From Schizochytrium sp. TIO01 (Eukaryota; Protista; Bigyra: Labyrinthulomycetes), in NCBI GenBank assembly GCA_004764695.1, contig SMSO01000025.1, positions 4,628,862 to 4,692,861 of the forward strand: 64,000 bases of DNA, given 5' to 3'. How positions within the stretch are numbered: the stretch's first letter is position 1; every line of letters starts with the position of its first letter. Under the pieces are notes generated by a model. That model saw nothing but the letters and a program-made list of their open reading frames with translations, did no database searches and was not told the origin of the DNA. Shown here piece after piece: positions 1-64,000 of the stretch. The translations under genes and the position numbers were made by a program.

Positions 1-1665
1 AATCATGTACCTAGTTACTCAGAGGACCGGGGCGTTCTCTAGATGGTGGTTCGGGAATGGCCACCTTCCCCAAGATTGACAAAAGGCTAACACTTGTGAT
101 GCAAATAAAGTGGATGATACCTCGAATCAACTCTGGGGGCGAGGTAAAGGTGCAACTAGTCTTCTTTTTCCAGGATTCCTGTCTTTGCTTCTTTGACTGA
201 TGGCTTTTGCCTGAATCTCTTTTCAATACAAATAATTAAAAAATCAAAATGCAAGACGCAAGGCGTACGAACTTTGTTCTGCCGGCTGTCATTATATCCT
301 TTCCACTCTTTCAAGCAGCAGCAACAACAAGACAAGTTATTTTCAAGGTCCTCTTTTTTGTTCAAGAATTTTAGTAAATATGGGCCTTGTCCGCCATCTT
401 TCAAGTTTTATGTATACAGCGACAAGTAAGAAAAGTGAATCCCAACTAAATTTCCTCTTTCTAATTTTTGTTCACTCACTTATTTCTTTACAACCCCCTG
501 CTTGCACCGAGAGTTTCTCAATAAGTATCAAACTATATCTCGCAACTGTTAAAAATTACAAAGCACGCTGCAACTCTCCTCTGCTCCTTATTAGTTCGTC
601 ACAAGCTTGAGTGTCTCTTTCCTCTTGCAAATAATTTTCCATATGAAAAAGAAAAAAAAGAAAAAAAAAGTAGTGTGTGATGCCAATAACCAAAATACAA
701 GTAGGTTCAGTAGCAGTATAGCAATTCGTAGTACTAGAGATAATCAAAACACTCCGACGCAATGCAGTCGAAACCGAAATCAAGTTCATTTCGTCACTTT
801 TCTTTTCTCTTGCCTTGGTTTTCTTCTTTTCCGCAGCTCCTCCTTTCGCTTACTTCCCTAGCTACTAGCTAGTAATACGTTCGTAGCTACTCTGCAAAAT
901 GTAGAGCCTAGGTACGCCTACTCTATGTAGTCACGACGCCATTTTATTTTCTATATATAGAGAGAGAAGAGCTAAGAAGTCGCGGCTTAAGAAATCGTGA
1001 GATTGGTTCCTTATACTCCCTATTCTTCACTAAAAACAGTCTTCGTATGCATGATTTGCTTTGAAGGGGGGTAGAAAAGCGCATTTGCCTTCAAAGACTG
1101 ACTAATGAAGCGCCTAGCTAGTTACTATGAAGTTTACTTGTTAAACTTGCCTTCTTAGTTATTATCCGAGGTTTCTCTGCACATTTGGCACCGACGAAAT
1201 CCACTTTGCCCAAAGCTGCGTCCATGGCTGGTCCAAGGGGAACCTCGGGGCCCTTTCCTCCATGCCACCACCCCCCTCGGCTGCAGCACACGTCAGGCCT
1301 CCCTGTAAAACGCAGACCTCTCGAGCAAGTTTCCACTCTGATGTCCATTTTAGCATTGATCATTTATTTCTTTTTCATCCTTACTTTTGGTCACTTAAAA
1401 CTCCTCCGCAGTCCTACCAGCCTCTCTAGGATCCTCCTAACGCTTTTCAATAGGCATGAATGATCGCAATAGCACACCAAACCAAGGCAGAAGCACTCGC
1501 TCGAGAAGGCCTTCATGAGACACGAAGCACGTCCCATCGACCGACGCACCGCAGCGACGCAGCCTGAATTGAATGGACCACCTACCGGCGCCCTCTGCTA
1601 TCGAGTGGATGAATTGCACATAGTGAATGAATAGTCGTCCAATAAATAGCCATTTTCTACAAATG

Positions 1666-2055
1666 TGCACACAATACAATAAAACATGCAACTTGAAGAA
1701 AACATACAACCATACAATCATACAACTTGAATAATACGTACATACAATAATACATACATACAATCATACAATAATACATACAGACAATAAATACAATCAT
1801 ACAATAATACATACATACAATCATACAATAATACATACAGACAATAAATACAATCATACAATAAATACAATCATACAATAAATACAATCATACAATAATA
1901 CGTACATACAAGAATACATACATACAATAAATACAATCATACATACATACATACATACATACAATAAATACAGTCATACAACTTGAATAATACAATAGAT
2001 AATACAGACTTACGATAATACAATCATACAATAATACATATAAAAATATACATAA
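1666..2055. repeat. AT-rich, strand-asymmetric (nearly G-free on +) minisatellite built from TACA/TACAAT units
   Basis: 24-bp (TACAATAATACATACATACAATCA) and 33-bp units alternate. 1743-1799 and 1800-1856 are identical 57-bp copies, flanked by degenerate units. Confidence 0.9.
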
Positions 2056-3185
2056 TCCACGCTACACGGAGTTCCTTAACCTAAATATTCCTATCATCAT
2101 TTTATGTAAGTAAGTATCTTCGACGCTTCAGTCGCCAAGTCATTCTGCCAAAGAAACTTCGCTTCATTCGCAGCTTTCCGCTTCCGCCTCGCTCCATGGA
2201 CGATTGCTTTCCACACCTCCTCCGCGAAGCCATCGAAGTCTGCAGACGTGCGACCTCACCGTGAGGTCACGAGGCGGCTTACAGCAGCTGTAATCCCATG
2301 AGGCACGTGCAGCCAAGAGAACGCACCATCGATCGATCGACGGTGAAATCGATCGACTCGACTCGACTCGACTCGAGAGAGAGTTAGTTTTAGATTTCGA
2401 GTCAAACTCTTCGAAGAAGCCGTCGAAATAAACGAATTGCTTTGGCGAGGATGGCCCTGTCTGCTTCTGGAGGCAGTCAAATTCCTTCGTGCTCTCGCGG
2501 TTCTTCGACTTGGTCTCAAGCTTGCTTACTCGACGCGCTCCTGGATCTGCCTTCAGGCCCGCTTGCGATTGATTGCGTCGCTCTTTGGCTCAAGCTCGCG
2601 CTCTGGCGACCGCAATCAATCACATCCATCGTGCCATGAACCAAGGGATCGTTTATCTATCTGCATTCATTGTCTAACGTAGGAAATCTAATAATTATTT
2701 TAGGCCGGCAGAGGAAGGAAGATTTCGATCGAAGTCTGTTTTCATCTCTGCCGCATTCGTTTTATTCATTGGTTATTTTGCTGTCTGTTTTGGGTTTTGT
2801 GGGTTAAGTTCCTGGTTGATTCGATGATCGATCGAAATACGATTTGGCGTTTGGGCTGACGGAGGACCGACCGACGTGACGAAGAAGTTGGAGAGCGGAT
2901 CGGAACAGCGAAATCAATTCAGGTCGAGAATTATTGTGTCGTGTTGGATGTGTATGCACGTAGCAGAGGCGGTAGCGCCTGCTCGGTAAGTATGGCGAAA
3001 CTCCCAGGCGCGGCCTAGTGTGTTCGTAGTGTATACTGTAGGGTAGCTGCTGCTGCTGCCGCTGCAGCGGCCCGGCTTGCTGTCGTTATTGACGCTGATG
3101 AAGCGGTACAGCGGCGGCTTGTCGGGCTGCTTGATTTCATTATAGATAAGATGGCGATATCAAGAGAAGCGAGCGAGCGCGGAGC

Positions 3186-3542
<357 letters not shown>

Positions 3543-6500
3543 CTAGAGTTCTGGTTTTGCTGATCGTTTTCCGCGCCTTTCTCCACGACTTTCAGAAATC
3601 ACCTTCTGCTTTCTAGCTCCTACAGACTCTTACTTCATTACCCTACGTGCTCCCTCCCCCTTCCGTGCACGATATCTCCGAACCGCTACGCCCAACTACG
3701 CGCGGCTAGGAGTCACCCCTACCCTTTCCGCTAGCCCGCACCCTACTGGTCCTTTAACCGCTGCTCGACGCCCTCCGCTTTCCGCGCCGACAGTAGAGCT
3801 TTCTTGCTTGCTGGAGTCCCGGAATTCCGGCGCAGTCCCGGCGCCAGAAAGCATCCAAAGGCGGGTTTTTTCCTTTCGAAAGAGGCGTCTTCAGCGGCTC
3901 CAACTCTGGCTCAGGCCTGCTTCTTCGAGAGGTGTAAAAGGCGGGCCCTCAAGGTTTTTTTCGTAGGTTTTTTTTTCCTCCAGGCAAGGCTACCGATGGG
4001 GTAACAGAGGGATATGCAGAGGGGTTAGGTGGAGTGTGGTAAGTGCAGGAACGTTAGGAGGAGAAGGGAAAAATTGTATGTGGTGAGGAGAAGCGCGAAA
4101 TGCGGGATGGGGTGTGGGAGAAGGCGGATAGTTTTTTGAAGATGCATGCTTCGATGATAGCGGCTTAAACATAGGCACACGACGTGCACGATGACGCCAA
4201 GACCATCGAAGATTAGGCCCAAGGGCAGGGAAAGCATCACTCTGACCGTGCAGGCCGTAAAATATGCAGCTCAGACGAAGGGAGGGTCTTCATGCAAGAT
4301 GGAAAAAAACCTGGAAAGGAAAAGGGGGAAAAAAAGGGGGAAAAAAGGGTAGCACACACCTTTGGCAGTTAGTAGCCAGGTAGCAGTAGTATCCTTGGGT
4401 AGTACCTAGGCGCAAGTCTAGGAAGAGGCAAGTGGAAACTCTGAAAATCAAAGGAGACTGCATCCTCGTAAATCATCACTTTCGGACCCACCGCCAAGAT
4501 TAGGTCTTGCGAGGATCTCGTCTTTGGAGAACTGTGTCTGGAACCAGCACTCAGACATTTGTCTCCCATCGTCACTCTAAGAGTCCATGCCACTGACCCT
4601 TTGGAGCAACGAATCCCTGATTGGCAGCTTGGCTTGAAACACGGTCGTCAAACTTTGACTGTTCAACAGTATCTAGTACGTGCCTAGTACCAACCTAGTA
4701 TCAACCATATCGTGGCTAGCGGGCCATCACAAAAAGGAGTCAGCAATGACTGTGGGGTAAAGAAAGCTTCAAGTTGACTACTATGTAGTACTGGTGAGCA
4801 GCAAAGCTAGGACTAGATTTATCCTGACTTCATAGGAGTAAGTACATCCACTCATGAGACTCTTAGCCATAGGAAAACCTGCTCATTTTTTCCTTCTTCC
4901 AAGTTGCCATACAAGAACAAGGGCAGGGAAAAAAGAGGGGGAAAAACGTGACATACTAGTAGGTACTAATCAAGATTCGGGGGGGTGTCACTTTGGGCCC
5001 CCAAAGTTGTGACGCCACCGCCCGATGCACACCTGCCTCGAGGCGTCAGGGGCGCAAGGAGAGGAAGCGCCAGGATGATGTTCTTGTCTGGATTGATCAT
5101 ATTTGATTGAGCACCTAGCTAGTGTCATACGGTAATGTGCTTTGGCGGTGCTGCTCTTCATCATCATGGAGGTGAATTGATATAGGCCTACCTGCTACTA
5201 GTGCAAGGGCGAAATCTTCTCAAAGAGGTTAATTATCTAAGTAAATAGAAAGGCAGCAAGCAATATAAGACAAGGTCTTCAACGACAAGCTAGAAAATTT
5301 GGAATGAGGCATCTTAATTATTTCGAAGCAATCAGACAAATATGTCAATTGCATCTCATCTTTTCTTATCAAAGGTGTTCAAAAAGAGTATGCATCTTTA
5401 GTTTAGTTTATTATGACAAGTGCATGATCATCTTTTGAAGTTACGAGTTAAGAAACAATTGCAAGGCACCAAGTCATTGTCAAACTTCTGCTGCTCTCGA
5501 CTTGATTAGACCTCTTCATTTTTGCTTGCCTTATCTTTCTTACTTTAAACCACTTACATACGATGATTGCAAATTGAGCTGACAGTTGCAAAGGTAAACG
5601 GCTTCGGTGTCATGTTTCATGAAAAAAATAGCTTGGCTGTTGGCAAGCGCACATATACCTAAATAACATCCTTGAGCGGGCGTGCATTTTTTCACCTCAG
5701 CTATGGCCAAAATTGAACAAATTTTCAACAACCTATCGATATGATTACCAGGTCACTTAGTAAAGCGAAGTAAATAAATAAGCAAAGTGGAAAGTGCTCT
5801 CACACACCCCATATATCTAGCATTTCTTCTTCGTCTTCCGCGCTAGCCTAGCGATATCATATTACTTGACTCATCTGAGCTCCCACCGAAAACGCCGCTT
5901 GGCACGTCCAAACAGTAATTTGTTTTTTTAAAGTTAATCTAAGCAGAGTACCCATGAAATAAGTTCCTCCTTGATTTACCAATAATATGCTCTATCTTCC
6001 TTGCCCGTCGCGCAATTTTGGCCTCTGAATGCACCCTCAAATAAGTCCATTACCAGTGTATCATAATTATGCATACAAACCAGCCACACGAAAGCGTCTC
6101 GCAATTACCGAGCTGACTAACAAAGATAACTAATTTTGTCTCCTCTAAGACCAAGCTACCACTTCTTTAGGTTTGGCACTGGTGTACATGGTCTTTTCGT
6201 TCCACAGGCTCAAGCAGCTTTCGAGAAACGGACAAGCTGCATCATATAGTTATACTGAGACCCTTAGAACAGGCGCATATCCTGAACAACATAAACGAGA
6301 TTTTTGCGCTTTAGAGGGTATGTAAGAACTTTTACCACGGCTAAATCCGTTGGACCGAAGAGTTGATATACTGTAACTATGCAAGCAGAATGCGTCCTGA
6401 TTGAGGTGAGGAAGGTTGACATTGGCATGTCACAATACAAGTTCGCGGCGTTGAACCTTTTTTTTCAGTAATCATGTTAATAGAATAAGTTAGTGGAAGA

Positions 6501-6934
6501 CACTGGTGGATTTATCAGTCTTTAATATTGTAGTTGAAGCGATTTGTACTATTATAACTTTGTATCTCCTTCTCAACCCCAGATCATGGTGAGCAGTTGA
6601 GTCTCACTTGAAGTGAAGAAGTTACTATAAATAATTACAATATTATCATACATAAACTACGTTAATTGGGCAAGAACAAACAAGCAGTAACAAGAAACCT
6701 TGAATGCAACTTGTGGCGAGACGTGCGTGCCAAAGGAGACGACTGCGCCAGCGCACAGTGGTCATTTGCACTGCAACGGGGTCTTGGGCAAAGACCAAGG
6801 TCTACGCTCATCTGTGCAACGCGTAGCCACCAATACGTGCTGTTCTTCAACCATCAAAATACTTTATCCGCTACCCAGGGGGGGGGCGGGCAGCAAAAAT
6901 TTGATATTTCATTATCGTGCTTTAGACTTTAGTC

Positions 6935-9175
6935 ATGTCGCATCAAAGCTTGCGCGCGCTATACAGCAAACCACGCAGACCTTCGCGTACAGAGCGCTAC
7001 AAACTAAGAGCAGGTGTCGCCATTGGGGCGTTCACCCTGGTCGGCGGCGTAGCAGTATACTCCTCGATAGCAAACCCAGCAGCTCGCGATGTAGTGCAGC
7101 ATTCTTACCATGGACGAGAGCTCGCTTCAACTAGGGAATGGTGGCGAGCTCTCACCGGAAACAGTACAGAAATTCCGCGATTTTGCTCTGCTGAATTCTC
7201 AAATGTTACAGAACGTATTACTAATGTAGAAGCAGCCACGCAGCTATATAATGAGGCACAAGACAGTGCTGAGTGTTGGGTGGACTACACAGACTATTCG
7301 TCTTACCCAACTCCTCCCTTAGATCCATGCGAGGCTGCTGGTGTCATAGTTTACTGCATCATTCTTCTTTACACATTTGCGGGCCTTGCAATTGTTTGTG
7401 ATGAGTTCTTTGTACCTGCGCTCGAGGTAATGGTGGAGCGCTTCAATCTCAGCAATGACGTCGCCGGTGCAACACTTATGGCTGCTGGTGGATCTGCTCC
7501 AGAGCTTTTCACTTCTGTCATGGGTACATTCTTATCCAAAAGTAATGTTGGCTTTGGAACCATTGTTGGCTCAGCCGTGTTTAATGTACTTTTCGTCATT
7601 GGCATGTGTGCAATGTTCTCGAAAGAGGTTCTCTCTTTAACGTGGTGGCCTCTGTTCCGTGACTCCAGTTTCTACGCAATCTCGCTTGGAACGCTCGCCT
7701 TGCTCTACTCCAATGGCTCAAGTGGTTCACAATCACAAATTGACTTGTGGGAAGCTGGAGTTCTGCTTGGAATGTACGCCATATATGTAACCATTATGAA
7801 ATTCAACCATGAGCTTCAAGCACTTGCGGAATCTTGTCTAGACCGCTCGCTTCGTAAATTTACACGCAAAACTGGCGTAACACAGGTAGCTCCTGATGGT
7901 GACACGGTTGATAAGCTTGAGCCACGACTTTCATCAGGCCACAATCATGGTCCTAATGATGCGTACCATGCTCGCCGATACTCAAATCCATTCATGTTTC
8001 ACAATCAATTTCGTTCTGGACTCCTGCATCTCATGTATAAAGAAGGCAATGTTTTAGATCATGCCAGATTTCACATCGTCGCTGGTATTAAAGGTGACGT
8101 GAAGCAAACTTTCCAGCGCCTGGATATTGACATGAATGGTCGCATTGACGTTGAAGAAATTCGCCATGTACTTCAAGACCTTACAGGTAAGGCTCCAAGT
8201 AAGGAAGAAACTCTTAAGGTTTTCGAAGACCTGGAGGTGAACCCGGACGAAGGTATGGATTTAGCTACTTTCACGAAATGGTACATTCAAAGCGAACACC
8301 GCGTCCTAGCTGAAGCTGAGCGCTGCTTCAAGATCATGGATACATCAGGCGATAACCACCTTGATCGGAACGAAATTGCTGCTGTTATCCAATCTATGAA
8401 GCGTGAGAGAAACTTTGCAAATGCCATGTCAGAAGAAGAGGTTGACAAGGCCCTTCAGGAGTTTGATGTAGATTCAAACGGAAAAATTTCACTACAAGAG
8501 TTCCTCAAGTGGTACCAAAAGTCTATGCTTTGGCAAGAAGTTCTCACCGAGGTTGCTGAAGAGGAAGATGGCGGCCCTCTAGAATTGGAGTGGCCAGAAA
8601 CTTGGCGCGGTCGACTGTTCTTCATTCTCACTTCGCCTATTGTTATTCCATTGTGGTGTACCATTCCTGACGTTCGAAGAGAAGGTCGTGACAAGTTGTA
8701 TCCAATCACGTGGTGTCTGAGTATCACGTGGATTGCTGGATATTCGTACGTAATGGTTTTTGTCGCCACTCTTCTTGGTGATGCACTCGGTGTTGCGCCA
8801 TCGGTGATGGGCGTTACCTTCCTAGCTGCTGGAACAAGTATCCCAGATCTCATTACCAGCGTCATTGTGGCACGCCAAGGATTCGGCGATATGGCAGTGT
8901 CGTCCTCCATTGGAAGCAATATTTTCGATATTCTAATTGGCCTTCCCGTTCCTTGGTTCTTATATAACCTCGTATATGGTGAAGCTGTCGAAGTTGTGGG
9001 TGAGGGGCTTTTCTGGTCCGTTATTATTCTCATTCTCATGCTCGCTTCGGTTATTTTCACAATTGCTATCAACCACTGGCGAATGACAAAATCACTAGGA
9101 GCAAGCATGTTTTTACTATATGTTGTCTTCCTTGCTCAGGATCTATATCGCCAGTCATTAGGATGCACTGTCTGA
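6935..9175 (+). CDS. K+-dependent Na+/Ca2+ exchanger (NCKX/SLC24-like) with EF-hands in the central loop
   Basis: Alpha-1 repeat VAGATLMAAGGSAPELF...GTIVGSAVFN; alpha-2 repeat GVTFLAAGTSIPD...SSSIGSNIFD; two TM clusters; EF loops DIDMNGRIDVEE, DTSGDNHLDRNE, DVDSNGKISLQE. Confidence 0.93.
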   Translation: MSHQSLRALYSKPRRPSRTERYKLRAGVAIGAFTLVGGVAVYSSIANPAARDVVQHSYHGRELASTREWWRALTGNSTEIPRFCSAEFSNVTERITNVEAATQLYNEAQDSAECWVDYTDYSSYPTPPLDPCEAAGVIVYCIILLYTFAGLAIVCDEFFVPALEVMVERFNLSNDVAGATLMAAGGSAPELFTSVMGTFLSKSNVGFGTIVGSAVFNVLFVIGMCAMFSKEVLSLTWWPLFRDSSFYAISLGTLALLYSNGSSGSQSQIDLWEAGVLLGMYAIYVTIMKFNHELQALAESCLDRSLRKFTRKTGVTQVAPDGDTVDKLEPRLSSGHNHGPNDAYHARRYSNPFMFHNQFRSGLLHLMYKEGNVLDHARFHIVAGIKGDVKQTFQRLDIDMNGRIDVEEIRHVLQDLTGKAPSKEETLKVFEDLEVNPDEGMDLATFTKWYIQSEHRVLAEAERCFKIMDTSGDNHLDRNEIAAVIQSMKRERNFANAMSEEEVDKALQEFDVDSNGKISLQEFLKWYQKSMLWQEVLTEVAEEEDGGPLELEWPETWRGRLFFILTSPIVIPLWCTIPDVRREGRDKLYPITWCLSITWIAGYSYVMVFVATLLGDALGVAPSVMGVTFLAAGTSIPDLITSVIVARQGFGDMAVSSSIGSNIFDILIGLPVPWFLYNLVYGEAVEVVGEGLFWSVIILILMLASVIFTIAINHWRMTKSLGASMFLLYVVFLAQDLYRQSLGCTV

Positions 9176-9965
9176 AGTAAAGCTCCCGGTCAACGTATTT
9201 TGAAATAAACCCGCTCCGCCAGGTCATTTGAATAATCAACCATGCATAATAGACAGCCTTTGCAAGCTCTGTCTGAGTGCGCCGCTGGCTCAAGCCTCTC
9301 GTTATCGTTATTTGTATTTATGTGTATGTGTTCCCAAAGGCCCTTGTTGCTCACGTAAACTAATAGTCATACGCAGAGGCTAAGAGCGAATTTCGTTGTA
9401 AACTAGCTCCTGCAACTAGTTTAAAATCCAGTTTGGAAAGTGCATCTCTCTAACCCATCAAAACATCGAAACAAAACCCAGCGTAAAATTGTACCAGAAG
9501 TCTCCAAGAACTTAAAGGAGACAGTTTTTTTTTCTCTACGATGAAGTTCATTTAAGAATGGAAAAGCAGGGACAGTGCACCTAAGAGTTGTTATTCTCAG
9601 TCGTAGCCGCCCCCACTGATTTGTTTGCATTTTCGATTTTAAACTTTATCTTACATTCGTCCCAATTCACGAACTGAAACACTGGAATATTTGACATAAC
9701 AAACTCCTAAACGAGTGAGCGAGGAAGATAGCTTTCCACAATTTCTTCTCCTGCGCACTGCAGAAAAGCTAGCTCTATTTTACCATTTTAGACGAGGAGT
9801 TCAAGCATATCTATACTACGAGATATCAATATATCATTCGCAAGAGCTGCTTTCCTGCAAAGTGGGTCAAAAATCAAGAAAATCTAGAATTTCCAAAGTG
9901 AAAAAGAATATATTATCATTTTTATGAACCATCGTGATTGCATTTTACTAAAAAGAATTAGCTAT

Positions 9966-12026
9966 CTACTCGTCAGCAGCCTCGTCATCCATTGCGTTTT
10001 CTTGATCTTCGTTTCCGGTTTTGGCTTCTTTATTGTCTGCTTCATTCTCGTTCGCGTCGGTCCTCATCATGAACTCTCGAAGCATACTTGTAGCATATGA
10101 TCCTTTAGGCAACCAGAATGTAAAAAGAAGACCTTCACCATCTTCTTCGCCATCAGTCTGCGAATCCTTACCTTCCTTCAGTGCAGGCTGGCCCTGAGAT
10201 GGTCCAGCCTCAGTAGCAATACTCTTTGTGCGCTCGAGCTCTTCATCCAAATATTCCTTCACGGAAGATATTTTTTCCACATTAAACTCAAGAGACTCAA
10301 AGCTCAAGCGGGCCGGACGCAACGTAGAGCGCATGTTGGACAGCCAGAAAGCATCATTCGGAAGGTCACACACAGTTTTTACTGTATTGGCTTCAATCTC
10401 TTGCGGTAGACCTTGTGAAAAACTTCCTCCACGGTCACCAACTAAAGGCAAAGCAAACGTAATGCCAGCAGCCCTATCTTCAGCTTTGGGGCAGGCGTCC
10501 TCGTTTTCTACAAGGCGAGCCGAACCACCAGTTTGATTAATCACAACGTCACCAACCATGTCGCGCATAAACAAGTTTCGTTTGATGCGCTCGCTCAAAA
10601 TAGAGTTGAACACAGCACCTTGAAAAGCATTCATACTAAACTCGGACTGGAAGGAGCCTCGAGTCTTAATACGCTTTACCTTGCGACAGAACTTGAACAT
10701 ACCAGGGCGAGTGCACTTGCGTTTCTTACTGCCGGGGCGCAGCCCAGAGGTCCCTTCTTCAGCTGCTAGTGTCTTGTCTCCTTCTGCCGATGGTGCTTCC
10801 TCCTCAGTCGTGTCCTTGGGTTTAGCCTCACTTTCCTCGGCTACTCCGCTTGTATCTTGCTTTTCTTCAGTAGTCTGTTCGGCCTCGCCGCCGCCATCTT
10901 CGGCATTGACTTCGTCATCATCTTTGTTTTTGGGCCAGGGAGCCTTGCGCTTCTTGTTCTTATTTTGCTTATTCTGCGCCTGTTGCTGCTGTCTCTTCGC
11001 CTCTTCCTCACTAGCAGCCTTACCGGCATCCGTCTCTAGCCATTCAATGTACTCATGCGCGATTGAAAGCTCGCGATATCCTGACAAGGCTGTCTTGGCA
11101 TTTCGACCAACACGCTGCTCACCGAAGTAGTTGGGTACGCCCTTGCTCAAAATATCCTCGGCGATTGCTTTTGAGCGACGGAGAGCTTCGTCAGTGTCCA
11201 CACCAAGATCTGTGATGAGGATACGGAACTTGTTTCCACGCAGGTTTCCGCGCCGTAGCTTGCACGAGGCCTCTTGTAGGTCGCCGACAATGCGGATGCG
11301 CGGTGTTTTTGTGTCAGCCTCAATCAGGCTGCGGAGCTCCGCAAGACTTCTCCCATTTCTGTTCTCGATGCTAAATGTTTGCGTGCATGTTGCATAGCGG
11401 TCCTTGAGCCCAGCATAGCCAATGGAGTTGCGTCGCACGTTGAGAAGCTTTTCTAGGCGCCACGCCACATCCTTGGTGTTCATGCCAGATCTGCGAATCG
11501 TGATCCAGACGTGATTGAGCGTTTTGGCTTTGTGTTCATCATCGTGAGGGACCTCCGTCACGTTAAAGTACGCAGGGGCTTGCTTCAAAACACCGCCAAC
11601 ACCCTGTAGCGCAGGGTCCCGCACCAGCGCCAGCGACTCAACCCGAAATGCCTCGCGAAGTTTGGCAAACTTGGCAGCACGAACGGGATCTTCCTCAGCT
11701 CGAAGATCGCGAGCGTCCTTAACCTTCTTTTCACCACCCTCAGCGTGTTGGTTTGTGTTCATAGAGTTATTTGTTGTCTCCACGTCACCACCTTCCGCAT
11801 TGACAGCAGTAATCGAATCTGTGGCTCCATTCGCGACTAAATCTTCTTTCGCAGAGGCGTCCAAGCTATCCTTGGAGTTCGCAGAGGCGCTGGGTTTTAT
11901 CTCACCAGCTACCTCCATTTGGGCATCCTGATTTGTTGAAGTAGATGCAACCTTAGTATCGCCCACAGCCGCGTCTTGTTGAGCAGCGTTGCTCACAGAC
12001 TCGTTAGCAGACGCAAACTCACTCAT
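9966..12026 (-). CDS. PUS7: TruD/PUS7-family pseudouridine synthase
   Basis: Catalytic motif IGYAGLKDRYATCTQTFS, plus LRGNKFRILI, GVPNYFGEQRVG and FWLPKGSYATSMLRE. First ATG at 12026; the frame is open upstream to about 12179. Confidence 0.92.
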   Translation of the reverse strand: MSEFASANESVSNAAQQDAAVGDTKVASTSTNQDAQMEVAGEIKPSASANSKDSLDASAKEDLVANGATDSITAVNAEGGDVETTNNSMNTNQHAEGGEKKVKDARDLRAEEDPVRAAKFAKLREAFRVESLALVRDPALQGVGGVLKQAPAYFNVTEVPHDDEHKAKTLNHVWITIRRSGMNTKDVAWRLEKLLNVRRNSIGYAGLKDRYATCTQTFSIENRNGRSLAELRSLIEADTKTPRIRIVGDLQEASCKLRRGNLRGNKFRILITDLGVDTDEALRRSKAIAEDILSKGVPNYFGEQRVGRNAKTALSGYRELSIAHEYIEWLETDAGKAASEEEAKRQQQQAQNKQNKNKKRKAPWPKNKDDDEVNAEDGGGEAEQTTEEKQDTSGVAEESEAKPKDTTEEEAPSAEGDKTLAAEEGTSGLRPGSKKRKCTRPGMFKFCRKVKRIKTRGSFQSEFSMNAFQGAVFNSILSERIKRNLFMRDMVGDVVINQTGGSARLVENEDACPKAEDRAAGITFALPLVGDRGGSFSQGLPQEIEANTVKTVCDLPNDAFWLSNMRSTLRPARLSFESLEFNVEKISSVKEYLDEELERTKSIATEAGPSQGQPALKEGKDSQTDGEEDGEGLLFTFWLPKGSYATSMLREFMMRTDANENEADNKEAKTGNEDQENAMDDEAADE

Positions 12027-14467
12027 TGTTGATGATCTTGCTGGTGGCAAACACCGCCAGTACGCTCCCACGCGGCTCCGGGCCGCCGAGGCAACTCTGT
12101 TCGCACAGGCAAACACGTTCGCGACCAGCCTCTGAAGGCCTTTGCTGTAATTAGATAGCAGTGCCTCGGGCGAACCGCACTAAAAGGTCTGCGCGCAGCA
12201 GCGCCTTCTTGGGAGCGGCTGCTGCGCCGTCCACCAAATCAAATGATTACATGTTCTATAATCTACTTGCTCCTCCCTTTAACCCACTTGCAAACACTTA
12301 TATCCCACTTATAGCTTCACTTCTAATACACACTATACTCTAAAAGACTGCTAGATAGGAGATAAAGGTAAGTACCTTTACTTTTGCGAGAAGACTACCC
12401 TGCCTCAATTTCTTGGCTCTTGTGCCGAGCTCAGCGCTTTGATTTCTATAGAAGAAATTCACAATGCTTCATTGCCAAGCGCTGCAACTTTCGCAATGGT
12501 CTATTGGCTCCGAGCGTAAGGACGTTTACATATGTATCTTTTGGTTTTTATCATCAGTTTCCTCAGAGTTTCCAATTTTTATATTATATCCACTTGTATA
12601 GAAATAGAAATAAAGTAAAAATGGTGACATCATTATTTTGTAGTTTTAAATTCTTATATATATTTTTAATTTAACAGAAAAGAAAAAGAAGAGTAGTTAG
12701 TAAAAATGTGTACAGGTGTTTGTGTAGTTTGATAGCTCTAAAGGAGGCAGTGAAATAAATCCCAAATTGCGTTGCTCGATGAGATTGTCTTTGGCTTGGG
12801 CTGTCACTCGGTTTGGCCATGTGGAGTTCGTGTAGCTCGCACATGTGCCAAAAGCTAAGAGACCCCTCAGTGCGAATCAAAAAATACGTTTGCATATGTA
12901 CGAATTGCAAACCACCGGGTACCAAGGTCGACGGTATTAGTATACCAATCGATGATCACAAATCGCAACTTGAAGGTCTTTCTGATGTCGCTTTCTTTGA
13001 AGGATGATGTTTTGTATTCTTCTGTAGAACAAAGCCAACAGAGAAATACCTACTGCTTCTTCATAAAAAACGCGTTGTTGCCAACATCCATGAGCTTAGT
13101 TTGCAGCGCCAGCCCCCGAAGATTGGTGCACGGGAAAAGGACTTTGGCAGATGGAGTTCCTCTTCGGAGACCCAGATAATGCTTTGCCTATTTTGGGGCA
13201 AGGAATCAGGGCTGCTGATTCGCTAGTTCGCAATACGCAGAGGTTTTGCTTTGCTTTGCTTAGCACTCACTTCTTGAATAATGCCTTTTCACGATGTTTG
13301 ATTGTTAGCTAGACAGCAGGTATTTCGATTCACCATAATCTCTTGCGAAACTAAAACCACAACCTCACGATAAATGACACAGACGCCTCAGCCGAAGAGG
13401 AGAGCTGCGCTGCAGAGAGATATCGATACCTCGGAGGGTCAATATGACGGCGGAGAAGAAATCCAATATCACTCTGGCAGTGAAGCCATGAACTAAAATC
13501 CTAAAATCAACGAGCGGTGCCGCACAAACTACTACTACCTCATATATGTGTTTGTGTGTTTTCTACTAATTGCCTGAATAGGGACTAATTATAGAAAGTT
13601 GTGCGTGTGCAAAATGATGTAATTTCAGCCAAGGCTCATAATTTCGAGATACTACGGAGCATGTGTTGCGTCCATTGCATTGCATCAAACAGAGGTCGCA
13701 GGGTAAGAAGGAGGGGATGCCGGGTTGTTGGGCGTTCTATCCGCTCCAAAGGATCGATATTGCACATAGTGACGTGCTGTCGCTGCTTTCCGATTCTGAT
13801 TCTTTCTTTCGAACTTTCGAAGAGTTGTAAAAAGCAAAGGCTCCACTTTTTCTTTTTTTTTTTTTCAACTTTTTTTTAAATAAATTAATTAGCTTATTTT
13901 AGTTAATAACAATAATATTATTATTGTTATTAACTTTTACAATCATTACAATGAGATAAGGTGATAGTGAGAAGGAATCTCTGTAACGCACTATTTATCA
14001 TTAGTACTACGTATGTTCTACACAATGAAATCCGAGTTCTTCTTTTATATTTGAAAATCTTACCTACATAGCTACTATTTAGTATAGTAGGGGAGAATAC
14101 AAAGTTAAAAAGTTTTGAATAAAGTTTGCTCTTGAGACAATGATCTTCTCTCATCGTCTTTTGGCATAATCGAAATCAATTTCAAATAGGAATTACAACA
14201 AGCCGCGACAAAGACCTCGTGCGGTATCAAGCAAATTAGGGCGCAGATACGGACTGGAAAACTCGTAGGTCCTCTTGGAAGCCTACCTGGTCGCTTTTCT
14301 TGCACAGGTGTGTGCGTACGTACGTGCAGCAAGCCCAGAAAACCTTGTCATCGTTCATCCGCGTTGGCGGGATCGAAGATTTGCAGTGTTACGTGAAGGA
14401 GACGAACGGTGCCACCCTGTGTGGCGTGGCGTGATCTGTGGTCCGAGAAACAGGTCAGGTAAAGGAA

Positions 14468-17400
14468 ATGTCATCTTCTCGCGGACGAAACTCCGTGGCA
14501 GATGAGAATGCTGCACGAGACCAATCAAACCGAGTCGCGAACTTGAGGCAATCTGGGGAGCGCAACGGGAAACGGAAGATTTCGCACGTCGAAAACGAGC
14601 CCGCCTCAAAAAAAAAGAGCCGTACTCCAAAGCAAGCTTTGCAGAACCCCTTGCTTGAAAACTTGGCTCATCAAAACGGCGGCATCGGATTAGATCTCGG
14701 CTTGATGGGAGCTAACTTGAATAATTTTCTGAATCCGCTTGGGAATGCCCTACACCCACATGGGAACAACCTGAATCAAACAATCGGTAATACTGTCTCT
14801 GAGAATGTCAATTTCGGAGTGCAGTCTGGACTATCTTTGATATCTCAACAACAACATGAAAACATCCTTCGGTCTGGACAAACTGAACAGCTAAAACCTG
14901 GGTGGCCAACTCTCGCTGACACTGTTGCTCTTGCTGCCGCCCACATTGCAAAGATCATGCATCCTATAGCAACACAGAACAGCCTAGTTACAATGCCAGA
15001 AGAAGCCCAAAATAGCCATCTGATTGGAAATGAGAGCATCTTATCCCAAGTAGTGACAAATGTCTCTGACTCTACCTCGATTTTGCAGAACCTTTTGAGA
15101 AATGGTCAACTGAACCAGGTCCCGGGTGAGCTTTCTTTGGAGAAACTACAGGAGAATACAAAAGATCAGCGAGCAGGGTTGGTCAGCAAAGAAAAGTCCT
15201 CAACACAAATTGAAGCAGTTGATCGGGAGGCACTTCGTATTGCAATATTTCATATATTGTCTACTCATTGTGCCGGGAAGTCTGCAATTAGCCCGCGAAC
15301 CATTAGGATCGCTTCAGGAAAATTATGTACAATCCCCAATCTGATAAGGACAGGACCCCCGGCAACGATATATGACGCATATAAAAGGCTTGTTTTGGAC
15401 TATAGTTATCCAACGATGTCTAAGATCAAGTTTTACACCGTTTTGGAGCTCTTCACCGGAGGCGATATTGGGGTTTCCGCATTCGCTGACTTTTCGGCAA
15501 AGTCTCTTGTGGATAATCCATGCGCAATTCTCATGAGAATTATAGACAATCTAGATATTCAGCCTGAGAAAGTGCAACACTACTACAGCCAGGTGAACCA
15601 AATCAAAAAGTTTCTGAAGTTTCAGTTTGACTCTGAGGTTAAGCATTCTCAGAGCTCAGCTCATTCACCTGCGATACATGATGCTTTGTTTTCGCTATCT
15701 CCAAATAACCCACGTGCCACTCGCACAAAAAAATGCGCCAAGTGTGATTTTCCTTTCCGTGTGCTAAAACAATTCAAGTCTCTGATCCAAAGAAGTGGTA
15801 CACCAGGAGGGTGGATTCCCAATCCTTCATTAAATGCACGAGATGCATTAGTTCTTCTGGACAATATTTACGAAGCATTCCGCTCTTTTCAAGCTCACCG
15901 CATTAAAATTGTTACTCAACAGCTAGAAATAGAGAAAGTTCTATCAAATCTTAAAGAGCGCTGCCTGAAAGAGAATGACTCGAGCTGCTGTATTGTTGAA
16001 CTTGGGTGGATGAAATCATCAAGAACTATTTTGGCTCATAGCAATACTGAAATGACACTGAACGACACAAACGCGGCTTGGCAACGTGCTCGTATAACTT
16101 TTTTTCGACAGAAAGAGTCGGGAGGTCCAGGGATGGGGAACCAAGGGCATCAAGGCGAGGAACCTGAGCGTGTCACCGTGTACCTAGATCAGATTCTTAA
16201 AGATAATTGCAGGCCAGGACCTACGATAGTAGCAGCATTGATTGAAGCCATGCTGGAATGGATGCACACTGAACTCCCGTTCCTTAAGAGTGTAATCCTG
16301 CAAAGTAATAATTCAAAGTGCTATACATCGATGGACCTCATCGTCTTTTTGAAGCTTCTGAATGAGACTTCTCCTTTGCGCGTTGAACGTTTTATTCATA
16401 CGTCATGTTTCAGCGAGAAGACAATGCAAGATCTGCAGTTTGAAAAAACTATGGAACATCTTCAACAATTTATGTTGAAATCAAAAACACACCGTTGTAT
16501 ACAGGCTATTATATCACCATCTGCTCTTGCAGAGGCTCTAGCTTGGAACTCTGGGATGCAGAACTGTGGTGTTCAGCTGCTCAGCTTGGACCACTCAAAA
16601 TTGAAGGACCTGGCTACAATCACATCCTGTACAGGGCTTGCTTTGCAAAAGCGAGTAGGTTGTTGTAATGATGTGCACCTTCTTTCATGCTCCGAATCGA
16701 ATGTTAAGGATTGGGACTCCATCTATAAGGCAATACAGTTGCGCGAAAAGTTTACTATTAGAACAGCGTTGTTCGCCGGGCTTGGAGTAGATATTCAAGT
16801 TTGCTTCACACTTGGATCCAACAAAAAGATTGAAAACTCTTTGTACGAGACTTTGGTAGACATCGAGGGAGAAGATTTGTCATGTAATGAAAATAGCGAA
16901 AGTGTTTTCGAGTGCTCAATCTCCAGTGTGTCCGGTGGCGCTGCCTCCAATATTCCGTCATCGTCGTTTTGCTCGGAAGACAAAGAAAGTTTACTTTTTG
17001 TTGGAGATAATTCAAGTCGGAGTCCTTCTGAACGAGGAATAATCGTTTGCTCGGAATTCGATACTTGCAAAGATGAAGACACGCAGTATGCTAACAATGA
17101 CAGTGACTTAGACAATGAGTACATTTGCCTCGGATGGTTGCAGAACGCCATTAAAACCCCATTGCATGGATCACCTGATAATGGCTTCACATTCGCTGCC
17201 CCCAAATCAACAATATCCAATCGAGCTTTGCTGAGTGGCATACAGATTCTCCGATGCTCCAACCTTAAAAGTGTTGAAAGCCCGATGGATTTATCATTGA
17301 TAGGTATTGTTGGAGCACTCTGCCAAGAGTATCATCTTGGTGAACTTGATCTTGCCGAAGCTGCTTCGTTCGAAGCACGCAATGTGATGTTGAGCCCGTT

Positions 17401-18223
17401 AATTTCCTGCAGCGAAACTTTAAAAGAAGATCGATTTCCCCCGTGCGATCAACTAGATCAGTTTGTATCTGAAAAATTAGCAAAAGGCTGGGCGAATATG
17501 CCGACATACTCTATTGAGCCCTCTGATTTGAACTCTAGGTTTGATCAAATCAACGCAATCGAGAAAATTGTACGCGAAGAAAACTTATGGAAACATACAA
17601 TTGTGGACGCATTGAGTGTAGTGTTTCAAAAGTTGAAGAAAACAACCAAACACAAAGCCACACTCCGTCTATCAGAAATTGAACGAAATCTCGCATTGCT
17701 TTTGTGGGGCTCACCAAAACAGCAGCAAACTCTCGAGGTCCCTCAAAATATCAGATTTGGTACAATTGCTATTGATGCTGATGCAGAAGGCCGCACATTA
17801 CCTCGAGTTCAACAAACAAGCAAAACTTTGCTTGAAACTATCGCTTCTTTCAAGAAGTCTTCAAGCTGTCTTCCAACTGATTATCCTGCTTCCACACCAA
17901 CTAATAGTGCTATTACTGCTGCTTGTGTTACCGTGTCGGCCACTAGGCCTCCAGATACCAATATCATTACTAAGCCTTCTTCTGCTTTGCCAAGGAAACC
18001 TGATGAGATTGAGCCAAGGAGGCGCGGCCGTAAAAGCAACATCCCACAATATGTCCTGGACCACTTGGCTATCATGAATGATCAATATCCAAATATCAAA
18101 CCCAGAGATTTTATTGCGAAATTCCGTGAACGGTTTCCAGGGCATGTGCCAGGCCTTCGTTCGGGAACTTTTCTTTCCGATGATGAACTTAAGCGTGCTC
18201 ACAGAAAAATCAAATATAATTGA
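14468..18223 (+). CDS. 1251-aa protein containing a degenerate DDD-transposase-like (Sola3-like) domain; probable domesticated transposase
   Basis: Intact long ORF (first ATG 14468). Colinear motifs IPNLIRT, H..C-x2-C, QAHRIK..Q, ELGWMK, LQSNNSKCY, RFIHT..K..D and KGWA. Family assignment is from recalled motifs. Confidence 0.65.
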   Translation: MSSSRGRNSVADENAARDQSNRVANLRQSGERNGKRKISHVENEPASKKKSRTPKQALQNPLLENLAHQNGGIGLDLGLMGANLNNFLNPLGNALHPHGNNLNQTIGNTVSENVNFGVQSGLSLISQQQHENILRSGQTEQLKPGWPTLADTVALAAAHIAKIMHPIATQNSLVTMPEEAQNSHLIGNESILSQVVTNVSDSTSILQNLLRNGQLNQVPGELSLEKLQENTKDQRAGLVSKEKSSTQIEAVDREALRIAIFHILSTHCAGKSAISPRTIRIASGKLCTIPNLIRTGPPATIYDAYKRLVLDYSYPTMSKIKFYTVLELFTGGDIGVSAFADFSAKSLVDNPCAILMRIIDNLDIQPEKVQHYYSQVNQIKKFLKFQFDSEVKHSQSSAHSPAIHDALFSLSPNNPRATRTKKCAKCDFPFRVLKQFKSLIQRSGTPGGWIPNPSLNARDALVLLDNIYEAFRSFQAHRIKIVTQQLEIEKVLSNLKERCLKENDSSCCIVELGWMKSSRTILAHSNTEMTLNDTNAAWQRARITFFRQKESGGPGMGNQGHQGEEPERVTVYLDQILKDNCRPGPTIVAALIEAMLEWMHTELPFLKSVILQSNNSKCYTSMDLIVFLKLLNETSPLRVERFIHTSCFSEKTMQDLQFEKTMEHLQQFMLKSKTHRCIQAIISPSALAEALAWNSGMQNCGVQLLSLDHSKLKDLATITSCTGLALQKRVGCCNDVHLLSCSESNVKDWDSIYKAIQLREKFTIRTALFAGLGVDIQVCFTLGSNKKIENSLYETLVDIEGEDLSCNENSESVFECSISSVSGGAASNIPSSSFCSEDKESLLFVGDNSSRSPSERGIIVCSEFDTCKDEDTQYANNDSDLDNEYICLGWLQNAIKTPLHGSPDNGFTFAAPKSTISNRALLSGIQILRCSNLKSVESPMDLSLIGIVGALCQEYHLGELDLAEAASFEARNVMLSPLISCSETLKEDRFPPCDQLDQFVSEKLAKGWANMPTYSIEPSDLNSRFDQINAIEKIVREENLWKHTIVDALSVVFQKLKKTTKHKATLRLSEIERNLALLLWGSPKQQQTLEVPQNIRFGTIAIDADAEGRTLPRVQQTSKTLLETIASFKKSSSCLPTDYPASTPTNSAITAACVTVSATRPPDTNIITKPSSALPRKPDEIEPRRRGRKSNIPQYVLDHLAIMNDQYPNIKPRDFIAKFRERFPGHVPGLRSGTFLSDDELKRAHRKIKYN

Positions 18224-19386
18224 TTTTCATTTTCATTTTCATTTCTTTTCTCTGGCTCTTCCATTAACCAGTTCGGATGTGTCCTTCTTACCCGTTGATA
18301 ATGAGTTTGAGTTTGACTTGAGTGTTCCTGTTATTTAAGACATTGTTCCTACCATAAAGAACGCAGAGTATTGTTTTTATGAACTGACTCTACTGTACAG
18401 TAAACAGTAAAGACGTCATCTTATGCATTTAACCTAGGACTTTGAACCTCTAAACCTAGAAGACCCTACGATGGATCAAGGGTTTAGACTTTCTATAACA
18501 ACTCAGAAGAGAAGAAGCACATAATCCTGCAAGAACATCTTTGAAACATAATTACAGCTCAGTCTCATGTAAAGAAGTCAGAGCAACGAATTAGTTATAC
18601 GAGCGAAGATTCTGATGTCACCTGATACACTTCAACTGTAACATACGTTGCCACCATTGAGCGACTCATACGCTTAATATACGAAAACCGTCATGCAGGA
18701 TCAAAATAAATTTAATGAGACTTCGGTACACAAGGACTCAGTGTGATGATCTTTCACAAACATGTCAGAAGGGTATATTTTGTCGAAAATATTCACACGA
18801 GAAGCACTCCAACTTTGTATTTTGGAACTCTTACTCGATCACTTCGATAATCAAGAACGAAGGATCAAAATTACTGATAGAATGAGAAAAAAAAATAGGA
18901 TCACGTCACTTATAATATGAATATTGCAGTTTAACGGATATCTGGTTGAAATTCGAATAAAACCAAAATAAAATAAAAACAAATAGCTCCTAACACAAGG
19001 TAGTAGTGTATATCTAGTCACTTTGAAGAAAAACGAAGGCATGATCAAAGTTGGTTCGCGAAGAAGAAAGAAGAACAGGTCATATTGTAGGTCGATTTAC
19101 ACTCTAGCTGCAATCTGGAAGCCATTTAAAAGAAAATGAAGCATCATATTTATTTTTGTGTTCCCCAATGCGATTTCAGCTTCCAAAGTCCTTGGCAAAT
19201 GGTTCCAAATTCAATGTGTGTACATCCTTTCAATTTTTCAATACAATTTGGGAGAACTGCATACCTAGTACTAGACAGAGCAATTTCAGATTACATCTGC
19301 TACACAGATAAATCTGTAATTGCCAACTGCAAAGATTTCACAGTTCAGTTCATTTCGGAGAAGGTGCGAATCGGACCTTGGCAACA

Positions 19387-21960
19387 ATGATTGGGGCATA
19401 CATGCAAGTGATGAGCAGATTAGAAGCAAAACTTGCCTGGTGTCTTGCATCCACTTCAAGGGAATGTTGTAAAAAGCCGAAGCTCACTGTAATACTATAT
19501 TTTTTGATAACCTCATGCCTCGCACTCGGTATGCTGACTGCCGAGCTGGAAACTGAAGGCGTAAAACTATGGGTCGACCAAAATTCAGAGCCTATGGATA
19601 ATATCAAGTATGCAGATAACAATTTTGCTCCACCCGCACGGACAAACATTTTATTTGTTACTGCAAAAGAGGAGGGGGAGAATGTTTTGACTTTTGAGAC
19701 ATTGAAGGAGGCCTTTGAGGTCCATATGGAAATATTAAGTGCAAGAACTATTAATGGAAATGGCCTTGCAGAACTCTGTGAAGTCACATATGGCGGTTAT
19801 TGTAGTGTCTCTGGGCCATTAAGATTCTGGAATCTATCATATGATGCATATTCATTTATGGAAAGCTCTGATGCAACAGTACAAACAACTTGTGCTCAGA
19901 CAATATATCCAGACGGTTTTGTTATTGTTCAAAGCTTGGACTTTGGCAACTACTCTGTGAACAATGGTCTTGCATCTGCTCAATCGATTCGATTGACTTA
20001 TGAGCTGCAGAATACTTTAAGTGATGGAACAAATACCGAACAGATGGAATGGGAAGATCTTTTTATTGAGATCTCGACGAAATCTCGTAACAGTATCAGC
20101 ACAACATGTTTTGCAACGAAGAGCGTTGATGAAGAGCTTGCGAAATCAGTCGGTAAGGACATCGTTCTTATGGTTATTGCTTACACAACCATGATTACAT
20201 TCGCAAGTCTCACGCTTGGCAAGGCGTGTAGTCCAATTTATGGGCGCGCTCTTTTGGCAAGCACTGATGTAATGGTTATCATCTTCGCTGCCGCGGGAGC
20301 ATACGGATTGCTTGCATTTTGCCAAATCCCCTTCACAACGTTAACCCAAGTACTTCCTTTTATCCTTGTAGGAGTTGGTATCGACAATGCTTATGTCATC
20401 GTTGCAGCGTTTGACCGCACAGAGCGTTCTCACTCGCATCCAGATCGTATGTATGAGGCCATACATGAAGCGGGAATGTCAATTTCGGTGACATCAGGAA
20501 CAGACTTTTTTGCTTTCATGTTTGCTTCCATGACAAAGCTTCCAGCTTTGCAATGGTTTGGCCAATATGCGGCTGCATCAGTATTCTTCATTTATACCGC
20601 CCATATCACAGTTTTCCCAGCTCTATTGACCCTTGACACTCGACGCATGGAGGCTGGAAGAGCTGATATTATGCCATGCATTCGGTTAAGGAACTTGGCC
20701 AAGGTAGCAGATGTCAACGATTCTACTCGAAAGGAATCTGAAACCTCGCATGCATCCTCTGCAGAGGACAACCTCGGCATTTTCTTTCGTGATACTCTCT
20801 CACCATTTCTTTTACACCCTATTGTGAAACTCATCGTTTTACTGATGTTTCCGGCAATGTCAGCTATTGGGTTATTAGAGGCCACAAGAATTGAAAATTC
20901 CTTTGATTTCCGTCTCATCGCACCAGATGATTCATACTTGCAAGACTTTTATGATATCTCAGATGCATACTATGGATCGATTAATGCATTTACACCCATG
21001 GGCCTTTACATTAAAGGTGTTGACTATACACAAGCCAGCGTACAAGCAAATATTCGAAATCTCAGCGACTTTCTATACAGTGCAGATTTTGTGGATCCAT
21101 CGAAAGGTCGACTCGACTGGCATCTTGCTTTCACAGCTTGGTGCAATCTCCATCCCGTGTGGAGCGCGACTCTCTCTCCGGAAGGCTTCGCAGTTGGTGA
21201 AAACTTTCTGCCAGCTTTGCAAGAATTCTTACAAGATGGCGTCTTTGCCGGTTTTCAAAAAAGCATTGCGTGGAATAGTTCTTCTGCTGATAGCATAATA
21301 GCTACACGGATTTGGGTTTACCAGGTCCCAGGTGATGACACAGATCAAAGTGTCGCGGTTCTGGAAGCTGCGGAGACATTCACAGAGACCTCTGTATTTG
21401 GGGATGAAGCCTTTATCAGTTCGCCCTTATTTTCTACTTATGATCAGTATCGCATCATAAAAGACGAAACGATTATGAGCCTCCTCTTGGCACTGGTAGC
21501 TGTAATCGTAGTCACAGCATTTTTGCTTGTGCATCCTGGAATGGTTGTGATTTGTGTGGTAGTTGTTGCAATGGTTTTTGCGTGCATTCTAGGTAGTCTT
21601 TCTTTCGTTTGGCAGATTTCTCTTAATGCAGTTAGCTGCATCAACCTTCTGATGGCCATCAGCCTCGTCGTTGACTTTTGTATTCACGTATTATATACTT
21701 TCGGCAATCAGGATCACCGGCTGTCAAGGGATGAACGAGTGAAGGAAACCATGTTTCTCATTGCCCCTTCTGTGTTTCTTGCAATTACAACAACCTTTTT
21801 AGGTACGGTTCCACTTATCGCTGCGAGTTCTGAGGTCTTTCGAGTGTTTTTCAAGTCGTTTGTCAGTATTGTTACCTTTGGATCTACCTTTGGTCTAATA
21901 TTTCTTCCGGTGGTACTTAGTTTGATTGGGCCTTCTGTTCCACGACCAAAACATAGCTAA
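19387..21960 (+). CDS. Patched/NPC1-related RND-family sterol-sensing-domain membrane protein
   Basis: About 12 TM segments with two large lumenal loops; SSD motif LPFILVGVGIDNAYVI; second-half LVVDFCIH; C-terminal FGLIFLPVVLSLIGP; no NPC1 N-terminal domain. Confidence 0.92.
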   Translation: MIGAYMQVMSRLEAKLAWCLASTSRECCKKPKLTVILYFLITSCLALGMLTAELETEGVKLWVDQNSEPMDNIKYADNNFAPPARTNILFVTAKEEGENVLTFETLKEAFEVHMEILSARTINGNGLAELCEVTYGGYCSVSGPLRFWNLSYDAYSFMESSDATVQTTCAQTIYPDGFVIVQSLDFGNYSVNNGLASAQSIRLTYELQNTLSDGTNTEQMEWEDLFIEISTKSRNSISTTCFATKSVDEELAKSVGKDIVLMVIAYTTMITFASLTLGKACSPIYGRALLASTDVMVIIFAAAGAYGLLAFCQIPFTTLTQVLPFILVGVGIDNAYVIVAAFDRTERSHSHPDRMYEAIHEAGMSISVTSGTDFFAFMFASMTKLPALQWFGQYAAASVFFIYTAHITVFPALLTLDTRRMEAGRADIMPCIRLRNLAKVADVNDSTRKESETSHASSAEDNLGIFFRDTLSPFLLHPIVKLIVLLMFPAMSAIGLLEATRIENSFDFRLIAPDDSYLQDFYDISDAYYGSINAFTPMGLYIKGVDYTQASVQANIRNLSDFLYSADFVDPSKGRLDWHLAFTAWCNLHPVWSATLSPEGFAVGENFLPALQEFLQDGVFAGFQKSIAWNSSSADSIIATRIWVYQVPGDDTDQSVAVLEAAETFTETSVFGDEAFISSPLFSTYDQYRIIKDETIMSLLLALVAVIVVTAFLLVHPGMVVICVVVVAMVFACILGSLSFVWQISLNAVSCINLLMAISLVVDFCIHVLYTFGNQDHRLSRDERVKETMFLIAPSVFLAITTTFLGTVPLIAASSEVFRVFFKSFVSIVTFGSTFGLIFLPVVLSLIGPSVPRPKHS

Positions 21961-22617
21961 GATTTCTTTATATTTCTTTGTACCTTTCTTCTTTGTATAA
22001 TTTCTTTATTAAACCATATATCAGTCTAACTCTTTTTCAACTTGCTACCCCAGCTTTTTGTGTTAATTTGAGTACATGGCGACAAAAGTGGAGACGTTTC
22101 CTTTCAAGATTATCTCTCATATACCCATCCCTGCGCCCAGACATAACACACATACATGCCAAATCTGGCCCCAACATTAAATGAAATTCACGATCCCATT
22201 TCAAATTCGACCTTCCTCTATACATCGCTCCTTCACTTAACGGTACGGGAACGCTAAATTCCCCTTTACATTTGCCATCTCAAGAGCTTCTTGACCTGAT
22301 ACAAAGATGATGTATTCAAGCTGCAGTCACTAATATCTTGAGTGATGTACCAAGATTTACGTATAATGTTGATCTTTTTCCTTTTCGACTTGGAGTTTTA
22401 CAAAAGTAAATAAAGAGTAGTAGAACAATGCTCTTTACAAAAAAGAAAAAGATTAGCAAAAGGAAGAGGATCATTCACGCTTTGAATCTGTTGCTTCACG
22501 GAGACAAAGCCGCTACTAGAGGAGCAGTGGCCTCCTCGCTGCAGGAGCCTGCTCGCCCAGGCCGGGTTTTGGATTTCGTGAGGGCTCGCCCTGGCGTGGG
22601 TAAATAGCGCCAGCGCC

Positions 22618-25600
22618 ATGCGGCGTGAGCAGGTCTTGTGGAACGTCTACGTGGACGGTGGCGCCGCCCATGCCGATGTGGTGCTGCCGAGGCTTCCAGA
22701 GGCTGGTGCTGAAGACCTTGGACCGTGCACGGTAGAGTTTGTCCGTGAGGATGACGGTGAGGACCACATCGCGCTTGAGTACTACTTCGAGGACGTACCT
22801 GGCAGCGGCAACGTCGCCACGAGCTCATCCTCTTCGAGCTTGGCAACCTTTATCTCGACCCAAACTATAAACCAGAATCAAACTCTGACGAACCAAAGCC
22901 ACAATCAGGATAATAGCGAAGACCAGAATCAAGAAATTATTGTGAATTCCGCTGCACATTTGCCCGGAGCTGCTTCATCTGCACCCATCGTGATGGCCCC
23001 TAGTGGAAGGGCAGGGCTCGCTCGCAACTCTGCTAGCAGAAGCAGGAGCAGCACTCCATTACTGCCCGGTGCCATTTCGGATGAAGAAGATGGACATGAT
23101 GAAGAAAGATCGATTGCATCGGGGTCTGAGGACGATGATGACTTCAATGGCCTTCTGGCTGAAGCTGCGCAGAAACCAACAACGATGACTGTACGGAATG
23201 GTCAGACGGTCAGGCTGCACATTACGGCCTCGTCTAGGTTCTCTGCAACGTCACAGAATGTAGCAACTGCCAAGGCAGAGACTCAGAAGGGAGCGGACGG
23301 TAGTGTAAGGGCTTCTACTACAGGCGAGAAGTCTGATGTTTCACCAATTGAGCGCCACCTCAGCGAGAAGAGCATTAGGGCTTCAGACTCCGGCGAGCAC
23401 GATGGAAGTGGGTCTAGCAGGAATGCCTTCGTCACTGTGCGTGGCCGAATCGTAGTACACAGAAAGTCGTCATCTTCATTCTCTTCATCATCTTCTTTAT
23501 CAAGTCTTGACAGAGTTAACAGCAAGGGACGTGACGATGCTAATGAGAAAGATCGCCAGAGTATGTGCACAGACGATGATACCATTGCTGACGCTGAAGG
23601 TAACGATGATGAGCGTGTCAAGTGCGATAGGAATGGTGATGATAACGATGGCGAGGACGGCCGCGATGATGATGACGACGACGATGATGATATCAATAGC
23701 GAAGAGGAGGATGTAGAAGAGGTTGCACTCATCATTATGGTCTGCAAGAGTGTGCTAGAATGCGATGTCTCTCAGCTCGCTTTTTACGACTGCATTCCTA
23801 ATAAAAGCTATTGGAAAGAATTCACGATTTGGAATCGAAGCGAAATTCCATTGCAGTTTCGTTGCATTAGCGTCAACGCAGATGCGATTGCTTTGCAAGT
23901 GCAAGAGGATACTAAGCTTTTTGATGCAGGCCGAAGGCTGTCGGTACCAGGGTATAGCCATCGGCGCCTTAGGGTGACATATCGCCCAGCAGGTGAAGGG
24001 GCTTTCAAGTACACCATTTGCATCGAAAATATTAATAATCTGAGCAACTCAGAACGGGTGCTAGTTCATACAAATACGCATGCTCCGGGGAGGGCAATGG
24101 AAAGTGGAGGTGCCCTTTTGGTAAGGGATGCTAAAGCGAACACGGAGATTCGCTCTATTAACTTCAATGACTGTCTTCTTGGTGTGAAGGTTGAACGCAT
24201 GGTGCGTATAAAAAACACAACGGATCGTGAGCTTGATATTCCTTTAACATCTTCGTCGCCATTTGTTAGCTTCACGTTTGATCAGGATAAGCGCGTTAAG
24301 GAAGACCTCGATGCCCCACCGCGGGCTTCCACAGCGAATAATTCCATGAAAGAAGTTGGCAATGCTGGTAATATCAACTCTACAATTTTGTCAAACAAGG
24401 ATGAACTTATGAGAAGTCTCAATGCTGATTTACTCTCTTACGTTTCGTCAGAGGTTGCAAAACCACCAGATGTAGATGGCGTGGATGCCATGACAAATCA
24501 AGATGACGATGCCAGCGAAAAGTCTTATCAGGTTGGCCATCAAGTTGATCTTCAGTATATCGAAGCTGGATCGGAGAGCGTTGCAGGTTCAGAAAACAGA
24601 TCTCGCGCCACTTCACCAGTCCCAATGGGTGGTTGGGGTGACAATGGTCCAGAAGATGAGGAGAATGCCTTTCGCGTCCGACGATTCAGCTCGCAATCAA
24701 TGCCAGTGCTCACGACGGATCGTGAGAGGTCCCGATCTCCTCCAAGCACTGTCGAACAACAACAACATCAGGTAGAAAAAAAGACTGTACGGCCAACACC
24801 ATTAATCTCAAAACAATCAATGGAAACTCCATCAATATTAAGTCGAGAAAGGTCAGTGGATGGGAATTCAGATAATTTTGGCAGCGCTATTGAACCTGGT
24901 TCTAATACTGCAAGCTCGCGGAACTTAAGAGTAAGGAAAGATAGTTTCGATAGTGCAGCTACAAATAGTGATGATGATCGCGATGAAGACGAAGATGAGG
25001 ACGACGAAGATGACGATGAAGATGACGATAGTGACCTGAACAGGAAGTCGGGCTCATCTAATAGTCGAAAACATCGCGGGAGGGGTGGGCGAGGCAAGGA
25101 GTCGCAAGCATCACACATGGGAAAGCTCGCACGACGTGGAAGTGCTGACTCCACAGCTAGCAGCCACAAAGGATCAGATTTGAAGGAGTCTCATGGTAGT
25201 AAACGTGCAATGCAAAAGGCTTCTGATGCAACTCTGAGTTTAGGACCAGGTATGGAGAAAGTCGTAATCATCAAATACCGCCCGGGGGTACTTGATCAGG
25301 ATGAAGAAACAAGTACATCGAAACTAGCATACAAGCTCCGCCGTCGTGACTTCCTGATACACTTCTCGAGTCTTACGATTCATGCGTCTGCTAGAGTCTG
25401 TAAGAACGGCATTGCTCTTGCTGCTCCGGAATTGAACTTTGGAGATTGTAATGTAGGTGTCCTCAAGACAAAGACTGTTCGCATCTTTAATCTTAGTGAC
25501 CTGAAGACAAATGTAAAAGTCCTGCTGCGTAGTAAAGTCGTCACACTCTATGTTGAAAATGTAGAGGAGCCGCTCGTTGGCGGAGCTCTTGTTGAAAACT

Positions 25601-28600
25601 CATTCGAGCTTGAACCACATGCTGTAAAAACAATAACTGTGTGGTTCATGGCTCGCAAAGTAAATCTGAACTACCATAAGCTTATTCAATTCAAGTCAGT
25701 TCAGTCTAATGTCACATTAACAGTGCGCTCCTCGAACATGGACTCACACAACATTATCTACCACTCATTATTCTATCGCCTGCTTCCTTTAGCTAAGGAT
25801 TATCCTCGGGAGGTTCTCCAAGGCCAAAAACACAAGACACCGCCTCGGAATCATCTTAGTGAAATTGATTTCGGTGAACTTGTTTTTCGAAGCCCCGGTC
25901 TTCGTTCGTTTCAAGTTCGAAATATTGCAAATAAGCCCATCACCTTGCGCTTCACGACAAGCCGGGCACACCTTCGATGTTATCTCCTTGAAGAACGCCC
26001 TTCTGATGCTAAACGAGTAGATTCTGCTAAAGGTACCGGTGAAGGTGCTGGGCTAGTTGCTGGAAGTTCATTAGACCCTATTACACCAGCAAAGACCCAT
26101 CGTAAGGCCGAAAGCCTTGAAGATGCTCCGACGACGAGGCATATTCTTAGTGATTCCTTCGATGATACTTTTGTGCCAACCCCAGGTGGTGCGAGTGAGC
26201 GGAAGTCATCAACTGACTATCAGTCGGGCATGACACCAACGCAAACGCTAAAGTCCTCAATAACCGCGAATGAGGACCCTGTGGTTCGTCTTCGCCACCA
26301 TTCTATGACGAATATGTCAACAGAGTCTTCAGGAGATGTTTACAGTGCAAAGGATGCGGAGCCCAGTTCGAACCATCCCGTTGAATCAGATAAAATGTCA
26401 GCCATGGCCTCAGCTTTGGAGAATATTCATCTTACTCACTCTTGGTCTGGTACTCCGGGTCCATGCAAATCAGATGAGGACAATGATAATAATCTCGATA
26501 GTGCTGGTCTCGATGGGGATACTGAAAGTTTGCATGAACAAGAGGACGATGACGATGTACCATCATCTTCCCTTGGTAGGCGTCGCTTGAGTGGTCACAT
26601 TTCTGATGAAGTAAGTGAGCTTCACAGCGTCTATCGAGGCACACGTAAAACTTCTGATGATGAAAGTGCGGATGATGTGGCAAGGGAACAAGCGAACGTC
26701 CGCCGATCTCGGTCTCTCACAAATTTACTTGAAAAGGATGACGACGAAGACAGCGATTTGCCACAGGCTCCTAGACGCGGCGGTGGCGGTACGGACAAAA
26801 GCAAAAAGGGGAAAAAGCAAAACGCGCACGAGAACACTCCAAGCGCCCACAGCTTTGAATTTTGGACCCCTGACCATGATAAAAGAGGTAGTGATCTCGA
26901 AGATAGCGCAGTTGGTTCTGGAGTCTCTCTTAACACAAATGGTCCAGGCGAAAATACATCAAAATCCCAACGGCGTTCCGAAATTCCTGACTGGAATGCG
27001 ATTTGCGATGCCTTTGAGCGCCCTCAGAAGCTATTTTTCAGTGGTATGGAACCTAGCGAAGAACACGCTGTCGTAAACCAAGCCGAAGAGCGCATTAAAG
27101 CACTCAAACAGGCTCTGCAAAACCTCACGCCTCTGGGAAATCTTGTAATTCCTGCTGGACAAAGTATACGCATTGGGGTCGTTATTTACCCCCCTCCCCG
27201 GAAATCTTCTGATCAATCATCAGAATCCGCTCTTGACGAGGATGATGCTTCTGCTGCTGCTGTTGTGCGTGATCAAGATACCCACTTCACGGGAAAACTC
27301 CGTTCAGTAACTGAACATATCTTTGTCGAGCAGCTGGATTTGGATGAATCTGATATGGAGCGTATTCGTCAAATTCATACGTGGGGGCGGGTTACACATG
27401 ATGAAGTTCGCTTGGAGAAGCGTGCTCTGCCTGTTGTAGCAAAGGTGGGTAAGGCAATTATGACATTTGCTCAGCGTCAGATCAACTTTGGGCTTGTCAA
27501 GTTTCCTTATTACCCAGCCATCCGAACATTGTATTTAAGCAACGAAAGTGCTCTACCTTTGGTTTACAAATTCCGCAAATCTAGATCCTTTAATGCTGGC
27601 TTTCTTGAACTCATACGCAACTCAATGGGTATGGTGCGCCCTTTTAGTACAAAGGAAATTCAATTCCGTTTTATGCCAACGATGGCAGGGCCAATTGATG
27701 AGACGTTAACAGTGTACAATGTTCTAGATGAAGCTGGATCATTAGCTATTAAGATCAAAGCTACAGTTGTTCGGCCGCAACGTTTCCAGGTGGATACTGC
27801 ACAACTCTTTTTTGAGTGTATTAAGCGGAGTAGTAGCGTGCAATCGCTTGTCATTCGGAACGCCTATCACAAGCATCGCGAATTTGCTATCAAACTCAAG
27901 GGAAGCAGCTTGGAGCCTTTTCGTTTAAGGTTTGCGTCAATTGCGTCTTCAACACGAATTCCACCACAGCTTGGTGAACAAATTGAACATCTTCAACATA
28001 AGTACCGCATCGCCGAAACCAAAAACCAGGTGAAAAAGCTCAAATCTCTTCGTGCTAAGCTCGATGAGCTATACGAAAAGGGAAACAAGCAACAAGCTGA
28101 TCACATGCGCTTGTTGGCATTACCCACCGGAGGAGCTAAGCTCGCTATCCCCCCTGAAGCAACAGCAAGTGTCCAGCTCCAGGCATTTGTGAGCACAGAG
28201 CGGAGTGGACAACTTCGACCTGGTGACTACCATGGAATTTTGCAAATTTTCCAGGTGAAAAACCAAGATGCTGTTCTCGAAGTTCCCATTGTGATTCGCA
28301 ACTCAATCATAAGTCCTTCAATGAGTCGCTATGACACACCTCCGTTGATTCCTGCCTCTTTAGCTGTCGATGTGGAAGCAACAGATGATACAGCACAACG
28401 CCGCACTAAGTTCGAGTTTGCAAGGCAGCATCGCAAGGTCGAGTTGTTGATTGGGAAAACGACTAATGAGATCTCGTCATCAACCGTGCCTCGACCACTA
28501 TCTACAACTATCACTGAACCAAAAAAATCAAGTGATGAGGCTCCTTTATCAAAATCAATGCATCAGCACTCCTCATCTCAGGGTTCCAAGGTCTCTGATT

Positions 28601-31600
28601 TGGTCGCAAAACCTCCACCGTTTTCTCCTGTGCGGAAGTCATCTTCTATTTCTCCGTCACCTGTATCTACCTCTGGGGGTGGCACAGCTTATCCACCCCC
28701 TATGCACCCAGAATCGTTACGTCGATCGCCAACTTCTCGGCGCAAGGCGCCAAAGAGTGGGCGCCAATTTATTTCTCCAGTTCGTCCGATGATGAAACCT
28801 CGTGATCCTGTTGTTCCTGAACGTATTGACAAAGCACTCTCAAGTAGCATTGGTTCTAGCTCTAGTTCGGCTTCTTCTTCAAACAGCCAGGCATCTCCAT
28901 CTAATTTTGATTTTGATGTCACACCTAAAGTGTTCAACTTTGGTGCCATAACACGCAAAACGTCCACACTCATGGCTAGGTTCGAAGTGCGTCTGAAATC
29001 TAAGCCAGATCACAAAACATCATCACCTTTTGAATTTCAAGTCTATAATTCTAGTGTACCGGCTGCTGAGGAAGGCCACCTTACGCAACATTCTTTACTT
29101 AACGGGGAAGATACACTGCCCCTTGAGATTCCTGTTCGTGTTTCGCGTGGAGGCAAAGGTGGTCGTTATTCTCGTACGATCAAAGTTCAGTGCCAGGGAA
29201 AGCTCAAGACAGTGATTGTCAAATATAATATTATGCACGTGCACTTTCTTAATTTGGATCCAGAGCTGACTGGACGCCCAGCAACGCTGGACTTCGGTTT
29301 TTGCTATATTAAGACGGCGCACCCGATTCCTCCACAAAAGGTTTGGATTAAAAATATCTTTGATCAACCTTTAGCCATAAGTGCCGAGTCACCATACAAA
29401 CGGCAAATCAGGATTTTCATGGATTTAGAAAAAACCATACCTATGGAAGAGATTCTGGTACAGCCAGATCAGGACATTATATGTTGGGTGTTTATTGAGC
29501 CTGACCTCGTGGGTGAAACTTCTCGAGTCTTTCGTGGTGGTGTACAATTTCTAACGAAGGGGTCTTTCACATGCACAGTTAAGGTCAAAGCTACGATCGG
29601 TATCAGTGAATGGGCTTTGGATTGCTCTTACTTAGACATGGGAATTCTTCACTCTCCGACTGATGTATTGCGAGGAACATTTTCCGTCAAGAATCAAACT
29701 AAGGGTATGCCTTTACGCTATCGTCTCGAGCGTAAAGATAAAGACTCTGACAACGACACACTTGCAATTGATTTCCCCTCATCTGCAGAGGATATTGCAC
29801 TTGGAATTGACTCATCCAAGCTCTCGGAAGAGCGGGAGGTTGCTGCTGAGGCCGAGGACCGGGTGACTATTGCTGTAAAGCTCACGAAGCTGCTCACAGA
29901 GTTGCGTGGTATTTTTGTCTCATCTGTCAGGGTCATCAATGTTGTCAATGACGAATCTGCAGAACTTAGAGTATTTGCACTTGTTCCACCCCCAGTGGAT
30001 TTAGGTTTGTCTGCTCTCGTGAGTTTTGACGCTTGTTTTCTTGGAGTTTCATTTACTGATAATGACGGTAAAGTGGAGCGACCTGGTTCAAGCACTTACT
30101 CCTTTGTAAATTCGTTGGCCAGCCGCTCAATCGATTTGAGGATACGCATTTTCAACTCAGACAGTGTTGAGTTTCCTTCTCCATTAGAGTTGTTGGATAG
30201 TGGTCCAGATGGTACCATTGTCAGAACACTCGAGGCGGGCGGGCAAGAAGATGTGCAAGTACAGGTACGACCCAAGACAGACTTGCGCGGCGTGGAGTCT
30301 GTGAGTGGTCTCATGTTATTTTATGTCAATGAGAATCTTGTGCGAGCCACCAGAATCGAAGGAGCTGTGCAGAATTATGCTCTCCAATTGGCCCAAGATT
30401 CTGTTGATATTGGGAAGGTCTTTGTCAACATGGTACACAGGGTTACTGTTGAAGTGCAGAACGCTGTGCCAGAGTTAGAGCTGGATCTTCGCGTGGACAA
30501 TTTCTCACCCTGTGGTTTGGCGAAAGCATGGTATGATTCTTCTGAGCATCTTATCAATATAGACTTAGAAATTGGTAATGGTACAGATGCGGTTTTGCCA
30601 GTTGATGCTTTACTTGTGGTCACAAACTTATTAAATCCTGTTGACCAAAGAACTGTAAAGATTTCTGGACGCATTGTTTCTCGTGTCGTAGAAATGCCAA
30701 CGCAACTGACGCTACCTACACTTGTGATTCCTGCTCCAAACCCAAGTGATCCTCTGGAATGCAGTTCCTGGTTTACAATCCGCAATGTATTCGGAGAACC
30801 TCTAGTGTGTACCGTCGAGTCTGAATATGAACCTGCTTGGGCACGTTTCATCAAGATGACCGCGATCCTGCGTGTTTCGAATGAGCCAGTCCAAGAAATT
30901 CGTCTTGATAGTGATGAGTCTATTGATGTTCGTGTTGTTCTTGAACCACGCTCGGGCGCCCGACTCCCTCGGGGTAGTTTTCAAGATGTTGTTTTCGGAA
31001 AACTTCATATTCAAGCGAACGACCTCAAACATTCTATTGAATTGTCAGCATCCTTCAAGCCGGGTAAAACATTTACTCTGTCTACCTCGAAGCTGATGTT
31101 CTATTCCACCCGCCGCGAGCCTAAAGTAATTGAACTTGTGAAGGCATCAGAAAACCAAGGGTTTCATGTGCGCAATCTTTCGATGCGCACGACTTTGCGA
31201 TTCCGTGTACAAGCTGATGCGTTGAATATGGCACGGGGCGTTAAAATCCTTGCACGACAGCCTGGCACAAACAACGCTATTGCTTGCTCTCGCGTCCAAC
31301 CTACCGCAATTGGGACAGATCCTACATTTTCCGTTGAGCCAAGTAAATCAATATTCGTGAAAATTGAGCTGTGGGCTATCACATCCCCCACTGCAACAGA
31401 GGAAACTGATGCGTACGCTGAGGACGACCTCACTTCGACGCCATCCAATGAGGACTCTTTGTTGCGGGAAGGAAACGAGAGTTCTGTCCGTGGCATTCTC
31501 CGGGTTCTAGATGTTGACTCGCCTGGCACTGAAGAGCAAATCTTGGTTAATATTCGACCTGGGTCAATCTCTACAAGCGAGGGTGCATCCTCTTCGAACG

Positions 31601-34002
31601 CAGCGGTTTTGCAAAGCGCCAATTCTTCGAACAATTTGAGGAATTTGGATGAACATGGCGGAGTGCAAGTACAGAGCCTCCAGAACGCGAGGGAATGCTC
31701 GGAAGCAGAAGCTGGTAATATCGCTCCGTCGCTTACAAATGCAGAAACTCTGGGTGCCACGTCGGTAAACGAATCACTCTCTGCAGGAGCTGATCTTGTG
31801 AGCTGGCGAAAGTCTATGCTCTCTGATATTTCATCTGAGATCTCGAGCCATCCTTTCGAGCGACCCGCAACGCCGAATATGGCTCAACTAGTGCTTACGC
31901 ACTCATTAACAAAGCGTGGCGGTTCCGATCGAGGTGACCTGCTACCCTTTGCTGCCAGTTCCAAAACAAGTACGTCTAGCGGGTCAGGAGGGACTCCACC
32001 TCTCACGAGAGATTCCTCATTTTCTCATGACGGAGATGTGATAAGTCATGGTGAATCTGTGGCGAGAGCGATGGGTGCTTCTGCGAAGCCACCTTCGGAA
32101 CCCAATATTTCACGATCAGCTTCACCCGCCGTTGCATCTGTTGGGCATGAAACATCTCAGGATGACCACAGTGAAGATGGGGATCCCTCGACACTCCCTG
32201 ACATTTCGGGTAATCGAATGCTAAGACCTGCAGCAACATCATTTGAATCGACTTCATCAGTTGAATCATCTTCTTCGTCAGTTCAGGTTGGCAAGTCAGT
32301 ATCGTGGGAGGAGCAACTAATTGCCAAAGCTTCCCTCTTTAGTCAGGTATTCAGCACCCTTGAAATGAATGGGACTTCGGAACACTCTATCGCCTTACAT
32401 GGTTGCACGCCGTTGGGTCGATCTGGTAACCGTTTTGAGATTAATGTTGGCCGTTTGACGTGTGGCACTGGCTCAAGTGAGTGGAGCATCGATATTCAGA
32501 ATGTGAGTCGAGGTCCAGTGGAGTACGATATTATCCTGCTTGAAGAGAAGGACAGGTCATGGCTGTCTCTTTCAAGAGCAACAGGCTTCCTCAATACAGA
32601 GCATGATTTTCATACGGTGAATCTGCGATTTTCGACGGATACTTTTGGTTCGTTCTCCACATACCTTTTGCTGTTAGAAAACAAGTACGAAAATGTTAAG
32701 GTCATTCGTATAGTGATGGATGTCGTTGCTGCTGCCTTTTCTGATGTTGTCGCTGCACAGCTGAGCACCAGTGAGCCTGCGGCGCCGCGCAGCTTGTTTT
32801 GCGTGACTGCATGCGGAGATGATTACTTTGGCACGGAGTCTCCAGGAGTAATTGACCTGGGAGATATTGTGCAAGGGTTATGCATGCGCACTCATTCATT
32901 CATTCTGAAGAATCTGTCTACAATGCCTTTGATGCTTCTACTCTCACATGATGCTCAGGACCCACGTTTCGTCGAGTTCTGCCTAGATCCTACAGGTCTT
33001 GCTGTGATCAATTCTGTCTCCCTTCCTCCAGGGGGGCAACAACGTCTCTTCATGCTGGTCTCCCCCAGCAAAACAACCCCTTCAGGAAGCCTCAGTACTC
33101 ATGTAAAGATATCTTGTGAGAGTGTGAAGGATCTCGAGGTGGCACTTGAACTTCGGGCTCAGTGCCTAGTTCCTGCATTACAGGTAGGCCCGCTGAAATG
33201 GGAGCATGTGGAAGACGAGTCGGAAGCTACAAAGCTGGCAATGCTCGGCGAGGAGCGTCAACAACTGCGTTTCGTCTATTTCGGCAACGAGCAACTGCAT
33301 GATACAGCGCATGTGGTCTTGCGAAATAGCAGCCAAAAGTCTATAACCGCGAGACTTACATCCGCATCACCATTTTTCTTAGTATCGGTCCCAGACGCGG
33401 ATAAATTTGCGTCTCCGGTAGATTCTATCACGTTGCAGCCCGAAGAGTCAATTCCAATTAGAATTCACCCCAATGTGGAGAAGTTGAAGCAAGCTGTGGC
33501 AGACGAACAGGGTAAAGACTACGGCTCGCGGGATGCTCAGTCCTCGGTATCCGTAATAGGGCATTTATTTGTGGCAAACCAGGACAGAGAGCGTGTGCAT
33601 TTCGTGCTACACTATGAAGAGCAGATTGGAACATTGGGTTCTCCTCGTAATGATACATGGGCGATTGTAACAACCGTAGATCAGCTTCGTCTCGAGGCCC
33701 AGGTAGCACGAGCCATAGATCGTGTATATAACTACCGGTTCTCCAAGTCTACCAAACCGCTTATGGATGCCATCCTCCATGACATTTCAGTCCTTACGGA
33801 TATTTTTATCTCATTTGCGTATCGGCGTCTCCGAGGTGGAAATGTTCACCAAATTGCTGCGTTGCTATTTCACGTTTGTCTTTCCGTCACGGATGGCATT
33901 AAGCCAAGTGCCATTCGCAACGTGCGGCGCCTGCTTTCGTGCATCCCCGGCCGTGAGCCAGCATTCAGCTCTCTGTCATCTTATCTACAAAACGACGTGT
34001 AA
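22618..34002 (+). CDS. Giant (3794 aa) uncharacterised protein with many ASH/PapD-like Ig-fold repeats separated by acidic/Ser-rich linkers
   Basis: Uninterrupted 11.4-kb ORF. Recurrent [LI][DN]FG-x(10-14)-hydrophobic-x-N-x-S motif, e.g. LNFGDCNVGVLKTKTVRIFNLSD, IDFGELVFRSPGLRSFQVRNIAN, IDLGDIVQGLCMRTHSFILKNLST. Confidence 0.85.
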   Translation: MRREQVLWNVYVDGGAAHADVVLPRLPEAGAEDLGPCTVEFVREDDGEDHIALEYYFEDVPGSGNVATSSSSSSLATFISTQTINQNQTLTNQSHNQDNSEDQNQEIIVNSAAHLPGAASSAPIVMAPSGRAGLARNSASRSRSSTPLLPGAISDEEDGHDEERSIASGSEDDDDFNGLLAEAAQKPTTMTVRNGQTVRLHITASSRFSATSQNVATAKAETQKGADGSVRASTTGEKSDVSPIERHLSEKSIRASDSGEHDGSGSSRNAFVTVRGRIVVHRKSSSSFSSSSSLSSLDRVNSKGRDDANEKDRQSMCTDDDTIADAEGNDDERVKCDRNGDDNDGEDGRDDDDDDDDDINSEEEDVEEVALIIMVCKSVLECDVSQLAFYDCIPNKSYWKEFTIWNRSEIPLQFRCISVNADAIALQVQEDTKLFDAGRRLSVPGYSHRRLRVTYRPAGEGAFKYTICIENINNLSNSERVLVHTNTHAPGRAMESGGALLVRDAKANTEIRSINFNDCLLGVKVERMVRIKNTTDRELDIPLTSSSPFVSFTFDQDKRVKEDLDAPPRASTANNSMKEVGNAGNINSTILSNKDELMRSLNADLLSYVSSEVAKPPDVDGVDAMTNQDDDASEKSYQVGHQVDLQYIEAGSESVAGSENRSRATSPVPMGGWGDNGPEDEENAFRVRRFSSQSMPVLTTDRERSRSPPSTVEQQQHQVEKKTVRPTPLISKQSMETPSILSRERSVDGNSDNFGSAIEPGSNTASSRNLRVRKDSFDSAATNSDDDRDEDEDEDDEDDDEDDDSDLNRKSGSSNSRKHRGRGGRGKESQASHMGKLARRGSADSTASSHKGSDLKESHGSKRAMQKASDATLSLGPGMEKVVIIKYRPGVLDQDEETSTSKLAYKLRRRDFLIHFSSLTIHASARVCKNGIALAAPELNFGDCNVGVLKTKTVRIFNLSDLKTNVKVLLRSKVVTLYVENVEEPLVGGALVENSFELEPHAVKTITVWFMARKVNLNYHKLIQFKSVQSNVTLTVRSSNMDSHNIIYHSLFYRLLPLAKDYPREVLQGQKHKTPPRNHLSEIDFGELVFRSPGLRSFQVRNIANKPITLRFTTSRAHLRCYLLEERPSDAKRVDSAKGTGEGAGLVAGSSLDPITPAKTHRKAESLEDAPTTRHILSDSFDDTFVPTPGGASERKSSTDYQSGMTPTQTLKSSITANEDPVVRLRHHSMTNMSTESSGDVYSAKDAEPSSNHPVESDKMSAMASALENIHLTHSWSGTPGPCKSDEDNDNNLDSAGLDGDTESLHEQEDDDDVPSSSLGRRRLSGHISDEVSELHSVYRGTRKTSDDESADDVAREQANVRRSRSLTNLLEKDDDEDSDLPQAPRRGGGGTDKSKKGKKQNAHENTPSAHSFEFWTPDHDKRGSDLEDSAVGSGVSLNTNGPGENTSKSQRRSEIPDWNAICDAFERPQKLFFSGMEPSEEHAVVNQAEERIKALKQALQNLTPLGNLVIPAGQSIRIGVVIYPPPRKSSDQSSESALDEDDASAAAVVRDQDTHFTGKLRSVTEHIFVEQLDLDESDMERIRQIHTWGRVTHDEVRLEKRALPVVAKVGKAIMTFAQRQINFGLVKFPYYPAIRTLYLSNESALPLVYKFRKSRSFNAGFLELIRNSMGMVRPFSTKEIQFRFMPTMAGPIDETLTVYNVLDEAGSLAIKIKATVVRPQRFQVDTAQLFFECIKRSSSVQSLVIRNAYHKHREFAIKLKGSSLEPFRLRFASIASSTRIPPQLGEQIEHLQHKYRIAETKNQVKKLKSLRAKLDELYEKGNKQQADHMRLLALPTGGAKLAIPPEATASVQLQAFVSTERSGQLRPGDYHGILQIFQVKNQDAVLEVPIVIRNSIISPSMSRYDTPPLIPASLAVDVEATDDTAQRRTKFEFARQHRKVELLIGKTTNEISSSTVPRPLSTTITEPKKSSDEAPLSKSMHQHSSSQGSKVSDLVAKPPPFSPVRKSSSISPSPVSTSGGGTAYPPPMHPESLRRSPTSRRKAPKSGRQFISPVRPMMKPRDPVVPERIDKALSSSIGSSSSSASSSNSQASPSNFDFDVTPKVFNFGAITRKTSTLMARFEVRLKSKPDHKTSSPFEFQVYNSSVPAAEEGHLTQHSLLNGEDTLPLEIPVRVSRGGKGGRYSRTIKVQCQGKLKTVIVKYNIMHVHFLNLDPELTGRPATLDFGFCYIKTAHPIPPQKVWIKNIFDQPLAISAESPYKRQIRIFMDLEKTIPMEEILVQPDQDIICWVFIEPDLVGETSRVFRGGVQFLTKGSFTCTVKVKATIGISEWALDCSYLDMGILHSPTDVLRGTFSVKNQTKGMPLRYRLERKDKDSDNDTLAIDFPSSAEDIALGIDSSKLSEEREVAAEAEDRVTIAVKLTKLLTELRGIFVSSVRVINVVNDESAELRVFALVPPPVDLGLSALVSFDACFLGVSFTDNDGKVERPGSSTYSFVNSLASRSIDLRIRIFNSDSVEFPSPLELLDSGPDGTIVRTLEAGGQEDVQVQVRPKTDLRGVESVSGLMLFYVNENLVRATRIEGAVQNYALQLAQDSVDIGKVFVNMVHRVTVEVQNAVPELELDLRVDNFSPCGLAKAWYDSSEHLINIDLEIGNGTDAVLPVDALLVVTNLLNPVDQRTVKISGRIVSRVVEMPTQLTLPTLVIPAPNPSDPLECSSWFTIRNVFGEPLVCTVESEYEPAWARFIKMTAILRVSNEPVQEIRLDSDESIDVRVVLEPRSGARLPRGSFQDVVFGKLHIQANDLKHSIELSASFKPGKTFTLSTSKLMFYSTRREPKVIELVKASENQGFHVRNLSMRTTLRFRVQADALNMARGVKILARQPGTNNAIACSRVQPTAIGTDPTFSVEPSKSIFVKIELWAITSPTATEETDAYAEDDLTSTPSNEDSLLREGNESSVRGILRVLDVDSPGTEEQILVNIRPGSISTSEGASSSNAAVLQSANSSNNLRNLDEHGGVQVQSLQNARECSEAEAGNIAPSLTNAETLGATSVNESLSAGADLVSWRKSMLSDISSEISSHPFERPATPNMAQLVLTHSLTKRGGSDRGDLLPFAASSKTSTSSGSGGTPPLTRDSSFSHDGDVISHGESVARAMGASAKPPSEPNISRSASPAVASVGHETSQDDHSEDGDPSTLPDISGNRMLRPAATSFESTSSVESSSSSVQVGKSVSWEEQLIAKASLFSQVFSTLEMNGTSEHSIALHGCTPLGRSGNRFEINVGRLTCGTGSSEWSIDIQNVSRGPVEYDIILLEEKDRSWLSLSRATGFLNTEHDFHTVNLRFSTDTFGSFSTYLLLLENKYENVKVIRIVMDVVAAAFSDVVAAQLSTSEPAAPRSLFCVTACGDDYFGTESPGVIDLGDIVQGLCMRTHSFILKNLSTMPLMLLLSHDAQDPRFVEFCLDPTGLAVINSVSLPPGGQQRLFMLVSPSKTTPSGSLSTHVKISCESVKDLEVALELRAQCLVPALQVGPLKWEHVEDESEATKLAMLGEERQQLRFVYFGNEQLHDTAHVVLRNSSQKSITARLTSASPFFLVSVPDADKFASPVDSITLQPEESIPIRIHPNVEKLKQAVADEQGKDYGSRDAQSSVSVIGHLFVANQDRERVHFVLHYEEQIGTLGSPRNDTWAIVTTVDQLRLEAQVARAIDRVYNYRFSKSTKPLMDAILHDISVLTDIFISFAYRRLRGGNVHQIAALLFHVCLSVTDGIKPSAIRNVRRLLSCIPGREPAFSSLSSYLQNDV

Positions 34003-37000
34003 ATGCAGTAGGAGAATTAGTACTAATACTACCAGTAAGATTAGATCTTTTGTCTTTTAATTGTTGCCGTGGATTACCATAGTACTACCTGCTCAGGCAA
34101 TGCTACAACTTCATCCTGCCTGGTATAAAGCTTACATCAGAACCTGACCTTTGTAGGCTTTTTCTTTTTCTTTTCAGTTTTTTGTGAAGTGAGACGTTCT
34201 ATTTCTGTGTGTCTTACTGTCAAAAATTATACTTCATGAATGATCAGATTTATGTCTATCACAGCACACTGCTCGAATCCATGTTGTCTTAAATCATAGC
34301 GTGAACACACTCTAACTGGTCAGATATAACTCTTGGTCTTCTAGCTTGGTAAAAAAAATCAAGTCAAAACAATCACTTGGGATATACAAGAACTCTAGTT
34401 TCAAAAGTGCCTACTTGCTAATTCTGGGTCAAGCACCCGGATGATTTGTTAGGAAATAATCTACACAGGGTACCCGACCTGGGTTTGCTAGGTGTTGAAA
34501 TTCTTAATATTTTTTTAATTTGGAAAAAAACAAAACAAAAAACTTTTGAAAATGACAAGTGGATATTATTAGTCACGCCTTTTTCTAGTCCTTAAAATAG
34601 TTGCTCTGTAGATGTTTCCTTCAACCAAAGACTCTCCTTTATTAGTGTCGAATAAAATGTTAAGTCCCTTATTTTTTAAACAGTTTACATAGTTAATCCC
34701 CTACTAAATTTTCTTGTTGCTTCGTCCGTCTCCAAAGCAGATCTGGAATTTAGGAAGGACTTGGAAGTATAGGCAAAACACAAGCCACCATGGTGCCCCT
34801 AAGAAGATGTCCAAGATTTACTTTAGAGAATTTTGGGCAAGCGTCCAGGAGAAAATATCCGTGCTCCACCAAAAGCTTCTGAGGCGACCCCATGACGTTT
34901 CTATCACGATCGCGCTGGGAAATCAAAGTCATAAAGGAAAAAAGGAAGCCCTTTGAGACCAGTGAAGCATCTACTGATATGACTCTTGCACAACGCACTT
35001 TAACGCTACCAGACTATGGTCATAATTCGCATGCTCCAACTCGGTGATCTGGACGCCATATTCTCGCTAGTTCGCAACTCCGACAAAAGAAGCCACTGGA
35101 GCCATGAAAGGGCATCTCCGTGCATCCAGGCGACTCGAGACGCCAACAAGATGCGTTGGGCTTATGCAGAAGACATAACCGAAAATCCCGCCGTCCAAGT
35201 GCGAGGTGATGCGCATTGGATCCTAGAGAAAGTCCACAAGCATAAGATGTACGACCCCAGGGCACACAGTTCTTCATTACCAGGAACGTAGACCTTTGGT
35301 CAAATTTCTATCTGCTCGCGGTTCCCTATTCTGAGTTCAAGACCAGTATTTTTCAGTTCACCAAGGAAAACTTCTCTCTTCTTTAAAAAATGTTAGATTT
35401 GTTCATCCCTTGGTGTTTGGCCAAAGCATCTTGTGCGCAGAAAGAGAAGGTTGAGACGGTCAACTTTGGCGCTTATTGCCACCCCGCAGCTCTGCGGCAC
35501 GTGCCCTTGAGTATGCAATCTTGACGCCTTTCAATGACAAGGGCAAGAACCAGCATCAAGACCATCTTGATTCTAGGCAGGACCTACCTGCCTTTGTCAA
35601 GCTCAAGGGGAGATCATACTTCCGCCGAACACCGGCTTTTCTGTGCGGGATCTGAAGATGGCATGCTGCGATGCCCTGCTATCAAGGCCTATGCCAAAAC
35701 ATTCAAAGTTAGGTGCTCTATCCACCTTTTCCCTTCCTCAGCAAAAGAAAAGAAAAAGTATTCGTTTTGTCTGGAAAGTTGTGGCTTCTGAAGGTCCGTC
35801 AGACTCACCTTTCCATTCTGCTGCGAAAGGGCAGTATGCCTAAGTTATACTGGAAGAGAGTGGGAGATTTTGAGAAATACTTGCCATGCAGTCACATGAT
35901 GATGGTGAGTAGTCTTTTATTAGTTCTGAGTTGCTTCATCGATTGAGTTGCTTGCATGCGGACTTCGCCAGCACCCCCTTCCAGTTCCATCTACCTTGCG
36001 TAATAAACCTAACAACCTATTTCCATTCAATTAAAAGAATCCAGAGCGAAGGCCAGCTACTGCTGTCTTATAATGCCCTGCCATTAATTCGTCCTTGGTG
36101 GTACGATATAACCTTGAATCCAAAGTTCACAAACACACAAACATACAGACATACAAAATTCATTTTCCATCCACTTTTTGCCTGTACAGTACGCCCCGCA
36201 CTGCATGCTCCAGGCTGGCTTCTGTGATGTAGAACTCAGTCAAGGCTCTTTTTTGTTTTCTCTTGCCTCCAGGGTTGCCTGGATTATCGTTTTTTTTAAA
36301 TAATAGTTTTGCAGTTTTAAAATGTTATAGAGCGCAACTTGTGGTCACTCAGGACCCCCAACAAAGAAACGCCACTTCTGTGTCCTTCAGAAGTTGCGGC
36401 AAGTTCGTGTCTCCTGCAAAAACCAACGCGGGGTAAGCCAATCTGTGAACACTGATGGCTAGATCCACATGATCCTGCTCACGTTCGGCGGGCATCTGTG
36501 AAGCAATTGACTGGTGTCTATCAAGTTCCTCTGAAATTGTAAGCTTTGCCCAATAGTAGTCAGTGCCAAGAGTCGGCGACGTCACGAGGGTGAAAACCAA
36601 AACAAACAAAACTATTCAGAGACTCTTTCAACTCATCGCTTCCACGTCATGCCCAGCGCTAAGAACAGCAGACCGCCGCCAGCAACCAACATGTCGCCTT
36701 TCCATGGCATCCTTTGCCATTGTCCGCTCAGCCAGGTTCGGCTTTGACTGACTTGAACGAATGAACGGACCCTTCTTTTGACCTTCGTTTTTCTCTTCAA
36801 AGCTTATCAATGACCCGAAAAATTAGTAAACATTCTCTATTAATGAAACCAAGAAGCTACGGATTGAGAAGGACAGCTCTTCAGACGAACTTCGCATCCT
36901 GTCCTGCTGCTGCCAGCCGCTGACGCGAAGGTTGAAGCAATAGGACGCAGTCTGATGCAGGAATAAAGTAGAAGGAGGGCCATGGAGAGAGGTCAACTTG

Positions 37001-37385
37001 GTTTCGTTCTTGATTCATACTATTCTACAGAGAGTAAAAAGTTAAATATATCAAAATGAAAACAAATAACTTAGTATTTTATAATAGATGTGCACTCACC
37101 TTTGTTCTGTTCCTTCTCGCATGTTCTTTCCTTATCCGCTTCCACTTTCTTTCGTTCTTTAGTTTTCCAGGTTGACATCACCACTTGCCTTGGGGTATGT
37201 ATATCCTACGCTTCAGGTTCGGTCAATGCGATCTACGCCTGCTCCACGAAGATGCGTCTGCGAGGATTTCGTTGCAGTCAGTTTCGGCCACACGGAAACC
37301 ATACGCATCAATCGAGAAGGATGGATGTGAGCGCGGAAACAAACACTTTAATAGTTAGCTACGAAGAGTGAATAAAGAACAGAAC

Positions 37386-37387
<2 letters not shown>

Positions 37388-37418
<31 letters not shown>

Positions 37419-37431
37419 GTTGTTATTATTA
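37388..37431. repeat. (TTA/TTG)n trinucleotide microsatellite
   Basis: Direct reading: tattattatt...ttgttgttattatta. Confidence 0.9.
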
Positions 37432-38226
37432 TGGGTATTTTGTTTCTTATGAATTCTACGTAGGTACTGATAATAAGGAGGCGAACATCTTCGCGCGAGC
37501 ACGCAAACACAGCAGTTCTGCGACTGCTCGCGCCGCCCCAGCCCGCGTGGCAGCCGGGGGAGCTGCAGCATTCGTTCCTATTCCCTGAGGACGTCCTCGA
37601 TCCACCGCTTGGACGAGTTTCTTTTGGATTTCGAGCGCATTTGGCGGCGCATTACCGCCGCACCGCCGTCCATTTGCCCAACACATCAGGATCGGGCGCT
37701 TCGCCGCTTGCTGGCACCTCAAGCTGCCTAGGAATCGAGGCCTGGGCTTCAGGAGCAGCTTGACGAATCGCTGGATCTACTCACGGTATTGTAGAGACTC
37801 CGCCTGAACCCCGAAGGACGATCATTCTGGTGGTGCTCTACTTTCATAGACTCAAAAGAACTTCGTTAAAATCATCTCGAGGAACAAGATTGCTCAGAAC
37901 AGGGAGTAACATACACTTGAACGTTTGCCCCTGCAAGTATCCCTTAGGTTTTATCTTTCTCTGTCGTTTGTGGGCTCAATCTGACAACTGGTTGTCCTTT
38001 TTCACGTTCAGATTTTCCCTTGGGTTCTTTTCATTCGAAGTGAAAAAGTTGAAGATCGTTGGTGCGAGATCAACCTTTAGCAAAATCTTGTGAGGGCAGG
38101 ATCAATTGTACACATATACCAAGTGAGACTTGTGCATGGGAGGACTGTTAAGGAGGTTTGGTCAAATTTTCATAGTTGGGCGAGAGTTCTGCTTGCTTGA
38201 GTGGGCAAACAACTAAGCTGAGCACA

Positions 38227-38568
38227 ATGCCGTCGTCAACTTCATTTGACGGCGATCTGCAGCAACAATACAGCCCAACATCGGTCAATTACAACAATGG
38301 AAGCAGTGTTGTTAGCAGTAATAGCAGCACAAGCAGCAACAGCAACGGGTACGGCAATAGCCATCATGGCGTTGGGTCAACAGAGTCGATTCAACGGCAT
38401 GCGCGGATCAGCAGCCAGTGGCTCAGCATTGACGAAAGCTTGCAGCATGATTTGGATGAACATGAAAGCAGACGTAGCAGGGACACATACAATCACGACT
38501 TAATCATGGATATTGGATTAACCTCAAGATTTCCCGACGATGAACACTCAATAGGTAGTATAGAATAT

Positions 38569-38607
<39 letters not shown>

Positions 38608-40332
38608 AACAACAACAACAACGATGTCGATATAAGCGGTGATTACAGCAACAGCAATAATAATAGCAGAAATGGACCTGGAACTGACGATGACGAGACC
38701 TCATCAGAGGGAGAACGCTCCATGACACTGAGCGACCGGAAAAAGGAGTTCCGCATTATCACATTCATATTAACTCCAGCAATTATCACAACATTTATTT
38801 TTCTCGTCCTTTACTGGAACGAGGAATCTGAATGCCGTGCACCTTTGCGCATGTGGTGTTTGATCGAGGCAGTGCGGCTAGCAATGTCAATATTTTTGTC
38901 CTGGCTTCTCCAACGTGATATTAATCGGAGTACGGGGCAGCTGGAGAAGCTCGATCAACTGAGCCGTATCATGAGTATGTTCTCTTTTTCATGGTTCGTC
39001 ATGGGCCATATTTGGCTTGTTCAAGCCGCAGGAAGCTGTAACCAGTCTTCACCACATCTCTTCCATCTGACAGCAGCGCTCATCATTTTGCAGTACACGC
39101 TAATGCTTTTGCCGTTGATTGTGTTAATTCTCTTGACACCATTTCTGTGTCTGTGTCTACCATGTATTATTCAAGGCTTCTTTTTCTTTAACAAACCGCA
39201 AGTTAAGGGTGCTACCAAACGGCAGATCAACAAATTACCTACGGAGAAATTCGATGCAGATGACTTTGCCGAAAAGGGCTTCGACACGCAGTGCTCCATC
39301 TGTCTTGCAGATTATGAGCGGAGTGAGATTATTCGTGTCTTGCGGTGTCGCCATACGTTCCATAAGGCATGTATAGATCCCTGGCTTACACTTAATGGCA
39401 CATGCCCTATCTGTCGCGCGCCAATAGTGCAGGTCCCGGCTTCAGATAAAGATGGAGTCACTTCAACAACATCCGCACCTTCCTCGTTGTCGTCACCTCG
39501 CGCTGTGGAAATGATTGAACGGCAGATGTCGACAACTAGCGAGGGTAGTATATCATTGTTGCCAACGACAGAGACGACATCTGAGGTTGTTATCGCTACT
39601 CCACCACCGCCTCTTCATGGCTCAGAGGACTTCTGGCCGCGCCAATCTTTGAGCCGATCTAGTAGTATGAGTAGTCACGCAAGTTTTGCCGAAGTCGACC
39701 TTGAGCCTGCGGAAACAGAGTCTCTTTCCTCTGATTATTCTCGCTCCCCCATGTCTCGCACAAGTAGTGAAGTGGCCATGGGGTCGGCGCGTCGGTCTCG
39801 GTCGGCTGCGGGCCCTCATCATATGCTGCGTAGCAGTGCTTCAGCAGAGAACTTGATGCCCGATTCATCGTACGAGAACCGTGTGGCTCACTCAGGTCGG
39901 AGTCGCAGACCACGTGCCGACAGTGCTTCAGGTGCAAACATACTAATCGGAAGTCGTCCGTTTTCGCTTCGCACCTCATTGGTGAGAAGCTGGGGGCTCG
40001 CGTCTCGAGCACGGGCTGTGGAACGCCGACGGCTCGGTTCCGATCGTTTGCCAGAAATCTTCGGCGATGTCGGAGTCGGCGGTTCTGACGATGGCGCATT
40101 GAACAGTATTGGCTGGGCGCTTGGTTTAAGTCAGGATGACCCTCATGATATGCCGAGCAACTCTCACGATTCAAGTAGCACTCTTTTGAGTTCTACAAAT
40201 AACAGCAGCAGCATCAACACCAACATCACCAACAACACTAATAATGTCAGCAATAGTGTTGGCACACGGGGTTCTGGATATGCACAACGCTTGTCCGGAG
40301 AAGGCGAGAGCTTAAGTATGCGTCTGGCATAG
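38227..40332 (+). CDS. Multi-TM RING-H2 E3 ubiquitin ligase
   Basis: C3H2C3 RING CSICLADY...LRCRHTFHKACIDPWLTLNGTCPICR. About four TM helices with CRAPLRMW and WFVMGHIW motifs and GATKRQINKLP before the RING; poly-Asn (AAC)n tract. First ATG 38227. Confidence 0.92.
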
Positions 40333-42579
40333 AGTTTGCCTCAGATGTGGAATTCGGTTCACAAAACGCAAGGTTCTCTTGTTTTTTTGTTTTTTTTTCT
40401 TGCGCATTCTTTGGTTTATCCCTGTGGCCTCTTGAGCAAGAGTTCGTGATCTTTGCAGACGGCATCCAGTCTGATGAAAGTTGAGTAGTCATCCCTTCTG
40501 ACTTTCCTGCTCAAGTGGAGCTTCGTTATTGTTGTTGATGTTCTTATTGACACTGTTGTTTATGTAATCTTTCTCTTATCGTAGGAAGGTCCCTTCCCTG
40601 TCTTCTTTTCTTTGGCTCCTCAGCTGATTTGGTTTCCCATCTATCACATGCTCGCGACACATCAAAGCTACAAATCCGTGTCGTTGAAAACACTGATCAT
40701 CAGCATAAATTGAATTGAACTCCAGTGTATCTTCTTATTTTTCACTTCCCATACATACTTCATTTTCTCTTGGTCTTGTTTCGAGATGAACCTCGTCGAT
40801 TTTCTACAACGATATGACTTTAATTCTGGGGGGTACTCTGATTCTTGCATATTTTTGAACAAAGTAGAAACCTGAGTTTTGAACATCTTATTTTAGATTA
40901 ATGTTTTAACTCTACCTTTATATCAGGTTGTATGTTGCTTATATTCATGCTGAAGATTTGTTCATTACTATGGGCAGTTTATGCCAGTTCTGTATATTCT
41001 AAGCCAGCGTAGGTGCAAGATCTGTTGGCATAATTCTAGTCGTTTTGCATATGCCCCTTTTCAGTATATTCATTTGGACATGACTGGCAAATTGTGTCAC
41101 AATCCAAATTGAACTGCCTCAAACTCACGTCTGCATGTTGCTAATGAACGATCGCGCATCGATTTCCGGTGTACTTATAAATAACTCCTCAATGGACAAG
41201 TAAATCGTAGGGCATAAATAGCTTCTTTCTTACTAATACCAATTAAACGATCATGAGAACATTTTAATGAGCTTTGCCAACTACCTGGCGAGACGAGAAG
41301 AAAGACAGATTTAATCTCAAATGTGCTTCTGGAGTTTGATGGGCAGAAAAAACAAGGAAAAAACAATGCGCGATGTTGCTAGATGGTTTACTTGAATATG
41401 AGGGATGCTGAAATCAGAATTTTGTGAAGCAGAGATATGAAAATCAATACGAGCAAGTGGAGATTTTTCGAAGCCAGGTGGACAGAAAAACATCAAATTC
41501 AATGCGTAGTATTTTCTTTTTTCTTTTTCTAGGAGGCTATTTTCTTATACGTTTTCGTTGAGGGTTTGCTGCTTCCTGATGAGGGGGGGGGGAGGCTGGG
41601 AGTTCTCCACTCGGAAGCAGGACCGTGAGAGGAAACGCAGATGTACGGGTGCACAGCTGTCTGGCTAAGAGGGTAAGAGACCTAAGTGGGGTGTTATGAT
41701 ATGTGTGTATGTATATATGTATGGATTAGAGGATCAAGGGAAGCCACACTTTTACCTACACACACATAGCATACTCAAATGCACCAGGCTCAAACCGTGC
41801 CCAGCCCCGCACAGCTGGCTGGTTTAGTTTTTTTAGTTTGTTAACTTTTTTTTTGCATGCTTGTTTGATGACGATTGAATGTTCGATCGATCGAATGAAC
41901 GACTGAACGTACATAAGGGTTAAAGAGAAAGAGTGAGAGAGAGGGAGAGAGAGATGATGCTGGTAATGCCGATGAGTGAGAATTAGAGAAAGAAGGTATG
42001 CAAACAATCACAGGACCATGCGAAACTCCAACAAAATAACACAGAATTCAACAACGACACAAGGGGAACCACACGAGAAGGTAGGTTCTGTGGCAGTCTA
42101 CCTCTACAGGTGATGGATGTGGAAAAGTGATCGCCCACTATTGTCGCAGATTAGCTCATCAATGAGTTTGTCGGTTATTCCATATAGTAATTGTTGTTTC
42201 TAGGAACGCGTGCTTGCGACCTGTTGTCTCAGTGGTGGAAGGTGCTTGTTGCCAAAGACTTAAAATAAAGAGGGCATATCAATGAAAACAGCACAACGAA
42301 TGGGCACAATCACGCATGAATGCCTCACAGCATATGTCAAAGAAGTGGCAATCGGTCAAGGAAGGGGATATCGGTCAAAGAGGTGGTAATCGTTTTGAGG
42401 AGGTAGCAATTATCCAAATTGGTGTTGCAACAAGCATTAACTGCAATTTTGCAAAAGAGAAGTGCACAAATCTTGCGAAAAAAAGAATGCATGACGCTTG
42501 CAATAAAGATAACACGCATCTCGCAAAATGTGCACATAATATCTCAATAGTACGTTCATAAACAGAGCAAACTCGCACC

Positions 42580-43536
42580 TTATCCCAAGTTCTGCGGGAG
42601 AGCTCCACCGTATCCACTGACAATGCCGGCCTTCATGACGCTCTGGGTGCCCGCATCGTCCCTCGCGGATGGCTTGGCCCACTCCACCTTCAAGATCAAA
42701 TGATCGTAACCGAATCCGTTCAACTTCTCCATGGCTCTCGCCGCGTCGTCGCGGTAGTGGAAGCTGATGTATGCAAAGCCCCTCGAGACCTGGGTCTCCC
42801 GGTCCCTAGCAAGGTACACCCTCTGTATCCTTCCAAAGGGCGAGAAGAGGTCTCTGAGGTCATCCTCGTTGGTGTCCTCGGAAATGTTGGTCACACGAAG
42901 AGTAGTCTGGTCCTCCTCCTCGAAGCGGCCACCCATGCCCATACCGGCACCACCGGAGTCTGCGCCTCCCGAGCGCATGTGGAGCGGCACGTACTTGCCA
43001 CCAGCAGCAGCAGAGTTGGGGGCGTCTGCCATCTGGGAGAGTGCAGTACCAGTGCGGAGGCCCTGGCCCATGCCCTCGGAGCCGAGGATGGTGCCGGAGC
43101 CGGGTGCGCCACCAAGGATGTTGGACTCCTTGGCAGCAAACTCCTCGCGCTTCTTGCGGTTGAGCGCACCAGAGCGGAGACGCTTGATCATCTCCTCCTC
43201 CTCACGCTTCTGGGCCTTGTTCTCATCACCAGGGTTCTCGATGTGCACGTCATCACGGCTCATGATGGTGGTCTCCTCCTCAGGTCCGGGGGGCGCGTCC
43301 TCCGCAAGGCCAAACTTGACCCAGTTCTGGCGCTCCTGGATGCGCTTGGAGACCTTCTTCTTCTTGGTCACCACCTTCACCTTGCGAACCACCTTCTGCT
43401 TCTCTCCATCCTGAATCCGGTACGAGGTGATCGTCTTAATGCCCTTATCATCAGGGCCCTCCACCGTGGACTCCGGCAGGTAGTCGTCCAGCTCAGCGAC
43501 GTCCTCATCGTCGGCCCAGCCGCCAAACGAGGCCAT
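42580..43536 (-). CDS. EIF3G: Eukaryotic translation initiation factor 3 subunit G
   Basis: N-terminal WADD, GIKTITSY, RQNWVKFG...GPEEETT; GKYVPLHMR; C-terminal RRM TLRVTNISED...RGFAYISF...GFGYDHLILKVEWAKPS; high GC3. ATG at 43536. Confidence 0.96.
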   Translation of the reverse strand: MASFGGWADDEDVAELDDYLPESTVEGPDDKGIKTITSYRIQDGEKQKVVRKVKVVTKKKKVSKRIQERQNWVKFGLAEDAPPGPEEETTIMSRDDVHIENPGDENKAQKREEEEMIKRLRSGALNRKKREEFAAKESNILGGAPGSGTILGSEGMGQGLRTGTALSQMADAPNSAAAGGKYVPLHMRSGGADSGGAGMGMGGRFEEEDQTTLRVTNISEDTNEDDLRDLFSPFGRIQRVYLARDRETQVSRGFAYISFHYRDDAARAMEKLNGFGYDHLILKVEWAKPSARDDAGTQSVMKAGIVSGYGGALPQNLG

Positions 43537-43747
43537 CTTGGATTCTTCTTTTTCCTCCTCTTCTTCTACTTCTCCTCTTCCGAGCCGCCTCCGATTCCTG
43601 TTCTCGCCACCCTCCGAGCTCCTGCGTCCTTCCTCCTCGCCTGCGTCCTTGCCTTCCGCTCTCGCCTCGCGTCGCGATACCGGGCGCTCGAGTCGGCAAC
43701 GGGGTCTGCGTGAGGCCTCTCTTCTCCTCTTCACTCAATGGAGCTCA

Positions 43748-43828
43748 ATCTCTCTTTCTCTCTTTCTCTCTTTCTCTCTTTCTCTCTCTTTCTCTCTCTT
43801 TCTCTCTTTCTCTCTTTCTCTCTTTCTC
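43748..43828. repeat. CT-rich (CTCTTTCT-type) tract upstream of eIF3g
   Basis: Pure pyrimidine run on +; a shorter similar run lies at about 44090-44125. Confidence 0.85.
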
Positions 43829-45847
43829 TATCGCTCCTTTTTACGCCTAAACGCCCTATAACGCGCTATACTCCACTTCCGCGCCCTATACTCCACTTCC
43901 CGCGCGCCGCGCAAGTGGCTTATACGCCGCCCGCACACTGGCCTAAACTCCTGCAAGTAGCCTATAGCCACTGGAAGTCAGCCAAACGAGCCTCAGAAAC
44001 TAACGAACGAGCGAACCACCTCCCGAGCCAGCAGCCAGCAGCGCCTCGAGGCCGACGCCTGCGCCGCCAAATCGCTCGCGCCTCAGGGCTCTTTCTCTCT
44101 TTCTCTCTTTCTTTCTTTCTTTCTCGCCGCAGGAAACCTGCGCTCGATCTTTCAACAACAGCCAAATAAAAGAAAGAAATCGATGGACTCTCTCTCTTTC
44201 TTTCCCACGTCATCCCTATCTAACCACGACTAGGACACTCTTACCGTAAACACTACCACCACCGCTGGCTGCCGGAGTAACGGCCTATCCTGGAGGATAA
44301 TAGGCCACTTTGGGTTCCCTGGGTTCCCATATATCTGCGGGAGAATCGGCGCGGATATGCGCCGGAGTAGAGCAACCCTGGGAAGGAGGGCGGTACACAT
44401 GTGCAGTCGCGGGTGACCTTGCGTGGAGGGGTGTGTGAAAGCGAAACGAGGAGCGCAGTCACAGTGGTGTCGAGGAAGGGTTGTTGATGGAGGCTTGCTT
44501 GCTTGCTCCGTCAGGGCACGGCAGGGCGAGGCCACCAGCGGTGGAGGGAAAGGCACGAGGACATCCTGGCAATGTGGAGCTGGTGGTTTGGGCAGAGGTC
44601 CCCGGAGAGACGGTCGGCAGTGGAGAAATGGTAGCGGTTGAACGTTGATTGACACTCTTGGGAGCGGCTTCTTGGAGGTGAGCTTGCGAACATTCTAGCG
44701 CATGCACGATCAAAGCTGAGAGGGACTGAGGCCTACCTACAGCGGCAATGGATTTATGAAGCTGAAGTAAACTCTGGCATTTGAAGGAGCGAGTAAGTCG
44801 TGGTAGATTACACCAAGGGGATGGGCGGTTGCACATTGGTTTTCCTTAAATGTTTCAAGTAGCAGAACTATGTAAGCGAGCGCCTCTGACAATAATACAA
44901 AAACAACGTCCAGGAAGATCTCTTTTATGATTTTTTATTTATTCTCACAAAGGCCGGATTGGTTGTGGTAGCGCGAGTATTTTGACTATGCAAACAAATG
45001 ATGTGCCATGATAGTAGCAATACGGACTATCCACAGGGCGTTTCTTCTGCTTATAGTATTTAATGTTTTTCAGACAACAGAGCAATAATCTCTAACATTC
45101 AACGGTTGAGTACAGAGACGATTTGTTGTACATTAAAAGTAAAGTGATGTACCATTGCAAACTAAGTTACGCTGTTCGCGTTGGAAACCGAAACAAAAGG
45201 TAAAAGATTGCATTTATGCTACTAAGAACTATAGTTTAGTTTGTTTGTAGGGAATATGCTTGCTACTACTCGTTGGGCACATATACTTTCCCTCATGACA
45301 TCCTGGCCGGTGTTGCCAAGGCCTTGCCATCGCTGCGCTCCCTAGGTACTAACTAGTAGGTAGTGCAATAGACATTTTAGGTGAAAAGAGAAAAAGAGAG
45401 AAGAAATAAAAATATCGTCTAATTATCAAAAAGGAAGGTGTGCGAAAGCTACAGTTAGGTAAAGAGCCCAGGTAAGGAAACATCAATTGCACAACAACTG
45501 TGAGACCACAGCGCGCGCAGACCCAAACAAAGCAGGTGCGTTCACCAGACACCGTCCCCTAGCACCCTTCGAGACAGGACGAGCTGCCTAAGGCCCTAAG
45601 CAAGGAAGAGGAAAGTTCTTCAGTGCAGAGACCTACAACTGCATTAGATAATTGCTTCTGCCAGTTCGTCTGCAGCTACAGAAGAACTAACTACGGCAAT
45701 AACTCAGACGGCAAAAGCTTACTTGTGATAAATACTGACTAACTCGTCCAATACGAACACAATCTGGCTATTCAACGTCCTGATCACAATTCACAGAGGC
45801 AAGAGAACAAAGAATCAAACGTAGAAACTCGAACTTAATCATTCAAT

Positions 45848-46490
45848 ATGGCAGTCTCGAGTAGAACTGCGCGCGGAGCCTTCATCGTCTTCGAAGGCGT
45901 GGACCGCTGCGGTAAAACAACGCAGACTCAGCGCCTCGTGCAGGCCCTCCAGCAACGCAAAATCGATGTCGAGCTCTGCCGCTTCCCCGATCGCACCACG
46001 GCAACTGGAAAGATTATTGACGCGTACCTCAAGAACGGAGTTGAGCTTGACGACCATGCGGTACATTTGCTCTTCTCCGCAAACCGCTGGGAGTCTGCAC
46101 AGACCATCCGTAAGAAACTTGAAGCTGGGAACGACCCTTGTTGTCGATCGCTATGCGCACAGCGGCGTGTGCTTCTCCGCTGCCAAGGCTGGGATGGACA
46201 TTGACTGGTGCAAAGCACCCGATGCAGGCCTCCCAGCGCCCGACTCGGTCATTTTCCTCAAACTCGCCATCGAAGACGCCATGCAGCGTGGCCAGTTTGG
46301 AGAGGAGCGCTATGAGAAACAGGATTTCCAAAACAAGGTTTTGGACAACTTCATGCAGATGCGAACGGATGACTGGCGTATTATTGACGCCAAGCGGCCC
46401 ATCGATGCTATTGCCGAGGAAATTGAAGCTCTGGCACTCGAGATCATTGAATCATGTGCCGAAAAACCACTCAATACTCTTTGGGAGTGA
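45848..46490 (+). CDS. DTYMK: Thymidylate (dTMP) kinase, split by a single +1 frameshift at about 46127-46131
   Basis: Frame A: RGAFIVFEGVDRCGKTTQ (P-loop), RFPDRTT, LLFSANRWE. Frame B: GTTLVVDRYAHSGV, PDAGLPAPD, FGEERYE. Removing one base gives 213 aa. Confidence 0.93.
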
Positions 46491-47490
46491 AAAGGTTGCT
46501 CGATAACTCTCTCTGCCTTCAGCCTTCGGACAACCTTCAATTTTTCTTGCCAATATAATGTGTCTATCAATCAGAATTTCAAATCTCGTCAACTATGTCA
46601 GTCAATCTTATTTCCACTGTCTTTGGGAAAGGGGACAGAAGCTTTTACTAAAGGCAGCCAGTCAGATAGCTCTAAGAGTCAAGGACTAGATGTTTACATG
46701 TCCATTCCTTGTTAAACATAATTAAACTAAGCCTGTGAACTTCAGTTTCACTTGAACAGCTCTGCAAATACTTGACACACGTCCATGTTCTTTTCACACA
46801 TAAGCTTTGGACACTGCTCAAAGTCGCCCTTTATTACGTCAACTCTGTGGTAGAACTACTGCGTCTTTGGAATGGGCGTTCTTCTGTTATCTACGTTTTC
46901 AAATGTAGATACAATTGTTGTGGTTTATGTTGAGTGATGTAAGCCAAGTGCATGACGACGTAAGTCAAGTACATGGCGCCATCTCAAATATATACACTGA
47001 CTATCTAGAGCATCTTCATGTGAAAAAATATCCTCGTCTTAGATTCGGTCCAGAAACATGGAAATGACTCCACCTCCATGAATATAACCAGAACCAAAGG
47101 TAATGTTTTTAGAGTGTCTATGATATCAACCTTATCTGGTTGGTCTCTGATGAAGCAGACCATTCTCCTTCTTAAGCACATTCGGTATCATTTTACCGAG
47201 GGTGCATAAAAAGGTGACTTTGCGGGACTGTTCTTGTACTGAACATGGCAGCTTTTGAATTTCGTATGTCTCAGCTCAGCAACATGATCTTAGAACGTCG
47301 AATTGGGAATGCACATTTCATATGCCGAGGACCTGCTTAGTTGATTTTACGCCGTTGAGAGGGTCTTCTTCTCTTTCAATATGAGATCTCCAGAGTTCAG
47401 CACCTACGCAGCTAGCTAGCTGTTGAACACAATTTCTCAGTGCCATAGTACCACGGAAGTGAATCCTTCTTCACCTCGATTGGGCTCTAT

Positions 47491-47526
47491 CCGCAGAGCT
47501 CCGCAGAGCTCCGCAGAGCTCCGCAG
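47491..47526. repeat. 10-bp tandem repeat CCGCAGAGCT x3.6
   Basis: Three exact copies plus a partial copy. Confidence 0.9.
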
Positions 47527-48340
47527 CTACACCATGGGCCATAAAATAGCCATCCCAATCTCTCCCCAGCCCCACCCTGTTGACAGCAAATTGTATGAAT
47601 TCCTCGCGGCAATTTCAACCATCACGAAGGCAGCATGGGAACAAACATCGATCATTCTATTACAAAATGAATGTAAACCTCCACGAAGGAATCCGCGCTA
47701 GCCGGCAACCACGTCCATAGCCCAGTCGCTTTGGAAACGCGGACCATCCCGTCTTGTGTTCCAGTACTGCATTGCGCGGCACTCTTCCATTCCCATATTG
47801 CTTCGCACGATTCTTCTTCAATCACACGTAAAACCAATTCTTTGGAGGGCCTAGCGCCGTCTTAGCGATTCTCCTAACGAGATCAATTGATTTTCAAGGT
47901 TATTTTTTCCAGCCGTTTCACATCACTTCTTGAAGAAGATGGAGTACTACAATGGTGTTTTTTCTTTCTTCTTGCGCACTCACGAATCCGGCTCAAGCTA
48001 TTCTCAGCAGAGCCCTGCGATCTTCTGCGGGGGCTCGAGGCTGCAGTCCAGTCCCGTGGTGGCGAGACGGAGCCGCCGCCGCTTGCCCGAGGCTGTCTGT
48101 CTGGTTGTCCTGCTCGGCAGAGCAGCCAGGAGGATTGCTGATTGCACGCGGTGGCAAAATTCGCGCTTCGTTTCATTGACATCTTGCTTCTGCTGACGTT
48201 TCACAAGTTGAGGCCATCGGCCTCGAAGAAGCTCAAGGATACCTTGCCAGCTTGAGCATACGTAGGGACTGGAGGCTGCAGGTCCAAGGGAGCTGAGGCC
48301 GAGGACTTTCCTAGACCTTGATAGCCTCTCTTCACTTCCT

Positions 48341-49135
48341 ATGTCCTCGGTGTCCGGAGGGGGCTCAGAACGGGCACGCAGACGTCCAGCATCTTCTGGA
48401 GTAACACGATCTTCAATATGGACGTCAGCCATGGGACCCCGGCCTGAAACTGCAGCACCTTTGAGTAATTATGCTCCAAATGATATGTTTGAAGTCGCAG
48501 AGTTTCTGCAAGGCTTATACCCTGCCGAAGATTACCAAGTTGACATTGTGCTGGCAGATGCCGAAGGCGCAGCCACTGACCTACATCTCTGGCACCAACA
48601 ACAAAAGCAACAGCAACAGCAGCAGCACAGGATGGACCAGGAGCAACATTTCAATTCGCAAAACTGTGATCCAAACCAAGTTACGCCCGATATAGTAAGC
48701 ACAATGGGCATCACTAACGAGAGCACCCAAAAGCCACCGGCGAGACCCACTGGATCCCGCATAAGGCAACGCCGGCAGCGGACAGAGAAGAATAAATTTC
48801 AGCGTACCTTGGACCTCTCATCAGACTCTCGTGAGGGGCTTTTAGAAGATGCTGAGCAGCGCAAGGCTGCAATTATTGCACGCGGACCTCGTCCACGCTC
48901 AGGACAGCTTTTCGACCCAGCCTGGGATACCAAGAAGTTACAGGACAATGTTTTCTCGGAAACGGCTCATCGCGCGGAGCCTTTAAGATCGCACGAACCC
49001 TCATCGAGGTCTGTATTAAACCCCCGTCACACTACTCAACGTCGTCGTGAATTTCGATATCAGACATTCCAGCGTGAAGATGACAGTAATGATTATAATA
49101 TTCGACATCATAATCAGCAGCAGTATCATCATCAT

Positions 49136-49179
<44 letters not shown>

Positions 49180-49432
49180 TCATCATCGCCATCAAGAGCG
49201 TCCCCGTCCCCCCACCGTTGATTCACTTCCGCTTGCACAGCTTGAGGCTCGGATCCCCGACATTGAACGAGCTCGAAGCACTCAACGCTCAAGGAATACA
49301 AATGAGGAATCAAATAGCTACACCACCGCTGGACCCTTTTCCTCATCCTCAGTTTCACTCGCTGAAGCTCGTGCGTTCGCGAGCCAATGGAGAAGTACGC
49401 AGCAGGCATCAGCATTCCCCCCAAACAAGTAA
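48341..49432 (+). CDS. Hypothetical Gln/Arg-rich disordered protein (363 aa)
   Basis: Long ORF with two poly-Q/H tracts and no recognised domain; start uncertain. Confidence 0.65.
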
Positions 49433-50399
49433 AATCGAAATTTGCAGAGTTTCTATAATGTACGCATATCGCGGTATATTTGAAAATAAGGATCAAAATG
49501 AAACCACGCCATGATGGAATTCAATAAAGCGAACTGCCATACATTATGCGACCAGTAGGTCTCTTCAGTAAATATATTTCATTCTCTCTCTTCCACCTCT
49601 CCCATCATTCTCGAAACAAGTGAACCACCGTTTTCTGAGGCTATCTCCTTTTCTACCATGGTATCAGCCATTAATGATATACATTTCTCAGCCTACGAGA
49701 TGTGACACACCCATTGATACTCTGATTCAAGTTATGACTAAGAACTCCTGGGCTCAAGTTCCATATTCGTTTTTCTCACGAATGAAGATTGGCAATCCTT
49801 GTAAACATCTAAACGCACAAACGCTTCTCTTCAGGTCCTGAATTATCAAGTGCTACTCAGCGGTTTGCCCACATGTTCTTCAACTTTCTCATGCCTTCGC
49901 ATCCCCTCTGAAGAACTTCTACATCATACGAATAACAGCATCCAGCGCAACGGGTCTTATCAACATTAACTGACTCCGTGAATGGTTTGTAATTTCTACA
50001 GTTTAGAACCAGTAAATAGCAATTCTTTAAACTTAGTCTTGTAGCATAAAACCACTAGCACTGATCGGTACACAGCCCTTTTGTCAATCAAGGCCTGGGC
50101 TTCGACGAAGAATAGGTCTTGTCATTCACGAAGCTCGTTGCCGCGCGGCTCCCGAAGACTCAGCCGGGACAGAGTCCACACAAAGGCTGGCTGAGCTAAC
50201 CAGATTCCTCCACAGCCTTCGTTGTTTGCGTTAGCGCTTGCCTTTCCTACGTCTGTCAAGGAGTTCGGGATCGACCTCGTTGACGGGTTTTTCCCATCGA
50301 GCTCGACAAAGCGTTTGAGACCGTCTTCGTAAAAAAGAAGACACACAAGGACTACCGCGTGCTCTTTCCGAAGCAAGGCAGAGATAGAAACTAATTATC

Positions 50400-52475
50400 A
50401 TGGCTTCAAAGGGCGCAAACAAACCCATATACTTTGCTCCAGGCGCCAGCAGGGCGGCTACAATATACAGGGACGGCGATGCTGTGGAGCCTGAAATCAG
50501 CGTGAATGTCCTCCGTGATACTCGGCCGCGGCCCTTTGCCACGCCAATAGTTAATGTTCATTTGAGCTCTTCATCATCAGACTCAACATGGTCTCCTTCA
50601 GCGAGCTCACGGGTGTCCTCAACTGTACAAGCTGCTCGCGATCACTTTGATGAGATCTTCAGCGAATTCAATACTACAATGGAAAGTGAATACGATGATG
50701 AATTTGAGGCACCGCCACTAACAGCTTATCTCGAGGAAAATCGTGCTCATGAAGTTCATCCTCATGATAAGCTTGATTGGTTCTATGGTGGATCAACCAG
50801 CGATAGCCCACCTCTCGCAAACCGCCCTCCGTTTATGGGAGCTGAGCTTGGGCGCGGGGCTCGTGGCAAAAAGACTGTAGGATTCTTCGATGACGCTCAT
50901 GCTGAAGGCCGCCGCCACATTACTGGTCATGTCATGGGAGAGGAGTCTGATCTTGTACCCTGGCGTGCATCTCCGACTGCTCAACTGACGAAAAATCCTT
51001 CAATTCGCCAGGAATCTGAAACCCATGCTAACTACCAGCCTCCGCCGAGTGACTGGAAGAAGCTTCCACGCGCGCACGCACCTCGTGAATCTCTCTCATT
51101 TGCAGATGGAATATTCACTGCAAAGGGCGCGCCTGCGCCCCCTCCACCTACGCCTCCAGTTGACCTCGAGCGAATGCGACAAGAATTTCATAAGGAAATG
51201 AGCCGTCTTCACGCAATCGATGAAAATAGCCCTGCGGTCTCTGAATACGATGCGGAATATTCTCCGCCTACTATTCAAGCTGTTCTCAATACCACAACAG
51301 CATCAATGGCCACCGCCCCACTGAGGAGTACGCGTCTCGGATCAGAATATGAAACCGCGTACAAAACTGCCTTACCAGAAGATTTTCAAGCTGTTAACAT
51401 GATTAAGCCTGCGGGTCGTCCTACAAAACCCACTCCTATTGGGCATCACATTTTTAGTGCATCTACTGCAGAACCTTGGACTTCGGAATACAAAACTGCC
51501 TTTACAGACCTGGAGAAGCGTCGTGTGGCAGAGAGCGCTGCACTTCTTGCAAAGGCCGAAAAGGAAGCAAAGCAATTAGCTGACCGCGCAACTAGAGAAC
51601 GCGCCTCCAATGCTAAGGCTGACGCTATCAGAGCTGCTCTTTCCGTAGATACTCTTCCAGGTTCTCCTTCACTTGCTGATGCAGCTCTCGCAGCTGCTCG
51701 CAAAACGAGCTCTACTGAATATCGTGATCGCTTCTGCCATGGTGGTGAAACAAGTGTCCTTCCTGACCCTGGGTTTGTTGCATCACCTCACTCTGTTATC
51801 GAACATCGACAGGAGCCCATGCTGTCTGAATATAACCATGAAATCGAGCACTTGGGGGTTCCCAAACCTGCTGCCTCGGGCCCACCAAAGCATACGTACA
51901 CGCCTGGTTATATTACTGAGTATGAAGGCTCGATTTGTGGTTACGATCTAAGACAGAATGTAAACAAACTTCACAACGAGCTCAATGAGATTGAGCATAC
52001 CACAATTCTGAAGCCTGCTTACGCGCTCAAGCCCGAAAGGAAACACAAGCACCGCCTTTTGAATGCAGAAACTGATCGTGGATATGTAGTCAAGTCGGAG
52101 TACATGCGAAAGTACAATGATCCTTTCACAATTTATAATAAGCATAAGTTTGCCCATCAGCAGACTGCGAAGCTTCCTGATGCAAAACTTGATAAAGCTG
52201 ATGTAACCCAAGCTCAAGCGAACGTTGTAGATACTGCAGAGAAGAAACTGGGTCTAAAGGGACCAAGTAAGCAGCTTGTCCTGACGCCTACGCATGAAGA
52301 ACTTCTCGAAAAGGCAAGTAAGGAAAATTTGAAATGGTGGAATGTAGAGGGCAAACGTCTTTGGTCGACCTACAATCCAGTCAATCTGCATCCTCGCTGG
52401 AACCCACTCGGAAATTACTACAAGACGCCTCAAACTGAGTACCAGCGCTCGTTTGCACAGAGACCAGCCAAATGA
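50400..52475 (+). CDS. [ST]EY-repeat protein, putative microtubule-binding protein (SAXO/MAP6 Mn-motif or MDM1-like)
   Basis: 691-aa ORF with nine [ST]EY-x3-[FYI] motifs (e.g. TSEYKTAF, STEYRDRF, KSEYMRKY, QTEYQRSF) in Pro-rich spacers. Confidence 0.7.
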   Translation: MASKGANKPIYFAPGASRAATIYRDGDAVEPEISVNVLRDTRPRPFATPIVNVHLSSSSSDSTWSPSASSRVSSTVQAARDHFDEIFSEFNTTMESEYDDEFEAPPLTAYLEENRAHEVHPHDKLDWFYGGSTSDSPPLANRPPFMGAELGRGARGKKTVGFFDDAHAEGRRHITGHVMGEESDLVPWRASPTAQLTKNPSIRQESETHANYQPPPSDWKKLPRAHAPRESLSFADGIFTAKGAPAPPPPTPPVDLERMRQEFHKEMSRLHAIDENSPAVSEYDAEYSPPTIQAVLNTTTASMATAPLRSTRLGSEYETAYKTALPEDFQAVNMIKPAGRPTKPTPIGHHIFSASTAEPWTSEYKTAFTDLEKRRVAESAALLAKAEKEAKQLADRATRERASNAKADAIRAALSVDTLPGSPSLADAALAAARKTSSTEYRDRFCHGGETSVLPDPGFVASPHSVIEHRQEPMLSEYNHEIEHLGVPKPAASGPPKHTYTPGYITEYEGSICGYDLRQNVNKLHNELNEIEHTTILKPAYALKPERKHKHRLLNAETDRGYVVKSEYMRKYNDPFTIYNKHKFAHQQTAKLPDAKLDKADVTQAQANVVDTAEKKLGLKGPSKQLVLTPTHEELLEKASKENLKWWNVEGKRLWSTYNPVNLHPRWNPLGNYYKTPQTEYQRSFAQRPAK

Positions 52476-52828
52476 TATATATAGAGAATATAATTTTACC
52501 ATTTTCATGAAAATCTATCTCTTCAACAATCAGTTTACATTGTCCAAATGAATAGACTTCCCTTTTATAGGTGTGACTGTAGAAAAACAATCAAGGAAAG
52601 AATCCACCGTTTTTCTACTTTGTATTTTTAATGTTTAACAAATAAACTTTAAAATTAAATTATAAGTTATTTCTCAATTATAAGGCATATTATCAACGTG
52701 GTAGTTTAGTTAATCCCTCATAATCGTGCCGGAGTGGACCTGTTGATGTCAATGAAAGGAATGGCAAAAAAAAGCAAAAAACAGGAAGGTTGTTTCTCCA
52801 TCCCAAAACAAAAAGCTGCAGAGGCGAA

Positions 52829-54172
52829 TTAAAACTCCTGGGGCTTCGCTGGGGTGATGGTGCCTACGCATTCGCCAAAGCCAACACGAAAGCCATCTCC
52901 CTGACACCAGCCAGTCATGATGACTGTGTCATTGTCCTTGATGAACTTTCGCTCGACACCTTCCTTAATTTGAATAGGCTTGGTACCCTTCCAGCAAATT
53001 TCAAGCATGGATCCATAAGTGCCTTCCTCGTCTCCACTAATTGTACCGGAACCGAGCAAATCGCCAGGACGCATTTCGCAACCTGTTACAGTGTGGTGAG
53101 CAAGCTGTTGGCGGTGAGTCCAATACATGTTCCGGTAGTTTGATTTGGTGACACAAAAAGGCTCCTTGCCAATATCGTCAGCCTTGATTGACACCTCAAG
53201 GTTGATATCGTAAGTGCTGTAACCTGGCTCGCGCAGGTAGGGCAGGGGTACAGGGTCGGTCTGCTCGCCAGCGCTGGTTTTGGCTGCAAAAGGTTTGAGG
53301 GCGTCTGTGGTAACCACCCAAGGAGAAATTGTAGAGGCAAAGTTCTTGGCGCCAAATGGTCCTAGAGGAACATACTCAAACTTTTGGATATCACGCGCAC
53401 TCCAATCATTGAGAAGGACGAATCCAAAAATATGATCTTCTGCATCTTCAACGCGAATGGGTTCTCCCATTTTGTTGCCCGGGCCTACAAAGACACCCAT
53501 CTCGAGCTCAAAATCAAGTAGCTTACAAGCGCCATAGTCCGAGCCCTGCTTGGGATCAGCCGGGTCCTTCTGTAGCTGACCGCACGGACGGCGGACAGGG
53601 GTGCCACTCTTAACCACAGTGGATGCACGGCCATGGTATCCAATGGGCATATGCATCCACGCAGCCGGGAGGGCATTTTCTTTGCCCCGAAACATGATGC
53701 CAACGTTGGTGGCGTGTTGGCGAGACGCGTAAAAATCAGTGTAGTCGCCGATTTTTGCAGGAAGGTGCATTTCTACATCCTGAATGGGAATCAGCGCCTT
53801 TGCACGAAGGTCAGAGTTATCTTTAAGGGTTGGCTCATTCTCATCGAGAAGCTTCTGAATAGTCTGTCGAGCTGATGTCCAGGCGGGACGACCCATGCCC
53901 ATGAAGGCATTAAGTGAGTCTTCTGCAAAACAGCTCGAGTCGAATCCTTCAAAGAGTCCTGCTTCGTGGATGGCCTCAAGGTCAAGTACAAAGTCTCCAA
54001 TCCGGATGCCCACGCGAGGCTTCGTGTTCACGTTCATTGACGAAAACACTCCATAGGGCAAGTTCTGCAACGAAAAGTGGGACTCGGGGTCCACGTTCAC
54101 GAAGCTCACACCCGACATCTTTACCTCTTCTTCTACGCGAGATCGCTTAGCCTCAGGCTCTTCGCCACTCAT
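52829..54172 (-). CDS. FAH: Fumarylacetoacetase
   Basis: HFSLQNLPYGVFS, IGDYTDFYASRQHATNVG, PIGYHGRAS, LDFELEMG, LNDWSARDIQKFEYVPLGPF, PGDLLGSGTISG. In-frame ATGs at 54172 and 54118. Confidence 0.97.
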   Translation of the reverse strand: MSGEEPEAKRSRVEEEVKMSGVSFVNVDPESHFSLQNLPYGVFSSMNVNTKPRVGIRIGDFVLDLEAIHEAGLFEGFDSSCFAEDSLNAFMGMGRPAWTSARQTIQKLLDENEPTLKDNSDLRAKALIPIQDVEMHLPAKIGDYTDFYASRQHATNVGIMFRGKENALPAAWMHMPIGYHGRASTVVKSGTPVRRPCGQLQKDPADPKQGSDYGACKLLDFELEMGVFVGPGNKMGEPIRVEDAEDHIFGFVLLNDWSARDIQKFEYVPLGPFGAKNFASTISPWVVTTDALKPFAAKTSAGEQTDPVPLPYLREPGYSTYDINLEVSIKADDIGKEPFCVTKSNYRNMYWTHRQQLAHHTVTGCEMRPGDLLGSGTISGDEEGTYGSMLEICWKGTKPIQIKEGVERKFIKDNDTVIMTGWCQGDGFRVGFGECVGTITPAKPQEF

Positions 54173-55441
54173 CACCAGCTTTCCCAAGTTCAACCTAGAT
54201 GGAGCCTGTCTTCGTGCTCTGGCGAAGATCTAACTTTGCAAGGCGAAGATTCTTCTTTGGCGTTGTGGATTTGCTTTCCGGATCCCAACTCGAAACCAAA
54301 AAGAACTCATTAAAGGAAGCTATACGGTATCTTGTTGGTCCTAATTAACAGTACCTTTTTAGTCCCACTCAATTCTGCCAGGCACAAAATCTGCGTCTCA
54401 CTTGTGTGCCAAATTCGCGCCGCTTCAGACTTCATTCCCATAGCGATTTGTAGATTGCTGAGATTTTGGGGACCTTGAGATTGGGTGCTTTGGAGGGCAT
54501 TTACAACGTCTGGAGCTATGACAGGCCTTTGCGAGCGAACTTACATTTGCCATGCATGAGTTGGCGAACTACGTGCGAAGAGAAGAGTTCCTGGAGTTGA
54601 TATCAATAGCAGGACAACAGGGCGGATCTGATGAGAAAAAAGCAGATCATAAAGGACCACAAACAATGATGCTCATGGGAGATTCGCTGTTCGCAACGGC
54701 GGTGGGAACTCCGGCGCCAGGCTCAGTAGACAAAAATCATATAAGAGAACTCGGCACCTCGTTGGTCGTTACGCTGTATATGATTCTCCTATGAAGCTTT
54801 TGATACTTGGACCTAAACCCAAGTCCACCTTCGTTTGGGTTCTCCAGGTTGGTTTTCCTCAATTCTATAGTCCCATTGTTTTTGTTTTTTCGTTAGAAAA
54901 ATATTTATTTACGAATAGTTAAAAAATAATATCTCAATGATATATATATATACGTCATTGTAGTGTAAATAAATTACCCGTCAATTAGGCCTGTCATAGT
55001 GAGGTTGGATATAAAAAAAACTGTTTTACGACAATGCATTATCGTACCTAGACTCGGCAAGCCGTGTGGTTTTCTCTCCAGAAGCTGGCTTGAGATAGGT
55101 TATCCAGGCCTGGGTGACGCAGACCCCTTCGATGACCTCCCTGAAGGTGTTTAGCTTGCGTTTCTGCTTTGGCGGCGAGTTCTGGTGTATAAGGCTTGAG
55201 CATAATATTGCTATTGAAGTATGAATACTAGTTTACTATAGCAATTTGTTTTCATTTGATTGATCCAACACAAGTTGCTGTTGGAGCAGACTACGATCGG
55301 TAATCAAACACATCGTGAGCTCACGCTCACGCAGGAACAGGCGGTGCCTGATTCAATCGATTGATTTTACTCAAGTGTTCCGTCGTCGTGCACTTTCAGC
55401 GCACCTGCAGCTCAGGTGCTTGCAGGACACGGTAAAAGGCC

Positions 55442-56707
55442 ATGACGGGCAACAGCAGCACTGCCAACGGGGTTGAAAAGGATCCTCAAACGGCACCGCA
55501 ACAGAGTACAAGCGATGTCAAAGCCCGCTCAGGGTCCACAGGCTCAATGAGCTCTCTGAGTGGAAGCAGTGTAGCTCGCAGTGTAATTGTGAATCGTTGT
55601 GGAGCTCCCGAACGCATTGTTGATCTCCTGTATCGACGCGCACATGCATACCGCGTGCTTCTTATTTCACCGGGCAGTCCCTTGAGCAAATCTGGCCTTG
55701 TACCCTGGTTTGATTTCATCGTACGTGCTGGCGAGGTTGATCTTATTACAGAGGACGTCATTGGATGGAATGAGGAAGCCTTTCAGCGCCTTGTGGTTGC
55801 ATCTGAAGGCCAGCCACTTCGTCTGTCTGTGTTTAATTGCAAGAATCGCACTTTGCGCGAGGTAGTATTCACGCCTAGCAAGCGATGGGGTAGACGTAAT
55901 GATCTGGCTGGAATCCGGTTGTCATTTGATACCTATTTGGACTGCACGAGAGATGTTGTCCGAGTCATGGAAATCCAGGCAGACTCACCGGCTTTGCGGT
56001 CTGGACTGCAGGCGCGTAGCGATTTCATTCTCGGAACGATTTATGGGCAGAGCTTTCGCTCCAGCGCGGCTCTAGTTGCTACTATTCGCCGCTATCTGAA
56101 CAAGAGTCTCAATCTTTTTGTGTATTCTAGCGTTGCAGACACTGTTCGTATCGTGCAAGTCAGACCTACTGAAGCATGGTCTGGAGAGGGATTGTAAGTT
56201 TGTGTGAATTCATGTATATGTTTGCCTTGGCGTGAAAGAAACGCACTAGCATTATTATTCAATGTTTAGATTCGCAACGATGAGATATGACTTTGGTTCG
56301 GCATATCAGTTTACTGACGCTTTATGAAGTTTAATTTACATTTTATATTTGGCAGGTTGGGTTGCGACATTGGCATTGGCCAATCTCATATGATCCCAAC
56401 AGATGTTCGTGATAGTCTTGGCTCTTACCGGCCCGTGAATATTTCTTCATTATCTCAGCCATTAGCGAAGGATGATTCTGACGTTGTTGAATCTGTAGAA
56501 GATTACTACAGTTATGAGCGTGGAGCCCGAGCAAGATTTGTCCGTCATCACGTCTCCACGCGCGATGGTTATGGCGAGATCTTAGGTGAGCAGGAAAATG
56601 GTTCACTGCTAGTAGAACTCGATTGGAAGCTGGCTAATGGCGCCCTTGTTATCTGCCGCGTCTCACCTGGTAAATATGAGCGGTTGCCTGTTCTTTCCTC
56701 TAAATAA
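55442..56707 (+). CDS. GRASP55/65-like Golgi reassembly stacking protein, two exons: join(55442..56193,56356..56707)
   Basis: Tandem PDZ-like GRASP motifs SPLSKSGLVPWFDFI, VFTPSKRWG, SPALRSGL...DFILG. Splicing restores WSGEGLLGCDIGIG..H.IP; 367 aa. Confidence 0.88.
56194..56355 (+). other. Spliceosomal GT-AG intron (162 nt) in the GRASP-like gene
   Basis: Donor GTAAGT at 56194, branch-like TACTGAC at about 56313, acceptor TTTGGCAG ending 56355; splicing joins the conserved motif in frame. Confidence 0.88.
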
Positions 56708-57708
56708 TCATCCAATTACTTCTCTACTTCTAATAGGTACTTACTACAATATGTTTCTTTTATTTTCTTCACGAACAGTTGTGGCTCATGAAAATCTTTC
56801 CCTGGGCCTTCTATACACGACCAAAGCAAACGCTTGGCTAGAGATTAGAACATACTATACCAAAAGAGTCCTTGTTATCACTTGCTTTCCAGATGCTCCA
56901 TTCAATTTTAATATCGTACAGTGTATCGCGGGTCGATTTACTATTTTGCTCCAGTCCTCTAGGGAGCAATTGGCATATATCATTTCGCTAAAAGTGAACT
57001 TTAGTAACGATATCCCCTGCGTTGTTTTCCTCGAGTTTTGAATTTTATTTTTTTAAACCCAGATTAGTCGTAGCAGTGCTTGAAATTCCCGAAGTTGCAA
57101 TTCAACAATTTTACCATAGGGTTGCTGAGGCGTTTCGCCATCACTCAATGATAATTGTCTTCCATCCCTGCAACAGTTCACGCTTTTGTATGTCTCACAT
57201 GACTTCGTTTAAGAAATAGCTACCATCATGATAGTGTTGTCGTCCGATGATCAAACTCAGTAGATTGGGGTTGTGAGAGGTACGAAACTGAGTCTCCCAC
57301 GTTCGCGAAGCCACACTAGTATAAAGGCGTGCGCAATATTCCTAAATTGCAAGTTCTATCCTCCAGAAACATAGCTAATAAGGATGACAGGCTCGCTTCG
57401 GTCCTCATCATGAGCGTGCGCAAACCTATCTTCTGCTTGTTAATCTTCAAGTGGGATTCTTTATAGGCAAAGCTTCGCAGACTTAACCATAGATAAAATT
57501 AGGTTTCATAAGTAGGTAGGCTCTACCGAAGTAGCACCAATTTAGTGAACATTATGGCACTGGCAAATCTGGCAACGGTTTTGATATAAGACAAAACTCT
57601 TCTTTCTTTTTTTAGCCATCCGACTCGATAACCAATTCAACTCGAGGTTTCGTTTCAAAGCTCAAATTGCTACCCAGCTGTAGACATGTTTCGTTGTCAG
57701 AATCTCAC

Positions 57709-58047
57709 CTCTCTCGCATTTTTTAAACCAGCAGCACCGATTTGGGTTATTTCCCTCTCCGTCTCCACGTACGCCACACGCGTGCATACCATATGTAGCA
57801 TCGAGCCCCTGAATGTCAGCAGCCACTCATCGAGCCTCTGGCCTTCATTAACCTCGTCGCAATTCTACTGAGAAGGTGCCGTGGATAGATACAGAGCCGT
57901 GCTCCTGCCAAAGTTGGCCAATCCGGAGTCCTCGTGGCCCTTGAGCTGTGTATTGAAGTTGATGAGCTCATTCGTGCTCACCATTTGCACGCATCCCAGC
58001 ACTTCCATGCACATCCTGGACTTCCGTCTTTCCACCTTAAACCTACC
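57709..58047 (-). pseudogene. Exon-like 113-codon segment with one internal TAG
   Basis: Bounded by acceptor-like TTCTCTGCTTTATCAG and donor-like GTGAGA, phase 0 at both ends; the only stop is TAG at 57867-57865; no family recognised. Confidence 0.3.
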
Positions 58048-58771
58048 CTGATAAAGCAGAGAACTATCCCTTATTTTAAGGTTGATCTCTTCTGGGTGTG
58101 CACGTGTCTCTTTGTTTCTTCCATTAACATTATAGTTTTTGGAGTGTTTTTCCTTTTATTAGTTTAGAAAAGGTTTTCTTAAGAGTGGTTTTGCCAAAAG
58201 AGAGAAACAATCGATTGTAAAATCTCAGAGCAGCTCTGCGATAGGCGACGCACGGAATTCACGGCGACCTGCGTTTGCAGCAGCAGAGGGTTGTGCCTCG
58301 CTCAGGTTATCGGGGTGGCAACCCCGAAGAGGGTTATCTCGGACAAAGCAACACCAATGAGAAACGCGGACAGGAAACAAGATTTTTAAAAAAAGAAAAA
58401 AAAAAGAAAAACAGCGCCGCTCGACTTTCAATGCAAATGATCATAAAAGAAGGTAAACTATCGACGATCGATCCGCCGCCCCAGCGAGGGAGGCGTGCGC
58501 CCGCTTGAGCAGGCGACAGGCCAGGGCAGTGCAGTAGCCTCCCAGCAAACTCGCAACTCACGCGCAGCCAGACCTCGGCAAACACACGAGGAGCACGGGC
58601 GTCTGTGTATCAGGCAGAGAGAGGCACGCGCTGGCTCCGTGGCGTCTTAGAGAGCTTTTTCTTCACGCGCCAAACTCTTCACTATAGACTAACCCAATAC
58701 TCTACAGTACTGCACTACAGGGTATAGGTATAGCTCATAGTAGGCGCAAGTGCGTTATAGGGAGAAGAATA

Positions 58772-58811
<40 letters not shown>
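58772..58811. repeat. (GATT)10 tetranucleotide microsatellite
   Basis: Ten perfect copies upstream of the small RKSLS gene. Confidence 0.95.
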
Positions 58812-59244
58812 AATGAATTGTTGTGCACAATTAATATCAAAGGAAGCAGCAGAGAAAGCAAAGTCAAAGTGCACAGGTCATTGAAGCCTCAGCTTTGGCC
58901 GAAGCTTATCAGACTCGCACGCAGGAAACGAGCAAGCTAGCTAGCTAGCAAGCTGGCCCACGCCTTGGCATCGCTGGCAGGCGGTTGGCTACGGAGGGCG
59001 TTAATTCGTGGATTACTGTGTTGTGAAAGGGAGGAAAAGAAAGAAGAAAAGAAGGAGAAATTGATAAATTGACATATACATTTATTGATTATAACAGCTT
59101 TATTGAAAAAGTGAATCAATCCGTCGATTGAAGTGCGGCAAACCAGAATCAACCATCGGCAAGGCGCAGTCCAGACTCCGTCCAAGCGTGCAGGCAGGTC
59201 CACGCGAGGACCCGGAGTCAGCGGAGTTCGTGAACCCAGTAGAA

Positions 59245-59544
59245 ATGGAGTACCTGCGCAAGTCGCTCTCGCGCAAGTCGCTTTCGCGAAAGTCGCTTTC
59301 CAGGACCTCGCTCTCCCGCAAGTTTTCATTGCGCGGCACTGAGAGCTCAGACTTGGCCAAGGCGCTCAAGCACGAGCAGGCTCGTCTCGAGGAGGAGAAA
59401 GTGCAGGCCGCGCCGGAGAGGACCTACTATCAGGACGAGGGCCGCAGCCTCGAGGAGAAACTCAGGGCCCGTGCCAGGACTTCTGTGCGCAAATCAGGTG
59501 TATGGAGCGCTACGGAGTTTAAGAGGGAGGCCATTAACTGGTGA
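59245..59544 (+). CDS. Small (about 99 aa) protein with tandem RKSLS repeats
   Basis: High GC3 like H4/eIF3g; the 15-bp repeat units differ largely at synonymous positions. First ATG 59245; the frame is open from about 59106. Confidence 0.7.
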   Translation: MEYLRKSLSRKSLSRKSLSRTSLSRKFSLRGTESSDLAKALKHEQARLEEEKVQAAPERTYYQDEGRSLEEKLRARARTSVRKSGVWSATEFKREAINW

Positions 59545-60517
59545 GATGCGCATTTAACCCCGCTTTAAGGACAGCCCCATCCATATGTATTATGTATGGG
59601 CTGTGATTAACGCTAATGTGTATCCCATGTTTCTTCGGCTTGAGACATAAACTCGAGCATCATCCACGTGAAATATCTTCATTCGTTAGCATCTTTCTTG
59701 CGATTCGAGATGGCCATACTTTAAATTTCCTTTTCTTTGTGCTACAAAATATGGACGTTCACATTGATTTTCTTAAATAAATTTAGACGTTCATCGCTGG
59801 CTCGGGTGGCGGTGTAGTTCTTCGCCTTTGCGTTGGCAGGGTTCTGTGCTGCTGACGAGACCTTATCCATGAACGTCTGAGGCTTGAGTGGGCTGTGATT
59901 TGATTTTTTATTGCTTTGACACTAACCATTGATCGCTGAGCTGGTGCCAGCGAGAATAGCTACTGCTTTATTACAATCTGAGTGGCGAATCGCATATCCC
60001 AGATGCTGGGATACCAGGAAGATACTATATTCAGTTGGATGCCAGTTTGATAACTGTTTTATTTTCTTCTTCTTTTTTTTTGCGGCAGTTGAAGTTCATT
60101 ATAACTTCTCGTTTCGTTATACACCATTGCAATTGTAATTTTCCTTTTCCCTCGTCTGCTTCTACCGACTTCAATGAATCAGCGATCACTATTATACTAA
60201 GAGCATCCCATACAACCTTGCTTTACTTCACTCATTACTTCGTTATACATAATCTACAATGATCAATTTACTCTCTTTATAAAGTATCAAAATAGGAAAA
60301 CTTTTTTCACAGTTCCCTTCTGTGCTTATAGTTTCTCGCCCATAGCGATTACGCGAGTGTAGAATATCGCCCGATCAGTTTCAGATGTATTTGGTTTACT
60401 TTCCATCCCTTGAATGTAGCAAATTTTTAAATTAAATGAGATGCTATTCTGCGTTACCAGTAAAAGGGAATACGCATTTGGATAAATAATACAAATATAC
60501 TTGCTACTGCGGGGCCT

Positions 60518-61454
60518 CTAAAAGCTCTCAAACTGTACTTCCAATTGACACTCTGTGCAGGTCTTTACATACATATCGCTACCTGGCTCCACAGGTACAG
60601 CTGGTCCGAAACTATGTTCATGGTAGGTTTGGTTTTTCGGAACAAAATTCTTGATTTGTTGAGTAGTCTCTTTCCGGGTGCCCTTGGCTCTTTTCGTCTT
60701 GCGCGGATCCTCAAGTTGAAGCCCCTTGGACTTTTTGGTTTTCGAAGGACTCGGTGTTGCCGCTGCCGTTTTGTCCCCAGCTACTTCGCCTCGAAGCTTG
60801 CTAATATTTCTCTGGAAGATATCATCAGTGTCTTCAGTGGCAGCCTCTTCAAAAGCTTTCCTGGCACGTTGCTCGCGTTTTTTGGCTCGCTCTAGCACGC
60901 GGCGATTGCGCTCTTCCTCTAGATTTTCCTTTGACCCCCACCTCTCCATCGACCTTGCCTCAACCTGCTTCGTCAGGTATAACTTCATCATTGACCACCC
61001 CATACGCCGCGGGTTCGAGGAAACGAGGAACTTGAGATTATACAGATCATCGTCAGATAGCAAATAGTCATTCTTAGCATTTGTTTTAGAGATAGTCTTG
61101 AACCCAGGACAGTCCAGCTTACACGCTGTGCAGATCGCTTCGTCAAAGGTGGAAAGCATTCGCTGATCTAAAGACAGGGACCCACACTGCTCACAGCGTC
61201 TACCATCTTGACGTTCTACACTATCTAAAGTTCTACTCTCGTCACCCAAAGCTCCCTGGTCTTCGTGATTTCCATCTGTATTAGAACTGCGAGTTTGTTG
61301 TCTCTGTTGCTGTCTCGCCGCCTCGGCCTCAGCCTCTGCTTCGGCTTCTTCATCATAGAACTCTCCTGCAAAGTCATTGAAACCTACACCGGTCCCAATA
61401 TTCTGTCCTACACTGCCACCCGCGGAATTCTTCGAGGTGTTTTTCGTAGCTTCC

Positions 61455-61486
<32 letters not shown>

Positions 61487-61621
61487 GGTGTGTTGTTGTT
61501 TGTTGTTGGTGTTGGTGTTGGTCTTTGCTGGTCCATGGCCACTTGCCGAGCTCCTCTGAAGAGCAGCTGCCTCAGCCTCTGCTTCGACAGCTTCCAGCCA
61601 AGCGAGCTCATCGTCATCCAT
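60518..61621 (-). CDS. XPA: DNA repair protein XPA/Rad14
   Basis: C4 zinc finger CEQC...ICTAC; ISKTNAKNDYLLSDDDL; NPRRMGWSMMKLYL; C-terminal HEHSFG...KTCTECQLEVQFESF. Confidence 0.95.
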
Positions 61622-62326
61622 GGCAGCCTTTGGGCAAGCACGCAAGCAAGCAAAGTCTTTAATGCAGATGGTGGCACGTTCGAGCGGCGACTGGTTGCGA
61701 GTATAGAGTTGTTGTGGTTCCGAGTTTCGTTCATTCTTTCATTCTATGTTATTCATTATGTATGTTATAGGCGTAAATATAATTTACTATCATGATATTC
61801 ATTTTGTTCTTTAAAGGCTTTTCATATTTATTTGATTTTAAATAAGTAAATCACATTAAATTGATAACTTGAAAACATTGATTCCACCGAGTCATGTCGT
61901 CTAATAGCCGTCTTTCGATTGCTCTTTCTGCTTTGTAGAAGCTAGGTAGATACCAAGCATAGGGGCATGGACTATTTAGAACTCATTCCTTCACGAGATA
62001 CTATTTAGGTACCACGTACCACCTACTGGCTAGGAAGCTTGTTCTCCTTTTGTGATTTCCACTTGATCATTTTAATTTTCGCTTTTGTTAAGGAGCTCTC
62101 TTCAAGAAGTTTGTTTCAAGATGACTGAAGAAACTATTAAATACATCATTCTTCGTAAGGAGGATTAACGAAGAAAATTATCAGCATGAAGTAAAACCCA
62201 GCATGAACTCTAAATAAATTTACAATCAGAAATACTCAAAAAGCAGAACGCAACTAAACCAAAACATTACATTTCGACAAGAAGAAATAGAAAAAGTTTG
62301 AATAAATGTACAAAATGAATATGGGT

Positions 62327-64000
62327 CTAATTTTGGTCAAAACTATCAGAGTGGTGGCCTAAAATGTACTCAGCTTCCTGTCGAGCAACAAGAGCCTTTG
62401 CTCTGGAGCTAGGGCCCTTTCGTGATTTACGTGGAGAGCTGTGACGACTGGTTGTTGTATGTTCACTGGAAGGGTATGAGTCCATAGAGTAGGCACTATG
62501 AGCATCCCAACGATGAGTATCCCTATAATTACGACTGAGCAAGCAATCAGCAGAATCTGTATCGAACTCGTCGAGGGAATCATTTCTTCGTGCAGCCTCA
62601 ATTTGCACCTCCTCGTCCGTATCGTACACATCATCCATATCAGAAGTGGTGCCATCAATGATTGCTGCGCGGACCTTGGCAGAGTGTACCAAACTGTCAT
62701 CAGCCATAGCCGACCATTTCATAGGTGAACTACGACGCTTCGGGTAAAGCTTGCTTTGCGGGGCTGGTAGTTTGGTTTTGCTGGATAGGTCCACTTCATC
62801 AATATCAGAAAATTCTACGCCGCTGTCCCCGTCATCGACTTCCTCTACAACCAATCTTTGGACCTGAGACGAAGCAAAAGAATCCGATGCTGCACGAGAG
62901 ACGGATCCATCCTCCTCATCTTCATCGCTCACAACAGAAGCAGCAACCTGTTTTTCATAGTTGCGCTGATGTTGAGCTCCTTTCCTAGAGTAGTCATCTT
63001 CTTCATCTTCGTCATCTTGCATGGACAGAGCGTCATCTTCTCTGCCTCTCCCAAGGTACGATTCCTCATCTTCCTCAACTTCATGGTCATCTTCAAAAGC
63101 AGAGTTCGTTTCTTCTGCACTCATTTCAGACTCCACCAGGTCTTCTTGGTAAACACGGCGCGCGCCACGACTACGGCCCCGAGGAGCTTCCTCAAAGTGT
63201 ACCATATCGGAGCGACTATGCTCAGACTGATCGTCCTCATCTCCTCTCAAACTGTCTTCCTCATCATCATGATCTTCTTCTTCACTGCTCTCGGCGTCCA
63301 TAGACATGGGCTTGAAAAGACCACGTCCTCGAGATATCGGCTTATTTGTAAAGCCAACGATTGACTCAGCATCGCTTTCATCTGATGACTCTTCAATTGA
63401 TGGTTTACGAAGCTTTCGCTGAGCAATCATTCGAGCTCGCGCAGAATTTAACTGTACAGTGGAATTCTCTTCATCTTGATCACTGTCACTGTCATCGTCA
63501 GAGTCTACTTTAACTGTTAATCCAGCATTATCGCCATCAGCAGAGGCCGCGTCACTAAGTTCTTCTTCAGCTAATTGTTGTTCCGCCTCACTTTCTTCTA
63601 AGTCAACCAAATCTTGCGCATGTTCATCGAGCATAGGACGTGATTCCTCTACTGCTTGAACAGGCTTCTCTTCTACGTTAGTCTCAGAAAGAGCATCCTC
63701 GCTGGCCTTTTGCTGTGATACTTGGGGCAAGCTTGGTCCTGTAGGCTTATTTGCAAATCTTAGATTCGCCGGTTTTAAGGCACTCTTTGCGTCTGTAAAG
63801 TAAGTTGGCAACTCGAACTTAAATTTCATCGATGTATCCTTTGGTTCCTTTTCAAGACCTCGAAATCTTTCAGGGAGAACATCCTTTTCCAAATCTTTTT
63901 CCTTTGCTTGAGCGTGGCAATCGATACTGTTCTCCGCTTCAAATGTTTTCTCTTGCAGCTCTGTATCTTTAACATCCTCACTGTCTGAGGTATCCTCAAT
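62327..64000 (-). CDS. 3' part of an acidic, low-complexity hypothetical protein (start lies outside the window)
   Basis: Frame open from stop 62327 through position 64000; D/E/S-rich with no recognisable domain. Confidence 0.75.
   Translation of the reverse strand: MEDTSDSEDVKDTELQEKTFEAENSIDCHAQAKEKDLEKDVLPERFRGLEKEPKDTSMKFKFELPTYFTDAKSALKPANLRFANKPTGPSLPQVSQQKASEDALSETNVEEKPVQAVEESRPMLDEHAQDLVDLEESEAEQQLAEEELSDAASADGDNAGLTVKVDSDDDSDSDQDEENSTVQLNSARARMIAQRKLRKPSIEESSDESDAESIVGFTNKPISRGRGLFKPMSMDAESSEEEDHDDEEDSLRGDEDDQSEHSRSDMVHFEEAPRGRSRGARRVYQEDLVESEMSAEETNSAFEDDHEVEEDEESYLGRGREDDALSMQDDEDEEDDYSRKGAQHQRNYEKQVAASVVSDEDEEDGSVSRAASDSFASSQVQRLVVEEVDDGDSGVEFSDIDEVDLSSKTKLPAPQSKLYPKRRSSPMKWSAMADDSLVHSAKVRAAIIDGTTSDMDDVYDTDEEVQIEAARRNDSLDEFDTDSADCLLSRNYRDTHRWDAHSAYSMDSYPSSEHTTTSRHSSPRKSRKGPSSRAKALVARQEAEYILGHHSDSFDQN

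What the first reader, a model, noticed from the sequence alone, without database searches (positions are those of the whole stretch)
14468..18223. Probable domesticated Sola3-like DDD transposase with two of three catalytic Asp replaced
Seen: an intact 1251-codon ORF whose core reads, in order, ASGKLCTIPNLIRT...IYDAY, SKIKFYTVL, FLKFQF..H..FSLS..CAKC, FQAHRIKIVTQ, IVELGWMK (15992-16015), AAWQ, VILQSNNSKCY (about 16292-16324), RFIHTSCFSEKTMQDLQF (16388-16441) and late KGWA. From memory this parallels the DDD-transposase family I associate with Sola3 (xPNVIRT, WKAHxLRxxNQ, DWAMK, SWH, SDNAGCY, GKxxxD, GWA). The first two catalytic Asp positions read G and N, and the third D is kept. The protein also has an N/Q-rich N-terminus with a basic NLS-like stretch (GKRK...KKKSR) and a C-terminal RRRGRKS plus helical, DNA-binding-like module. 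I saw no terminal inverted repeats. Inference: a transposase co-opted as a non-catalytic DNA/chromatin-binding host protein; I know of no described case from this family in this lineage.
Basis: partly seen in the sequence, partly recalled or inferred. Interest (0 to 1): 0.78.

Follow-up and report, generated by a model that had tools for sequence, protein, structure and literature searches.

The report
Tamed, non-cutting Sola3 transposase in thraustochytrid
This gene of a marine protist descends from a cut-and-paste jumping-gene enzyme (Sola3 type); it has no transposon ends and has lost most of its DNA-cutting site, yet keeps an intact, probably transcribed reading frame, so it likely now serves the host as a non-cutting DNA-binding protein.

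Summary
Observation confirmed, interpretation largely supported. The 1251-codon ORF has 259 relatives (best E 5e-51, 20-42% identity). Relatives carry a DDD triad, and 16 of 79 related loci have terminal inverted repeats, 11 with TTAA on both sides. By eye the family matches the published Sola3 profile. An AlphaFold model has an integrase-like RNase H fold. The query reads G513/N614/D655 and has no such ends. It keeps 7 of 28 conserved active-site positions but 27 of 41 elsewhere (p 0.0013), has no stop or frameshift among 35 strain variants, and lies in intronless RNA-like contigs. Selection among strains is weak overall (pN/pS 0.49-0.68). Synteny with the Hondaea PUS7 gene failed; copy number could not be tested. 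Four other triad-dead relatives exist, two in Hondaea; a single origin is unresolved. Verdict: probably a domesticated, non-catalytic Sola3-derived host protein, function untested. This is a new member of a known kind; the scan has noted other Sola-type candidates on other DNA.

The parts
14468..18223 (+). Single-exon ORF, 1251 aa, Sola3 transposase-derived protein with a degenerate active site
   Evidence: no joints in RNA-like contigs
14179..18241 (+). Span of the transcript-like contigs (about 290 nt before the ATG, 18 nt after the stop); strand inferred from the ORF, contigs do not give it
   Evidence: X13 14179-18241, X19 14187-18241, X16 from 14180, X18 to 18241; 12608-13509 uncovered in all 4 runs; DNA runs X9 and X15 run past these ends. 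Weak hint by the tool's own note
14567..14623 (+). Basic stretch aa 34-52 with bipartite-NLS-like spacing (pattern recalled, untested)
   Evidence: sequence
14897..14974 (+). Possible relic helix of the transposase N-terminal domain (about aa 144-169); the rest of aa 1-254 has drifted
   Evidence: alignment; profile score alone not significant (E 0.13); BLASTP to P0005 starts at aa 136
15230..16837 (+). Transposase core, aa 255-790: helical region followed by the RNase H-like domain
   Evidence: AlphaFold model of aa 260-800, pLDDT 85, pTM 0.79
15677..15898 (+). Kept His404, Cys423, Cys426, His477: near-invariant in the family, predicted structural metal site (geometry not checked)
   Evidence: 97-100% conserved in DDD rows
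15983..16567 (+). RNase H-like domain, about aa 506-700
   Evidence: VIA-align top rows are retroviral integrases and Mos1, Z 8-9, rmsd 3-4 over 130-177 residues
16004..16006 (+). First catalytic position: Gly513 in place of Asp
16307..16309 (+). Second catalytic position: Asn614 in place of Asp
16430..16432 (+). Third catalytic position: Asp655 kept; the preceding ETQDG motif is fully replaced
16838..17347 (+). Acidic/Ser-rich linker, aa 791-960; acidic and variable in the transposases too
   Evidence: 6 nonsynonymous and 0 synonymous strain variants
17483..17494 (+). Relic GWA of the family's GWARR motif; the surrounding domain is strongly eroded in this gene
   Evidence: no profile hit here, unlike the other four dead relatives
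17996..18199 (+). C-terminal RGRK plus three-helix module, aa 1177-1244, inherited from the transposase; candidate DNA-binding part
   Evidence: profile from 21 other full-length family members, E 1.7e-6; BLASTP to the transposase of TIR-bearing locus L008, E 3e-5; 2 nonsynonymous and 5 synonymous variants in aa 960-1251

Best explanation
The gene is a Sola3-type DDD transposase that has lost its transposon ends and its catalytic centre and is likely kept by the thraustochytrid host as a nuclear, non-cutting DNA- or chromatin-binding protein. Shown: transposase ancestry, G/N/D triad, no terminal repeats, intact frame across the strains laid. Inferred: (1) without two of three metal-binding Asp and most residues of the three active-site blocks it cannot cut or join DNA; (2) selection kept the folded core and the His/Cys site as a scaffold; (3) the N-terminal basic stretch would take it to the nucleus; (4) the C-terminal RGRK-helical module would contact DNA, probably AT-rich sites or relics of Sola3 ends, so that it acts as a transcription or chromatin regulator.
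For: Ancestry; terminal repeats and TTAA on relatives; Sola3 profile; fold. The query nests in a starred clade (96/95) with the TTAA-flanked element L008. Selective loss: 7 of 28 conserved positions kept in the active-site blocks against 27 of 41 elsewhere, Fisher p 0.0013, while DDD rows keep 93% and 91%. Neutral substitution to the same amino-acid loss gave a mean of 25.6 stops and 0 of 200 open frames; at only 10% change also 0 of 200 (indels not modelled, which would close the frame faster). Strains: 20 runs in 11 studies hold half or more of the words of 14000-18600, one run a possible source; 35 coding variants, none nonsense, no indel in the ORF. RNA-like contigs cover it without introns. 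The C-terminal part is the most constrained region (pN/pS 0.12-0.16, p 0.008-0.025, region chosen after the fact). Triad-dead full-length relatives occur in Hondaea (GBG24416.1, GBG24245.1), and GBG24245.1 and P0024 are 39.5% identical over 1256 columns.
Against: Pooled pN/pS is 0.49-0.68 and not significant once transitions are weighted (p 0.18); against the most divergent strain it is 0.34-0.48 (p 0.01-0.055), about the same as a partial PUS7 control (7N/6S, from a cut table). Hondaea PUS7 (GBG29780.1, 180,858-bp contig) is not on the contig of either dead Hondaea homologue (882,701 bp), so synteny on that side failed; the Patched side was not tested. Sistership with GBG24416.1 has only 87/87 support. 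No close orthologue was found in two word-based searches. The query's N-terminal and GWARR domains are much more eroded than in the other dead relatives, and conserved basic residues next to the first Asp (K515, K517, R524, K533, R534) are gone, which weakens the DNA-binding step. The C-terminal module has no convincing solved relative.
Confidence: 0.63

Rival explanations
1. Domesticated, but working as a protein scaffold that no longer binds DNA itself: the RNase H-like core and helical bundle are kept for protein contacts.
For: The N-terminal transposase domain is nearly unrecognisable (E 0.13), the GWARR domain gives no profile hit, and conserved Lys/Arg of the first active-site block are lost.
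Against: The basic RGRK-helical tail is kept and is the most constrained region among strains; an NLS-like stretch is present (sequence).
Confidence: 0.17
2. Domesticated as a transposon tamer: the dead protein would bind Sola3 ends or join active Sola3 transposase complexes and block or steer them, much as PiggyMac-like proteins are proposed to co-assemble with PiggyMac.
For: Several full-length dead homologues persist, two in one Hondaea scaffold, next in the tree to TIR-bearing elements. Precedent in ciliates (PMC9942806, passages).
Against: No active Sola3 element was shown in this genome (no assembly held). At 24-37% identity to the nearest active transposases, with the N-terminal domain eroded, recognition of current ends is doubtful.
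Confidence: 0.1
3. A stranded, defective transposon whose frame is still open by chance or recent inactivation and is transcribed incidentally.
For: No syntenic orthologue shown; pooled pN/pS not significantly below 1 with transition weighting; intronless like its parents; the true parent element may be missing from the databases.
Against: Half of the family-conserved positions are changed, concentrated in the active site, a pattern that neutral decay does not give; 0 of 200 neutral simulations keep the frame; no ends remain; end branch 2.0 changes per column.
Confidence: 0.08
4. Still an active nuclease or transposase with a rearranged active site.
For: The fold is predicted intact; Asp655 and the near-invariant Asp574 are kept.
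Against: Gly and Asn at the first two positions, and Glu646 and Asp649 also lost; no ends to mobilise.
Confidence: 0.02

Closest known systems
Sola3 DNA transposons (Sola superfamily; RNase_H_Sola3 profile in the supplement of PMC5751038; superfamily description in PMC10741241)
   Same: Same order and spacing of motifs in the RNase H domain. Profile positions 10-36 match family columns 513-539 without a gap; positions 69-131 match the D2 strand through to the GK motif (by eye, against 50, 52). Relatives have DDD, 4-bp target duplications and lengths of 3.4-7.3 kb, within the 2-9 kb quoted for Sola.
   Different: The query lacks two triad Asp, most active-site motifs, terminal repeats and target duplication; it is a derivative, not an element. 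The protist relatives have mostly short repeats (about 27-40 nt, three of 110-190 nt) and varied termini; that described Sola3 elements target TTAA is recalled from Bao et al. 2009, which was not held.
Hondaea fermentalgiana hypothetical proteins GBG24416.1 and GBG24245.1, and unnamed P0012, P0024
   Same: Full-length, triad-dead members of the same transposase family. P0012, P0024 and GBG24245.1 show the same selective loss of active-site blocks (p 7e-6, 3e-6, 4e-4).
   Different: Only 24-31% identical to the query; different replacements at the triad; better-kept N- and C-terminal domains. GBG24416.1 keeps the second Asp and lacks the first-Asp block. None is annotated as transposase-derived.
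PiggyMac-like proteins of ciliates (PMC9942806, passages)
   Same: Protist transposase derivatives outside transposons, with incomplete DDD triads and several paralogues.
   Different: PiggyBac superfamily; shown purifying selection and knockdown phenotypes; they work with an active PiggyMac in programmed DNA elimination, for which there is no sign here.
Other non-catalytic domesticated transposases (CENP-B-like from pogo, PMC4231638; SLEEPER from hAT, PMC11351766; PANDA from Harbinger, PMC9129072; search listings and abstract starts only)
   Same: Host genes made from a cut-and-paste transposase and used for DNA or chromatin roles.
   Different: Other superfamilies, other DNA-binding domains, other hosts; functions are known.

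Membership tests
Sola3 transposase lineage (ancestry) | RNase H-like (integrase-type) catalytic fold | tested here: met
   AlphaFold model pLDDT 85; VIA-align Z 8-9 to integrases and Mos1; Foldseek ranks integrases high but none at E<=1e-3
Sola3 transposase lineage (ancestry) | Match to the published Sola3 RNase H profile | tested here: met
   Read positions 1-42 and 69-131 of 131 and compared by eye with the family alignment: same motifs, same spacing. Not scored with HMMER; the Sola1 and Sola2 profiles were not compared; positions 43-68 not read
Sola3 transposase lineage (ancestry) | Relatives are DDD transposases inside terminal inverted repeats with 4-bp target duplications | tested here: met
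   16 of 79 loci with flanking repeats (2 further low-complexity hits dropped; many loci too short to show both ends); TTAA on both sides in 11, CTAG in 1
Active Sola3 transposon (this locus) | Complete DDD triad | tested here: not met
   G513, N614, D655
Active Sola3 transposon (this locus) | Terminal inverted repeats and target-site duplication | tested here: not met
Active Sola3 transposon (this locus) | Multiple genomic copies | not testable with these tools
   No assembly held. Hint only: in DNA runs X9 and X15 no 85-95% copies and no loose ends, and one X9 contig runs 8 kb past the 5' end
Domesticated transposase (host gene) | Intact reading frame outside a transposon | tested here: met
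   no stop or indel among 35 variants from 7 runs
Domesticated transposase (host gene) | Purifying selection | tested here: inconclusive
   Strong indirect signal; strain pN/pS 0.49-0.68 pooled, p 0.035-0.18; no between-species dN/dS possible
Domesticated transposase (host gene) | Expression | tested here: inconclusive
   5 runs guessed to be RNA cover the ORF; in the 4 laid with flanks, 12608-13509 and 18922-19372 are uncovered; the runs are not on record as RNA and were found by holding this stretch
Domesticated transposase (host gene) | Orthologue at a syntenic position in related species | tested here: inconclusive
   Hondaea PUS7 lies on another contig than both dead homologues; the Patched side and closer species were not testable; candidate orthologue GBG24416.1 has 87/87 support
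Domesticated transposase (host gene) | Demonstrated host function | not testable with these tools
   needs localisation, binding and knockout experiments

The most novel reading that the evidence does not exclude
Thraustochytrids have repeatedly recruited Sola3 transposases into a small, old family of catalytically dead nuclear proteins (this gene, P0012, P0024 and two Hondaea genes) that bind Sola3-type ends or partner with active transposases, forming an undescribed transposon-control or chromatin-organising system in stramenopile protists.
Probability: 0.15. Interest if true: 0.72.

Novelty: new member of a known kind. Interest (0 to 1): 0.46.

Why it matters
Domesticated transposases are well known from other superfamilies. 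Ten searches of the held library listed no paper on a Sola3-derived host gene or on any transposase-derived gene in thraustochytrids. The library lacks most subscription papers, the original Sola paper was not held, and the list of domesticated elements in the supplement of bioRxiv 10.1101/2021.09.26.461848 could not be seen. If confirmed, this adds a transposon superfamily and a protist lineage to the domestication record. It also shows that such genes sit unrecognised as 'hypothetical proteins', since Pfam scores neither the query nor the core of 30 of 30 relatives. Thraustochytrids are genetically tractable (own knowledge), so the function can be tested directly.

Tried and rejected
Word-based protein searches found only the gene itself or nothing; this reflects their sensitivity, since HMMER found 259. 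Pfam and PDB sequence searches: nothing. Single-sequence AlphaFold failed (pLDDT 34). The ESM atlas pointed to DUF7869-bearing clusters at 0.91-0.94 for the core and to nothing for the C-terminus; no family member hit DUF7869 in Pfam, so this is a lead only. No related loci with the single protein in metagenomes or with the profile in viral contigs; one weak hit in prokaryotic genomes (E 2e-5, 70 aa) was not pursued. One origin for the five dead proteins: FastTree gave 0.984 (57 of 150 rows); with active-site columns removed and a mixture model it was absent from 200 of 200 bootstrap trees (36 rows), yet the AU test did not reject it (p 0.127); unresolved. Synteny through PUS7 failed. A weak likeness of the C-terminal module to Arc repressor (E 0.0035 only for a two-copy construct, 0.85-1.2 for single chains) is not accepted. 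No run is on record as RNA. The bacterial promoter scan is irrelevant for this eukaryote and gave chance-level counts. The Majorek supplement is stored cut and held no Sola alignment. Kolobok and piggyBac also use TTAA (piggyBac; Kolobok recalled) but were set aside because the motifs follow the Sola3 profile; their profiles were not scored. No complex prediction was run.
Full report
Context. The window is eukaryotic and gene-dense. The gene lies between a TruD/PUS7 gene (9966-12179, minus strand) and a Patched/sterol-sensing gene (19387-21960, plus strand). The best named relative of the PUS7 is from Hondaea fermentalgiana at 54% identity, so the host is very likely a thraustochytrid. No assembly is held for the window.

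The ORF 14468-18223 encodes 1251 aa, and every motif checked is at the stated place. Pfam gives nothing and word-based searches found no relative. An exhaustive phmmer search with aa 260-800 found 259 proteins at E<=1e-3, best 4.7e-51, mostly 20-40% identical, many 1000-1300 aa long (the best 150 were listed and used).

What the family is. In a profile alignment of the query with 149 hits, three columns hold Asp in 98 of 104, 127 of 138 and 120 of 131 filled rows. A scan of metagenome contigs with 27 DDD-bearing members gave 79 loci. Self-BLAST found flanking inverted repeats in 18; two were low-complexity and dropped. Of the 16 left, 11 have TTAA directly outside the repeat on both sides, one has CTAG, and four are unclear. 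The elements are 3.4-7.3 kb, and their ORFs carry the full triad where covered. The family is therefore made of genuine cut-and-paste transposons. PMC10741241 (passages) describes Sola as DDD transposases with 4-bp duplications, 2-9 kb, and repeats of 11-1124 bp. I read 105 of the 131 positions of the RNase_H_Sola3 profile in the supplement of PMC5751038. By eye its consensus follows the family without a gap from the first Asp to the conserved His 26 residues on, and again from the helix before the second Asp to the GK motif, where the profile ends, short of the third Asp. This was not scored, and the Sola1 and Sola2 profiles were not compared. An AlphaFold model built on 76 rows is confident (pLDDT 85, pTM 0.79). 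Its best structural matches are retroviral integrases and Mos1 at Z 8-9, with four-helix bundles matching the upstream helical part at similar Z; Foldseek ranked integrases high but none at E<=1e-3. D655 sits at the start of the helix after the last core strand, where the third catalytic residue is expected (own knowledge of the fold).

What the query has lost and kept. It reads G513, N614, D655 and has no inverted repeats or target duplication by three tests. Of 69 columns conserved in at least 80% of 63 DDD rows it keeps 34; DDD rows keep 92% on average. The loss is concentrated: 7 of 28 kept in the three active-site blocks against 27 of 41 elsewhere (Fisher p 0.0013), whereas DDD rows keep 93% and 91% (the blocks were drawn around the triad on the same alignment). 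His404, Cys423, Cys426 and His477 are kept. The C-terminal RGRK-helical module comes from the transposase (E 1.7e-6 to a profile of 21 other full-length members; E 3e-5 to the transposase of L008). The N-terminal domain and the GWARR domain are much more eroded than in the other dead relatives.

Is it maintained? Random substitution to the same level of amino-acid loss gave a mean of 25.6 stops, and none of 200 runs stayed open; at 10% change none of 200 did either. This assumes that the conserved positions were lost after immobilisation. Twenty runs from 11 studies hold at least half of the words of 14000-18600, one of them a possible source of the window; they were found by holding it, so this does not show fixation. 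Seven runs were laid. They show 35 coding variants (33, 2 more, whose table was cut): 22 nonsynonymous, 13 synonymous, no stop, no indel. pN/pS is 0.49 unweighted (p 0.035) and 0.68 with transitions weighted (p 0.18); against the most divergent strain 0.34-0.48; for aa 960-1251 0.12-0.16 (2N/5S, chosen after the fact); the linker has 6N/0S. A partial PUS7 control gave 0.34-0.46. This is weak support. Runs guessed to be RNA cover the gene as intronless contigs: three studies begin at 14179-14187 and three end at 18241, the intergenic 12608-13509 is uncovered in all four, and DNA runs go on past both ends. This is a hint of a 4.06-kb mRNA, not proof.

Relatives that are also dead. Four other full-length hits near the query have broken triads: P0009 (Hondaea GBG24416.1), P0036 (Hondaea GBG24245.1), P0012 and P0024. 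P0024 and P0036 are 39.5% identical over 1256 columns and are joined at 100/100 on a long stem, which looks like an old vertically inherited gene. The query pairs with P0009 at 87/87 inside a starred clade that holds the TTAA-flanked element L008. One origin for all five appeared in FastTree (0.984), vanished under a mixture model without the active-site columns (0 of 200 bootstrap trees), and was not rejected by an AU test (p 0.127). Hondaea PUS7 is on a different contig from both dead Hondaea genes, so synteny is not shown. P0149 (G/N/G) and P0063 (D/R/A) fall elsewhere in the tree and look like separate losses.

How it most likely works. Shown: ancestry, dead triad, no ends, open frame. Inferred: it cannot cut DNA; the core is kept as a folded scaffold; the basic stretch at aa 34-52 would import it into the nucleus; the C-terminal module would bind DNA, making it a transcription or chromatin regulator (0.63). 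Rivals are a pure protein scaffold (0.17), a tamer or partner of active Sola3 transposases (0.10), a stranded relic (0.08) and a rearranged active enzyme (0.02). Domestication of some kind thus stands at about 0.9; the DNA-binding step is the weakest link.

Literature seen. Passages only: PMC10741241, PMC9942806, PMC5753468, PMC12258536, PMC11139960 (Sola3 abundant near effector genes in an oomycete), PMC4455052, PMC5199201, PMC8151067, PMC9783078, PMC10294476. Passages plus supplement: PMC5751038, PMC3985635 (file stored cut). Passages plus section 5: bioRxiv 10.1101/2021.09.26.461848 (its list of domesticated elements was not seen and may bear on novelty). Bao et al. 2009 was not held; TTAA as the Sola3 target is recalled. 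Ten searches listed no Sola3-derived host gene. The scan's own notes hold three Sola-type domestication candidates in other genomes, unchecked here, and none for this sequence.

Verdict. A real, probably domesticated, catalytically dead Sola3-derived gene with dead relatives in Hondaea. New member of a known kind; interest 0.46.

Noticed in passing
P0024 (unnamed, 45.7-kb contig) and P0036 (Hondaea GBG24245.1): A pair of triad-dead Sola3 derivatives, 39.5% identical over 1256 columns and joined at 100/100 on a long stem; a cleaner case of old domestication than the query itself.
   Followed up: partly
P0149 (1271 aa; cluster of 2; contigs of 22 and 18 kb) and P0063 (1217 aa): Further full-length family members with broken triads (G/N/G and D/R/A) in other parts of the tree; possibly independent domestications.
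   Followed up: partly
L008:3227-8272: TTAA-flanked element with a perfect 39-nt inverted match (TTAA included), the closest TIR-bearing relative of the query. Its transposase lies in more than one frame, and a second 354-aa ORF (3389-4453) with Cys/His motifs that recall MULE-type SWIM and zinc-knuckle domains (recalled, not scanned) sits inside the ends.
   Followed up: no
L026:761-5067 and L034:278-4350: Family members flanked by CTAG (or TAG) in place of TTAA: a variant target site in this transposon lineage.
   Followed up: no
L001-L079: A large protist/algal Sola3-like transposon lineage with mostly short terminal repeats and no Pfam model for its transposase core.
   Followed up: partly
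window 13901-13935: Perfect 17-bp AT-rich palindrome about 530 bp upstream of the ATG; run X19 has a separate 504-nt contig over 13593-14095.
   Followed up: no
window 22582-34002 (+): A 3806-codon open frame with long acidic and Ser-rich stretches; not examined.
   Followed up: no
supplement of PMC5751038: The published Sola3 profile stops at the GK motif, before the third Asp; the conserved Glu nine residues earlier (646 in the query, lost) could be mistaken for the third catalytic residue.
   Followed up: partly
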